Assembly (NCBI GenBank): GCA_973895155.1
Contig: OZ316895.1
Location: forward strand, 4,079,659 to 4,143,658
DNA: 64,000 bases
Direction of reading: 5' to 3'
Origin: Marsupella aquatica
Taxonomy: Eukaryota; Plantae; Marchantiophyta
The stretch's first letter is position 1; every line of letters begins with the position of its first letter. This document shows positions 1 to 64,000 of this stretch, piece by piece. A program made the position numbers and the translations under genes. The notes under the pieces were generated by a model that searched no databases, was not told the origin of the DNA, and saw only the letters and a list, made by a program, of their open reading frames with translations.

Positions 1-150
1 GGTACGCAACTTCCGTTTTTATAACGCAAGTTTTTAATCCTTATAATGGCCCTTAAATCAGGCTAAGTATATCCAATTGACCATGCTGGATTTCATTTCA
101 CTCTATGAAACTCTTGTACTTCTCAGATCAAAGATCCCAGAATTGTAACT

Positions 151-172
151 TATATATATATATATATATATA
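151..172. repeat. (TA)11 microsatellite
   Basis: Direct reading of the TA dinucleotide run. Confidence 0.95.
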
Positions 173-3100
173 TTTAATTTGCCAGAATCAATTTGAATCC
201 ATGGAGACCCCTGCGTAGCAAGGAACATAGCTTTTGGATAAATGCCCGGAGAAATGTTCTTCCATGCAAACTTACCTTTGTCTCACTTCTAAACCGTCTT
301 ATATCACATGCGTTAGTCAATAGGTCATATCAGTTCTATTTTGAGGAAGAATTACAAAGAACGTATATGGACTCACAAACTCCAAAATGTTCCGTGTCCT
401 TTTGTGATAATTCTCTACCACTTATTTTAAAGTTGATGAGGGTATCTAGTCAGGTGATTTGGGGCGCATTCAAATATGAGACCCCTTAGACTCGCCTTAT
501 ATACAAATTCCTGCCAAGAGTGAAGTTCTGGTGAGCTAGAAATGAATTTTGAAATTCATGGATACCCCTCTATTGCAAGGAACATGAGGTAAGAATGACA
601 AGAGCCCATCTCAGACAAGAGTTGCAACTTTATTAGAGTTCTCTACAGTCCATCTCTTATTCTGATGCATGTAACTTCTAGTTACAAGGACTCTCGACCT
701 CGGGAACGGAACAGAATAAACCAAGATTTTCAACGGTGTCCAATTTTAAGAACATGGGGGGTTGTCTAGAAGTGTCTAAGCGAAAGAAGTGGGGTAACCC
801 AATGAGGATCCAAACTGAAATGTTGATTAGTAGTAAATATTTGTGTGTGTGTTACCCAAGGAAGGTGCCCTGTCGATAATCACACATCAAAATGTCATAA
901 TATATGGTGTGCACTCATTGATTTAAATAAAATAATTATGTTTATTGTGGTATGGAGGGATGTTGTAATAGTATATGTCACATTTTTATGTGTAGTTACC
1001 TGGACCCAGGAAGTTGTACAAGGGGGCAATAGTGAGACATATTAGACTCTCACATGTGAGATAATGGTCTTTCATTCTCAACCATAGTTGGACATAAACA
1101 CCACAAAAGGAGGGAAACTTCTAGAAACGATTTGATTGGTTGAATGCAAGCTCATTAATAGGACCAATTGTGCATCCTTCTGCTATGGTCTGAAAGCATG
1201 GTGACAATCTAGGTATGATGTTTGTCTGGACATATTGAAGTCTTACTTTGAGACCTGGCTGCACATGGTGTATATCTGGGGGTAGGGTCACGCAGAGTAC
1301 AACTGCCAGAATTGTGATATACAGGAAAATAATTTTTAGCTACTTTGTCACTAAAGATGGCCCAAATATTTGACAATAATGTCACAATTACTTTTTATAT
1401 TTACAAATATGTCACGTGTTGTATATAGTTGACAAGTTCACCAAGATAACTAGAATAACCATATCTAAAAACCATGGCATTGTAAATATAATAAAATTAT
1501 AAATTGGAACATCTTTAATGACAATGTACTTAAAGTTATATAAAGGAAATGCAGGCCATGGACAATACAACAAGCCACATGAGGGAGAGTGAAACACTTT
1601 GTGCCATAGCCGGCAAGCAGTGAGGGAGGAGGATTGGTTGTTCTTCTTGGGACGAAAGCACTCTTTTGCTACCCGTCCGCTTAGAGAACCATAGAGATGG
1701 TCCTTAGACTAGAGAGGGTTACTTAATGTGGTAAAGTTGGAGTAACCAGAGTTCCTCGGTGTGTGGTTCGTATCATTCTGGGACTGTTGGTTACTGGACT
1801 GTAGTTGGTTGAGTATGGATGAGTATGCTGCAATTGTGGCAAACCAAGTCAATGCCCTCACATTATACCCAGCATCGTGCAAACTCCCCTATATTAAAAT
1901 TCCCAGGAAAAGAGTAGTCATTGCTTTCTCAAGTAAATCTCACGTAATCGAGCGGAGCAACAACGGCAGCTGAAGTGGGAATGCATGCAAATTTCCATAT
2001 TACTGCATGAAGTTGCCTTCATGAATTTGCCGCATGCAAATTTCCAGATTACTGCATGGATTTGCCCTCATGAATTTGCCGCATGCATTCCATGGATCTC
2101 AATCCCCGGCTCCCCGCAAATTTCACCTTACGCCAAGCTCCCCATGATTAGTGGTAACCAAAAGTTCTCTCAACAGGTCAGGTCAGGAGAGAGAATGAAA
2201 GTGGAATCTGCCCCGTAAACCCCGTAAAGCGCACACCTACTGTAAAAGACAACATGACAACTATTGTAAAAGACAACATGATTGATAACAAGACCCAGGT
2301 GGGCACAATAACACTCCTTCCACACAATATTTATGAGAGACTCTGACTGGCTTCTAAGGCTCGACTTGATAGTTGATACTATGTACTGTATGCCAGCATC
2401 ATTCTATCCACCCAGGCTCGACTTGATACTATGTACTGTATGTCAACATCATTTTATCCACCCACGTCCCTCCCATTGTTGGTCTGGCTGCAGCAGAACT
2501 TTATTTTGGAGCTACTGGAGCTGAAGACAGAAGACTGGGCTTGGCTGGATGTTGGTCACCAGGAGCAGTCGAGCACCTTTCGTTATTGCCACTCTACTAC
2601 TTCTACTCTAGGCAGTAGTAAGGACTAAGGAGTCCCTCTTGCCCTCGTGTTCCGCAATTTGCCCGCGCTGGCTGCTGGACCACTCCTACTACTGCATCCG
2701 TTCGTCCTTCCAGCTAGCCAGCCCAGCCCAACCGACTTTCACGGATCCCCAAGCAATGCTTGCTTCCTTACTTGCCCTCCTCCCTTCTTACGTTTTCATC
2801 CTGGCATCCAAGGTGCTGCTGCTTGTTGCCCGTCCGGAATGGTGCATGTGCAGGAACGAAAGGAGCTGCACGAACAAATGTACAGTGGCCAGCCATGTGG
2901 GGAAAGTCTGGCCGGTCCATCGCAGGCAGGCAAGCTTGGCGCGAACATAATGCGGCTGAACTGAGTCTTTTCCTGTGTTCCTCAGGCAGGAATCCAGAGG
3001 CTAGAACTCACTGGCGAAAAAGGCATTCTCTATATGAACGATGGTGGATTCGCCAGAACAGCAATGAAAGCAATAAAAAATGATTGTGCAGATTACGTGA

Positions 3101-3212
3101 GTTCCTGAATTTTTTTCTGATGTGGACTCCCGAGAGAAAGGTTCATTCGTTCAATAATAATGACGTGAAATGAAGACTCCGCCGGTGAGAGGAATGTGAT
3201 GAAAAGCTGCTA

Positions 3213-3244
3213 CATCCATCCATCCATCCATCCATCCATCCATC
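3213..3244. repeat. (CATC)8 microsatellite
   Basis: Eight perfect CATC units. Confidence 0.95.
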
Positions 3245-4064
3245 AAGGAAGGAAAAGTATGTAACCTCCAGGGATGTAAGAAGCCCAGGAGGAGCAAATC
3301 AATCGACGGGACGACATTCTCCCAGGACGGCATCCTTCGCTCCCTTCTCTCCCGTCAGAGAACCGCCAACCGTGCGGCTCGGCTCGTTAAGGTGAGGCAA
3401 TCAATCAGGCAAGAATAGTGGGGCATTACTGGGCTTGCAAGCATCCAAGCGAGCGAGAGAGGCAGCAGTAAAAGATAGAAATGATGTGCGCTGCACTAGT
3501 AGACGGCGGTGGTAGTTGGCGCTTGGCAGATTGATTTCCAAGTAGTGACAGTTTAGTGTGATTGATTTTAGTCCGTCGTATCATCCACGGTACGTCCCTC
3601 CAGCCTCAGGCATGACACCGCCTCCTCCGCACGTCGCCGTTCGTGGGGGCACCGGCGCCGAATAATAATAATAACTCCATGGAGCGATGGAGTCTGGAGA
3701 TCTGGATCCATCCTTCCTTCCACAGTTCCACAGTTTCATTCCATCCCCACTTGCGAGATCAGGCGTGCCTTGCTTCAAGGTTGCTTGCTCGCCTTCTTAC
3801 GGTACTTTTTTTTTTTTTTTCCCAACTGACAGCGGTCCTGCAGCTGCGAGTCCTCCGCCATGGCACCCACGTGAGTCCCTAGTCCTTCACTCCTGTCGGC
3901 GGTTCCCCGGACGCAAATGGAACTCCGGTTTACGTGACGCACAGTTTACACGGCAGAACGACGGACAGACGGACGGGACTACGCAAGGACAGACGGAGGA
4001 CAAAGCGAGCCCTTACTGGCACGCAGACTCCGAACCGGCCACAAACTTAGCCTAGTGCCCTTCC

Positions 4065-4301
4065 ATTTCGCCAGGGACTAGCGTGAAACATTATTTCCTC
4101 ACTTTTAAACAATGTATTTCGCCAGGGACTAGCGTGAAACATTATTTCCTCACTTTTAAACAATGTATTTCGCCAGGGACTAGCGTGAAACAATGTATTT
4201 CGCCAGGGACTAGCGTGAAACATTATTTCCTCACTTTTAAACAATGTATATTTCGCCAGGGACTAGCGTGAAACATTATTTTCTCATTTTCAAACAGTGT
4301 A
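4065..4301. repeat. 51-bp tandem minisatellite (~5 units, one shortened)
   Basis: Unit ATTTCGCCAGGGACTAGCGTGAAACATTATTTCCTCACTTTTAAACAATGT starts at 4065, 4116, 4167 (30-bp deleted form), 4197 and ~4250. Confidence 0.95.
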
Positions 4302-6057
4302 TACACTGGAAAGTCAGTGTTCTTACCGGGATGTTTAGAATAATACTGAAATTTCACTCAAATCTCTTGTTTGGGTTAGAGAGGTTTGCACCTGCATTAG
4401 ATCACACCAATTCAGTGCATATATTTATATATTTATGTAGGCTTGTGTGTTGGTTTTCGATGATTTATACGTGTGTAGATCTACCCTAACTTACATATTT
4501 TGAATATATTCTGCTCTTTTCTCTCCTCATTTTTTCTCCCGTTTGCACCAGGAAGAGGGGTACCGGGAGGGGGCAGGGGGGTTAGCCGGTTCCATACCTC
4601 AAGTTTTTTTCTTACCACAATGGGCCGCCATCATTTTTGCAGGTTTTATTTTGTTCAAATTTTGCATGTTCTTGAGTTTTCCATTGGAGGTTTTTCTGTA
4701 CTATCATCTTTTTGTGAAAGTTTTTTCCCAGTTTGGGGGGGGGGGGGGGGGGGTGCTCAGTATAAGACATTGACTAAAATCACAAAGATGACAGGGAGAG
4801 CCACTTGTGAGAAAGTGTCCAACAATAGTCACACCCCTTGATGTATTGAGACTCGGTCTTGTTCGGCTTGGTGTCATCTCCACTTCTGGGAGGTGATTAG
4901 ACAGGATGGATGTGGTGCCTCGCCTGCTTACAGTTGGCTTACATGCTTACAGTCGGCTTACAATCCAAATGCATGCCTCACTGTGCAAGTATGTACAACA
5001 ACAATCATATGATACATGGTATTAGCAATTTCCAAAAACCATGCATTGTTGCCACTCAGTTCTTTTAAGGTTTTCCTCGAAAGGCATGCATTCCAATCTA
5101 ATGCATGCCCAGCCTATCTAGAGATAGATTATCCAGTAAAATCCATTGGATTGAGACATACGAGGAATCGGAAACACATATAAAGGAAGGTCACGGTGTA
5201 AAGTTAGTTGCTGATGAATTGAATGAGACCGTGTAAGTAGAGCTAAGACTTCAGTGGCAAGTAAAAAACAATTGTCCATGATGTCACCAGCCAACCCCCT
5301 AGCCTTGATCCCCATCCCTTTTGATGAAGGGCAAGAATGTTCCTAACTACTAGAGTTTGCAGACTTGACTGTCCATGAATCTATGAGTAAGAGTTACACC
5401 TAACTGCCAGATTACTTTGTAATATCAAGAACTGCTTTCCGGCAGTTGGTGAAGGTATAATGTAAGGATCGCAAGCATCAGTGATTTGATGCTGGACCAA
5501 CTGAAGGGCAAAATCATCAGGACTTAATTGAATTAACAAACAAGATTGAATGAAATTTTAAATTTTAAAAAATCTGTTTGAATGTATACAAAAAATAATA
5601 ATAAATAATTAAAACAAAGCACAAAATACTCCCTATGCTCGACCATGCTTAGACTCGCTGATGCAATGGCAACTGTCACCCATTTTTGTGTCCCTGTGCT
5701 CTAACCTTTGATAACAACAATGACCAATATGATAACATTCTCTAGAATAACAACAACCGGGCCAAAATGAGGAGACTTGCACACCCACAAAGTATGATAA
5801 CAATCGCCAACAGTCTGTTAAATGAAGCAATGCTGATGTCTTCTATTATGACATCTTTTATGCAACTGTCTTTCAAGCAATGACACCCTAAACACAAATG
5901 CATACATATTTGTGGAACCTATTATGCATCAATATCCATTATTTACAGTCAATTAGTTTTTCAAAAACATGTCTCATGCACAATTTTTTTCTTGTTTTTT
6001 GGAATGGGTATGTTTATGAATTTGAAGCCCTTCTGGACCCACAAGGTTGGTATTCAA

Positions 6058-6427
6058 AACCCCCATAAACCATATTTCCCAAAATTTGAGTTTAATTGTA
6101 GGGATTTCTTATTCATAAATATATTTATGTTCTGGGGAACCGAAGACTCCTCCTCCTAGAACGTTTGACAGCAGTCCTGTTGTTACACAAAAACAGACTA
6201 CCTGCCGACCGACTGGAAGTCCCTCGTCCCCGAAGGAGGCTTGCGCAACCCCCATACCCCACATTTCTCAAAATCTGATTTTAATCATAATAACTTCATA
6301 TTCAGAAATATATTTATGTTTTGGGGAACTAAAGACTCCTCTTCCCAGAACCTTATACAGTCCCGTTGTTACACAAAACGAACCACATGCCGACTGGAAG
6401 TCCCTCGTCCCCGAAGGAGGCTTGCGC
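6058..6427. repeat. Diverged ~185-bp tandem duplication
   Basis: Two copies begin AACCCCCATA (6058, 6247) and both end in an identical GACTGGAAGTCCCTCGTCCCCGAAGGAGGCTTGCGC. Confidence 0.85.
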
Positions 6428-6829
6428 GCCGTGGGGGAAAGATGCCATGCAGAAAGAAATAGGCCCCTTGTCCTTTTGGAGCTCACCAGAACCAAGGTGA
6501 ACGGGACGCGGCGCAGTGCCACCTCACCAGCACCTCCCCTGCCCGTACCGAAGAGTACTGACTACAGTGTAAAGTAGCGCATCAATGCCACTCAGTACCG
6601 TATTTACTGCACTAATACCGAGCTGTACAGACCCTAGTGGACTCATCATATACTGTATCCGTATCCTTAGCCGTATCCTGGCTGCTCTCTAATAACTGAC
6701 TTGGACAAGTTAACCCGCACTCTCACTCCATCGCTCTGTCGGTCTCTTTGTCTTTCGGTCGCGTTGTCTTTCGGTCTGTCGGGCTGTGGATGCCCCTTTC
6801 TTCCGTCGCCGTCGACTGACGTCGTCTAG

Positions 6830-7200
6830 TATTTATTATTAAATCAAGACAAGATGAGAGGATTTATGAGGCAAACAAAAAACATAAGAAAAATAAGGAG
6901 AATAGTGCTCACAAATGTGGGTACATCATTACATATGAGTGGCATTATAGCATTTATAGCATATATAACAGTGTCGGAGAACAAAAATGCCCAACCGGGA
7001 GACCCGGGGTCCCAAAGGCAAAGCAACCCAGTAAAGAGAAAAGGGAAGAAAAAAAAACAAGAGAAGACCAAAGAGGCCCAACAAAGCGAGGAGTCCTCCA
7101 TGACCAAAATGGAACGACGAACCAAAGATGCGATATATGAATGGCACTTTTCCAATGGCCATCTGTTGCACGGTTCTCGATATGGCTCTGTCATTGTTGC
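6830..7200 (-). mobile_element. Probable 3'-end fragment of a LINE
   Basis: The minus strand is T/C-rich and 3'UTR-like, ending in an A-rich tail (..TAATAATAAATA). It shares TCCCAAAGGC..AACCCA words with fragments near 52690-52800 and 55690-55930. Confidence 0.35.
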
Positions 7201-8619
7201 AACCATGTTGCGGTTATCACTGTGGCTGAGTTAGCGTTGCGGCGGTGTCGTGGTTGTTAAAGTCAACTGTCATTTCAGTTGGGTTGCTTGTGTGTCTGGG
7301 TGTTTGCTGGGGTTGTCTTGCGGTTAAAGGGTTATTTCTAAGAAATTAGCCCAATGCCCATGCATTGCAGGGTATCATCGAGTGGAATTGTCTTGGTTGT
7401 TTGCAGAGGCTTAGTTACTTGAGCCCTGGACATTTCCTGTTGGAGCTCAGCAGTCTTTATTACTTCCTTCTACTTGGCCAAGTGTCATCATTGAGGATGT
7501 GGTGTTGTTGCAGAAGTTGTCAAGTGAAAGGGCGATCCAAGAAGAACTAAAAAAAAGTGTTAGATGGTGGAACTGTCTTTGTTGTGGAAGTGTAGTCAAG
7601 CTGAAGTGTTGTCCTTAGAAAACATGTACTTCCAGAAAACTTTTCTGTGCAGAAATGTAGCTGCACAATAGTGGTGTTGTGAATGATGTACAGGATACAG
7701 ACAGAGGAAGATTGCAAGCAGAAATAAGGAATAGAATGAAAAGGGTAAGGAGAGTTGTAGTAAGAGATCCAGCTTAAGCCAGGGTGCTTGGAAATGCATT
7801 TAATAACTCTGCCGCAACTTGCTCCCTTTCCCTTTGCAACATGTTTGCTTGTTTAATTGTAAGTTCGGATTACATTGACTCTCCCAGATGAAACGTGTCG
7901 AGCATGGGGCAACCAGAACCGAGAAGGAGATCCATGTCTCAAGTGTTGGGTTGGAGAGCCCCCCAAATTTGCACATATTCATCCACACATTCGAGGCATG
8001 GGACAGTCAAAATTTCTCCAGTTTGATTCGTTGACACTTGAGAGGGGAGATGCGCTTTCCCCCACATAAATGTTTTTTTCTTTAGGAAAAGTTCATTTCA
8101 CCCGGATGTCATTTCCAAATCATTTCCAAATCACTTCAGGTAATTTAGGAAAAAACCTGTTGGTGTCATGAGTGCCACGCCTTCAGTATCCTTTGTGAGT
8201 GATCTGCAGTTCTGCACTCGAGTGCACACTTTCGTTGCATGTATTTGTACAACCAGGATCTATTCTATGTAATATCATCCTCTGATAAAGTAGTTGGTTA
8301 GGGGATGAGCCTTGGGGCCCTCAATTTATCATTGTCCCCTTTGCTTGCATATGTATATTATTTCCAGTGCCTGTGAAAACATTGCCCAATCATGGGTTGA
8401 AAGGTTGAACTTCAATGATATCCCCCCCCCCCCCCCCCGCAAGTTGGCCGATTTCCTTTCCACTTTACAAAAAGAAGGGTGTGCAGAAATGACCCCAGAA
8501 ATTAACAGAGATGGGGCTCCCAATTTAGAGACAGAACTGCAGATCTTATGGGTAGTTTTGCTTTCTGCATGACAAATCTCAAGTGCATTCAAAAAGTCAC
8601 AAAATCACAACAAATATTA

Positions 8620-10107
8620 TGGCATTACTAGTGGTGAAGGAAAGGGCCACCCAGAGAGAAAGTACGAGCCATTTCTTGCAGCTTAGAACTTGTCTTTCAA
8701 AATTTGTATCATAATTCCTGATTGAAGTTTACCTTTCATGAGTAAAGTGAATCCATATGACCCAGTTTATCAGGTGACAAATAAATTTGATAATGAGACA
8801 ATGCATGTGAAGAGGGACTTACATGAGGAGTCTGGCACAGATGAGCCGTTCTTGTGCATACACACAGATATCTAGGTTAATGACCATAGTTGTAGGTAGA
8901 AATCTGGTTGCTGCTTTCCTGAGGTAATTTGATGGTAGGGCTTGTGAAGGGATTGCCAAGCCTACTCTTTCATACTCACCATTGCTATAAGCATTTTGCA
9001 TGTAGTCATCATTCCAATACTCAAAAAAGTTTCTTTTCAAATTAATGGACCTTGCCCATGATTATAGATTTCTCAAGTTCTCATACCTGAAACTTGCTTA
9101 GCTATATTGGATCTTTGGGATAATTTAAGCCACACTGATTCATTACAAGTATAGGAAGGCCATCCTTGCCTGTTGCGGGATGTGGGCAGGGAGGCAGTGA
9201 CATTGTGGAATTGCCTCACAGAACCAACAACCTAGATTGCCTAATTGTGGTATTGATTTATGCTCCCACTTCTCTCCCACCAAGATAAGTAATGTCATCA
9301 GATATTAGTCAAGTCCATCACTGAACCTGATATCAGTTGCCAGGTCATCTCAGAAAGACAATCTAGATGTGATAGAAGAACAGAGCAAAATATTAACAAT
9401 ACAAATTTCATGTTCAAAATTTGAGATAAAAGTGGGCCCATCTTTGAGTTTCGGCAAGGCTCTATCTCAGCTGCACAGCTGAGATTCACAAAAAGTTTGA
9501 ACAAAATGACTGATAACTGATGAAATTGGTTACCCCCTCCCATCCTTATCTTTCTCACAAGCTGATCATGGGATAACACCATGGTACGCTGAGCTTAAAA
9601 TCACAAGGAACCAATACCTTAGACTGTATACTTCGGGAAACAAGTTCTTGATTGCCTCCCACACTCGCTCCCTCACTACTTTCAATCCCGCTTTCAGTGG
9701 AATAACATCACTGCACCCTAAGCTAGAATCCCCAATTTGCTTTTTTGCTTTTTTTTAAATTAACCCCGCAGAAAGGGAAGAGTCAGTCACAATAGTTGAA
9801 CCCAAAACTTATCAGTCTCTACTCAAGTGAGCTACCACAAAGTCATGCCTCTCTGGGCCCCAATTTGTTTTTTAATATGTTGAATTATATTCGGAAATCC
9901 TGCCCAAGAATTTCAGCAGTCGACTGGAAATTCTGCATGTTTGCCCTGCTGGTTAGTTTTGTATTGAATGACAACAGATTTAATGGCAAAATTAACGTGT
10001 GAGATACAGCACAGTGAGAGGTTAGTTTCCGGGTTTAGATACAAGTAGAAGTTTGGCATGTCACTCTTCTCCAGTGACAATTGTAGTGGTCTTTTGATTC
10101 CATTTAT

Positions 10108-10148
<41 letters not shown>

Positions 10149-11340
10149 CAATGGGCACAACCTGGTAACTATTGAATATAGTATTGACCTTCACTGTCTA
10201 TGGCCGTTGGACCACCTTGACATTGGGCGTGGCATTATATTTTCTGCCAGCTTTTAGAAATACTTCTAGAAGAACAAATGTCGGATTAATTCAGTCTGAA
10301 GCCATGTTGCGCATACATATGCCAATGGATATGAGCAGGTAAATTTGTTTATTCCATGTCCAGATGTTTGATATGGGCTAAGTGAACCACATAGGCAAAC
10401 TTGAGGTTTTACAACATTCAGTCCAAATCACTAAAACCATCCTACTCACTGATGTATTCCAATTGAAGGTTCATGCATCATATCCTCAGTCGTATCATCG
10501 GCCAAATTCTCAGGGGTGAATATATGTACCATACTTTTCTTGAATATATTATATCTAATAAACACATATTTATTGGCCTAAGAAAATACTTTCCAAGAAC
10601 CTCTAGTTGCCCATGTCTTCAATGGGTTTTTACATTTGTTTGGAAGATATTTCAGGATGTTTTCAGGTCCTGTGGTCACAGATTATTCCAGCTCATCTTG
10701 ATGATTCAATCACCAAAGTAGACAACTTAACCAAAAGTCTTGATCGTGGGTTTCCCCTTAACATTAGTTCGTGGACCCCGGGTTGGAACTATAGTGACAA
10801 CCTTTTTGGAACAATACTGTTATATACAGAAATTACTCATTGTTTAAAAATGGCCCTGGCAAAGGTTTGCTACAAAAAGTTTGTCATAACACATGCACAA
10901 AGCTCATTATTTACACTCACAGTCAGTGTTTTCTCATCTTTTATGGGGTCCAATGATGATCCTTTTTTTCAGTGACTTATAATGCTGTCAGTAACTAGCA
11001 AAAAAACAGTGCTCATGGATCCTTTGCCTCTTATATAGCAATCACTCATGATCCATTCAAGTCAGTCACCCTCTATTAATTCTGTGTGGATAGAAATGAA
11101 TCCTCCAAACCATTTATGTCAATCAGCAGCATTGTTTTTGGGCCCCCCACTATCACTCTGTTTTCCCTTTTTCTTTTTTCCTTTCTCTTTCATGTGATTG
11201 GTTTGATCAGGGTAGTTGGAGAGTTTGGAACATCCCTTTTTCTTCAAATTTTTCTAGTTGGTAGGTCCCCAAGTTAGGCAGCACCACAAATAATCTCAGC
11301 CCAAATGGACTTGAGATGTTAAAGACCTATCCTGATACTT
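8620..11340 (-). mobile_element. Highly degenerate LINE (RTE/L1-like reverse transcriptase relic)
   Basis: Ordered RT motif remnants on the minus strand: GGxQ..LSVILFKLFVN (~9540-9480, QGxPLSPxLF-like), frameshifted F-x-DD-LA-LIS (~9350), TYLG (~9285) and a C-terminal ARLL segment (~8830). Many stops and frameshifts. Confidence 0.55.
10117..10147. repeat. (GT)n microsatellite
   Basis: About 15 GT units. Confidence 0.95.
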
Positions 11341-12859
11341 TATTGATGCAACCTAGGATGGTGACATATCCAGTAGTATAGAAGTAGTACCATGAAAACT
11401 CAAAAAGAACACCTGACTAATTTAAAGAACCATCACTTGAATGTGCACACATATCACTACTTATTAACATCTGACCCTATCCGTCAAGCTCAGAAATTCA
11501 ACGGCTTGTTTGTGCAATTTTAGTTTCTACCTTGTTGTTTGTTGTTATGTGCATTTTTTAAGGTTTTTTGGTCAGAGACAAAACACACTGTCGTGTCTGC
11601 ATGTTGTTGCAAACAGAGATGTCCTTGTTTGTGACTGTGGAGCCAGTGGATTTGGAAGACAATTCTCATGAAGGTTGGTAATAAAATATTTTTTTCTTGA
11701 CGAAGCACTTCTCACCCGAAAAGAAACTATGGCAGCAATTTCAGAAGAGAAATCCGATCACCCACAAGTATCTCTGAAAATTATCCTGCCTGAAAGGTTT
11801 TTTCAGAGCCTTCAGCACTCGACGCGCTGCTGACCCCTTTTTCCGTAGTTGTCACTCGTATAGAAATATAGAAACGATCCATGTAAGATCATTCGAGGTT
11901 AAACGAAAGGAAAGATGGATGAGATTATCATGGGATCCGAGGAGTCTCCTGATCGTTCAATGATTTGGAAGGCTGTTCATCGATGTCCAGCTTTTGCTGT
12001 ACAAGGGAAACAACCCAGACAGCGAATATTTCTGGCAATCTGTGTTATGTGCTGGTTGACAGGGTCTTGCAACAGAGAGCGGTACCATGAGAGAATATTT
12101 ATTTGTTTCCATGAATCGATTTAAACTTGATTTATGTCAGCTTCTTCAACCGATGTTCCCCAGATCACAGCTGAATCTCCCGTGCGACCTGGTCACATGG
12201 GAAGCATGCTTTTCCGTGTGCCCACAGCTATGGTGTTTATTCGCTTGCTAGACGCAAAGGTCCACGCGTGCTCTATTTCTGAAAGAATGGATTGCCCCGC
12301 CCCTGCCCGATTTGATCGATCATCTAACACCGTAGTTGGATGCCAAAACGAATCCATGCGTCAGATACACAATCTAGACCGACCTCCTAGCATCAGTGGG
12401 TCCACCGTCTTTTGATCAGAAGAGAGGCCCAGCTTTAGAAGCATAAAGCAATGGAGTTCGAGGATGTGGACACTTTGTGGAAGGCCCTTTTCAGACTATG
12501 ACTGCGGTAGACTGAGTTTCAATAGTTGGACTGAAGCCCACCATCGTAACGCCCCGTAAAAGGCAATTAACTAAACTTAGCAGCGGCCCTGTTTAAGGCT
12601 TTAAGCTTTGTCTAGATTGAGTTTTATTGTATTGTTGCACTCAACCCCACCATCAGAACTCTTTCCAAAAAGGTGGCTAAATAATTATGCAGCGATTGTC
12701 AATCATGTGGTTGCCAATAATAACATTACGGGTTGGTTTGGTGGATTTTATGGGAAAGACAAAAATACAAATCCATCCCTGAAAAATTCTACCAATTTGG
12801 CAAGGTGTTGTTGTTGTTGGGGGGGGGGGGTGCTACGTTACTCATCAGTGGAAAACTAA

Positions 12860-13260
12860 CGTGGTGCATTATTGCTAATCCCAGTAGTAGTTTTAGACAG
12901 GCATCTAAGACCCATGTACTAACTATGGGAACAAATTATCCGTGGGGACTCATGATGCTCCCAATAGAATGAAGTACAAGAAGTGAGAAAGAATAGTTTG
13001 GAAGAGGTTTTGCAGGATGTCGTAATGACAGTAGGTTGTCCTCCAGGTATCCTAAACTCTCGACAGCTTTTGAGGAAGACTAAGAGTCACTAAGCTGAAG
13101 GAATGATGCCAGTAAACATGATTCTTGAAAGGCTGTCCACATGCGAGGTGCATGACTTTTGCAAGCTTGCACCCACGAGATCTCCTTTCACTATGTGAGC
13201 TCCTTCCAGAAGAGTTTTACAGTGATCATGAAGAACTACAGTAGTCGTCTACAAGGCACA
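12860..13260 (-). mobile_element. Possible degenerate RLE-endonuclease fragment of a non-LTR element
   Basis: Minus-strand FVPIVSTW resembles the F-x-P-x-x-x-E/T-x-x-G RLE motif; little else is recognisable. Confidence 0.2.
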
Positions 13261-14739
13261 TCATTAGCCAAGCTGGGATGCGGGTGCAAAGAGTGTGTGT
13301 GAGAGGTATCCAATGCAAGGGGCGGCCGCGAGTGGGGCCGATGATTGATTCAGATTGGTGCAGAGAGGTTTACGGGTGGGTAGCCAAATCGGTTGCACCC
13401 CGCAGAGAAACAGCCAACGGGGAAGCTTCATCTTCCGCAGGGGATCTATCTAGCTATCCATCTTCCCAAGACTGCCTTCTTCACACAACCTCTTGACCCC
13501 TCAGAGCCCTCGAGGGGTAAATATGTGTTTGTGTGTTTGCCTTGCTCGGTGCAATACATTGGATTCGTTTCGTTGGGTCGCATGATGGCAACCACACTAT
13601 TATTGGATGGTTATTAGCAGTTCTCAGAGCTCCTCTAGTTGGCATGGTCAGCGGGCCCATGCAGCGTTCGATCTACTCAACCATAGCTCGATACTAACAG
13701 CACTTTGAGTGGAATGATTCATTCGCTCGAATCACAAAATCCCATACGCATTTCGTTGTTTGCAAACTGAGGCCAGGGTACGTAATTATGAGCCGATCGT
13801 TTGTCCCACTGATTGAATCTTCGAGACAATCATGGCTGTGAAGCTTTTCTGGTCTGTGTTCTCCCAGATTCAAGCAGGCGGGAACAGTTCCCTCGGGCTC
13901 ATGCTTCCCCGAATTCGATTCGAGCATCTTCGATCAAAACGGTAAATTCAACGGGCTTTGGGTCCCCCGAGGCCAACAAAATCACTCGTGCTACCTTCAG
14001 GAATATCTGTGTGAACAAAGCTTGCAAGGCAAATGCCACCGCCCGTTGTCAACAAGCTGCTCTCGTTGACGGCCCCCACCTTCCAAGTGAGATGCGTCTA
14101 GATGATCGTCCCGAAGAGCCAAAGGTCAAACGGCTCGTTCTGGTCTTACACTCTTTCTCGACAGATTTTTCTGCCACGCTTCAAAGAGCAGGTCGGTTTG
14201 AAGTGTACAGGAGAGCCCAGAATCGAATGTTCGCAAACAAACTGTGATCTGCTGGGCGATGCTAAACTGATTTTAAAGTTCGACGCCGCGCTTTACTGCG
14301 TTGTGGGTGAATGAGATGTCATCTCCATATTCGCTGCTTGCAAATGCATATAGCATCGCTCATACTGAACATGTTTCATGTTTTGTCTTTTCGCTCATTT
14401 TTTGTCTTGTCGCCAATGAGTCTGTGATTGGCTATTTTGTTAAGATTGAGGGGGATAAAATACAAGAGTAAACAGATAGCACATGCAAAGAAAATAGTAT
14501 TCATTAATTACTGAGTGGGATAAAATAAGAGTACAAATACACTTTGTATAGTGAACACGAAAAAGTGCCAGTCCTGGTGCAAAGGTAGTGGAAATTTGTG
14601 CACATAAGACAGAGGCTTTCAAGGGGACTCTATAAGAACCCAGGGCAAAAGTTTTTTTTTCTATGAGTGAGATGTCATCCTAGCCATTCCAAGGTTTAAA
14701 ACGGCCACACTCTACTTTACATGAATTTGGGGGCACAAT

Positions 14740-15800
14740 CAGGCAAAATCATTATCATACCTAGTCATCTACTAGTGGAGCCCTTGAGCCCTTGTGTATC
14801 CCTTTTTTTCCTGATGTGTACATGTTTTTTTGTCAAAAACTTAGACTTCCTCTTCAGGTAGTCTAAGAGAATGGAGCAAGCTACCATTCCTATTCAGTAC
14901 ATATATTGCATTTATTATCTCAGGACCTGACATCAATCAAAATCATCTGGAGAACTTAAAAGCAGAGAAGTCCACATAGTTTAGACTCATTTCTTTCTCC
15001 CACCCATGATGTCCACATTGTTTCAAATCGTTTTTCTTCTCAGTCATGATAATTTATATATTTTTTCTCAACTGAGAGAAATTCCTTGAAGATTGAATGA
15101 AGTTTTGTTAAAAAGGGCTCGAATGATAATATCACAACATCCTGTCGGTCCACATTCCATTAATTTTGGAAACTTCATACAGGATCTCAATGGAGTGAAT
15201 CAAGAAGACAAAAATCAATGTCTTCTTAGATCTTTAAACAGGCCTGTGTCTAGGGTGTCATCAAATCAGCCATAGTGTGGGGCAGAAGCTTTAAATTGGC
15301 TTCCGAATCCATTTGAACCCAGTTTCGATGTTGAGCTTATTGTTTGCTCCACATTTGATGAGCGGCTTCTGTTGGGTACTGCAGGCTATGTATCAAAGGT
15401 GCTGTTTTCTTGTTTATAACAGGAAATTCCATTAAACCACCAATGGCACTAGAAAAGGAAGAAGTGCTCTATGTTAATTATCTGACCCTTTCTAAAATCT
15501 CTCCTGTTTGCACATTTCAGTCCCTGCCCTCCCCTAGAAAGCATTCTCCAAATTTCAGGAAATGATACTAATATTGGCGAGTTCTAGTATTTCTAGAACT
15601 TGCAAGTCAGAGTGGTGGTTTTAAAGAGCAGTGTTAGGGATGACAAAACCCAGAGGACCAGGAGTTGACCAGGGCCGAGAAAAGCATAAGGAAAAGATTC
15701 CAGCCCACAACAAACCTCATGGCAACGGAACAAGCTGTTCAACACTAGTGGCAAGGATGCACCCCAAGAACAAGGTTGCAAGTGCTATGAACCCAATAGG
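14740..15800 (-). mobile_element. Old degenerate CRE-like RT relic
   Basis: Minus-strand remnants occur in the same order as in the 46-50 kb element: GWNLFLML (vs WSLLMIF), PTGCCDIIIRALLTK (vs PIAIGEVFLRLVSR), IDV (vs VDV..AFN), TQG and LVDD. Confidence 0.5.
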
Positions 15801-16455
15801 TTGCTCTTGGAGAGTATGCATAGCAACAATTACTCTTTAAGCAAGATTTTTAGTGGCATTCATGGTCCTCTCAAGGACCATCAGATTCTACTAGGCACAA
15901 AAAATAGTAAAATTATGTCCAATGTTGTTTTCTTGTATATTAAGGTAGCTCATACTCGTGTCAAAAGTAGTGCAGTCGTACATGAGAAAGTTTAGACCAA
16001 GGGGAGGGAGAGTGATGTGGCTCAACTGTGGCCGTCTTTTATAAACACTTGTAGCGCTATCATACAAGTTTGCCTTTATCCTAAATTTTGCCTGCCCATT
16101 TTCTTAAATAATTACCAATGTTAAGTTTTCTACAAATGAAAAACATGCATGGGACTTCAAATGCATGACTTTTGTTGTTGACAACTATCACTTCTCTTAT
16201 AACCAACACTTTTATTTGGAGAAAATACCTATCCCTTAATCCCTGGCCAAAGTGTAATCCCTTCCTTGCACGCCCCCATTCCCACAAACTTTATACGTGT
16301 ACTCCCAACCAGCTATGACCTAGAAGTCAATAATTTACAGTTTGCACATTCCCTTGGTTTTGTTTGTCACATCTATTCCAAATTCCCTGATGTCGGCTAT
16401 GTTATTCTGTGTCGTTCTTATGTAAGGGTTGTTTTTTTCTGTCTCCATCCAAGGC

Positions 16456-17260
16456 GGCCTCCTTTGTCGAGGCCGCCCGGGATGCCCCTGCCCCTGCCGT
16501 TGTCGCCGCTAACTCAGTGAGATCCAGACACAAAGGGTTTGCTACCACAACATTGGCCAAAGTACGTCGACCATCACAGACCATGGGCAAATCAAGCCGC
16601 AATTACTGTGGGGGAGTCGAGGGGGGAGGACCAGGTAGCTCGAGCTTCATCTGATACCTTTCTCCCCCTCACTATTGAGCTCTTTGGGCATCTTCATCAT
16701 CAGTTCGATGGGCTCCTTCGACAGGCTGCTCGTGATATTCACGGATGGATGGGTCCCTCCGGACCCCCACTATCCATCTTGACCAACACTTTTGTCAGCG
16801 CATTTCAGTGGCCTTATAGCGTGCCCAAGCTCGAGCCATTTATCGTCGATCCCTCACAGTGGGCGCCACTGTGCCCCCGCAAATGCTAGCCCCCCTAAAG
16901 GACATTCCTGTCCCACTTGCTGATTTGGTTAGGACATTGGATGTGACCCATTAGCTTTTGTCACATATTCCAATGTAGACACTAGTCATTGAGTTTACAC
17001 TCATGTGGTGTTTGACACTTTTCTCTCTTAGTTTTTATTCGACTTTTTAGGTTTACATTTGCTTTTCTTCTTTCTGGTTAGATGTTTGTCACTTTGGAAC
17101 TCTTTTTCTTTCCTTTCTTTGTACTTTGTTTTCCCCTGAATTATACATTTTGATGGTTTACACTTGCTTTTCTTTTTTCTGGTTAAATAGGTGTTTGTCA
17201 CTTTGGAACTCTTTTTCTTTCCTTTCATTGTACTTTGTTTTCCCCTGAATTATACATTTT
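16456..17260 (+). mobile_element. 5'-truncated, 5'-inverted copy of the CRE-like retrotransposon family
   Basis: 16638-16954 on + encodes ARASSDTFLPLTIELFG...DIPVPLADLVRTLDVTH*, matching the C-terminus of the 46-50 kb element. 16456-16637 is the adjacent upstream part (RLDL..RRTLANVVVANPL..AASTKEA) in inverted orientation. A T-rich 3'UTR follows. Confidence 0.9.
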
Positions 17261-19356
17261 GGTGAGTTTTTCTCGAACTTATGATTTATCACTTCTAGGT
17301 CAAGCCCGTGTCTTTAGCAAGGAGGTTATGTTGGGTTTGAGAACAAGGGCAAATTTGAGGAACATAGTTTTGAAGGCTTATCATCCATCAGAACATCATT
17401 CAAAGTCACTTTCTTCATAAACCTTCCTGTGAAAAGTCTCTATTGCCTGAGTCGTGGTTCTCCACCACTGTTTTGACTTTCACCAAACTTCAACAAATTG
17501 GCACTCTGCTTGATATCCTCTCTCTTTGAGTGATAGAAGTGCTCAGTCTCCAAGGTTCTTGTGTGGTTAGCAGGTCAGCAGGAGCTTTTTGTTCCCAGAC
17601 CATGGTTGCATGATCTAAGGGTGGCGTTACAAGAAGTGGGGCCATCACTTTTTCTCACTAAACCAAACTAGAGGGCTACTTTTTGTTCGATGAAAATAAG
17701 TACAAATCCCTTCAATGAAGCAACCTTTAGAAATGTTTGAACCACCTCCTGAGGTGGTATAAATTTTAGAAAATTAAACATTCCACGTGAGCATGCCCAC
17801 TGCTTGCCATTTAGGATCAGTAGACACCTGGCCCCCCCGAGTTCTTTGTGGAGTCAATCGCAGCCATTTTCGGTCATCAGGAAGTCATAATTAAATCTCT
17901 CGGGGAAGGAATAAAAAGAAACACTGGGCCCCCAACCCAAGCCTTGTTAAAGGCGGTAAGCCACCCTAAAAGCCTCCCTCACAACTGAACAATCGTCACT
18001 ACATCGTACTCCAGGAGTGGACTGAAACTCTTATAATTCCAATCCCTTGAAGAACGTGCGCTTTAAGCATAATCAACGAGCAAACGACAGGGCCAATGAT
18101 GCAAATGAAGTTGTCATGACACATGACTAACTGTACTGTATACAGAAAGCACCTGACTCGCAGACATTAATGTGACAGTTGATACTCACTCAAATTTACT
18201 CAGGCCAGATTGCCTCTCACGTACGGGACTGTGAAATGTCGACACGAGCAGCAGGCCGCCTACAGTAGTGCGCACTCCACTACAGCATAGCTAGAGTTCA
18301 ACGTTCTTGCCTCCACATCGAATCATCATTGCATCATTCTACCAGACCACCACTCAATTCTCAAGCAGGTGCATGGATTGATGCGGCCTTGCTTCCGTAA
18401 CAACACAGATTTGCTCACTAGATAACGAACCACGGGCGAAGATCTGCCGTCTTGGTTAGCATCGATCGATCTTGGTCGATCCGGATAAGTGAATAGAAAA
18501 AGTAAAGTTGTAGCGAGGGTGATCGCCTAAGTAAGTCACCGACGAGCCACCACATGACAAATATAATGAATTGAGCTCCATGAGACCACAAACAAACAAA
18601 TCAACTTTCCTTGACTCGCAACTCGGATTGATCTAATCAGTGAAAGCAAAGTCTTTCACGCAAGAATCCAACACAGATCTCTTCTTCAGCACTGAAAGGG
18701 TCCTCTGTGAAGCAGTGAATAAGTGAACCTAATCCGACAACGAACTTGAATGCTTCTGAACTTCATGAAGTGTATTTTATAGCTCGGTCCCATGCGTGCG
18801 TGGAACAGCAGTCAGGCACAGCATCTTTTCATTCTCCCGCAGCTGCGCACACTGCAGCATCGCGAAGCAGGACCCGCATGACGAGAAGCTCTACAGTAGC
18901 ACGCGTTCAGCCGGGCAGAGCAGGGCTGGGACGATGATGATGGTGGCCGGGGCCTGGGCTTGGCTGCTTGTCCGCGAAAGCAAGTAAGCGATCATGCTTC
19001 ACAATTGATTTGCCTAATGAAAAGAATCTGAGTGTGGGAAAGTGCGCAGCTGCGGCTGAATGGTCTTCATGACTTCATCGTCCTTTCTTCAGTGCGATAC
19101 GCTAAATCGGTCACGGGCATGCATCCCATGCCGGATTTACTTATTACTGTCTTATCGATCTCGCCTTGGGGAGACGTACTCAACTGTTTCGGTGGTCAGA
19201 GCAGCAGACGGATCAATTCGTGGGGGAAACCCGAGGAGTCTGACTTCAGAATGGACAGTGCAGAATGAATTGATTCGGGTAAATTTTTGAGCTTTCTTCT
19301 TTCTCGCCAGGAAGGGAATGTCACCTTACGTGAAGGAAGGTTGGGAATGTCAGCTT

Positions 19357-19545
19357 GAGTAAAGGAGAAGAAGAAGCTAGGAATTGTTTCCTACCTTTTG
19401 TGTATTATTTTTTGAGTGAAGGAGAAGAAGCTATGAATTGTTTCCCACCTTCTCTGGATTAATTTTTTGAGTGAAGGAGAAGTAGCTACAATTTTTGAGT
19501 GTAGGAGAAAAAGCTAAGAATATTTTTCTCATTTTTTTGGATTAA
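19357..19545. repeat. Degenerate ~55-bp tandem repeat
   Basis: GAGTGAAGGAGAAGAAGCTA..AATTGTTT..TTTTT recurs 3-4 times. Confidence 0.7.
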
Positions 19546-20199
19546 TGTTGACCATCAGATCTCTCTACTAGATTCAAGGACAATCGTTACATTCTTATCT
19601 GTGGCTAGGTGCAAAACGGGCTCACGGAAGATTAAATATGTTGCAAAGTTTAGTCAAAAGTGGCAAAGAATTTTCAAAGAGGTGAAATCTAGCAAATTTT
19701 CTAAAACAAGGTAGAATTGATGGAGCTGGGCGGTTTTTGATCGAGAAAATTAGATTATGGTCAGTCGAGCATTGTGGAGCTTTACAAAATGCTAGGATAG
19801 ATTGTTGCATCTCATACAGAACACTCTGAAAAGTAATGCTTTACTCAGATAACATATGTATACATACTCAGTTATCTGGGTGCCAAAAAGTGTTTGATGG
19901 GCCAAAGGCTCATGATTAAAGCTTGTTGCCCATCAGAGCATGTAATGTTTGACTCAGATAACACGATTCATTCGTATGCATGCTCACTTATTTGAGAGAT
20001 AAACAGTTGAGAAATAGACCCTGAAGCTTCCACATACCACAATGTCTTGAAAAATGCTCAGATGGATTGTAGCTAACTCATATATGCGGCACTGTAAGGT
20101 AATGTTTTACTCGATCAGATGACACACTTCCTTTGTATGAATGCTCAATAATTGGGTGTAAAAAAATGCATTGTCCATGGGATTTTCATAATCAACCCT

Positions 20200-20640
20200 T
20201 GTTGTCCATCCAAACATGACCTTTAAAGCCATTATAAATACTGTCAATCTCCACATTACTTGAAGTAAAGTATTCTCTTGACTGCTAAGACAATGGAAGA
20301 TGTACTGTAGTAAATTGGAGCTGATATTAGGATGGACACCGAGCTGCCATCCAGTTTCGAAGTTGTGGTAAACTCTGGAGCATTTAGGAGCTTCTGCTTG
20401 CTGGGAAGTATGGAAGGACAGATACACCCATTTCTTGGTTGATAGATATGACCAGAGCCATATCATAGGTGAGGTTCTAGGGAATGTTTGATTCCCCCAC
20501 AACGCCTACCTTAGAGATTTTGGGCACAATACTTGTCGAAGTCAGTCGCAGAAAGTAACTACAATTGGTGCAAGCTATTGCAGCCATGGCTTTTGAGGCT
20601 GGTAGTAAATGGGGCCAAACACCCCAAGCTCTTGAATTTG
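20200..20640 (+). mobile_element. Degenerate RLE-endonuclease relic of a non-LTR element
   Basis: AMAFEAGSKWG (~20582-20615) resembles the P-x-A-x-E-x-x-G-x-W-G RLE motif and is preceded by KHD and FLVD remnants. Confidence 0.35.
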
Positions 20641-23600
20641 TTCAAAAAATACATAGTTGTTAGCAAACTGATTAGCTAAGTCAATCCCTACATATCTGAT
20701 CGTTCGTGATCCATAAGATACTTGTTTTCCCATTCATGCAATGGCTCAGTGAAAGTTTCTACTCTAGATATTGTTAGCTAGGAACTCATGACTTAGGTCC
20801 ATCGCTAAATATCTCAACTTACATCCTTACCTGCTTGATCAAAATCATTTATTTTCCCTTGGCTGCTTGGTCAAAATTATCAGATATTTTTAGTGTTTGT
20901 AGGCCCGACCAAGGATAAATTGCATATTATCTCCCATCCTTTGAACCCACTTCCCATTTCTGTAAACAAAAAGTGAACTTACCTCTATCATGATTCGTTA
21001 ATTAGTGTAACCAAGACCATGCACAATGGAGGACACAATTTGTGTTGGGAGATAGCACACTATTGGTCTTGACTATTGCATGTTAGCCTGCATGTGAACA
21101 CGACTCATTCCACGGTGTTAAGCCCCTCTCTGAAATCTTAGGGGCAGACACCAATCATCCCATTCCTTAGTGCTTGTACAAAAGTAAAGAACTTTGAAAT
21201 TTTAACTTACATGACGAGCAGTTCAATCACAACCGATCGTTATTGTACCCTGTATTGTACTTTCTATTGTACTCTCTATGGTCCTTTCTATTGTACTTTC
21301 TAAATTTGTCCTCTTCCCGTGTGTATGCCGTTAAGGCATACATAATGATTCTTGTCATTGCTTTTAGCTAGTATTCGGAGAGAGACCAAGATCGAGACAT
21401 CATAAGTTGGAATTGAATTCACATTCAAGTACTCTATATCTTACTTGTTAAACATATGTTCTTGGGTCTAGAGTACCATGTAACGCACTTTAGATAATCT
21501 AATCATAGTCAAATACTTGAACAAGGTTAGATATGTTGCCTGGCTAGAATATCAATGCACAAACAGGATAAGGCTTATTGTTATGGAACTGTTTGAGAAA
21601 TAGAAAGTTGTTGAGACTTGGTAAGGCCAACGAGCTTAGACTACTATAAAACTATTTGTATGTAATCTGGAGAGCTGAACCTTGTATTTCTTTGTGTTGA
21701 ATTATTTGCTTATTATTTGCTTATTATATGTTTTGCATGTTAGTGCTTTCTATGAACAGTCCATTGCTTAATACTAACAATGTTTTTATTGTCACTCTAT
21801 GAATGCTGTGTTTTTTTGTTAAACCACAACTACCCTTATAATCAATGCTCAATGGGCTCTACTTGGTCAATGATGGCCGGGCAGCTGCGTGGGCAGTAGT
21901 CAAGGGCAATTCCAAGGGCGGCTTACTGGGTATGGGTCTCTTGAGATATCTTCAAATAGTTTAATTAGATCCTCAGCCTTCTGCAAGAGGTGGTACATGC
22001 TAAGTGACTATCACACTAGATTGCGTTCTGGAGATTGCGTGATCAAATCATTTCATGGTGAAATCATATTTTGTTCACACACCTGGTTGGCAGGAGGAGG
22101 ATAATGAGGTGGTAGTTGGCTGTGCACAATTGCCTGCATGATGGATGGAGTGCCTGGCTGGATGGTGCTCAACTGCCTGATCCTGAACATAACATTATTT
22201 AACAGTACGTGCCCGAGCAGGGGGGGCCTTTCATTTGAGCAATTGTGGTCCTGAGATGCTCTCTCGTTGAATTCCAATTAGGCCATGCTTGCCCCTTGGT
22301 TCTCACTATGATTGAGTGAAGAGATTTGCACACATATGAACAGATAATAGTGCTGTTTGAAGAAATGGAATGTCATTCATCTTGTATCACCAATCACATA
22401 CATGTGGAAATTTTATAGTGCCTTAGTTTTGAGGTAGATTTAAGTGCGAGTTAAATTTTAATGTAGTGGTGATGCTCTTAGGGCTTTCTATGTAAATGAC
22501 ACTCTTTGTTTTAATTAGAAGGCGGCAGTGCGCCAAATGTATTCACAGAAAACAGCAATGAAGACCAGCGGAGCACAGAGAAAACAAATTGGATGGGCCA
22601 GACTGACAAGAGCTGAACCACCACCAACCCAAAAATAAGGAGAGTCAGCTCTCTAGGAACTGACACCTAAACTGACTAGCTGGGAATAGGAAAGTGTCTG
22701 AGAGTTCTGAACTACTCTTAGATTTTATGCTCTTATTAGTGGCTCAATACATAAGTTGCTTAATACTCAAGTTGCTTAAACCCAACTGCACTCTACTAAT
22801 AGATTCAGGATGTTGAGTTGCACAAACTCAACTGCACTCTGATTGTTCTAAGTCTTTGAGTTGCACAAACTCAACTCCATTAATTGCCTCAAGTTGTTGA
22901 GTTGTGATTACACATGTCCATTGGACATTGGAGTAATTCAGGTACATACGATTTGTCTGTGCCTGAGTTTGTTGGTTTGTCAGGTGTTTTTGGCTTCCCC
23001 AAGAAAATAATTGTAAAGTGTCTTTTGTATGCTACACATGTTTTCATTTTAATCTTGTCAATCTGTCTTGTCAATCTGTCTTGTCAATCTGTCACAGACA
23101 ATTTAACTTGTAAGGCAAGTCATTTGTTTGGCCGCCGTCACTTTCAGGTCTACTACTTTTACAATCTTAGGAGACTAATTTGGATGATTCTCCAAAAGGG
23201 AGTAATTGCCAAATTCGAGCGATACCTACTTTGCATGAGTAGGAACTTAAGAATGCCGTTGATTTTTGCAACTTTATCATTGTCCTCTACATATTGGGAT
23301 TCTTTGAGTGGAGCAGTGACTTTTGCATGGGCACTCCCAACTTTGACCCTGTCCTAGTCTCTACTTGTACAAAGGGGAAACGGAGGAATATTTGGTATTA
23401 CAATTGATAGCCAAATCCAGGCCCCATCTCTATCCCTACTCGCTAGCATTCCTGACAATGAGCCACCCAAGATTGCCACTCTCTCCACACGAAGCATTCA
23501 ATTATTTTGAATTCTTATAATCCTCTTTGGCTTCTACTGGGGGATTGATTAAGGAATTCCATAGGAATCACGTGCAAGTAGAAATATTTACATTCTAAGT

Positions 23601-24015
23601 GATATTTGTAAATTTTTTAGAAAACATAGGAAATGTAGTAAGTATACACTCATACAAAAGATATTCTCTAATATACACCCTTCATAAACTAAAATGGATC
23701 GTTTCAAGTGAAAACAATGAATATCACAGAATTGATCGTAAATTATGTTAGGAATTAATATCCCCCAAAATATGCTTTTTTATTCTTCAAGGGGCTTCCT
23801 CCCTCTTCCCTCATCCAGGGTTTGATTTTGACTAGCAAGATTGTCTGTTGATGGGGATCACTGAGTGCGCGTAGCTGTTGAGGGACAAGCCCCGGTGAGG
23901 AGAGATCACCAGGCCACCAATCCTGGCTGTGTTAATTCAAAGGTCTGTCAGCACAACAACTACCTTGTCTGCAACAAATGTAACAATGGAGTTTGTGTGG
24001 GAATTGTCAACAACA

Positions 24016-24086
24016 TGGACTGGCTAGGAATTGAACCTAGTACCTCCCATGTACATTGTAGTGCTCTACCACTGAACCACAGGTCT
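24016..24086 (-). pseudogene. tRNA-derived sequence inside the TRIM 3' LTR
   Basis: Minus strand has TGTGGTTCAGTGGTAGAGCA (A box/D arm) and GGTTCAATTCC (B box/T arm). Confidence 0.8.
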
Positions 24087-24211
24087 TGGATGCCTGCATC
24101 CCTAGTCAGTTCGACTGCGGTTCATTTTTAACACCCTCCCTTGAGGGGCACTTGTTACAAGGGAAACTTTTGATCTTTGACTCTGATACTATGTTGGAAT
24201 TGTCAACAGCA

Positions 24212-24282
24212 TGAACCGGTTAGGAATTGAACCTAGGATCTCCCATGTACATCGTAATGCTCTACCATTAAGCTACAGGCCC
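24212..24282 (-). pseudogene. tRNA-derived sequence inside the TRIM 5' LTR
   Basis: GGGCCTG TA GCTT AATGGTA GAGC A TTACG ATGTACA TGGGA GATC CTAGG TTCAATT CCTAA CCGGTTC A gives a 71-nt cloverleaf layout with A and B boxes; the anticodon arm is degenerate. Confidence 0.8.
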
Positions 24283-27200
24283 TTGATGCCTGCATCCCTC
24301 ACCAGTTTGACTGTGGTTCATTTCCAACAGTGTGCGGGGGCGCATACTAAGGGGTGTAGCACATATGTTTGGGACCGATTCAATCGAGTATAATGGAAAC
24401 AAGCTGGGAAACAAGCTGGACGATCTTTAGAAAGAAAGTAAACTTTGGGCATATGCTGCATTCATTCACTTCACACCCCCAGTCATCCCTATTAAGTCTG
24501 CTTAGCATCCCCAAAGTCATGGTGTAGATGCTTAATTGGATACCTTAGGCTGTGAAACCATAGCTTTGCATTGAGCTGTATTTGTTAGATTAGAGGATGT
24601 CGGAGAATCTGTAACGTGCAAATTTTAGGAGGCTACCAAGCCCTGCAACACCTATTTGCGAACCCTTTCATGACCTACTCCTTGGAGGCTTGGAGGCCAT
24701 AGCCATAGGGTGTGGCCACAGGTAGCAGGTATTAGTAAATAGAATTAGAGTGTACCCAAGAATCTTTGATGTGGGAATTTACGTTTTAGTGTTTTAATCA
24801 AGAATCGTTAGACGAGGATATACCGTGCCTATTTGAGGTGGTCCTGAGTTATACCCAGGTTCCTCAAGCAACACAGGTCTCTCCACAGCATCCTGTCACT
24901 CGAGGTTTGCGTAATCCTCTTCTTACTCAAGACTCATAGGTTTATCTGTAGATCTATATCATGGAAAGCCTCCTCGTCGTAAAGGCAATCAGGCAAGCCA
25001 ATTGGGAAGGAAGGCCAAGGCAGCACGCAAATTTTGTTTCGCTTGCTAACTGCGGCAATTTCTACAATTGGAGATTCATTACTCGAGATCCATGCATTGA
25101 AATTTTGTTTGGCTTGTGAACGGCCGCCATTTTTACAATCGGATATTAATTACTCAAGATCCTCGCATTGAAATTGGATTTCTACTTTCAAAATTGTCTC
25201 GCGACATCATTTTTTCGTGATTTCCCGGCCCCCCCGCCCCCCCAAAACAGACTTTCGTAAACCACATTCTAATAAATTGGAAACATTCTGAATTAGCATT
25301 ATAGGGATATTGTAGTATAGAATTATATATTACAGGTTCCTGCTTGAAGTGTTCAAGAGGTCATCCTGTATTGCCTTAGTTGTCTGATTGCTGTAAATTG
25401 TATGGCAAGAGCCAGAATTGAGCCTTGATTTCTTCTCATGTATCAACTGTACGACAACGGATCATTCGAGCGAAAGCGTAGAAGAGAAATTCGGAAACTG
25501 AAGTAAATACATCTACTGTTAGTCCCGGTCTGAGAATCCTATCCTGGTCCTCAAGAGTGATGTTCATTAATAGACAGTCCCATTTCCATCCATCTTACTT
25601 CGATCCAATCTGCAGCTTGAAGCCCATGTGTTGCGGGTTGGAAAAGTTCTGTCCCTCAAATTAAGAACAAAAAGAAGGCATACCAAGAGTCTGCGGTGCT
25701 CCAGGTATCATGCCTCCGCATGCTGGACCATGAGACATTGTCTGTCGAAATCCCCGACTGATCGAGATGTTGGGACTTGTCCGCAGCTACAGTCTCAAGG
25801 CTCTTGGACTTCTTTCTGGGCTAAGGGAGCCATGGTTAGGGGATATATTCAGGTAGAGGTATGGAACAGTTGCTACTCTTGAACAGCAATTTAAATCCAG
25901 GAATACCAAAAGTCTGCTGAGTTTCCAATTTAATCGAGACCAAGTAATGCCACTGCATGCTAGACCGCGAGACTGTCACTCAGTGTTTCTTGCAATGAAT
26001 CTCCAATTGCAGTGTTGGGTCTTCTCAAGAGCTAGCCACAGGATGAAGATTGCGGCAGGCTCTTGCGCTTCTCATGATGCTTAGTTTGAGAGGTGAGAGT
26101 TAATTAAGGTACAGGAGGGCATTGTCGTCCTCAATTCCTCGTGTCACGCTTTCTGTCTGAAACGTACGTTAGTTGGGGGACCACCCGCAGTCTTCCTTCA
26201 TTATTTTACGCCATGTCAAGCTGGATCTCCGAGCTTAGGACTGGTTCACATTAGGGGTCCCACGAACGACATATGAGACTAACTTGTGGACTGTCCCAAC
26301 CCAATGAGCTGCAAAGTCTATGGAGTGAAAGCTTGGATGGAACAAGGCCTGGGGACCACAAACGTTGCGTCATTGCGTGTGCTTGGTTTTTCTGGCGGCC
26401 CCCAACCTATGAGCACATCTTTGAGGAGGGCGTTGGCTGACATTTCCAACGTGGGACGACTGCATTGGGTATGGGAAGCCTTTTTTTCGGGTAGGGAATT
26501 GTTAATTAAGAAGTGCTACATGAAAGAAAGTATTCTTTGTTTTTGTTGGTAGGGTGTTAAATCTCTCGCTCTCGCTCGTCTTTTGAGGGACTCTCTCTCG
26601 TTCTATATCTCTCGTCTTTTGAGGGAGGGAGATTCTTACGGTCGGGCTAAGTTCAGGTGTGCCTTATAGTGCATGAAAGCTATATTAATATGTCTTTGTA
26701 CTTTCATAGCAAGAATGCAACAACCAGCTTAATTTTTAAGGTTTTTCTTGCTAGCCCGGGTGTCACCTTGTGTAAAAGGAGAAGATGCTAAGAATACTCA
26801 TTCTTCAAATTTTTTACATTAAATTTTGACTCTTAGATCTCCCTAGATTTAAGGACAACCCTCAATTTCTGGCTGATGAAATACAGAAAGCTGCCACTTT
26901 TTGCCGAACTATTTTTTCATTGAGGTGGAATCTACAAATTTTTGCCACTATTAAAAACGCTGATGATAAACCCAGACACAGCCTATAAAAACGAACCCCA
27001 GACACAACCTGATCCAAATTAAAACTGGAGGAGAAATCTCAACCCAAAACGCAGACAGATGCAAAAACACAAACAACTCTTGTTTCTAGTTTTTCATTCT
27101 GAAAAAGGACATAGCTCAAGAACTTCAATCCAACCAATAAGAGTAAGCAACGTCTCAAAAGTTACCTGTACAACAGAAAACACAGGAGAAAAGCACAAGC

Positions 27201-30084
27201 TCAAGGCAAGGCAAGGCAAGACAAAGAAAGCTGGGTCTCTCCATGCCGCAAAATTCAGTGCCCTTGCTCCTCCCTATGGAGAGACAGACTAACAAACCGA
27301 AAACCCAGGGAAAAAATCCAAATAGACAAGGAGAAACAACTTATCAGAGTCTGAAATAAACACACCTGACAAGTAGAATCAATCAAGTGGAACAAGTCAA
27401 AGTCAAGTAACATGCCCCCTTACATACTGTAGAAGCCTCACAAAGGAGTGGTACAAGCATCTTACTAGCTAAGCCCCAAACAAAGCTAGAGTAAGGGCTA
27501 CCATCTAGAGTGAAGCCCCTAGACCTCGCCTAGCCAAGTCATGTAAGAAATGAAAGTAATTTCTATTTGTTGTCTGCAAATATTAGTGTCCAAAGGATGT
27601 GCATTGGGCTAGTTAATCTAATAGCTGGTACCAGAAGAGTGTCTTTGCATACTTTTATTCAGTGTATGCTCCTCGATTTGGTGTGGTACTTGGTTCTTGT
27701 TTTTTGCAACAAATACTATATGAACCGAGAGGAAGTAGGTGAAGAGCCAAAAAAGAAAACTCTTTTGGTGCTTGGTGATCAGGATCTCAAGCTTGGTTTG
27801 TTTCTCTCTCATCTGAGCTTGCATATCCCACACATCCTCTTTTTAAAAAAATTAACAAATAAGTTACTGATCCCACACATCCTTGTACATTACTGCATCT
27901 ATTTTGCTATTGTAAAGTGGCGTCTGATTCCATCCCTGACGAGAAGAAGTCAGACAAATCATTCTGTGGCAGATCTATTCTCCATGATTTTATTTTTTTG
28001 AATTTTATTTTTTTGAAAGGAGTGAAACTCCACCCAAGCAAGGGGTCCACGAAGATCTCAGCGGGTAAACTACTCTGGTGGGAAAACCCAATTTCTTAGT
28101 GGGTGAAATAGTGCAAAATTATCAGCGGCTAAGACCACTCTGAGTGCAGATCATGGGAGGCACTAGAGTGATAGCCTAGCCGCTACTCATGCAAAGAAAT
28201 AGGATATAGCGTTTCTCACTTGCAGCGTTGTCTCATGCACCCACTTCACTTAATACATGAAGGAGAAATATAAATTAAGGACATATAAAACCATAAACAA
28301 ATCATAACCTCGTGTTTGCGCAACACACACACCAAAACAACATGGTGCATGATGTCTCAGGCCCACCTAAAGGCGTGGAACCAGTCCACTCTAGGGTATA
28401 GGCTACTCCCTTATATAAAGGCGGTGTTTGGAATGATTAGGCCGCCTCTATATGGGCTACAACAACCTACCACAAACTAGCTATTCTTGCACAATAAGTT
28501 ATTTGGAAACCCCCTTAACCCAAATAGATGAACTTAGTAGTGGGGCCCATGAAATTCAGGAATGGTTTGTGTTTGTCACGGAATTCAGGATTGCCTTTGC
28601 CTTGCCTTGATAGGACCCCTGAGTGTTTATTGACCTTGAATCAATGTACCCAAAACTTCAGGGTCCTATCAAGTAACACATTTTTATTTTGGGGTCTGAT
28701 AAGCAAAACCATCCCATATGTTGCATAGCTCAACCATTATTATCGTACCTTGAAATGATTCTTTTGTTGGGACATATTGTTTAGGTCTGGACTTACGCTA
28801 CAAAATATGTGCAGAAGTACAGTAGAGCTCATCAACCCTTGATTGAAAGGCAAATCCATATTAAAGCTAAAAAACCCAATGAAAGATCACTATCCTCACA
28901 TTTTATGATTCTGAGGATCATCTCCCATGTGGACTGTCCTTCCATGGGATCTCTCCCATCTCACTTTCTCTCAGTTTTTCATAGTTCCCAAAAAACTACT
29001 CCCACTTATACTTTTACCTGTCTGAAGACCATGTGAATTTAAGGGGGGTTTATAAGTAGAATATAGAGTTCTCCAGATCTGGTCAACGCCTCTAGTCGCC
29101 TCTTACACCAAAAGGTCGGCATTGGACTTTAATTGGACTTTAATTAGAGGTGATGTAATGTGAAGATCAAGCCAACGAGCAAGCAAAGGTATTCAGAAAC
29201 AGTCAAGTGGAAGGTGTGGGCCACCTCCTGTAGCTTTGATCGACCAAGCTGAGTACGCGCCAAATAGATTGCCCAAGGGCTGGTAGCCACATGGGGGGGA
29301 CCTTGCACGAAATGCATGGAGGGCCCTATTTCAGCATTGCCCTTTCCTTCCAGAGAGAGCCTATCGCCCTACCGGTTTACTTCCCAAAGCTGCCTCAAAT
29401 TCAACCTATAGTCTACTAGGCCACCTACTGAAGACCCCCCCTACACTGGTAACAGGCACTTAGGCAGGCAAGGTGTCTAAACTTTGCAACCCTGGCCACC
29501 ATGCATCTATGGACCTGATGGGGGTGGTGGTGATTCGGTGCAGTGTGCACCTGCAGCAGTTCAAAGCTTGCCAGTCTCACCACCAACACAACCAGGATCC
29601 AACACCTTGCAAGCAGGACAACAAAGTGCTTGTAGATTGCGTAGGGAGGACCCAGCCCTGCCAGCCACCTATGTAGACCTCACAACAGACATCAGAATGA
29701 CACAATTATGCTGCCGTGCCCTTGGCAAAGTTAATTGAATAGAAAGCTGTCACGATAGCTGCATGCCACATTTGTTGAGAATGCCATCTTGTTGAGTGAG
29801 GTAACGGGTCTCAACCTCAAAACTGTACACTTCAACTACCTTAGTGGGTTAAGGTTACTGACAGAAAAAGTTATGGACTACCAAATTGGTGAACTATTAT
29901 AACATTTTGCACCATCACCATCTGTCATTGTGAGACTAGCGAGAAAAAAACTAAGACAAACTTTAACGCAACCCTGTGGAAAAAGTTATGGTCATTTCTT
30001 TATGAACACAAAAGTCTCAAAGAGAAAACATACACCAATGTGAGCCTCCATAATGCCTCCTCCTTCTCCACCTCCTCCTCCACG

Positions 30085-30420
30085 CTGATGGAAATCAAAA
30101 TAGAAGGAACTCACAGCAGTCTCAGTATAATCTTTGATGTCTTTGAAGTACTCCTGTCCATGGCTTAATTAAGAGAGAGCATTCAGTCCTAAAGTGCTTC
30201 ACAGTGACCACCTTAGTGAGGAATAACAATCTCAGTACTATTCTTGGTATTTTGGACTCCCCCTACTAGTTGATGGAAACCAAAATACAAGGCACCCATA
30301 GCAACCTAAATACAATCTTTGGTGTCTTTGGGCTCCACCTCCTCCTTAGTGATGGAAACCAAAATACATGAAATTCGTAGCAACGTCAACACCATCATTG
30401 GTATATTTGGAGTACTTCCA
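30085..30420. repeat. Degenerate ~80-bp repeats
   Basis: TGATGGAAA(T/C)CAAAATA...GCA...TTTG(G/A)...CTCC units near 30087, 30271 and 30349. Confidence 0.6.
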
Positions 30421-33400
30421 TGGGTTCATCCTCACTGATCCACAATGAAAACCTTAGTGAAAAACTGTTTGGCACAAGAGCATGGATTATGTGCAAGTTA
30501 GCAGAGAATTGATCAGTCAAAGTCAAAGACGTATACACTAGAGTGTGCATTTCTCAAATGGACGTTCCTATTCATAGGTCTTGTAGTGTACACTATTAGT
30601 ATCTTCGAAGTCAATATTGAATTAGAGCTACAGCACACAACAAAGGGAATAATACAAAAATTGAAACCAGAAAGGAAAAGAAAAAGCAAAGTGTACCAAA
30701 TACTGAGGTTACTGAGGTGGATCAGCTCTGACGATGGATTCACTTTTTAAGAGGATACTCTGTCTCTCTCTCCATTTGACGTCGTTAATGGTAAGGAGGA
30801 AGATCTTCGAATTGCCAAGGATTGAGTGTGAACATCAGCAAGAAAAAAGTCTCATCCACAACATATCCACAAATGTCAAAGATATGTTGAATGATATTCT
30901 TCCCAGAATTGTTTCATATCCACGTTAGCTGACCCTTTTTTAAAAATTTTATCGAAAGCCGAAAATGATTCCTTCCACAATTCCTGATTTTGGGGAAGAT
31001 GTTTGGGAAGATGTCATCAAATGGTTTTTCCCCCACTTTTGCTTCCTACTTTTCCAGTTGATTGCTTTCAGGTAACTGCACACCATGGACAACCCGTCTA
31101 CTAATAGTGGTCTATTCTAGGGAATTGGCTATTTCCTTACATCCCTCTTTTTCTTTCATGGCCTCCTAGCTTGTCTTTCCCCTAAGCCCAAACTCTTTAT
31201 TGTTCTTTTGGGGCAGGGCCCCTTGTCATCACTCCCTCCATCCTCCCCTCCCCTCCATCACCAATTTGAAACATAGTCTCCCGCCATGCTGCAACACCCA
31301 TTTGCACGTTGGCCATACTTATCTCTGCAATCCTGCATCGAGCTGAGTAAGGGCTGAGGGAAATAATGGCTATGCGAGCAGATGATACATCATGAATATA
31401 ACATATATAACTTGTATCCTCCTTAGGTATATCTAAACTCTAACTCTCTCTCTTAGCCTATCAAGTTCCCCATCATACCTTGCATCATACACTATTCTTA
31501 CAATGGAAAGGTTCCATCTGCTTGTCCAGCAGAATATATATTAACTAAGCTTGTATCCTCCCTTTAGATAGATCTAAACTCCAAACTCTAAAGCTCTTGC
31601 AGCCCTCAGATGCGATATCAAGTTCCCCATCATACCCTTTATCATGCACAGAAAAGTGCTGAGACCTGTGTGTAGATTCAAACCAGGTAAGTCAACAAAT
31701 CATCGGCCTTTACCCAAGTCAATTGTGATTCCCATAACGCACACCCTCAGTCGGTTGCTTGCACACCCATACAATTGAATGATGAAGTTTGGAAACTCTG
31801 AACTCCATCACGAGTCTCCCGTGTCTCCTTTCTCCTTTCTCCTGTCTCCTTTCGTTTATCTTAGACGGGGAGATTTCTCGTCAGTTCTGTCCACAGTGTT
31901 TGTGGCTAAGGACTGTCTGTCGAAGATAGACTCGTGGATTGTCCAAAAAACGTGACATGCCAAAAGAAAAACAAAAGAAAATGAAAATATCTAACGAGTC
32001 ACTCAGCACACACTCCCTACTGCAGCTGGTCTATCCTCAAATTCATTGACTTCCTTTGGCCTTTGCCATGCCTTGCCTTGCAGTTCTGGATTGAAGATCT
32101 CATCGCGTGCAGCCAGACATTTAATAATCTGATATAGAAGAACGAATATTGTCGCCACAGTGAGAGGCTACTCCTAAAAAGTGCCCTATGTAATCGCTTT
32201 CCAAACTCTCACTCACCCAACGACTCAAAGCAATCCACGTCTGTCTTTCAGCCTCATTGACTCGGTGCGCCTGCCTTGCCTTGTTGTTTCTTCCTTTGCC
32301 TTCGAATTGCTCCATAGGATTAGTTACTTGGTAGAGCTCAATTTAGTGAATTGTCTACAGCGATCTGCGATTGGTTTTCACAAGCATGGATGTCCGAGGG
32401 TTTCTTCCAGCAGAAAAGCTGCATCGGTACTTGAGTTGTCATAAGTATGGAGACCTCTGGAGTTTGGGTCAATCAATCAAGCAATCAATCTACCTGCCCA
32501 GCATACTTACAAGTTGTCGGCGTTCGTTCCGTTGCCCACTTCGATGAATGTTTACTTCATTGGTCGTTACGTCGTTTGCGTACATTGGAGGCAATCACTT
32601 GCAGCACCAACTCCTCAACTCCTGTTCACGAACTCTAGCAGTTTTTTTATTTGGCTCTAACTTAGAGTAAATTTTGTCATTAGGAAAGAAAACAATTAAG
32701 TCATCCACGTTTTCTGTCAAAGTGAATGAGATCGGAACACATGGGATTAAAATCTTTTAAACATTCTTCAAGATTGACACAATCATCAGAATCGGAAGTT
32801 AACTACGTATGCATGAACTAAGCTTGACATAATTCCATTCGACCACGAGATTACATCAATCACATCCTGATGGCTCCCCCTTGACACTGATTAAACTTTT
32901 TGCCGTTTAAATGGTCTACATAAGTGACAATCCCTGTTTGATCTGTTCCGAAGGAGTATTTATTGCATCTTCATAACGAGCATATTATTAGCATGTACAA
33001 ACTCAAACAATGAGGAGATCCCTGTCCTGATTAGTGAAGATGCTTGTTTGTTTCACATTTTCAGAACTTGTTTAGAGCTTCACCATGGATGCTCCCAAAG
33101 GGAAGTGCGTAAAACCCTGGCACGCAGTGAGTAGCAAGCTCTGCTGTGAGGAAGGAACCTTCAATTATTAAAGACACTACAACAACGTCAACACTAGAGC
33201 CCGCAAGCTTGAGTTTGCAACTGACGGTTTGCTTTATTGGAAAAAAAAAAAACTCAATCTTTGCTATACATGTTTATTAGCTGAGATGGGCAGGCAGGCT
33301 GGCTGGCTGGCACAATCCTTTGGTACCGTGTGGAGTTCTTCGTTGTTGGTTGGCTACTGTAGTTAGTGGGTGGGAGGGCCGGTAGACAATGGTTCACCAT

Positions 33401-34973
33401 GCACATAGATTAATGCTTTCCAACCTGCTATTGCATAACTTCCTCCTTTTCCAACGTTGTAGTTTCGTTGAGCTGCGTGTGGAAGTAGCTAATAAAGTAC
33501 GCGAGAGGCGTGAGCTCCAAATCTGGAGACTCACGAAGCGAAAAGGTCAAGGCGACAACATGCATGCATCTGGTATGTTGTTGAGTTTCAGGGAGCCTTT
33601 TCGTATCACTCTGTTATAGTGAGAAGGCCGAAACCATAATATGTGAAATTCTGAAAAGAATTCGTCTCATAGGAGTCAATTTGGCCAAAGGTGATGTACG
33701 AACTTCGTCGATAACAATTTCTGGACAGAGTCTAACTGTTCCTATCTTCTTCAATTGACCATATTGAAACACTCAAAAAGGTCACCAACCAAAAGGTACA
33801 AAGACTCAAACCAAGGGGCAGAGTGAATGGTACCACTGATACGGAATGTCTACTTTGCTAAAAGTCTTTTGATATCATTCTTCTCAAGTAAGACGGCCGA
33901 AGGCATAACGTGTGAAGCTCTGAAACAGTTTCGTATGAAGAAGTCAATTCTTGCAACGAAATTCGTCGATGACAAGTTTTTGGATGAAGTCTCTCTGTTT
34001 CTATCTTTTTCAATCGAGCATATTGAAATGCCACGGTGCAGACTCAAACCGTGCGCATAGTGCACTCAAAGCCTTTTGGTACATTTTTTTGCTGTAAGAG
34101 GGTCAATATGAAATTCAGAACAAAATTCGTCGGAAGGAGTCAATTCTTTTTTCCGTACGAAATAAATAGGCAAGGGTACCATGTACGAACTTCGTCGATG
34201 ACAATTTTCGATGAAGTCGTTTTTAATTGAGCATATTGAAACACGACGCTCAAAAAGGTCACCAAAAAAACGTGCATTGACTCAAACTATGGACAAAGTG
34301 TGTGGAACGACCAAGAGAGTCTTAATCTTGCTAAATATTGAATTGGTCTGCAGTCCGTGAGGGGGCTTTCTGTCTAGGCTCTTGGGTCTGGGTTTTCCTT
34401 TTGTTTCGTTCTGTCCTGCTTCCAATTTGAAGTTGAGGTTTTCATGTTCGAAAGAAAAAAATACTTCGTGTTGCAAAAGTCCTACCAAATCGTTTAGCTT
34501 GGGCTTATAGCCAGTACAACAAACAGAGCCATGGTTTCAGTGTTCTGTTTTGCCAAGTCAATCTTTAACTGCTAATCTGGGAATAACCACCATGCTCGTC
34601 TTTCGAATCGACCTGTCTCGATGCATGAGTGAGCACATTAGCGTTTCCAATTGACCCAAATGCCTCCACAATTGAGATGGCTATAGGCCTCTGTTTATAT
34701 TACGCTCCTCTTTCCATGTCACCGTCCACTTCTTCTTCAGAAATTATCCTTGCTTCACCATCTAAGTGTGTCTGTTTCCATAAATAAGTGTCCCATCCGA
34801 TTGTCTTATCGGATGTTTTGCTCGTGAATTGTTTCGCCGTCTTGTTATATGTTTTAGGATAGGACTTGCTGAGACGGTGAACACTGAAGGTGCACAGCTC
34901 TTTTGTTGGGTGATGGAGAAAAACAAACTACCCATTCAGCCAGCCGATAAGCGAATGATTTGGCTTTGGACCC

Positions 34974-35116
34974 CCAGGCAGAGGCTTATGTGTTTAATCT
35001 GATTTTGGAGATACGCTAGTGAGGTATATCAAAGACCTAGGGATACCCAGGCAGAGGCATATGTGCTTAATCTGATTTTGGAGATACACGAGTGAGGTAT
35101 ATCAAAGACCTGGGGA
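34974..35116. repeat. ~72-bp tandem duplication
   Basis: CCAGGCAGAGGC.TATGTG.TTAATCTGATTTTGGAGATAC...AGTGAGGTATATCAAAGACCT occurs twice. Confidence 0.9.
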
Positions 35117-36441
35117 TAGGTGAAACAATTGCGGACGAAAGAACCTTCTTAACCTTGGACCTTGACAGAAACTGATGAATCGTTACCCTTTCACAGAGGT
35201 CCAATGACCGACACGAGCCAAGGACGTTTACGGCCGATCTTTACTTGATACAATCGGTGGGTTCCTACTGGGCCATCAGGATAAAACATCCGCGGGCCAC
35301 TTGACACAGGATATTCATATAGCAAGGAAGCTCTCATGCAAACCAACCAAATCTAATGAAATCGAGCTATAGCCACTCTCTCGTCCCCTGCGCGGTACCC
35401 TTACAGTTTGTACGTATCTATAGAGAAGGCATCGAGGTTGGTTTTACAGAAAGCATCCTACTTATGCCTCCTTCGAGTTCTAAATAATCAGCCCACGAAC
35501 GTTCAATTCAATCATCTGCAGACCCTATAGTCTCAACCATTTTCATCTCCTCCGGTGTAACTTGGGAAAAGAACCTGTGTGTATGCACCGAGGTTGACTG
35601 TTGTCCTCGGCAACCTTTTTTCAGACCGGGACACAGGATAAAGATAGAAATGAAAACACAAACACAGAGAGCATAAAGCTCGCCAACAGGGGCAATCGTG
35701 GGCACCCTCCAGTACCCTCCCTGCGCTACCAACACTTACACAAGTAGGTCCCAATCCTCCACAATGCTTAGAATGGTCTGCATAAGTGACACTGATATTG
35801 AGTCCTGTCCTGTGTCTCCAACCTCCCGTCACGAAAAGGAACCAGTTATAGGTTGCTTACAATAGCTGGGACCCGGCACTGTAATCGATTATAAAGGTTT
35901 AACACAGGTATATTGAACACATAAGCAAAGCAACTATTTGTTTTCGCTTGACCTTCATACCTTGTTAGAATCATGTCCATTCCAGTATTTCTTTTCTTTG
36001 CCTGTGTGGACACATGACTGTGGTCAGACGTTAGCACAATGGCCAGAAAACAAATCAAATGGTATCAACGCCGCTAACAGGCCCTGGGCGTCAATTAACA
36101 CTTCTGAAGTTGTGCGTCTTAAGGACATACAACTTAAGAGCGACCAGGCGGTAGGAGCTTGACAGCTCCTTCACCTTCCGAATCAGAAAGGCCCGTCATG
36201 CACCACAAAGCACGGGCGAAGGATACCCATGGCTGAACAAAAAAGGAGTATTGTGCTGGCTCGTCTCGCAGGTAAGTCTAGGGAAACCTGCCACCGTTGG
36301 TAAACTTTCTCTCTGTTGTTATCCTTGAAACCTGAGATCCGTTAGATTTTTCACATCAAGCAGGCCTTGGCCTAAAGCGGAACAACTTCCAGCCTCTAAT
36401 GAGTCACAAGCAACCCTCCGGGTATAAAGTAAACCGCCTTG

Positions 36442-37979
36442 CTAGTTCTTCCTTCCTTCAGCAAGAATAACGTGATAGCCATGCCTGCCAAGACAGAGTC
36501 CAACTCGAACCAGGTCTCTTTGTTATTTGCCACGATCTCATGCATTCCGGTTTCATAGAAGGTATATGCACACCCTCACAACAACTCAAACATAGAATGT
36601 TAAAATGTCCTCTGCATTGTTTCCTCACCAATAAAGGAAAAGGCGAAAGGAGGAATGATTATTAGAAACTACGGTCCATAGAAAGGCTTCAAAAGCTGTC
36701 ATTCCTACTCTCTCACTTCTCACTCCGGATATGTGGAATTGAAATACCAACAGAAAGCAGGTGCTCGAGAGTAGCAAACTCACGTTGATTTGAAAGGGGC
36801 ACTGGTTGCGCCAACTGGTGTTGCAAACGCAACATCTTGAAAAGGACCCGCCATTTTCCCTCGTGGAAACCAACCAAGGTCGCCACCTTTCTTAGCTGAA
36901 GGGCACTCTGAGTATTCTGCTGCTATCTGTTACAGGGACACGTTCCGGGGGAAGAAGTGAGTTGACAACCTTGGGTCACCTTCCAAACCCAATACTTCCA
37001 CAGCATTCACTTTTATGGCGTTCTCCTAAAGCTCGCTCTCCACTGTATTTGTCTTTCCCTCAAGGAATAACTGTCCCTGACCTTAAGGAATTAACTGTCG
37101 ATGGTTAAATGAAAGTTGAAAATTCTCCAAAGAGAAGCAAAAGTAATAATCTATTTCCAGACAAACAGAAATCCATGTGCCTAAAATTCAGTTCGAGGAG
37201 GGTTTTCAAAGGAATGGAGAAAGCCAGCCGTACACAAAGGCCAGACCCCTCGAACCCTAAACCGAGCAACATTTCTTTACTGCACTTGACATGGATGAAT
37301 GGATTTTTAACGGAAAGATGGGCGGTTTCTTCCTCATTATGATAGTTTGCGAAGTCCAAGAAATTAATACTTCCGACGGAAAGGAATTTTCTAAGCACAG
37401 GGGATGAACAAGGATAATTAAAAAAAACAACTCCTGCCGGCAAACCAAAAACAAAACAGAATCGTTCAAGCGTAAACGGTTTCAAGTTTGCAATACCTTC
37501 GGAATCATTTGCCCATTTGGAACCAGAACAACATATAAGCAAACCAAAGACTGGTACCTTGGCGAATTCGGCAGGAGGAACCTTGTCACCATTGTTGAGC
37601 CAACCGTCCTGCAATTTCTTGTACGCCTCGTTAATCTTGCCCTGCTTCTCCGAGAGAATGTGCCTAGCTGCAAAGACGACGCAGACAAGTGCATTCAACG
37701 GACAGCACAAAGAGGATAAAATCCAAATTCGGCCACAAAATTCACAACAGGACCCATATAATCTTCGTCAGTGGGCAATCTCAAGTTTCACTCCTGCACC
37801 GACCCAGAGACCCATAAAGTCACAAACCAACCTTTCACGTAAGTACAAGTTCCCAGTCCGTCTGCCTTGGCACCACCTTTGCCCTTGCCTTTCCCTCCAG
37901 AGCTCTCGTCCGCTCCTCCGGCAGCAGCCTTGCCTTTGCCCTTACCGCCTGCGCTCTTGGCAGAGGAATCCTTCCCCAT
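36442..37979 (-). CDS. PIN4: Parvulin-type peptidyl-prolyl cis-trans isomerase (PIN4/Par14), 147 aa; join complement(37832-37979, 37558-37667, 36784-36926, 36442-36484)
   Basis: Basic G/K-rich N-terminus MGKDSSAKSAGGKGKGK.., then TYVKARHILSEKQGKINEAYKKLQ..PPAEFAK / IAAEYSECPSAKKGGDLGWFPRGKMAGPFQDVAF..APFKST / HGYHVILAEGRKN*. All three introns are GT-AG with consistent phases (148+110+143+43=444 nt). Confidence 0.97.
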
Positions 37980-38310
37980 CCTCTCCTCTTCTCTTCCCTA
38001 AAAATTCTGTCCCACAAAACAAACCGCAATGCAAATGGTGGGCAGATATCGATTGATTCAACCTAGTCAGGAAATGACCTTTCACCCGTAGTTCTCAGAC
38101 CAATTGCTTTTTCTCCACTTTCACCACAGCACTGTGCTCTGCTCCAAGCGACGAGGATTGAACTGAACTGAACTGAACAGTGGCAATCTTTAAGCTCAAC
38201 CTTTGCTGCGGCATTGCCCATCAACTCTCCTCTCCTTTCCTTCGTCTTGTTCTTATTTTAAATTCATTCTTCGGTATACACTAAAGTCTTGTTTAGGAAC
38301 TTGAAGCCCT

Positions 38311-38467
38311 GATGGACACAGACCTTTGGCAAAAAGCCAGGATGGACACAAGCCAGGATGGACACAGACCTTTGGCAAAAAGCCGGGATGGACACAGACC
38401 TTTGGCAAAAAGCCAGGATGGACACAGACCTTTGGCAAAAAGCCGGGATGGACACAGACCTTTGGCA
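38311..38467. repeat. 30-bp tandem minisatellite just upstream of PIN4
   Basis: GATGGACACAGACCTTTGGCAAAAAGCC(A/G)G about 5 times, plus one 16-bp partial unit. Confidence 0.95.
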
Positions 38468-41400
38468 CTGTGAATTGCTCGTATAACACGCTTTTTGATT
38501 GTACTCCTAAAGTGACCTGTAAGGCGGTGTTTGACCGGGACCAGGAGGTTTTTCGGTTGGTTCTTCCGGTAGTCTGTCCATTAGGCCGGTTTTCCTCCCC
38601 ACAACAATGGCTTACTGTCCTTATGATATTTGGCAAAGTAACCTGCTTAGCAAAGAGAAATCTAGACGGTAAAAGCGAGCCATGACTAAGGTTCTTATCA
38701 GCATAAGTTCTCAGTGTATATGGACTCAGCTCCCTCAGCGCTATGCATTTGTCTTATGTTGCTCCATAGTATGTTACTGGCATTCCTTGTTTAGAGGGAG
38801 TATTGGGATAATATGCTCCCCAAAACGTGCTCTTATTGCGCATAATGCTTGGTAACAGTACCTTACTACACTAAAAGGTTTTTTTTTCTAGCATTAGTAA
38901 AAGTAGAGGCTAATTTTCCTAAAGAGGTGATACCAGATCTTGACCAGGGCATTATGCTCCCATAATGCTCTGTGAAATACAAAGGGAAAAATCACAAATG
39001 GGCATTGAGTTGTAAGGAAAGGTCCTTGAGGGCAAAATATCACTCACACCCTTGCAGCATGTTTAAACACCAAAGCCGCCAACTGGCCCCAGGATCTCCT
39101 CATAAAGACCTTGGGCCGGGAATGGATCCAAGTCAACCAATGATCAAAAGGGTCATGAGTCCAGTAACTTGAAGTGTAAATGGGATGAATGGTCCCTTCC
39201 TCCCTAGTCAAGGGCCTTTTCTTCTTGTAAAAGAGTGGAGGAGAGCAAGATCAATGTACTGTCCTGCAGCACATTACTCGGCATTGGGTTATGATTCCGT
39301 GGGCTGTCGATCCTGTTGGAGTGAGGTGCTCCACTCCAAAACCCTAGAGGGTTAGGATATGGCTCTTTCATCTTCTGAGGTTTCCCCTTCGTTTCTCACC
39401 TGTATTTGGGTCTCTGTTTGGATTATTTGTTTTTTGACAGTGTGATATGTTAATATATCATTTTGTAGCTTCCCAATTTGATGAGAATTTTTAGAATGTA
39501 AAAATAATGGACTTCTTAAGGTTTTTGCGGGGCTTTTTGTATGGAGAGACATAAAGGTTGAACAACGTACTCTGATGGACTCAAGAAATCCCAGTAGACA
39601 GAAAAAACAATAAATTATACTCCCATAACAGTACTCACTGTTTTTTCAGGGTGCTTTGCTCCACTTGTGTTACACTATGGCTTTAAGGTATCCATCTTAG
39701 TCTTAAGAAACCAAGTGAACCTCTTTTATTCTAGGTAAGCTTTTTTCACTTTAGGAGATGTAATGAAGTTAGTATTACAATTTTGAGTCAGTGGAAGGCC
39801 AGGAATGTCCATGGACCTTGTGGAGCCCATGAAACTCATAGAGTCCTTGAAGGCCCATTGAAAATCCCAATAGCCCTCATGGAACAGTGAGAATCCTAAA
39901 CATTCCCTATTCTAAAAACCCAAGTTTCTTTACTTTTGAGATTGTAGTGATGGCGTTTAAACCACCAGTTTGTACAAAAAAAATCTGGTGACTCCACAAA
40001 CTACAGTAGGCAAATTGCTTTTGTGGACAAGCAGTCTGGGATAGCCTTATGATCAGATCTCCCTACACTCTTTTCCATTGAAGAAACCATTCAATTTTTG
40101 GCTCAAAACCAAGGACAACTTTTAATAGCTGTTTAATAGTGGGACTCAAAATTCGGTCGAGGTCATTAGTCGCTGAATGACTCTTATGCCCGTAAGGCTG
40201 ACCATGGCCTGATATAACTGGCTTGGAATATTTTTGAGTGGAATATTGCGAGTTAATTAACCAGAACTGGCGAGGGCGAGAGAGATGCTCATACCTGCGC
40301 TGAGAGCTCCGCTTTCTGAAAGAAAAACACAGGGTGATGTTTAAGCCCAGGTGGTCATTGGGAGACAGTCAAAACCCGCGACCACAGTGTGTGGACTTGC
40401 CCTTGGGGCTGCCACACAATGTAACCCCAGACCAATATTTGAGTCCCCCTAATACTGCATCAGCTATGACCATCCTGCACACTCGGTATAATCTTGCTTT
40501 GCCCTGAATTTGAGAGATTCATTGGTGTATTTGGTGGCAGTAGCAATGATATAGTCACTAGTTTAGTTTTGCAAAATGCTTAAGTGCACTTCAACATTTT
40601 TGTTTAAATTGCGTTTCTACTGAACACCATTATTGCTAATCTACTATTCCTAGATCATCAAAGGGCTCGGTTTCAAATGATCAGTGGCAGTGGAAATCTG
40701 GATCTTCGAATTGTAACTCCTTGAATGTGCTTCGACCAAATTGATAATTATGTCACAATCGGTTTTATTCTACCGTCCATTTTGGACATTGTGGATGGAG
40801 AGTTGATCCCTCTTATCAATGTGTAGTAGGTAGGTCTCACTTTGCAATTGCGGTCCATTTGAACATTCTGGATGTAGAGTTGATCCACTCTTAAAATCAC
40901 TCTGTAGTAAGAAAACTACTTCTCGAGACCTCGTAGGTCTTAATTTGGAACTGCAGCCCATCTGTGTTCTTAAGAAGGTCTGCACGTCACTGTGAGACCC
41001 TTGCATTTACCAACGCTTGAATACATAATAGGCAGAGCCTGATTCACTCGTAATTTCAAATTGTAACGAAGAAAATTGCTTCTAGAGCCTGCTCAATCAC
41101 TGGTGAGGTAGCAGGAACCACACAGTACCTTGGGTGGAGGTTGTTGCTTAGAATTTCCAGACTCATTTAAAACCACACTTTGATCACTGCCTAACAGGAA
41201 AACTTTGGTTTATATGACCGAGAGGCGTTGCTAGATAGTTGAGACATGCATTTGTTGAGAAGTTAGAGCATCTCTACCGGTCCCAATGAGAGGCCCAGTA
41301 CAGTAAAAATGCCACAGCAGAATACAGAGGCCGCCAGCAATGTAGCAGGGACCACCGTCTTTCCCAGTCAAAGTTTTGACGTTTGTCACAGGCTCAACAT

Positions 41401-44400
41401 TTATTTCAATAAGAAACGTGATTGTTTCTAAATTCTGCAGGACCTGCAAAGTTGAGTTGCCGCTCCTGTCGCAAGTCAACCTCTGGAGCAGAGATACTCT
41501 CAAAGCAAACTTAGGTCTCTCAACAAACCAAATTTTGAGTGGCACAGCTTGCTGCTTTTCGGAAAATGAATCCAATGCGATAGATTGTCAATGGTAAAAC
41601 TCAATTGAGAGTCACTTCAAAAAAGTTCCATGCAAGCTATTGCGATTAGAATCACCTGTACGTCTGAACCTTCACATTAGTTCATCTGCCTGAAAACACA
41701 GCCAGAAGAACTTGATCCTGGTATAAGGTGGTATCTTCTGTACCCAAAATCGTTTTTACCTCAATGTATATTTCAAAGGAGGAAAAAAGGTGTGAAATCC
41801 AAGCTTCAGCCGGCCGTTTTCACTTTTGGAAACTCGTTACCAGTAGCAAGACAATCTGAAGACTTACACAATTACAATTATCAACAAATTAGAAGAAATA
41901 GACGACTCTGTCATATCCCTTAAAGTCGAAGATCAGCAGCACTTATCAAAACCACGTCACCGTAATATATCAAAAGCACCTAAACAAAATCACAAGCAAA
42001 GAAAGTCATATCAAGACAGAAGCAAAATTATGAACAGATCAGATTTGATTAACATAGTGTGATAATCTACCACGATGCAAATCTGGACTCCTGTACAGAG
42101 ACAAGCAAGTCTCTTGGTCATTCTGAGAGTCAGACATGTCCCTTTAAGTGCGGGATGAGTAGTGTATAATTTCTACATCAAGGTTTGAATTTGAGGTTTC
42201 CACAACGTAATGACGCAATGGTACCCTAAATAATGCCTTTGTGCCTTCTCAAGATATACGCGCGTACAATAATTGACTACAGTTAAATGTTCTTTCACGA
42301 GCTCGTCCAAAGGATTGCCGAACAAACCTGTTCTGAGCTCCGACTACCTGAAGGCTACGGCAGAGAAAGTCGTGTATCCCCAACACCTCTGTTCCCAGTC
42401 GGTCTTCCTTCACATTACACTTGTGACACATTCATCCATTTGACTAGCTCGGTCTCCATAATCAAAATGAAACAAAAATCCCTAAAAATTATCACCCCTC
42501 CTGCCCCTGCTCTCTTTTCTACACTCTTCAAAAATTTAACCTAGCTTGTCGGTCCCCTGATACTCATCACCGAGGTTTTTCACGGGCTTTCAAATCACTC
42601 CTAATTCCTGGCCATCTGCTCCTCTGATCCCTCTGCCACCACGCCATCCTTCATTGAAATTTCAAAAGATTTCATTAAATCATAGTCTTCCCATCAGCTA
42701 ATCGTTGTGCCCTAAAACCCAAAATCTTCTCTTGCCCATTCGGGGTGATCTCAACAGATTTCTCTCTCGAGCAGGGTTTCAAATGATCTCCATGTCTATG
42801 AATGAAAGACTTCAAACATAAGAACACCCATGAAATCAACCGTCCCTTCTGTCAGAAAATCAGCACGGTTCAATGCACAAAAGTATACGACGACAATATT
42901 GCAATGATTCTCAGTCTCGCTATGATCGTGTCTAAAACAAAAACATACAGAAGGGATCGATCTATCCGTGAAGACGAGGAGCTCCGTTCGGTATGACTTT
43001 GCCAAGAGCTCAAGCCTCGATGGTTTCCACGGTGGCCGTCTACTGGAGCTCGGAACTAATGAGTCACTGTGACAAGTGCCAGCCTCTCCTCGGAGAGCTT
43101 CTTGCCGGTGAAGCTCAGTATAAGGTAGAATTGGGTTAAATCAGCGAGCCGCCAACTATAGTTTGACCAGTTGACATTCATTTGACAAAACCAGAACCAA
43201 TGAAAGTTTGAGATTGATGAAACAAGTAACTGCGATTTCGTGGTTTCAGCTCATGCATCACCCTGCTGAAAGGATTCCTAAATTCTGGGGGTGATTGTAT
43301 GAAAATTGTAAACTGATAGTAAGCAACCGGCTTCACTACTGTCAGCCTAACGAATGAAGGCCGCAGCTTAAAATTAATCCTTAAAATGATTCAGTACGAA
43401 ATTTCATTTTCTTGTACTTGGCCCACTACTACCGTCTAAGACTTTGCCTTGAAATTCAGATTTAAGGGAACGTCACCCACGTCGCCCTCTAACAGTCTCG
43501 CCGATTGCTATGCCGCACTAAGAGTCTGTGATTGGCATCTAAGTCTATGCTTGCCAGACATAAACAGCCGAAAGTGGAATTGAATCCCACTGGATGCCTT
43601 GAGAATTGAAATCACATAAATTAAGAATACCTTGAGAACGACGGAAGATATGAGCCAGATTGTTCCCATGATACGAGAAATCTCCAATCATCAAAAAGTT
43701 GTTTCTTCGACGTTCGTAAGCAACGGATTAATATTCTGAAGCTTCCACAGGCCTGCCTATGAAAACACCATGAGAAACTTTTTATCACAAATTCTTCTCT
43801 CCAGTCACGGACCGTGGTACCAGAGTAACAGCTGATTTTCTGAGAGAAGATTCTCTTTCAGAACGCGCATCAGGTCTCACACCAGACTGGTGAGAGCAGG
43901 GTTGACCACACCTCAAATTTCCTGTGAGTAAAGTTGGTCGGTGCGTTTCTCCTACATTGTTGTTCATAACTGACTGCTGAAGAGCTGGCTGACACGTACA
44001 GGGCGCATCAAGGCAGGCTACAGGACATACGATTGGCTTCTGCACGGGCTCAAATATGAAATCGGACAAAACGGAAGTTTCCTTTCATGCCAATCCATCC
44101 TTTCCTTCTTGGCAGTGAGCGGAAAGATTCCTTGTATGATCTCGTGGCACAGTAGGTTACAGTGGCTAAAACGGATCGAGGGTGATCATCACGTGCAATT
44201 GTGAGGCGATTAGCAGAAAACTACTCGACAACTAGTCATGGACGAGGAGACTGAGAAGAAAAGGAGGAGCGGAACGGGGAAGGGTTGTGCTCGACTACAA
44301 GGGCAGACAATAAAATGCACAGCAGAAACCTAATCTGGCGAAGGACAGCATTCAGCTTTCGTGGGAGGGAAGAAAACCTGTGTGTTGTACTATACTGAGA

Positions 44401-46306
44401 CGAAGATGCTGCTACAGGTAGGTGTGGATGAGAGTGACGAGAGAGGCGGAGTCAGTGCACGAGTTCCAACTCGAGAGACACAGGGAATCTAGCTTGAACG
44501 CTGTGCTGAACAGGCCAAGAGGTTGGTAGCTGACTGGAGCTTCCCTCAATCATGAAGGTTGAGTGGCATTGCAACCGTAACTGTAAAGACTATATGGGAA
44601 CTATGGACATCATATCAGGCGTGATTGAACGGCCCTACTGCATCAGAATACCGGCTGTTGAGGCTGTTGATGCCGATTCTTCTCTCCACAGGTTTCGAGA
44701 TAATCCGAGCACCTTTTCATAACAGTAAGTCAACACGTTCATATTCGCTCTGAACGTAATATCACGTTGAAAGGAACACAAAACTCAAATGTTTTAAAGC
44801 ACTACAGTAATTTCACATGCGACACGTGCATCATCTGCTATTTCATTGTGCACGTGGTCAAACCAAAACAATTTGATCGAGAATCCTGTACACATGTTTC
44901 TCACCCGGGCTACCTTCGCTCTCAACCTCATCTCCTTCAAATGGACGTATTTCTGTTGAATGCAGTGTCCTTGGATCGAACAGTTGTCTGATCGGTCAGA
45001 TTGGTTTCTGTTTGCAGTCTTTGGAAGTCGTGGTTAAGGAGAATGGGTCTTAGCTCCACGGGATCGGGATTAAGACTATGCCGGAAGCAATGAAGCAGGT
45101 CCGGTTAAAATGAAGTTCGGATAAGTTCGGAGAACGATAAGATCGGAGAACCATCACACGGAAGAGAGACACGAATGATGAGAAAACTCTTTCGAAGTGG
45201 TCCACAATTCATCACGAGCAATTTAACTGAATGGGTTCTAGCGGCAATTTATTGGGATCAATGCGGGCTTTAGTTATCGAAGAACTAGAAATGTGATTTA
45301 ATTACACAGAGCGATGCCTTACGAATTCCAGTTTTTCAGAGGTTTCGACGAAGACTGAAGAGAAAGTTGGATATAAAAATAGCATAGCCACTGATGGTGT
45401 AGTGTCCTCAGGAATAGCGGCTGCTTATCCTTGCTGAGCATGGACTGGAAAAGAATCAGTGAACGACGAAATAGGTGAAACAGACACGTGAATTGTGAGT
45501 GAAATGCCAAAAGTACAGCTGCACATCGACAAAGAAAATGGACAAGGAGAAAAGACGAAGAATTGAGTGTGTAGGCGATCGAGACGAATAGTAGTGGAAG
45601 CTGCAGTTGGAGACTGGAACGAAACGTTCACGCTATCGAACATCTCGACTCCCGTTTTAGGAGTAGATTTGTCTCATTTCGTTTCTTGTGTTTCATCAGA
45701 AATCAAGACAAACACAAAGTGGCTGTGACACTTCTGAGAGGGCAATCCAGCCTGATGAGAAGACAAACCCCTAGAACACGGGATCATGCCCATGCTTGTA
45801 TCTGGCATCGTCAGAAGCTATCGAAAGATGACCGTAAGATAATATGTCCAATGATCGCGCTAAAGTTGGTTTGTTGCAAATTTCCTAAAGTACATTACAC
45901 AACATCATTCTATTTCATACAGACCTTCTTTTTTGCATTTGAAGTGCGGAATTTATCGTGATTCTGGTTTCCAACCACTGTTTCCTCGCTGTTACCAGAA
46001 ACTTCACATCTGTAGCGCGACTTCAATTTTTTTAATTGTATCGAAAGGACAATTACCGGGCATGTGACCCAACCGTTGGATTAATTATTCGAGACAATGG
46101 GTGAGTGGGGGCTCACCATAGTTATTTAGTCGCCAAATGTTTTCCATGCAACTCATTGGCTGATGTACAGTGGATCATCAACTTGGGGCCGGTCTTCTCG
46201 AATAGCTGTGCCTATCCCCTGAGGAGTCTATTTCATTCATGCACTCATTTCTTTCATAGGAGTCTACTGTAGGTCATTCATGCTCACTTGTTCGTTCGTG
46301 CTTAGG

Positions 46307-49300
46307 TAAAATATACACATACTTTATACACAAAAAGGCCAAATAGAGTACAAAAGAATAAACAAGAGAGGTCCCAAGTGGACAAAACCAAACGCAAAAG
46401 AAGTGAGCAAAAGGAAACCCTAAAAACCAAGAAAGAGTAACTAAAAGAAGTGAGCAAAAAGAAACCCCTAAAAACCAAGAAAGAGTAACTAAAACTACCG
46501 CAAATGGACCGAGGTCCTCATCATACCTAGCAAATGTGGCAACAAGCTAGTGGTCTACATCAAGTGTCAAAACTAGATCGGCAAGTGGGACAGGAATGTC
46601 CTCTAGTGGGGCTAGCCGCTGCGGAGTCACACTAGCACCCACTGTCAGAGATCGACGATAGACGGCCCGAGCTTGAGCATGCGGTGACTGAAATGCGTTG
46701 GCGAAAGTGCGTGGTCAAAACAGATAGCGGGGGCCCGGTGGGACCCATCCGGCCGTGAACATCCCGAGCAGCTTGGCGAAGAAGCCCGTCGAACTGATGA
46801 TGGAGACGCCCAAATATCTCAAGAGCAAGGGGCAAGAAGCTATCAGATGAAGCTCGTGCAGCATATTTGGCCTCCTTCGTTGTTGCTGCTCGTGATGCTG
46901 CTGCCCCTGCCGTTGTTGCCGCTGTCCCAATGATGTCTTGGCGCAATGGGTTTGCCACCACTACATCTGCCAAAGTACGGTGACCGTCACGGACCATGGT
47001 AAGATCCACCCGTAACCGCTGTGATGGAGGACCAGGTAACTTGAGCACCACCTCCCGCCGCGCGCAGACCAAAGAGCCAGAGAGAACCTGAGCAGTCGCA
47101 TCTCTCACAGCGTCATGAACAAAAATGGTTTCGCCGCCCAAACTGCATCAAAGAAGATGGACACCTGTGGCATCACAAGGCTTCCCACAACTGCAAGTAG
47201 GAGGTAAACCAGCAAGAAGTGGGTGGGGCAAGCCCATACGAAGACGCATGGCTATCGCAAACTCCGTTGAAGACATCCGCAGGTGAGGAATGACTGGATT
47301 GGCCTGAAGCCAGCCTCCTGCGCCCTTCCCTCCGGAAGAAAGAATCCGAGCTCGGTCCGTGTCAGGTGCCTCGGTGAGGATGCTGGAAAGGGTGAAAGCG
47401 TGCATACGCCCAGCAAGGTCTGCCTGAAGACGGACGGGGTCCAAGGATAAAAACTCCTGGAATGAAGGTAACGCAGCTCGAACAGGATCGGGTAATGATG
47501 ACCGCGCCGTGCGCAAATGAACCTGAAATGGGAGGGAACCCTCCTCGACCTCCATGAGGGATGAAAGTAAAAAAGGTCGATCCTCAGTAAGGAAACGATC
47601 AGCCAACAATGAGAAGGCGGCCGCCCACGCGCCCAAGAAGGCCAAAGGTGCAAGGCGCTCAGTGGAAGTAAGCCCAAAACCACCGTGAGAAATAGGAAGA
47701 CTGAGCTGTCGATGAAGCCGCGGAGATGAGAGTAAAGTACCTGGCCCTAAAAGAGAGGCCAAAGTCTCACGAATGGAGACATCAAACACTCGGAGGTGTA
47801 GATAAAGATCCTCGGTAGGGGGATGTGTCCGAGCCAAATAGGACGCACGAGGATGGATGCATCTCAACAACAACCCAAATGCTGCCTGAGAGTCTGCTAA
47901 CTTAGGGAGCATAGGAGTAGGGGCTAAGGCAGCCTGGAGAGCGTCAGCAATGAAAGATGAGCAAAAGGAGGCGGTACCGACTGGGGAGCCAAGGACCCGA
48001 AGACCGTCAGCAGGACGTAAGAACCCAGGGGGAAGCGCAAGATCAGAGGGTAACCCAGCTGGACTCCATGCACGACTCTTCACCGGCTGAACTCGTAAAC
48101 CGAGGCCCAACAAATGGGTGGAAAGGGTGGCGAGGGCAGAAGTAACAGCAACAGGTGGACCAATGATGTGGGTGTCATCTGAAAGGGAGGGGAAGATACA
48201 CTGGGGGTGGGCCGCGGAGGCTTCTCGTAAAGCTGTAAAATGTGCAATGGCAAAAAGAGGCCCACCCAAAGGGTCACCCTAACGTGTACCTTCTGTAGAA
48301 GAAAGAGTGGTATACGCTCCTGTAGAGGTGTGATGACTATAGAAGAGGGGGGCCTTGAACCCATAAAAACAACGGACAAAGGGGATAAGGGACTGGATGT
48401 CTGGATCCGCTGCCCTCAAAGCACGAAAAATTGCTGCCCGAGAAACCGTATTGAAAGCATTGGAGACATCAACCTGGAGGACAACCCAATCAGGGTGGAG
48501 GTCCAAGGTAGTACGAATACCCGCAATAACTGTCTCACAACCGCCAGGAACGCCCACTGCAAACTGATGTGGAGAGAGATGATCCGATAGTGCAGAGCGA
48601 TACTGCGATGAAAGTGCGCGAGACACCAGACGAAGAAAAACCTCTCCAATAGCTATGGGCCGAACACCCGGTGAAGACTTAGCCATGGCCAATAAACGAG
48701 AAGCACTCAAAAGCCGAGAGACGGGAGGAGGCAAACGGCCGGCAGCAATACACTGGCAAAAGGAGAAGAAAACTGGAAAACCAAACTGAGGATCCTCAGG
48801 GGGAATAAATCACGAAAATGCTCAAAGACATAGCCAGAGGGGCCACCAGCCGCGCAACGCGGAGCATGGAGAAAAGCATAGGTGAAGTGGTCCCTACTAA
48901 ACTGAAGATCCTCCTCAGGCTCAAAATCCTCCACGAACAAAGGGAGCTGATCATAGGGCTGCGGATGGAGATCCTGAAGGGCCGTCAAGGTGACCTCGCC
49001 AGGGGGGGCTGGTGTGGTGGGAGAAAGGGCCTGGACCGCACGACGATATTCACCAGCCTGGGCCAAACGACAAGAGCAACGAAGGCGTCTGTGCTCTGGA
49101 GGATGAGAGTGGCGAGCTGGGTCAGACAAAGCACGGGTAGTAAAGGAACGGGCTCGAAGAAAGTACTCTTCCTGAAGCTGTTCCCAATCTCCCCGCAGAA
49201 AACGATGGATACGAGAGGCAGTCTCACGATGACCCACGCGACCACCGTGACTAGGGAGGGTAAGAGTCCACTGTGGAAAAATCATGAGTAAAGACCAATA

Positions 49301-50070
49301 GGAGACCTCGATAGGATGCGCCAAGATAAGCTGCATGAGTTGCAACAAGGATGACCGAACTAATGGGCACAACGCTAGTGGGATGTGGTTATAAAGGCGA
49401 GGTCTAATGTACCCTGGATGGTAGGCTAGAAGGGGGTCTAGAGAGCGAACCCAACTCCATGCCTGCTCGGAAGCCTCCAAGGAAGGAGGGGCAGAGCTAA
49501 CTGGGTCAAGAGGGGGCTGGGGCTGGGATTGGGCTTGCTGGCGACATTGGCACCGGCCCCGCCCGCGGTGATGAGGAAGGGAGAGGCCAACCCAGCCACA
49601 CTCAGGACAAGTATGCAGGGGACGCTCGTCTGGGGAGGGAGCAGGGAACGACTGGACAGGAGGTGGGGGGGAACCGACGTGGATGAAGAGGCCGGAGGGG
49701 GATGCTGGAGGGGTGGAGGGGGAATGGGCTGGGGAGAGGACCCAGGGCGTCGATGGGGTGGGCAGTAGACTAGGGGGACTGGTAGAACATCGGGCATGGG
49801 GTCATCACGAAGATGAGAGAGATCCAATGAAGAAGAGCAAACACGAAGGCGACCACGAGGCGGGGGGGAGGAGGGGGGAGAACTGTGTGGGGGGGCTGGG
49901 CGCTTGCCCCGCGCCAACACTCTCAACGTAGACATGACAGGTCGCAACCCAAGAAAAGCAAAAGCGCATCAAGAAGCGACAAAAGGCCCAACCAAGACAT
50001 GTGAAAAGAAAGGGAAGGCTATGGAGAGAGCCCACCGCGTCAAAATCCGAGAAGCGGCGCCACCGCTAGC
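46307..50070 (-). mobile_element. Near full-length CRE/R2-type non-LTR retrotransposon (single ORF: ZnF-RT-CCHC-RLE), inactivated
   Basis: N-terminal Pro-rich region and CPECG..HH....C zinc finger (~49610-49550). RT motifs AGGPSG, RPIAIGEV, DVSNAFN, *GDPLGG, SDDT, LG. Then CSCG..HLL*C knuckle, HD, RVDL..ADVVV..KEAKY..FLPLALEIFG (RLE). Stop at 46547, then a T-rich 3'UTR. Two nonsense codons and frameshifts; ends are approximate. Confidence 0.93.
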
Positions 50071-52559
50071 CTAGAAAACCGTTGAGCACGTGCAGGCACA
50101 GCCGGGAACAAAGCTGGAGCTCTCGTCGATGTGTCCGTTGAGGAGTCGATGCGAGTGAATATCTCTCCGCTGATTTGAGCGTGCTGCTACAGCTCCCAAA
50201 GATGGTGGAATGCAAACTGGTCCACTAAACTTGGCAAAAACCACCTTGTCAGAACTGAAGAAGAAAGGCATTCATGTTAATAGAAATGATGCCAAAAATG
50301 ATCATGCATGATCATGGTTTCTAACTTTTGACATACTTAACATCCACTGGTTTATTAGATCACATAAATTTTGATGAGGCCCTAGAGTTGTCTAGAGCCT
50401 TCATTCTAGAAGCTTAGACCCCAACTTTAGCTTCTCATTTCAATTCATTAGTCTCAGAGAGGCATGACTTTGTGGTAACTCACTTGAGAAACTGATCACT
50501 TAATAGAGAAGGATAGATCTTAGATTCAACTATTGTCATTGACTCTTCCTTTGTGTGAGGTTTCACAGATTTCCCCTTTAATTTTTTTCATAAAAAGAAC
50601 TCATTAGTAGGACTACTTGGAAATGTTTTTTTTATAAATATAATAAAGGCCACTAAAACCCCACAACAATGGATCTCGAACCATGTAGCACCAAAAACAA
50701 AGCCTCAATTTGACATGAGTATTGTGATTAGCCTGAATACCCAAGCTTTGCTCATAAATAGATGATGAGTACGCTTCCAAGTCCACCTCTGACTTAGCTG
50801 TGCGTGCAGAGCAGACTCTAGGCGGTAGGCCCTTATTCTAGCTTTCTAGAGCGCCATATTAATTGGTATGTATTGGTCATGGATTCTCACAACGGATCAA
50901 GAAAACAAGACTGAGTGCTGGGAAATCCATTGCAACCTGCTCACTCAGGCTCACTGCTCTGAATAAATCTGTCTGTGGAGTCACTTCACCCACTTGGAAA
51001 GCCTGTAATTCTGCAAGGAACCCTAAGACTTTTTGAATTTTTTTACCAAATTTTGCCTTTTCCTTTCCAAATTTTTGAACTGCTAGTGATATTTAAACCC
51101 TAAACATTTCATTTACTTTAATCTGAGTGAAATTAAAAAGAGCACTTAGGGAATGCAAGCTTCATGAAGGTGATCTAAGGGTGACTTTACAAGACATCAA
51201 ACCCATTGCTACTTTTAATTCACTCAGATTAAATCTAGACCATAGGATGTGTGGAAACTGTTCACGAGAACTCAGGGACTGGCCAAATACAGTGTCTACC
51301 GATCCTACATTGCAAGCTATGGGCCCAAGTTGATGTGGAAAGCTTAATGTTCTGTCTAGAACTTTACACCACGTCTAGAGGTAGTGAAACATTTACGAAC
51401 TTCATTTAAGGGCTTTGCATATATTGAACTTCATTTGCAAATACTATTCATTGGTCTAGAGTCTCTTTAGAACAAGAAGTCGCACTCGGGTTTGCTTTGG
51501 GTGAAAAATATCACAAGTACCCCCACTTCTTTTAAAGCCACCCCTAAAAATAGAAGAGGTTGGTTGGATTGAGAATCTCACAGGGATTCTCTTTCCAAAC
51601 ATCATGTTACTTCTCATGTGAGCAACAACATAGATATCACTTTACCCCAAACAATAAAATGAGCTAGCTAACCAGGGAGACAAGATACCAAAGGCAGGAG
51701 ACCCAATCTTGACCCAATCTTGTAGGGAATGAAGTGAAGTCCTTCCAACTCCATGCACTCAAAGGAATCAAGCTCGACCAACTCTTGTCTTGATTTATAT
51801 GGATATTAAACAATCTTGCCATAATTTACAATACTTGAGATAATTTGCTTTGCTGACTTCAGTTCAATCGTCACACCCTGAGAAGTTGACGGAGTACTTC
51901 ATACTCATTTCGCTCCCTTTTTTTACATTCTTACGAATATTATTGATTAATATGGTCACCTTTATCCACCAGGTTGTGAAAATCGAAAGACCATCTACGA
52001 ATCCATTTAAAGATAGTTAAATCAATCAGGTTTAACTTAGAAATGAGAAAGAGAACTTATTAGTCTTGATAGCTGGGCCGAGCGAAATTTCACATAGAGG
52101 TTGAGTGTACCACAGCATTTTTGCTTGTATTTCCTAAACCAAGAATAATTTATTGCAAACATGTGATTCCCTTTGTTATCAAGTTTGGCCTTGTTGGCTT
52201 GTCCACAACAAAACAAAAAAAAGGTATTAAGAATTCTGTCGTTGATCTTTCTTTCCTTTCTACTTACCATTCTCTGCACTTTTTACATTTGAGAATATCT
52301 TGTCGCATCTAGAGACTCGGCCGCTTGCACCAGATAAGGATTTGGCTCTGACTTTTTCTTTGCATAGTTTTGATATGGTATACGTTTTGAGGATGACTTG
52401 AAGTGTACGACAACCAGAAGGACAAACCCCAATAGCATCTAAGGCTATAAAGCACAATCAGTATGGAATTGAAAAGGTCCCGGTGTTAAAATACATCAAG
52501 AGAATACTCTAGCCAGCATAATACACTGGAGTACATCATATCTTTGCTGAACTTTTGTT

Positions 52560-54050
52560 TTACTTGCCAAAGTCCGTCAGAGAATTTTAGGCAATATTGG
52601 ATGCCAAGGGTCCTTCGTTTTGGAGGAGAGGACTAAGATTATACTAATTAAAATCTAACAAGCTAGATATATACCACACTGCCACCAAAGCCAAAACCTG
52701 AAACAGGACAGGATCCCAAAGGCAAAAAACCCAATAAAGTGGGGAGCAATGGGGAAATAGAAAGACCCCAAGGAGTTTCCTGAAAAACTAAGCCGAGCAA
52801 AAACATTTCTAGACCTTCAAAGCTCCTCTAATGGGGGAAGGGAAAAGCTTGACCGATATAATTGATTAATTAAGATCGCCATAGACTTAGAAAGTAAGAT
52901 ATTGGTTCGTTAACATTGGAATTTTCAAAGTAGTTTGTCCAGGTCAATTAAAGTATCCACTACTTTATGGGTTGATTGTTTAAGGATGTTCTTAGTCCAT
53001 CATTGCACTGATGATTTCGTTTGCAGGCAACATGACAAAATGTTATGGGACAGATCCACATATAGTCTCCATAAACGACAAGCAACTTGAAAAAGGTCCA
53101 GGATAGTGCTTTATCATGAAGAATCGCTTAATAAGCATGTGGTCCACCGTTACTCTCCTTCTTTGGAACTCTCGTGTCTTACCCAATCATTGTGTGTACT
53201 CAGCCATATATTATTTGAAATCCGTTTTCAGGGTTTCATCCTTTATTCTTTGCACTGGTAGACAACCTCGTCCTTGGATATTTTTGTCGATGGATCTATT
53301 GGTAAATGTCATGCATATCTGGTTGGTTATGAACAGAGTTGATCACTCAGATCTTTCAGCAAATAATTAGCCCCATTAATGAGAGAGAAAGGATCCTCCG
53401 CTCAATGTTGTGTGCTGCCCCACTAGGAAGTTTGTCTCCTGCAGAATTTGAAGATATGAGGGTAGTTGTCGTCCCTACTAGTGTATGTAGAATTACAAAT
53501 TTTGAGCACCTGACCTCAGCAACCACAGTTTTGTCTGGTGCGGTCACAAGGTCAAATCTCTGGGACAGCACATTTTGCATAAAAGAAGTTTGGCACTTAA
53601 ACCACAGTTGCACATGTAAAAGCTACAGGATAAGTAACCCATAGCTCTCATTTCAGTACAAATGGAGGGATGAACAGGAGTGTTGGGGTGAAAGTCCAAT
53701 ATTCACTGTTACCAGAAATAGTAGCTGGGAGGGGGGCCTCTTACATGGGCCTTAAAGATTTGTGTGGTTTAAGAAACTTTGAGACAATTTGATTCCTTAC
53801 ACATTAATGGGACCAGCACCTCAAGGAACGGGCACTGGGCAGCTTCTAAGAAGTGGGACCTTAAATGAGATTCCCAAGACCAGTTGTCCACGTGAATAGC
53901 CAGTTGTTTCCCTTTGGTTTCCCTTTCTTGCTTTAAACCACCACTAGCCACTACAAAAACCTGGTTACACCAGGTTTCACCTTAATAATATCCTTTCCTG
54001 AATTTGTGAAGCAATATGGAAAGGGAGAGGAGAAGAAGGAGAGGAAAGTG
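52560..54050 (-). mobile_element. Degenerate APE-endonuclease/RT LINE relic
   Basis: Minus-strand remnants in the expected order: GETW (~53975), SQRFDLV (~53550), NGFQ (~53220), KALSWTFFKLLVVYG (~53110-53070), LGI (~52605). Confidence 0.45.
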
Positions 54051-54859
54051 GAAAAGGGAGAAGACTTGGACACTTGCCCCTTTTATATGGCTACCGTAGT
54101 GGCAGTTTAAAAGAAAAAGACACACAGAGTTGTTTTGGGTGTCTGGGGTCACCAACCAAACATAGTTGAAACCACTCCCATGCACAATAGATGTTTCCAT
54201 GCTGGTTTTATTCACCCCAGTTTTATAAAGTAGTAAGAAATAAACAAGTTGTTTAGAGCACAAATAGATAATCTGAAGTATTTCATACATTTTGTTCAAC
54301 ATTCAAACCTGAAAGTTTACAGAGTATTTGTATATCTAATATTCAGAACATAAATATCTTCATAAATAGGGATATTTCATTTAGCTCAAGATCAGATATG
54401 GTATCCAAAAATAACCCATTCAAGTTTGAACTCAGACAAAGTTTTATTTAACCCAAAATCATGATTTGTTACGTACTTATGACCCCACTATGCAAGGTAT
54501 TTGTTATTATGGTTTTTTAATTGCATTACAAAACCCTAAGAAAATCCATGTCGACCTCCAATTCTCATCCTTTCCTACTGACATGTTAATGTAACCATTT
54601 AGCAACCCATTAGATTCCCAGTCAGATTGAATTGCTATGACGGAGGCTATGACAGTGGATCTTGTCGAAGTGGGGCATTGAGGTTGATTTTTTGTGGTGG
54701 GGGGGAAGAGCTTGTCCATGCAAGTGTTTGGCAACTGATCCACACTGGCTGTTTCTCTGTCACCCTATAATTTCTCACATCACCCTTTTGTTTCTCCCTG
54801 TAGACAAAGGGATAGACACCAGCACCAAATACGTAGAAAGTGGCTTTGCTAGGGAATCT

Positions 54860-55625
54860 TAACTATATTTGTGGTTGTCCAATTGGCTAAGTGAGAGGGA
54901 CCACTTCTTCCGGTTTGGGAGGTGTTTTTATATTAACAGTGTTTGTGGTAAGTTGTACCCTTGGCTAAGTAGGGCTATTTCTGTAATGATTACAGTAGTT
55001 TTGGTGTTGAATTCTCTTAACTGAATGTGCGGTAAGTTGTTTGATTGACTAAGTGGGGCCACTTGTTTGTTGATTACAGTGGTATGGGTAGTGAATTATC
55101 TTAACTGTATTTTTGATAAGTTGTACGGTTCACTAAGTGATGCCACTACTTTAGTGATTACATTAATTTGAGTAGTGAAATATCCATTAACAGTATTGCC
55201 TTTCTTAAACCACACCTGCCCATATAAAAGTCTTATCCCTCCCTAGTATGCCTCATTCCTGTCCTGTGGTGAATACTATTCCACCATAAATGGTGGAGCA
55301 CTTGCAAATAAAAATTTATGTACTCACACCACTTTTGTGGAGCTCAAGTCCATTCTTGAACCTGCGAGCTATGGGTAACCCATAGCTGTTTATATGTGCA
55401 CTGGTAGTTTAACTAAAAGGGACCACTTCTTCACTACTCAAATTAGTGTCATTAGGTGGTAAATATTCTTAACATTGAGTATTTGTAGGAGTTGTCCCGT
55501 CAACTAAGTGGGCCACTTGTTTAGTGATTACATTAGTTTCATGGTACCTTATATATATTACCAGTATTTGTGAAAATAAATGTTGTCTGAACGACTAAGT
55601 TAGACCACTTTTTAAGTGATTACGT
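54860..55625. repeat. Degenerate ~84-bp tandem repeat array, interrupted
   Basis: TTAAC....TTTGTGGTAAGTTGT....CTAAGT..GCCACT...GTGATTACA units at about 54860, 54933, 55017, 55101, 55187 (partial), 55469 and 55558. Confidence 0.8.
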
Positions 55626-56145
55626 CGGGGATTACGTTATTTTGGGTGGGTGAATTGTCTTTTTTCTTCCTCTTGAATGTAGTACTTTACTCATATAAAA
55701 GGTAAAACCCAATAAAAATGAGGAGTAACAGCCAGAACCAAAAAGGAACCAAGGCCAAGAACCACACCAAGACCAAACACGTTCAGTCAAGCTAGAGGGA
55801 AGAAGCCATTGAAGATCCAACTAACGGATCAACTAATTGCAGAAAAAGACAAGAGCTGCAGAAAAGTAAAGAGCCCGGGACCACAACAAAAGCAAGGCAA
55901 ATCCCAAAGGCCAAAACAAGAAAGAATTCATGGGGGTTCAAAAGCCCATAATGGACTGCATTTGTCAACTAAGTAACAGAGACCTCCATTATAACCCAAA
56001 TCCCAATTTTCCAGCCAATTCCTGCCACCAACCATTGTTCTCCTTAGTTATGACAATTCAGCTCATTTTGCCAAATGATCCATAAGCACAATTGGATTTA
56101 TGACCAGATCTTGATCTTTAAACCCATTACAGAAATATTGATAGC

Positions 56146-56489
56146 TGTTGAGCATAGACGACATTCACAACTGCAAGCCCATGAACCATCCAACGCACAA
56201 TAGTCGACACAGAGAGATACGTGGTTCACCTCCACATGAGGCTACGTCCACGGGAACACACAAGAGCTTTACTGCAGTCTAGGCCGACCGGCCATACCAA
56301 ACATCCACAGCACAAGCTCTCCTTATCTCTCAACTAGCTCCGTAACAATGAGCCTAAGTTCCACCAGGGTCTGGCATCAGCCCTGACTATATGCACAACA
56401 GCACTACCGCTAACATTAACTAAGTCCTAACCCGAGTTAGCCTAACTGTAGTTAGCTCATGAGTCACAAGACTAGAGCAATATCTAACA
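56146..56489 (-). repeat. 3' LTR of Ty1/copia element (344 bp)
   Basis: TGTTG...TAACA termini. On the minus strand it is immediately preceded by the PPT AAGGGGGAGTT (56490-56500). Confidence 0.85.
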
Positions 56490-59393
56490 AACTCCCCCTT
56501 GACTCTTGTCTTGGGGACTGGACTAAATGCTACCATATGGAATCCTCAGCGAGAAGTTCTAGACAATCACCAAACTAGGTCTCCCCCTAAAAACCACAAG
56601 GGTTAACTAAAGGTTAACTAGAACTAAGCCGTAGCCAAACAGGAATGAGTAATCCATATACAAATAGTCACACATTGCTAAATAACTCTACTTGCACTAC
56701 AACTGCAAAACCTGCAAAGTAGCACGGTGTCTTGAGAAACTCTCCAAAGGAATCACTTTGGTAAAGGCATCAGCGGGATTGAGCTTTCCATCAATCTTGA
56801 CTAGCTCAAAAGTTTTATCAGACACTGCTTGCCTAATAAAATGGTACCTGATATCAATGTGCTTCACCCTGCTATCCATCACCTGGTTAGCAGCCAAGTG
56901 AAGAGCACTCTGACTATCACAGTTTAGAGTCATTTTGCCATGCTCTAAACCCATCTTCGCGATCAACTTGTCCAACCAAATTGCTTCCTTCGCTGCTTCT
57001 GTTGCTGCAACATACTCTGCTTCTGTAGTAGACTAAGATATACACTTCTACAAGGTAGATTTCCAACTGATACATCCTCCTCCAAGAGTGTATACAAACC
57101 CAGTTGTAGACCTCCTTGTATCCAGACAGCCTCCATAGTCAGAATCTACATAGCCAACTAATGTTCTATCTGATCTGTTATCAAATAGTAATCCATAGTC
57201 CTGTGTTCCCTTTACATACCTGAGAATCCATTTCATAGCTTCCCAGTGTACCTTCCCTGGATTTGACATGAATCTGCTAACCTTGCCCATCGCTAGGGCC
57301 AAGTCAGGCCTAGTACAAGTCATCAAATACATCAGACTGCCTACTGCCTTCTCATAAGGAATCTTAGCCATCAAACCTTTCTCCACAACATCTGTAGGAG
57401 AGAAAGCCAATGATAAGTTGAAATGTGAAGCTAAAGGAATAATACTCACTGGCTTGCAATTCTCCATGTTGAATCGTGCAAGTACTTTCCTCGCGTACTG
57501 GCCTTGACTCAAGCACAATTGTCCAGTATCAGAGTTCCTAAAAATCTCCATCCCTAAGATCCTCTTGGCTTTACCAAGATCCTTCATCCTGAATTCAACA
57601 CTCAATTTCGCCTTGAGACTGTCAACCTCAGATTGATCTTTAGCCACAATCAGCATGTCATCCACATAGATTACCAGAATAATGAAACCAAATACATCAT
57701 TCTTGACTGATTTCGTATACACACAAGGATCATACACCATCCTTGTAAAACTTTGACCAAACATGAAATCATCAAACCGCTTGTTCCACTGTCTGGGAGA
57801 CTGCTTCAATCCATACAAGGACTTGAGCAATCTACAAACTAAGTTCTCTTGGCCTTTCTTCATAAAGCCTAGTGGCTCTCTCATGAAGATCATCTCTTCC
57901 AAGTTGCCATAGAGAAAAGCAGTAACAACATCCATCTGATCCATCACCAGATTAAAAAACACAATAAGCTAACACAAGATCCAAATTGTGGAATACTTAG
58001 CCACCGGTGAAAAGACCTCATTGTAATCCACTCCTTTCTCCTAAGTGAACCCCTTGGCAACAAGCCTTGCCTTGTAGATCTTGTCTCCACCCTCTGAAGG
58101 ATTGTCCTTCAACTTGTAAATCCACTTCTGTCCACCACTTGCTGACCTCTTGGAAGCTCCACCAGCTCCCATGTCTTGTTGTCAGTCAAAGATTGCAACT
58201 CCCTCTACATTGCTGCATTCCACTCATGCTTCTGCTCTGAAGCACAAGCCTCATTGTATGAAGAAGGTTCTCCTTCTTCAAGATCAAAGCCATGTCATCA
58301 TCATCAGGTGCAATGTCAATATCATCTAGCTTAGATGAGTTTGCCCATTGACCATACCTGGTAGGAGCTCTAGTAGAACGACTAGAAGTTCTTCTAGTAG
58401 ATGACTCAGGCTGATCTGATGCTGATGCTGGCTGAATTTGAGGTACCCCAACAACAATTTGCTCCTCTTGTTCTATCACAGGAACCAGCTCCAAGCCCAG
58501 AGCTTCTTCAACTCTCCTGTCATGAACAGCATCATGACTGATCTCCCCCTCAACCCAGTCCGGGATGGGAGATTTCCCCTTGTCAGTATGGGAGTCCTGA
58601 GAACTCTCCCCCTCCTTTGATGATCTGGATTCATTAAAGGACACATCTCTACTGACAATTAACTTACAGGTTAGTGGATCCCATAACCTATAACCCTTCA
58701 CACCTTTCTAATAGCCAAGGAAAATGCACTTCTTTGACTTGGACTCCAGCTTGGATCGAAGCTGGGAAGGTGTAAGCACATAAGCATCACATCCAAAAAT
58801 CCTCAGATGTGAGTAATCTGCTGTACGCCCGCACCTCATTTCAAATGACGTCTTGAATCCAATAGAACTGGATGGAGAAAAATTTACCAAATAAGCTGCA
58901 GTGTTGACAGCTTCAGCCCAAAACTCATGTGGTAAGCATGATTGACTCAACATACTCCTCGAGCGGTCCAATAGTGTTCAGTTGAGTCTCTCAGAAACAC
59001 CATTCTGTTGAGGAGTATAACTTGTAGTGAGATGGCGGGTAATCCCCTGCTCCTTACAATACGTTCCAAATTTACCAGAACTGTATTCACCGCCGTTATC
59101 CGATCGTAGATATCTCACCTTATTACCAGTCTGATTCTCTACTTGGGCTTTCCACTCCTTAAAAGTGGCAAAAACATCAGACTTATTGTGTAGAAAGTAT
59201 ATCCACACATACCTTGAGTAATCGTCTATGAACGTGACATAGTATAACCGTCCAGAATGTGAGGGAGTAGGGACTAGACCCCACACATCACTATGTACAT
59301 ACTCAAGTACCTCCTTGCTGGTGTGAGTTCCAACTCCGAAGGGTTTCCTGTGCTGCTTCCCAAGTACACAGTGCTCACAAAATTCCAACTTAA
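56146..59393 (-). mobile_element. Ty1/copia (Tnt1-like) LTR retrotransposon, 3' half: integrase-RT-RNaseH, pseudogenised and truncated by an insertion
   Basis: CEHCVLGKQ, HSDVWG, FIDDYSR, LRSDNGGEY, TPQQNGVSERLN (integrase); QMDVVTAFL, SLYGLKQSPRQW, YVDDML (RT); DSQSALHL, KHIDIRYHFIR, NPADAFTK (RNase H). The INT-before-RT order defines copia. Confidence 0.97.
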
Positions 59394-59638
59394 ACACGAT
59401 TTTGGACCGACCGAGAAGTGTGACACACTTCTCGTTTAGCCCGATTCCATTTTTTTTCTAAGGCAATGCAATCTCCGATAAAACTGCCGAAAAATTTTTA
59501 AAAATGAGTTGCCTACATTGCATCACCGCGGGAATGTAGGGAGCGATACGTGCATCGGGTTTTACATTCGGTCTATGAAAAAGTCCGAACTGCGAGTAAC
59601 TTGGTCCAAAACCACGTAATCAAGGGTCGACCACGCAC

Positions 59639-59712
59639 TAACCCAGGTTAAGGCAAAAAGTAACCATGGTTAAGGGGAAAATTTACCATGGTTAGAGCAT
59701 CCCCTATATAAA
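59639..59712 (+). promoter_or_regulatory. Putative promoter: three TAACCATGGTTA-like boxes at 22-bp period plus TATA box
   Basis: Boxes at 59639, 59661 and 59683; TATATAAA at 59705-59712. Confidence 0.5.
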
Positions 59713-60011
59713 GAGGAGCGGGCTGCCCATAAAAAGTTTATTTTCGCCGGAGCGAATAACACCTCACTCAGAGTGAATACTGAACTCCTATCAAGTCTTG
59801 CATTCCTGCCAAGAGACTTGACTCTTTCTCCAGAGAACCCGATAAATTTATCGGAACTACCATTCCAATCGAGTATCATCCATGTAAGGTTGACTTGTCA
59901 TTTGGTGTCAATGTCCTGATCCGAGAGGATTGCGATAAATTTATCGCATTCTGCATTCCTCTATTGCATTCCTTTGATCCAGTGCGCATTCATTCCATAA
60001 ATTATATTCAA

Positions 60012-60347
60012 GGTCCGATAAATTTATCAAAGTTTCCATTCCTATGATTGATTGAAGATTGCTTGAGACTCCGATAAATTTATCGGAGTTTCCATTCCTG
60101 TGATTGATTGAAGATTGCTTGAGACTCCGATAAATTTATTGGAGTTTCCATTCCTATGATTGATCGAAGATTGCTTGAGACTCCAATAAATTTATCGGAG
60201 TTTCCATTCCTGTGATTGATTGAAGATTTCTTGAGACTCCGATAAATTTATCGGAGTTTCCATTCCTGTGATTGATTGAAGATTGCTTGAGACTCTGATA
60301 AATTTATCGGAGTTTCCATTCCTGTGATTGATTGAAGATTGCTTGAG
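60012..60347. repeat. 56-bp tandem repeat x6 containing a 22-bp palindrome
   Basis: ACTCCGATAAATTTATCGGAGT-TTCCATTCCTGTGATTGATTGAAGATTGCTTGAG at 60068, 60124, 60180, 60236 and 60292, plus a variant at ~60012. Confidence 0.97.
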
Positions 60348-60534
60348 TGTGTGAGGGAGTCATGTCTTCAAGATGAATGCGAGATGCGATAAAGTTATCG
60401 CACCCTCCTGTGAGACTCATCTTCCTCTGTTTTGTTTGGAGACTCATCTTCCTCTATGATGTCGCAGTGCTGCAGGGTTTAGGAGGCACAACAAAAGGTC
60501 GATTGCACTTGGTGGATCAAAGGTATAGTGACAA

Positions 60535-61007
60535 ATGGCTATCTTAATTCAAAATCGTGTCAAACGTGCACGCCGGTTGTACAAGAAACTCGTGCAACGT
60601 AAAGTTCTCCCCATTGGTATGGATGGGTGGTACTAATCCCGGAGATAGGCAAAATCCTCTCTGGATTGAGTTCTGCGGAATGAATGGTGCAGGAGTTCCA
60701 ATCCGTTCGAGGTTGATGTTAACGGCGTGTCTCCATTCTTTGGAGTTTTCCTGTAACTATTGTTGTCGTCGTCTTGACAACAAGTATCATAAATTGGCAT
60801 ACTTATGTTGTCAGATTTGGAACGAGGACCCTTGGGTCAACCTTTCACAATGAGTATTGCGACCTTCACATTGAGGCGCGTTTTGTAAGGACACATTTAA
60901 GTAAACAAGTCCTACCCATGTGCAGTGAATACAATATGGTCCGAGTCCTAATCTTTAAACTGTCATGCAGGGTTGGTACTATGGATATCTTCGGTTACAC
61001 CTGGTGA
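60535..61007 (+). pseudogene. Possible disrupted orphan ORF (basic, Cys-rich)
   Basis: Overlapping frames MAILIQNRVKRARRLYKK / ..CNYCCRRLDNKYHKLAYLCCQIW / HNEYCDLHIEARF suggest one frameshifted gene; no family recognised. Confidence 0.3.
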
Positions 61008-61047
61008 TTGAAGGTATTTTTATTGGTGGTTTTGGTAGCTCTGCTTC

Positions 61048-61611
61048 ATGGCTGCGTCGGAGAACCTAATCGTTGCTAAGATGGCATCCGTATTAGCCCA
61101 CGAGCGTAGGAAATATATTCAAGGAAAAGTGCCTGGTGTGGAATGCAAAATTCTATTGAATGGACTTCCTGATCAACTCGTTGAATCTCACATTTGGCCT
61201 CTCTTGGCGTTGTCTTGCACACAAGATGAACACCTTGGCCTTGACCTAAAACTTTTACCCGAAGAACGACTGGCTCGAATGAGAACAATCATTTGTCTTG
61301 GAGCCACCTCGAAGAAATGGAACCATCTTGTTGTTGGTACATGATTTTGGGCTTTACTGAAATATGCAGTTCGTGAGATTAATGACATAAACCAAATGCT
61401 TGCAAGCATGCCTAATGCCGACCTTCTCTCAAACCTACGTATTGCTAGGGTCTTCCAAGAGGAAACTCATTTCCTCCCTCCCATAGATATGCTTGGGTGC
61501 TTCTCGTATGACCGATTAGATGCGTTTCTTAGAGTTTGGGTGAATCTTAGAGAAAACGGGAAGCGGGAAGCGGACAATTCTTGCATGGCATGGACAAGTC
61601 TGAGTGGATGA
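61048..61611 (+). pseudogene. F-box-like protein gene with one in-frame stop (~187 codons)
   Basis: LLNGLPDQLVESHIWPLL...CLGATSKKWNHLV matches the F-box pattern LP.E....I...L...V(S/C)K.W..L. ORFs 61048-61344 and 61396-61611 are in one frame, separated only by TGA at 61342. Confidence 0.65.
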
Positions 61612-61933
61612 GGCATTGCTGCGAACATCCAATAAATTTATCGCACTCCTCATTCCTTTGGTCAATTTAGTAGTCAATTGTTTTGGGTGCTCTAAGGTTT
61701 GCTCGAGAAGAGCTTGTAAAAAAACACTTTGAATGTAAATGACCCTGTCTCGCCTAACTTTGGGTTGTGTGGTCCAGAGTGTAGTTTTTTGCGCCTCTAC
61801 GGACGATTAGCTGACAAGTGCATTGGCTTCACAGCCCGTTATACAAGGTACTATAAAGTTGAATGAAACTTGTAGAATTGTAATGAGTATGTTCTCCAAA
61901 ATGTATTCCTGATTTCTATTCGCTGATCAGGTC

Positions 61934-62656
61934 ATGCTCGAGCGACGCATTTTTGTACCCTTTGTGGATCCTCTGGAATGGGGGAATGGCGCCTTGATGG
62001 ACCAGCTAAGGAAGCTGGATGAATCACTAATTTTAAAGATTTGCAGGCTGGTAGCAAAACCATTTTATAATAACGCATATCACTTCTACGTAGACCAGGT
62101 AGGGGGAGAAATTTATATCCGGTGGGATAGATATGCTGCATTTTCAAGAAGTATTATCCTACTTTTTCTTAAAACTGGTGCAGTAAAATGTTTTATACTG
62201 CACTGCTGTCATATTATGAAGGGCAATCCTGCCTATGAACCAGAATTCTATGCCCACAACAGACGTAGAGCATTCGATGAGATTCAGGATGTGATTGACC
62301 AGCTGGACAATCCTCTTGCTATCGAGTTTTTGATTGACATTGGTGGGAAGTTATATTCGTGCAGGACTCGTCAACTCCCCCCTAGGCCTCTTTGTCCGTT
62401 ATTTAGGTTAACTTATGTATCTTGTTTATGGACAAATGTCCTTGACAATGGTGAGATGTGTCAGTGTTGCACAAATGCCTGTTGTGACGTTCCGTCACGC
62501 CGCTATTCAGTAGCTGTAGTTAATCCTAAGACCGGTGCCACAGATTTTCATTGGCTGTGGGCCTATGATCATAGGATCACTCATATACCCCAATGGCCCA
62601 AGAAGCTAATCTCTCACTTTGCTGTAGCGCGGTTTGATCTTGGGTGGGATGATTGA
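61934..62656 (+). CDS. Orphan 240-aa protein, possible degenerate N-terminal F-box and C-terminal Cys cluster
   Basis: Uninterrupted ATG-initiated 723-nt ORF with protein-like composition. LRKLDESLILKICRLV resembles an F-box core; CQCCTNACC cluster near the C-terminus. Confidence 0.65.
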   Translation: MLERRIFVPFVDPLEWGNGALMDQLRKLDESLILKICRLVAKPFYNNAYHFYVDQVGGEIYIRWDRYAAFSRSIILLFLKTGAVKCFILHCCHIMKGNPAYEPEFYAHNRRRAFDEIQDVIDQLDNPLAIEFLIDIGGKLYSCRTRQLPPRPLCPLFRLTYVSCLWTNVLDNGEMCQCCTNACCDVPSRRYSVAVVNPKTGATDFHWLWAYDHRITHIPQWPKKLISHFAVARFDLGWDD

Positions 62657-62994
62657 TTAGGCACATTATCACATGTACACTCGGTCATCAATTTAAAGAA
62701 GGCTCACTTTTTGTTTGGACCACTTTTGCGATAATTTTATCGGTGTTGGTCTCATTTTCAGATGTTGACACGTACGATAATGTAATCTCGGCCGTCAATT
62801 TATATCGTGCTCATATTTTTTTGCGATAATTTTATCGGAGTTGGTATCGCTCATGGAATGACCTAATACTTGTACGTGAATGAGGACTTTCTGAGTTCAT
62901 TGTATCAATGTTTGCATGCCGGTTTTTGGTTTTTTGGTTTGTCAGAGCGATAAATTTATCGCTCCTTGCATTCAGATTTGCAGACTTTGTCATC

Positions 62995-63926
62995 ATGGGT
63001 CCTAGTGGGAAGAGTGGATCTGCCGAGGCTGAAAGTCTCATGACAAGCCTCACGAACGCGATTTGGACAAGCGAAGACATTTTTGAAGAGGTCAAGTTCA
63101 TCAAGAAACCGTGGTACTTCCGTGACGCCAGGTTACAATCCAAGGATATGGCAGACTGTGAGTCTCCTATCCTTTGGGTCCAGATGCAAAAATCCGCAAA
63201 GGTTACTCTCTCGTTTGGCCCCGTTGTTGGTGTGGCGATCTGTGAGTACTTGATTAGCCAGGGAGAGGCAAAAGTGTTGAAAGAGGGTCTGAGTTTCTTG
63301 ACAATGTGTGGAGGCAAGGGATTCACCTCTATCATTGTCACCATGGAGAACTTTCTTGAGAAATCCCTTGAGAGTTACCTTGAAGACGCGCTTGTCGCGG
63401 AAGTTAGGTCAGCAAAAGTAATGAATCTTATGGACCCAGCTTGGGTGTGCCAGTTTGTCCAAGATTGTGATCTCATCATGCTACCAAGGGTGAACGCAGA
63501 GTACAAGAGGCTCACAAGTGAAGAATTCAGACCCATCCAGAAAATAGTTATTAAGAGGCCTGGTTCTAACGGGAGTGGAGCTTCATCGGCAAAAGCGCTG
63601 GAGGTACGGCTTTGGACGAGCCCAAAGGTGGTTCGGGGAAGGGAAGTGGCAGGGGGAAAGGGAGAGGGAAAGGGAACATCAGGGAAGATGTTGCTGGTCC
63701 CTCCAAGGGCGGGAGAAGGGGCAGCGGCAATCGTCGAGGTCGTGCAGCCGGTGCAGGTTTAGGCGTTTCGGAAGCGCCTTACATAAATGTAAGCGAGAGT
63801 AGAGGATCTGAGGGATCAAGGCCATCTGGTTCTGGAGTCAGCGTTAAGAGAAAGAGAACCTCGGGGGTCTCACTATATGGGGACCTCCCCATCGCCTGCG
63901 ACGTTTTTAGGCCTTGGACCCCCTAA
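62995..63926 (+). CDS. Orphan protein with globular N-domain and Gly/Arg/Lys-rich tail (probable frameshift or intron near 63600)
   Basis: Open from ATG 62995 to 63762. The overlapping frame 63612-63926 gives GKGSGRGKGRGKG..GGRRGSGNRRGR..KRKR, a plausible disordered basic C-terminus with an NLS. Confidence 0.55.
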
Positions 63927-64000
63927 AATGTAAGAATTTTTTTAAATTTTTTAACCCCTATAAAGTTGGAATATTTTTGGAATATTCTAAAAATTGGATT

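What the first reader, a model, noticed from the sequence alone, without database searches (positions are those of the whole stretch)
23996..24329. Miniature LTR retrotransposon with a tRNA gene inside each LTR
Seen: a complete 334-bp element LTR(138)-PBS-PPT-LTR(138) with a 5-bp TSD. About half of each LTR is a tRNA-like cloverleaf with Pol III A and B boxes, oriented in the element's sense direction. Known: Cassandra TRIMs carry 5S rRNA in their LTRs, and tRNA-carrying equivalents have been described as Helenus. Inference: a Pol III-driven SINE/LTR hybrid mobilised by an iMet-primed autonomous partner; possibly a new family for this lineage. It is easily mis-annotated as two tRNA pseudogenes.
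Basis: partly seen in the sequence, partly recalled or inferred. Interest (0 to 1): 0.75.

Follow-up and report, generated by a model that had tools for sequence, protein, structure and literature searches.

The report
Liverwort tRNA-bearing miniature retrotransposon (Helenus-type)
This is an old, decayed copy of a real 334-base, gene-less jumping element with many sister copies and a tRNA look-alike in each end repeat; it fits the 'Helenus' kind described in 2024, is likely transcribed by RNA polymerase III, and likely sits in a liverwort, so it would be a new host group for a known kind and not a new kind.

Summary
Confirmed. Minus-strand element 24329-23996: LTR 138 + internal 58 + LTR 138, LTRs 83.3% identical, with a decayed iMet-type PBS, a PPT and a 4-of-5 TSD. 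Each LTR holds a 71-nt tRNA-like unit (Rfam 35.4 and 29.3 bits) with A and B boxes and a broken anticodon arm. Contigs of 4 runs from 2 studies show a multi-copy family whose copies break off into unrelated flanks exactly at the LTR ends. It meets the definition of Helenus (Kojima 2024, PMC10886601), whose only plant case is Selaginella. A neighbouring Copia RT groups with liverwort sequences, so this is probably a bryophyte Helenus, which I did not find in print. One difference: no T-run terminator follows the tRNA unit, whereas 37 of 41 published LTRs I could see have one. Pol III transcription and the partner are inferred. The scan has noted Helenus-type elements before on other DNA (55 findings, at least 18 genomes), none matching bryophyte words or this sequence. 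New member of a known kind; interest 0.36.

The parts
24330..24334 (-). Target-site duplication, upstream copy (4 of 5 match to the other copy)
   Evidence: sequence; chance estimate
24192..24329 (-). 5' LTR, 138 nt, TGTT...AACA with a 9-of-10 terminal inverted repeat
   Evidence: ends shared by other copies
24283..24329 (-). 47-nt LTR part upstream of the tRNA unit (inferred U3); no TATA-like motif found
24212..24282 (-). tRNA-like unit of the 5' LTR, 71 nt; D- and T-arms kept, anticodon arm broken
   Evidence: Rfam RF00005 35.4 bits; pair counts
24265..24275 (-). Pol III A-box-like motif (5' LTR)
   Evidence: matches the TRGCY..YGG pattern of Kojima 2024
24223..24233 (-). Pol III B-box-like motif (5' LTR), 42 nt from the start of the A box
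   Evidence: GGTTC core of Kojima 2024
24192..24211 (-). 20-nt LTR tail after the tRNA unit; no run of 3 or more T
24180..24191 (-). Primer-binding site of the initiator-Met type, 2 decayed letters in this copy
   Evidence: 81-100% of laid depth has the canonical letter at both places
24134..24191 (-). 58-nt non-coding internal region
24134..24142 (-). Polypurine tract, directly before the 3' LTR
23996..24133 (-). 3' LTR, 138 nt
24016..24086 (-). tRNA-like unit of the 3' LTR (A box 24079-24069 with one letter off the Helenus pattern, B box 24037-24027)
   Evidence: Rfam RF00005 29.3 bits
23991..23995 (-). Target-site duplication, downstream copy

Best explanation
[quoted passage not shown] Inferred cycle: TFIIIC binds the A/B boxes of the 5' LTR and Pol III starts near 24282. 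The RNA runs through the LTR tail, PBS, PPT and 3' LTR; no T4 stops it until 226 nt into the flank at this site. Host tRNA-iMet primes at the PBS, the roughly 90-nt strong-stop DNA moves to the matching part of the 3' LTR, the 47-nt upstream part is copied from the 3' LTR, the PPT primes the second strand, and integrase leaves a 5-bp duplication. Shown: anatomy, family, boxes, decay. Inferred: host lineage, transcription, priming, partner.
For: Anatomy. Family: 132, 316, 188 and 313 contigs laid from 4 runs; in the two runs covered throughout by the window's own haplotype (X2, X3) summed depth inside the element is about 106-12,000 against about 19-80 in the flanks (not a copy number); loose ends with unrelated flanks exactly at the LTR termini. 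Promoter kept, tRNA function lost: 86-98% of laid depth shares the same other letter at 7 places in the 5' tRNA unit, including 2 in the A box; these 7 and 4 internal places with a 76-100% share all read as C-to-T or G-to-A decay in the window copy (11 of 11). The anticodon arm stays unpaired with the majority letters too (by eye). No TATA-like motif in either LTR. Meets Kojima's definition and the box A/B patterns. Same layout as Helenus-1_SMo: tRNA unit 16-20 nt from the LTR end, iMet PBS, 5-bp TSD. Host: the window's Copia RT falls in a 100/98 clade of 15 of 32 rows whose 5 named rows are all liverworts; the other RT's only named hit is Riccia.
Against: No transcript or start site was examined. 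TSDs of other copies could not be paired, and this copy's TSD is 4 of 5. iMet priming and 5-bp TSDs are shared by plant Copia and by chromovirus-type Gypsy elements (recalled), so the partner is open; the neighbouring Copia is 5'-truncated and gave no PBS to compare. The host is read from two transposon proteins only: no host gene was recognised among 165 ORFs scanned, and no named moss, hornwort, fern or lycophyte RT was in the tree. Contigs matching only the T-arm may be true tRNA genes or SINEs. One run may be the window's own source.
Confidence: 0.82

Rival explanations
1. An ordinary Pol II-driven or read-through TRIM that passively carries a tRNA or SINE head in its LTR; the A/B boxes no longer drive its RNA.
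For: Pol III use is unproven for every Helenus family (Kojima says so). The two LTRs of this copy differ as much in the tRNA unit (13 of 71) as upstream of it (8 of 47), though that only reflects decay after insertion. No T-run terminator.
Against: Only 47 nt lie upstream of the unit, with no TATA-like motif. A- and B-box letters are near fixed across laid contigs while the anticodon arm is broken.
Confidence: 0.1
2. Same element, but mobilised by an iMet-primed Gypsy (chromovirus) and not by a Copia.
For: Chromoviruses also use iMet and 5-bp TSDs (recalled, not tested). No partner was identified.
Against: Kojima ties 5-bp-TSD fungal Helenus to Copia. The PPT context shares a 7-letter motif with that of the neighbouring Copia, which is weak.
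Confidence: 0.25
3. Two tRNA pseudogenes or a tandem SINE pair with chance PBS- and PPT-like flanks.
For: Each unit passes the Rfam tRNA cut-off; the TSD is imperfect.
Against: The repeat extends 47 nt before and 20 nt after the tRNA unit to TG...CA ends; PBS and PPT sit at the canonical junctions; other copies end at the same letters; no A-rich tail.
Confidence: 0.02
4. The LTR's tRNA-like RNA primes the element's own reverse transcription.
For: Raised for diatom elements in an unchecked scan note (e1-7504483).
Against: By eye, the unit's 3' end with an added CCA would pair with only the first 4 letters of the PBS, while the PBS matches the standard iMet motif. Kojima found no such complementarity either.
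Confidence: 0.01

Closest known systems
Helenus-1_SMo of Selaginella moellendorffii (Kojima 2024, PMC10886601; I read parts 1-5 of 6 of the text and searched passages of the supplement)
   Same: Plant TRIM with a tRNA-like unit near the LTR's 3' end, iMet-type PBS, PPT, 5-bp TSD, similar size (325 vs 334 bp). By eye against the printed consensus: 45 of 57 letters identical outside the anticodon arm, last 8 LTR letters identical, 7 of the first 8 identical, both with a G-U pair at acceptor position 3 and A as discriminator.
   Different: LTR 120 vs 138, internal 85 vs 58; upstream LTR part, anticodon arm and internal region do not align by eye; SMo has TTTT in the LTR tail and this family has none; lycophyte vs likely liverwort.
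Fungal Helenus, above all Helenus-1_AmAr of Amylostereum areolatum (same paper)
   Same: 5-bp TSD; variable-loop/T-arm stretch as similar as in SMo (AmAr and SMo print the same 24 letters there); 3' acceptor strand identical to that of the window's 3' LTR.
   Different: Different PBS, 209-nt LTR, longer T-rich tail. It shows that the tRNA-part likeness is not plant-specific.
Cassandra TRIMs (PMC7215508, passages read; the 2008 paper was not held)
   Same: Small-RNA gene in each LTR used as a Pol III promoter, same PBS motif, tandem arrays.
   Different: 5S rRNA with boxes A and C and a terminator, not tRNA with boxes A and B; 565-860 bp; reported from vascular plants.
tRNA-derived SINEs (SINE2)
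   Same: tRNA head with A and B boxes and a broken anticodon arm.
   Different: Here the head sits inside paired LTRs with PBS, PPT and a fixed short TSD, and there is no LINE-like tail.

Membership tests
TRIM | Under 1000 bp, non-coding, two LTRs with TG...CA ends | tested here: met
   334 bp, 138/58/138; no ORF of 120 aa or more over it; one overlapping 88-aa frame has no Pfam hit
TRIM | PBS after the 5' LTR and PPT before the 3' LTR | tested here: met
   PBS 10 of 12 here and canonical in most laid depth; 9-purine PPT
TRIM | Dispersed copies with the same termini | tested here: met
   loose ends with unrelated flanks at 23996, 24192, 24329
Helenus | tRNA-derived sequence inside each LTR | tested here: met
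   Rfam RF00005 full-length hits in both LTRs
Helenus | Box A with TRGCY and YGG, box B with GGTTC | tested here: met
   5' LTR meets all three; 3' LTR differs by one letter in TRGCY, where most laid depth has the expected letter
Helenus | tRNA-like unit unlikely to be a working tRNA | tested here: met
   anticodon arm broken, ARAGORN negative, fold no better than shuffles; tRNAscan-SE not available
Helenus (plant/fungal type) | 5-bp TSD | tested here: inconclusive
   4 of 5 at this site; flanks of other copies could not be paired
TRIMp3 | Transcription by RNA polymerase III | not testable with these tools
   needs RACE or ChIP; unproven for all Helenus
Helenus-1_SMo family itself | Homology over the whole LTR and the internal region | tested here: not met
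   by eye only: likeness confined to the tRNA unit and the termini
Cassandra | 5S rRNA-derived LTR segment with boxes A and C | tested here: not met
   no 5S hit among 5 Rfam matches up to E 10; best hits are tRNA

The most novel reading that the evidence does not exclude
This is the first bryophyte Helenus and shares one origin with the Selaginella family (and perhaps with the Amylostereum one), which would mean a tRNA-promoter TRIM lineage as old as the liverwort-vascular plant split, or one passed between plants and fungi; and it replicates without a Pol III terminator, its RNA ending in flanking DNA.
Probability: 0.2. Interest if true: 0.58.

Novelty: new member of a known kind. Interest (0 to 1): 0.36.

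Why it matters
Kojima's table lists one plant Helenus family, and a 2016 survey found no TRIM in the moss Physcomitrella (PMC4717578, passages). A liverwort family would be the second plant case and would extend tRNA-promoter TRIMs to bryophytes. Liverworts are tractable, so Pol III transcription of a Helenus element, so far untested, could be tested there if young copies exist. The lack of a T-run terminator bears on how these elements get a full-length RNA past their own 5' LTR. In practice, copies pass the Rfam tRNA cut-off and will inflate tRNA counts in annotations. None of this is a new principle.

Tried and rejected
No whole genome is held, so copy number, paired TSDs, solo-LTR ratio and the partner could not be computed. 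No second copy in the window. Pattern scans found 0 matches in JGI metagenome contigs (2 patterns) and 0 in viral contigs; exact-match patterns are insensitive, so this says nothing on range. No RNA holder listed. No empty-site joint among the 15 joints shown (25 not shown). The absence of T4 over the whole element is not significant by itself: 40% of shuffles and 88 of 382 window tiles also lack one; only the contrast with published LTR tails is of note. A CAA just before +1 is not kept across the family. Isotype: the anticodon reads GTA or TAC by register and none is canonical; G-U at acceptor position 3 with discriminator A hints at tRNA-Ala (identity rule recalled), not established. Of 19 LTR-LTR transitions 4 lie in CG, 3 in CHG and 12 in CHH context; no enrichment test was made. 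Host genes: none recognised in 165 ORFs by Pfam; no homologue for ORF 62884-63762; cluster look-up gave no organism names; the Atlas search gave no result. A first T-stem count for the 3' LTR used the wrong motif and crashed on it; one search has the right values. Literature: searches for Helenus+TRIM+tRNA, TRIMp3 (30), liverwort+TRIM+tRNA (31), Marchantia+TRIM terms, Cassandra+bryophyte (43), liverwort+TRIM+SINE (55) and Helenus+retrotransposon since 2024 (59) listed no paper on a liverwort Helenus (listings only, except the papers named elsewhere). Repbase and subscription journals were not searched.

Full report
Observation. The region holds two 138-nt direct repeats, 23996-24133 and 24192-24329, 83.3% identical without gaps (23 differences: 19 transitions, 4 transversions; K2P 0.196), around 58 nt. 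Read on the minus strand the order is 5' LTR, PBS, PPT, 3' LTR. The LTRs begin TGTT; the 5' LTR ends AACA and the 3' LTR ends CACA, where most laid contigs read AACA (place 23999). The PBS matches the motif printed for Cassandra at 10 of 12 letters. Nine purines abut the 3' LTR. The flanks read GTTTG and GTGTG on the + strand, a 4-of-5 duplication (chance about 1.6%; a mismatch is expected about 60% of the time at 17% divergence). No other copy lies in the window.

The tRNA-like unit. Rfam finds the full tRNA model in both LTRs, in the element's sense: 24282-24212 at 35.4 bits and 24086-24016 at 29.3 bits against a cut-off of 29. These are the only tRNA hits among 6 matches in the whole window. 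ARAGORN calls none. A and B boxes lie 42 nt apart, start to start, and fit the TRGCY, YGG and GGTTC patterns given for Helenus, except for one letter in the 3' copy. D-stems pair 4 of 4, T-stems 4 of 5 and 5 of 5, acceptor stems 6 of 7 and 4 of 7; the anticodon arm has at least one mismatch in each of three registers, and in the best register the loop is not canonical. The units fold no better than shuffles (z +0.62, +0.34), while whole LTRs fold somewhat better (z -2.67, -2.35). So the parts that a promoter needs are kept and the part that translation needs is not.

It is a family. Four runs from two studies, under two coded organism labels, hold the stretch; one may be the window's source. 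Laying their contigs at 80% likeness gave 132, 316, 188 and 313 contigs. In X2 and X3 summed depth is about 19-80 in the flanks and about 106-12,000 inside the element, rising and falling at its ends (the tool warns that this is no copy number). Contigs leave the element for unrelated DNA exactly at the termini: at 23996 in 5, 11, 13 and 12 contigs, at 24329 in 7, 20, 15 and 18, with flank agreement 0.41-0.50; at 24192 in 17 and 18 of 216 and 130 contigs. Only the best-supported rows are shown in these tables. At 11 places between 24169 and 24270 most of the depth (76-100%) has another letter, and all 11 read as C-to-T or G-to-A decay in the window copy; two are in the PBS and two in the A box. 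That pattern is what methylated, silenced repeats show (established knowledge). Some copies have a different internal region or tail, and one joint in X2 (with a similar one in X4) places an LTR start just ahead of another tRNA unit, which may be a tandem or nested arrangement.

Age. K2P 0.196 gives 7.6, 15 or 49 million years at 1.3e-8, 6.5e-9 or 2e-9 per site per year (rates recalled or assumed, none calibrated for liverworts, and methylation inflates transitions). Run X4 holds contigs across both junctions with many differences (39 other letters and 20 gaps in 483; 30 and 18 in about 250), so the insertion predates the split of those haplotypes. This copy is a fossil; whether the family is still active was not determined.

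Host. The window is poor in genes: of 165 ORFs scanned, Pfam recognised only retroelement domains. The Copia RT at 57048-57968 is 64-68% identical to its best named hits from Calypogeia and Riccia and at most 60% to seed-plant hits. In a tree of 32 rows (the query, 21 of the named and 10 of the unnamed among 120 listed hits; the other 89 were left out) it lies in a 100/98 clade of 15 rows whose 5 named rows are Calypogeia, Riccia and Marchantia. The non-LTR RT at 47148-48278 has 3 hits, the only named one from Riccia. A liverwort is likely, about 0.8; no named moss, hornwort, fern or lycophyte RT was available as a control.

Mechanism (inferred). Pol III would start near 24282 under the 5' A/B boxes and read tail, PBS, PPT and 3' LTR. 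The sense strand has no T4 and one T3; the first T4 is 226 nt past the 3' LTR. Both tail variants seen in the contigs lack a T-run. By eye, 37 of the 41 published Helenus LTR entries whose 3' part was visible have T4 or more after the tRNA unit; these entries were surfaced by motif searches and are not a random sample. This family therefore belongs to a minority in which nothing would stop Pol III at the end of the 5' LTR; its RNA would end in flanking DNA and the first strand transfer would go to an internal copy of the repeat. tRNA-iMet would prime, and a Copia (more likely) or a chromovirus would supply RT and integrase. The neighbouring Copia lacks its 5' end, so no PBS comparison was possible; its PPT context shares 7 letters with the TRIM's, too little to name it as partner.

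Comparison. Kojima 2024 (PMC10886601; parts 1-5 of 6 read, supplement searched by terms, figures not seen) defines Helenus as TRIMs under 1000 bp with tRNA-derived LTR sequence, 311-1263 bp long, with 5-bp TSDs in fungi and plants, and lists one plant family, from Selaginella. This element meets the testable criteria, with the TSD inconclusive. It is not the Selaginella family: likeness is confined to the tRNA unit (45 of 57 letters outside the anticodon arm, by eye) and the termini. Against a plant-specific kinship, the fungal Helenus-1_AmAr prints the same 24-letter variable-loop/T-arm stretch as the Selaginella family, so shared ancestry, shared tRNA donor and horizontal passage cannot be told apart here. 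Kojima's screen started from Repbase and moved to related genomes; the supplement has no Marchanti- entry. Passages of PMC4717578, PMC7215508, PMC13570524 and PMC12859917 and the listings of 8 searches showed no liverwort Helenus; Repbase was not searchable. Earlier scan notes report the same kind in fungi, yeast and diatoms, none for this sequence, this genome or bryophyte words.

Verdict. Real, correctly described, and a new family of a published kind, probably in a new host division. Interest 0.36; novelty: new member of a known kind. The boldest reading left open, a land-plant-old or plant-fungus-shared lineage that replicates without a terminator, has probability about 0.2 and would deserve about 0.58.

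Noticed in passing
window 56146-59457 (-): 5'-truncated, stop-riddled Copia element (integrase, SH3-like, RT) with PPT and one 3' LTR of about 344 nt (56489-56146, ends judged by eye); its RT groups with liverwort sequences.
   Followed up: partly
window 46534-49968 (-); second fragment 16456-16966: Broken non-LTR-type reverse transcriptase element (RVT_1 E 7.9e-6, below the Pfam cut-off; clade name CRE-like is recalled and untested) with only 3 homologues found; a 75-82% identical fragment of its end lies at 16.5 kb.
   Followed up: partly
window 60014-60347: Six 56-nt tandem units at 94% identity with a palindromic core, with weaker copies at 59838, 59931 and 61628, just upstream of the Copia's broken 5' end.
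   Followed up: no
window 61913-62656 and 62884-63762 (+): Two open frames of 247 and 292 aa with no Pfam hit; the second had no homologue at E 0.001.
   Followed up: partly
published consensus sequences, PMC10886601 supplement: Helenus-1_SMo (Selaginella) and Helenus-1_AmAr (fungus) share an identical 24-letter variable-loop/T-arm stretch and similar acceptor stems; I saw no remark on this in the parts read.
   Followed up: partly
runs X2 and X4, joints at 24329/24294: Contigs in which an LTR start is followed within about 16-20 letters by another tRNA unit, suggesting tandem or nested copies elsewhere in the genome.
   Followed up: no
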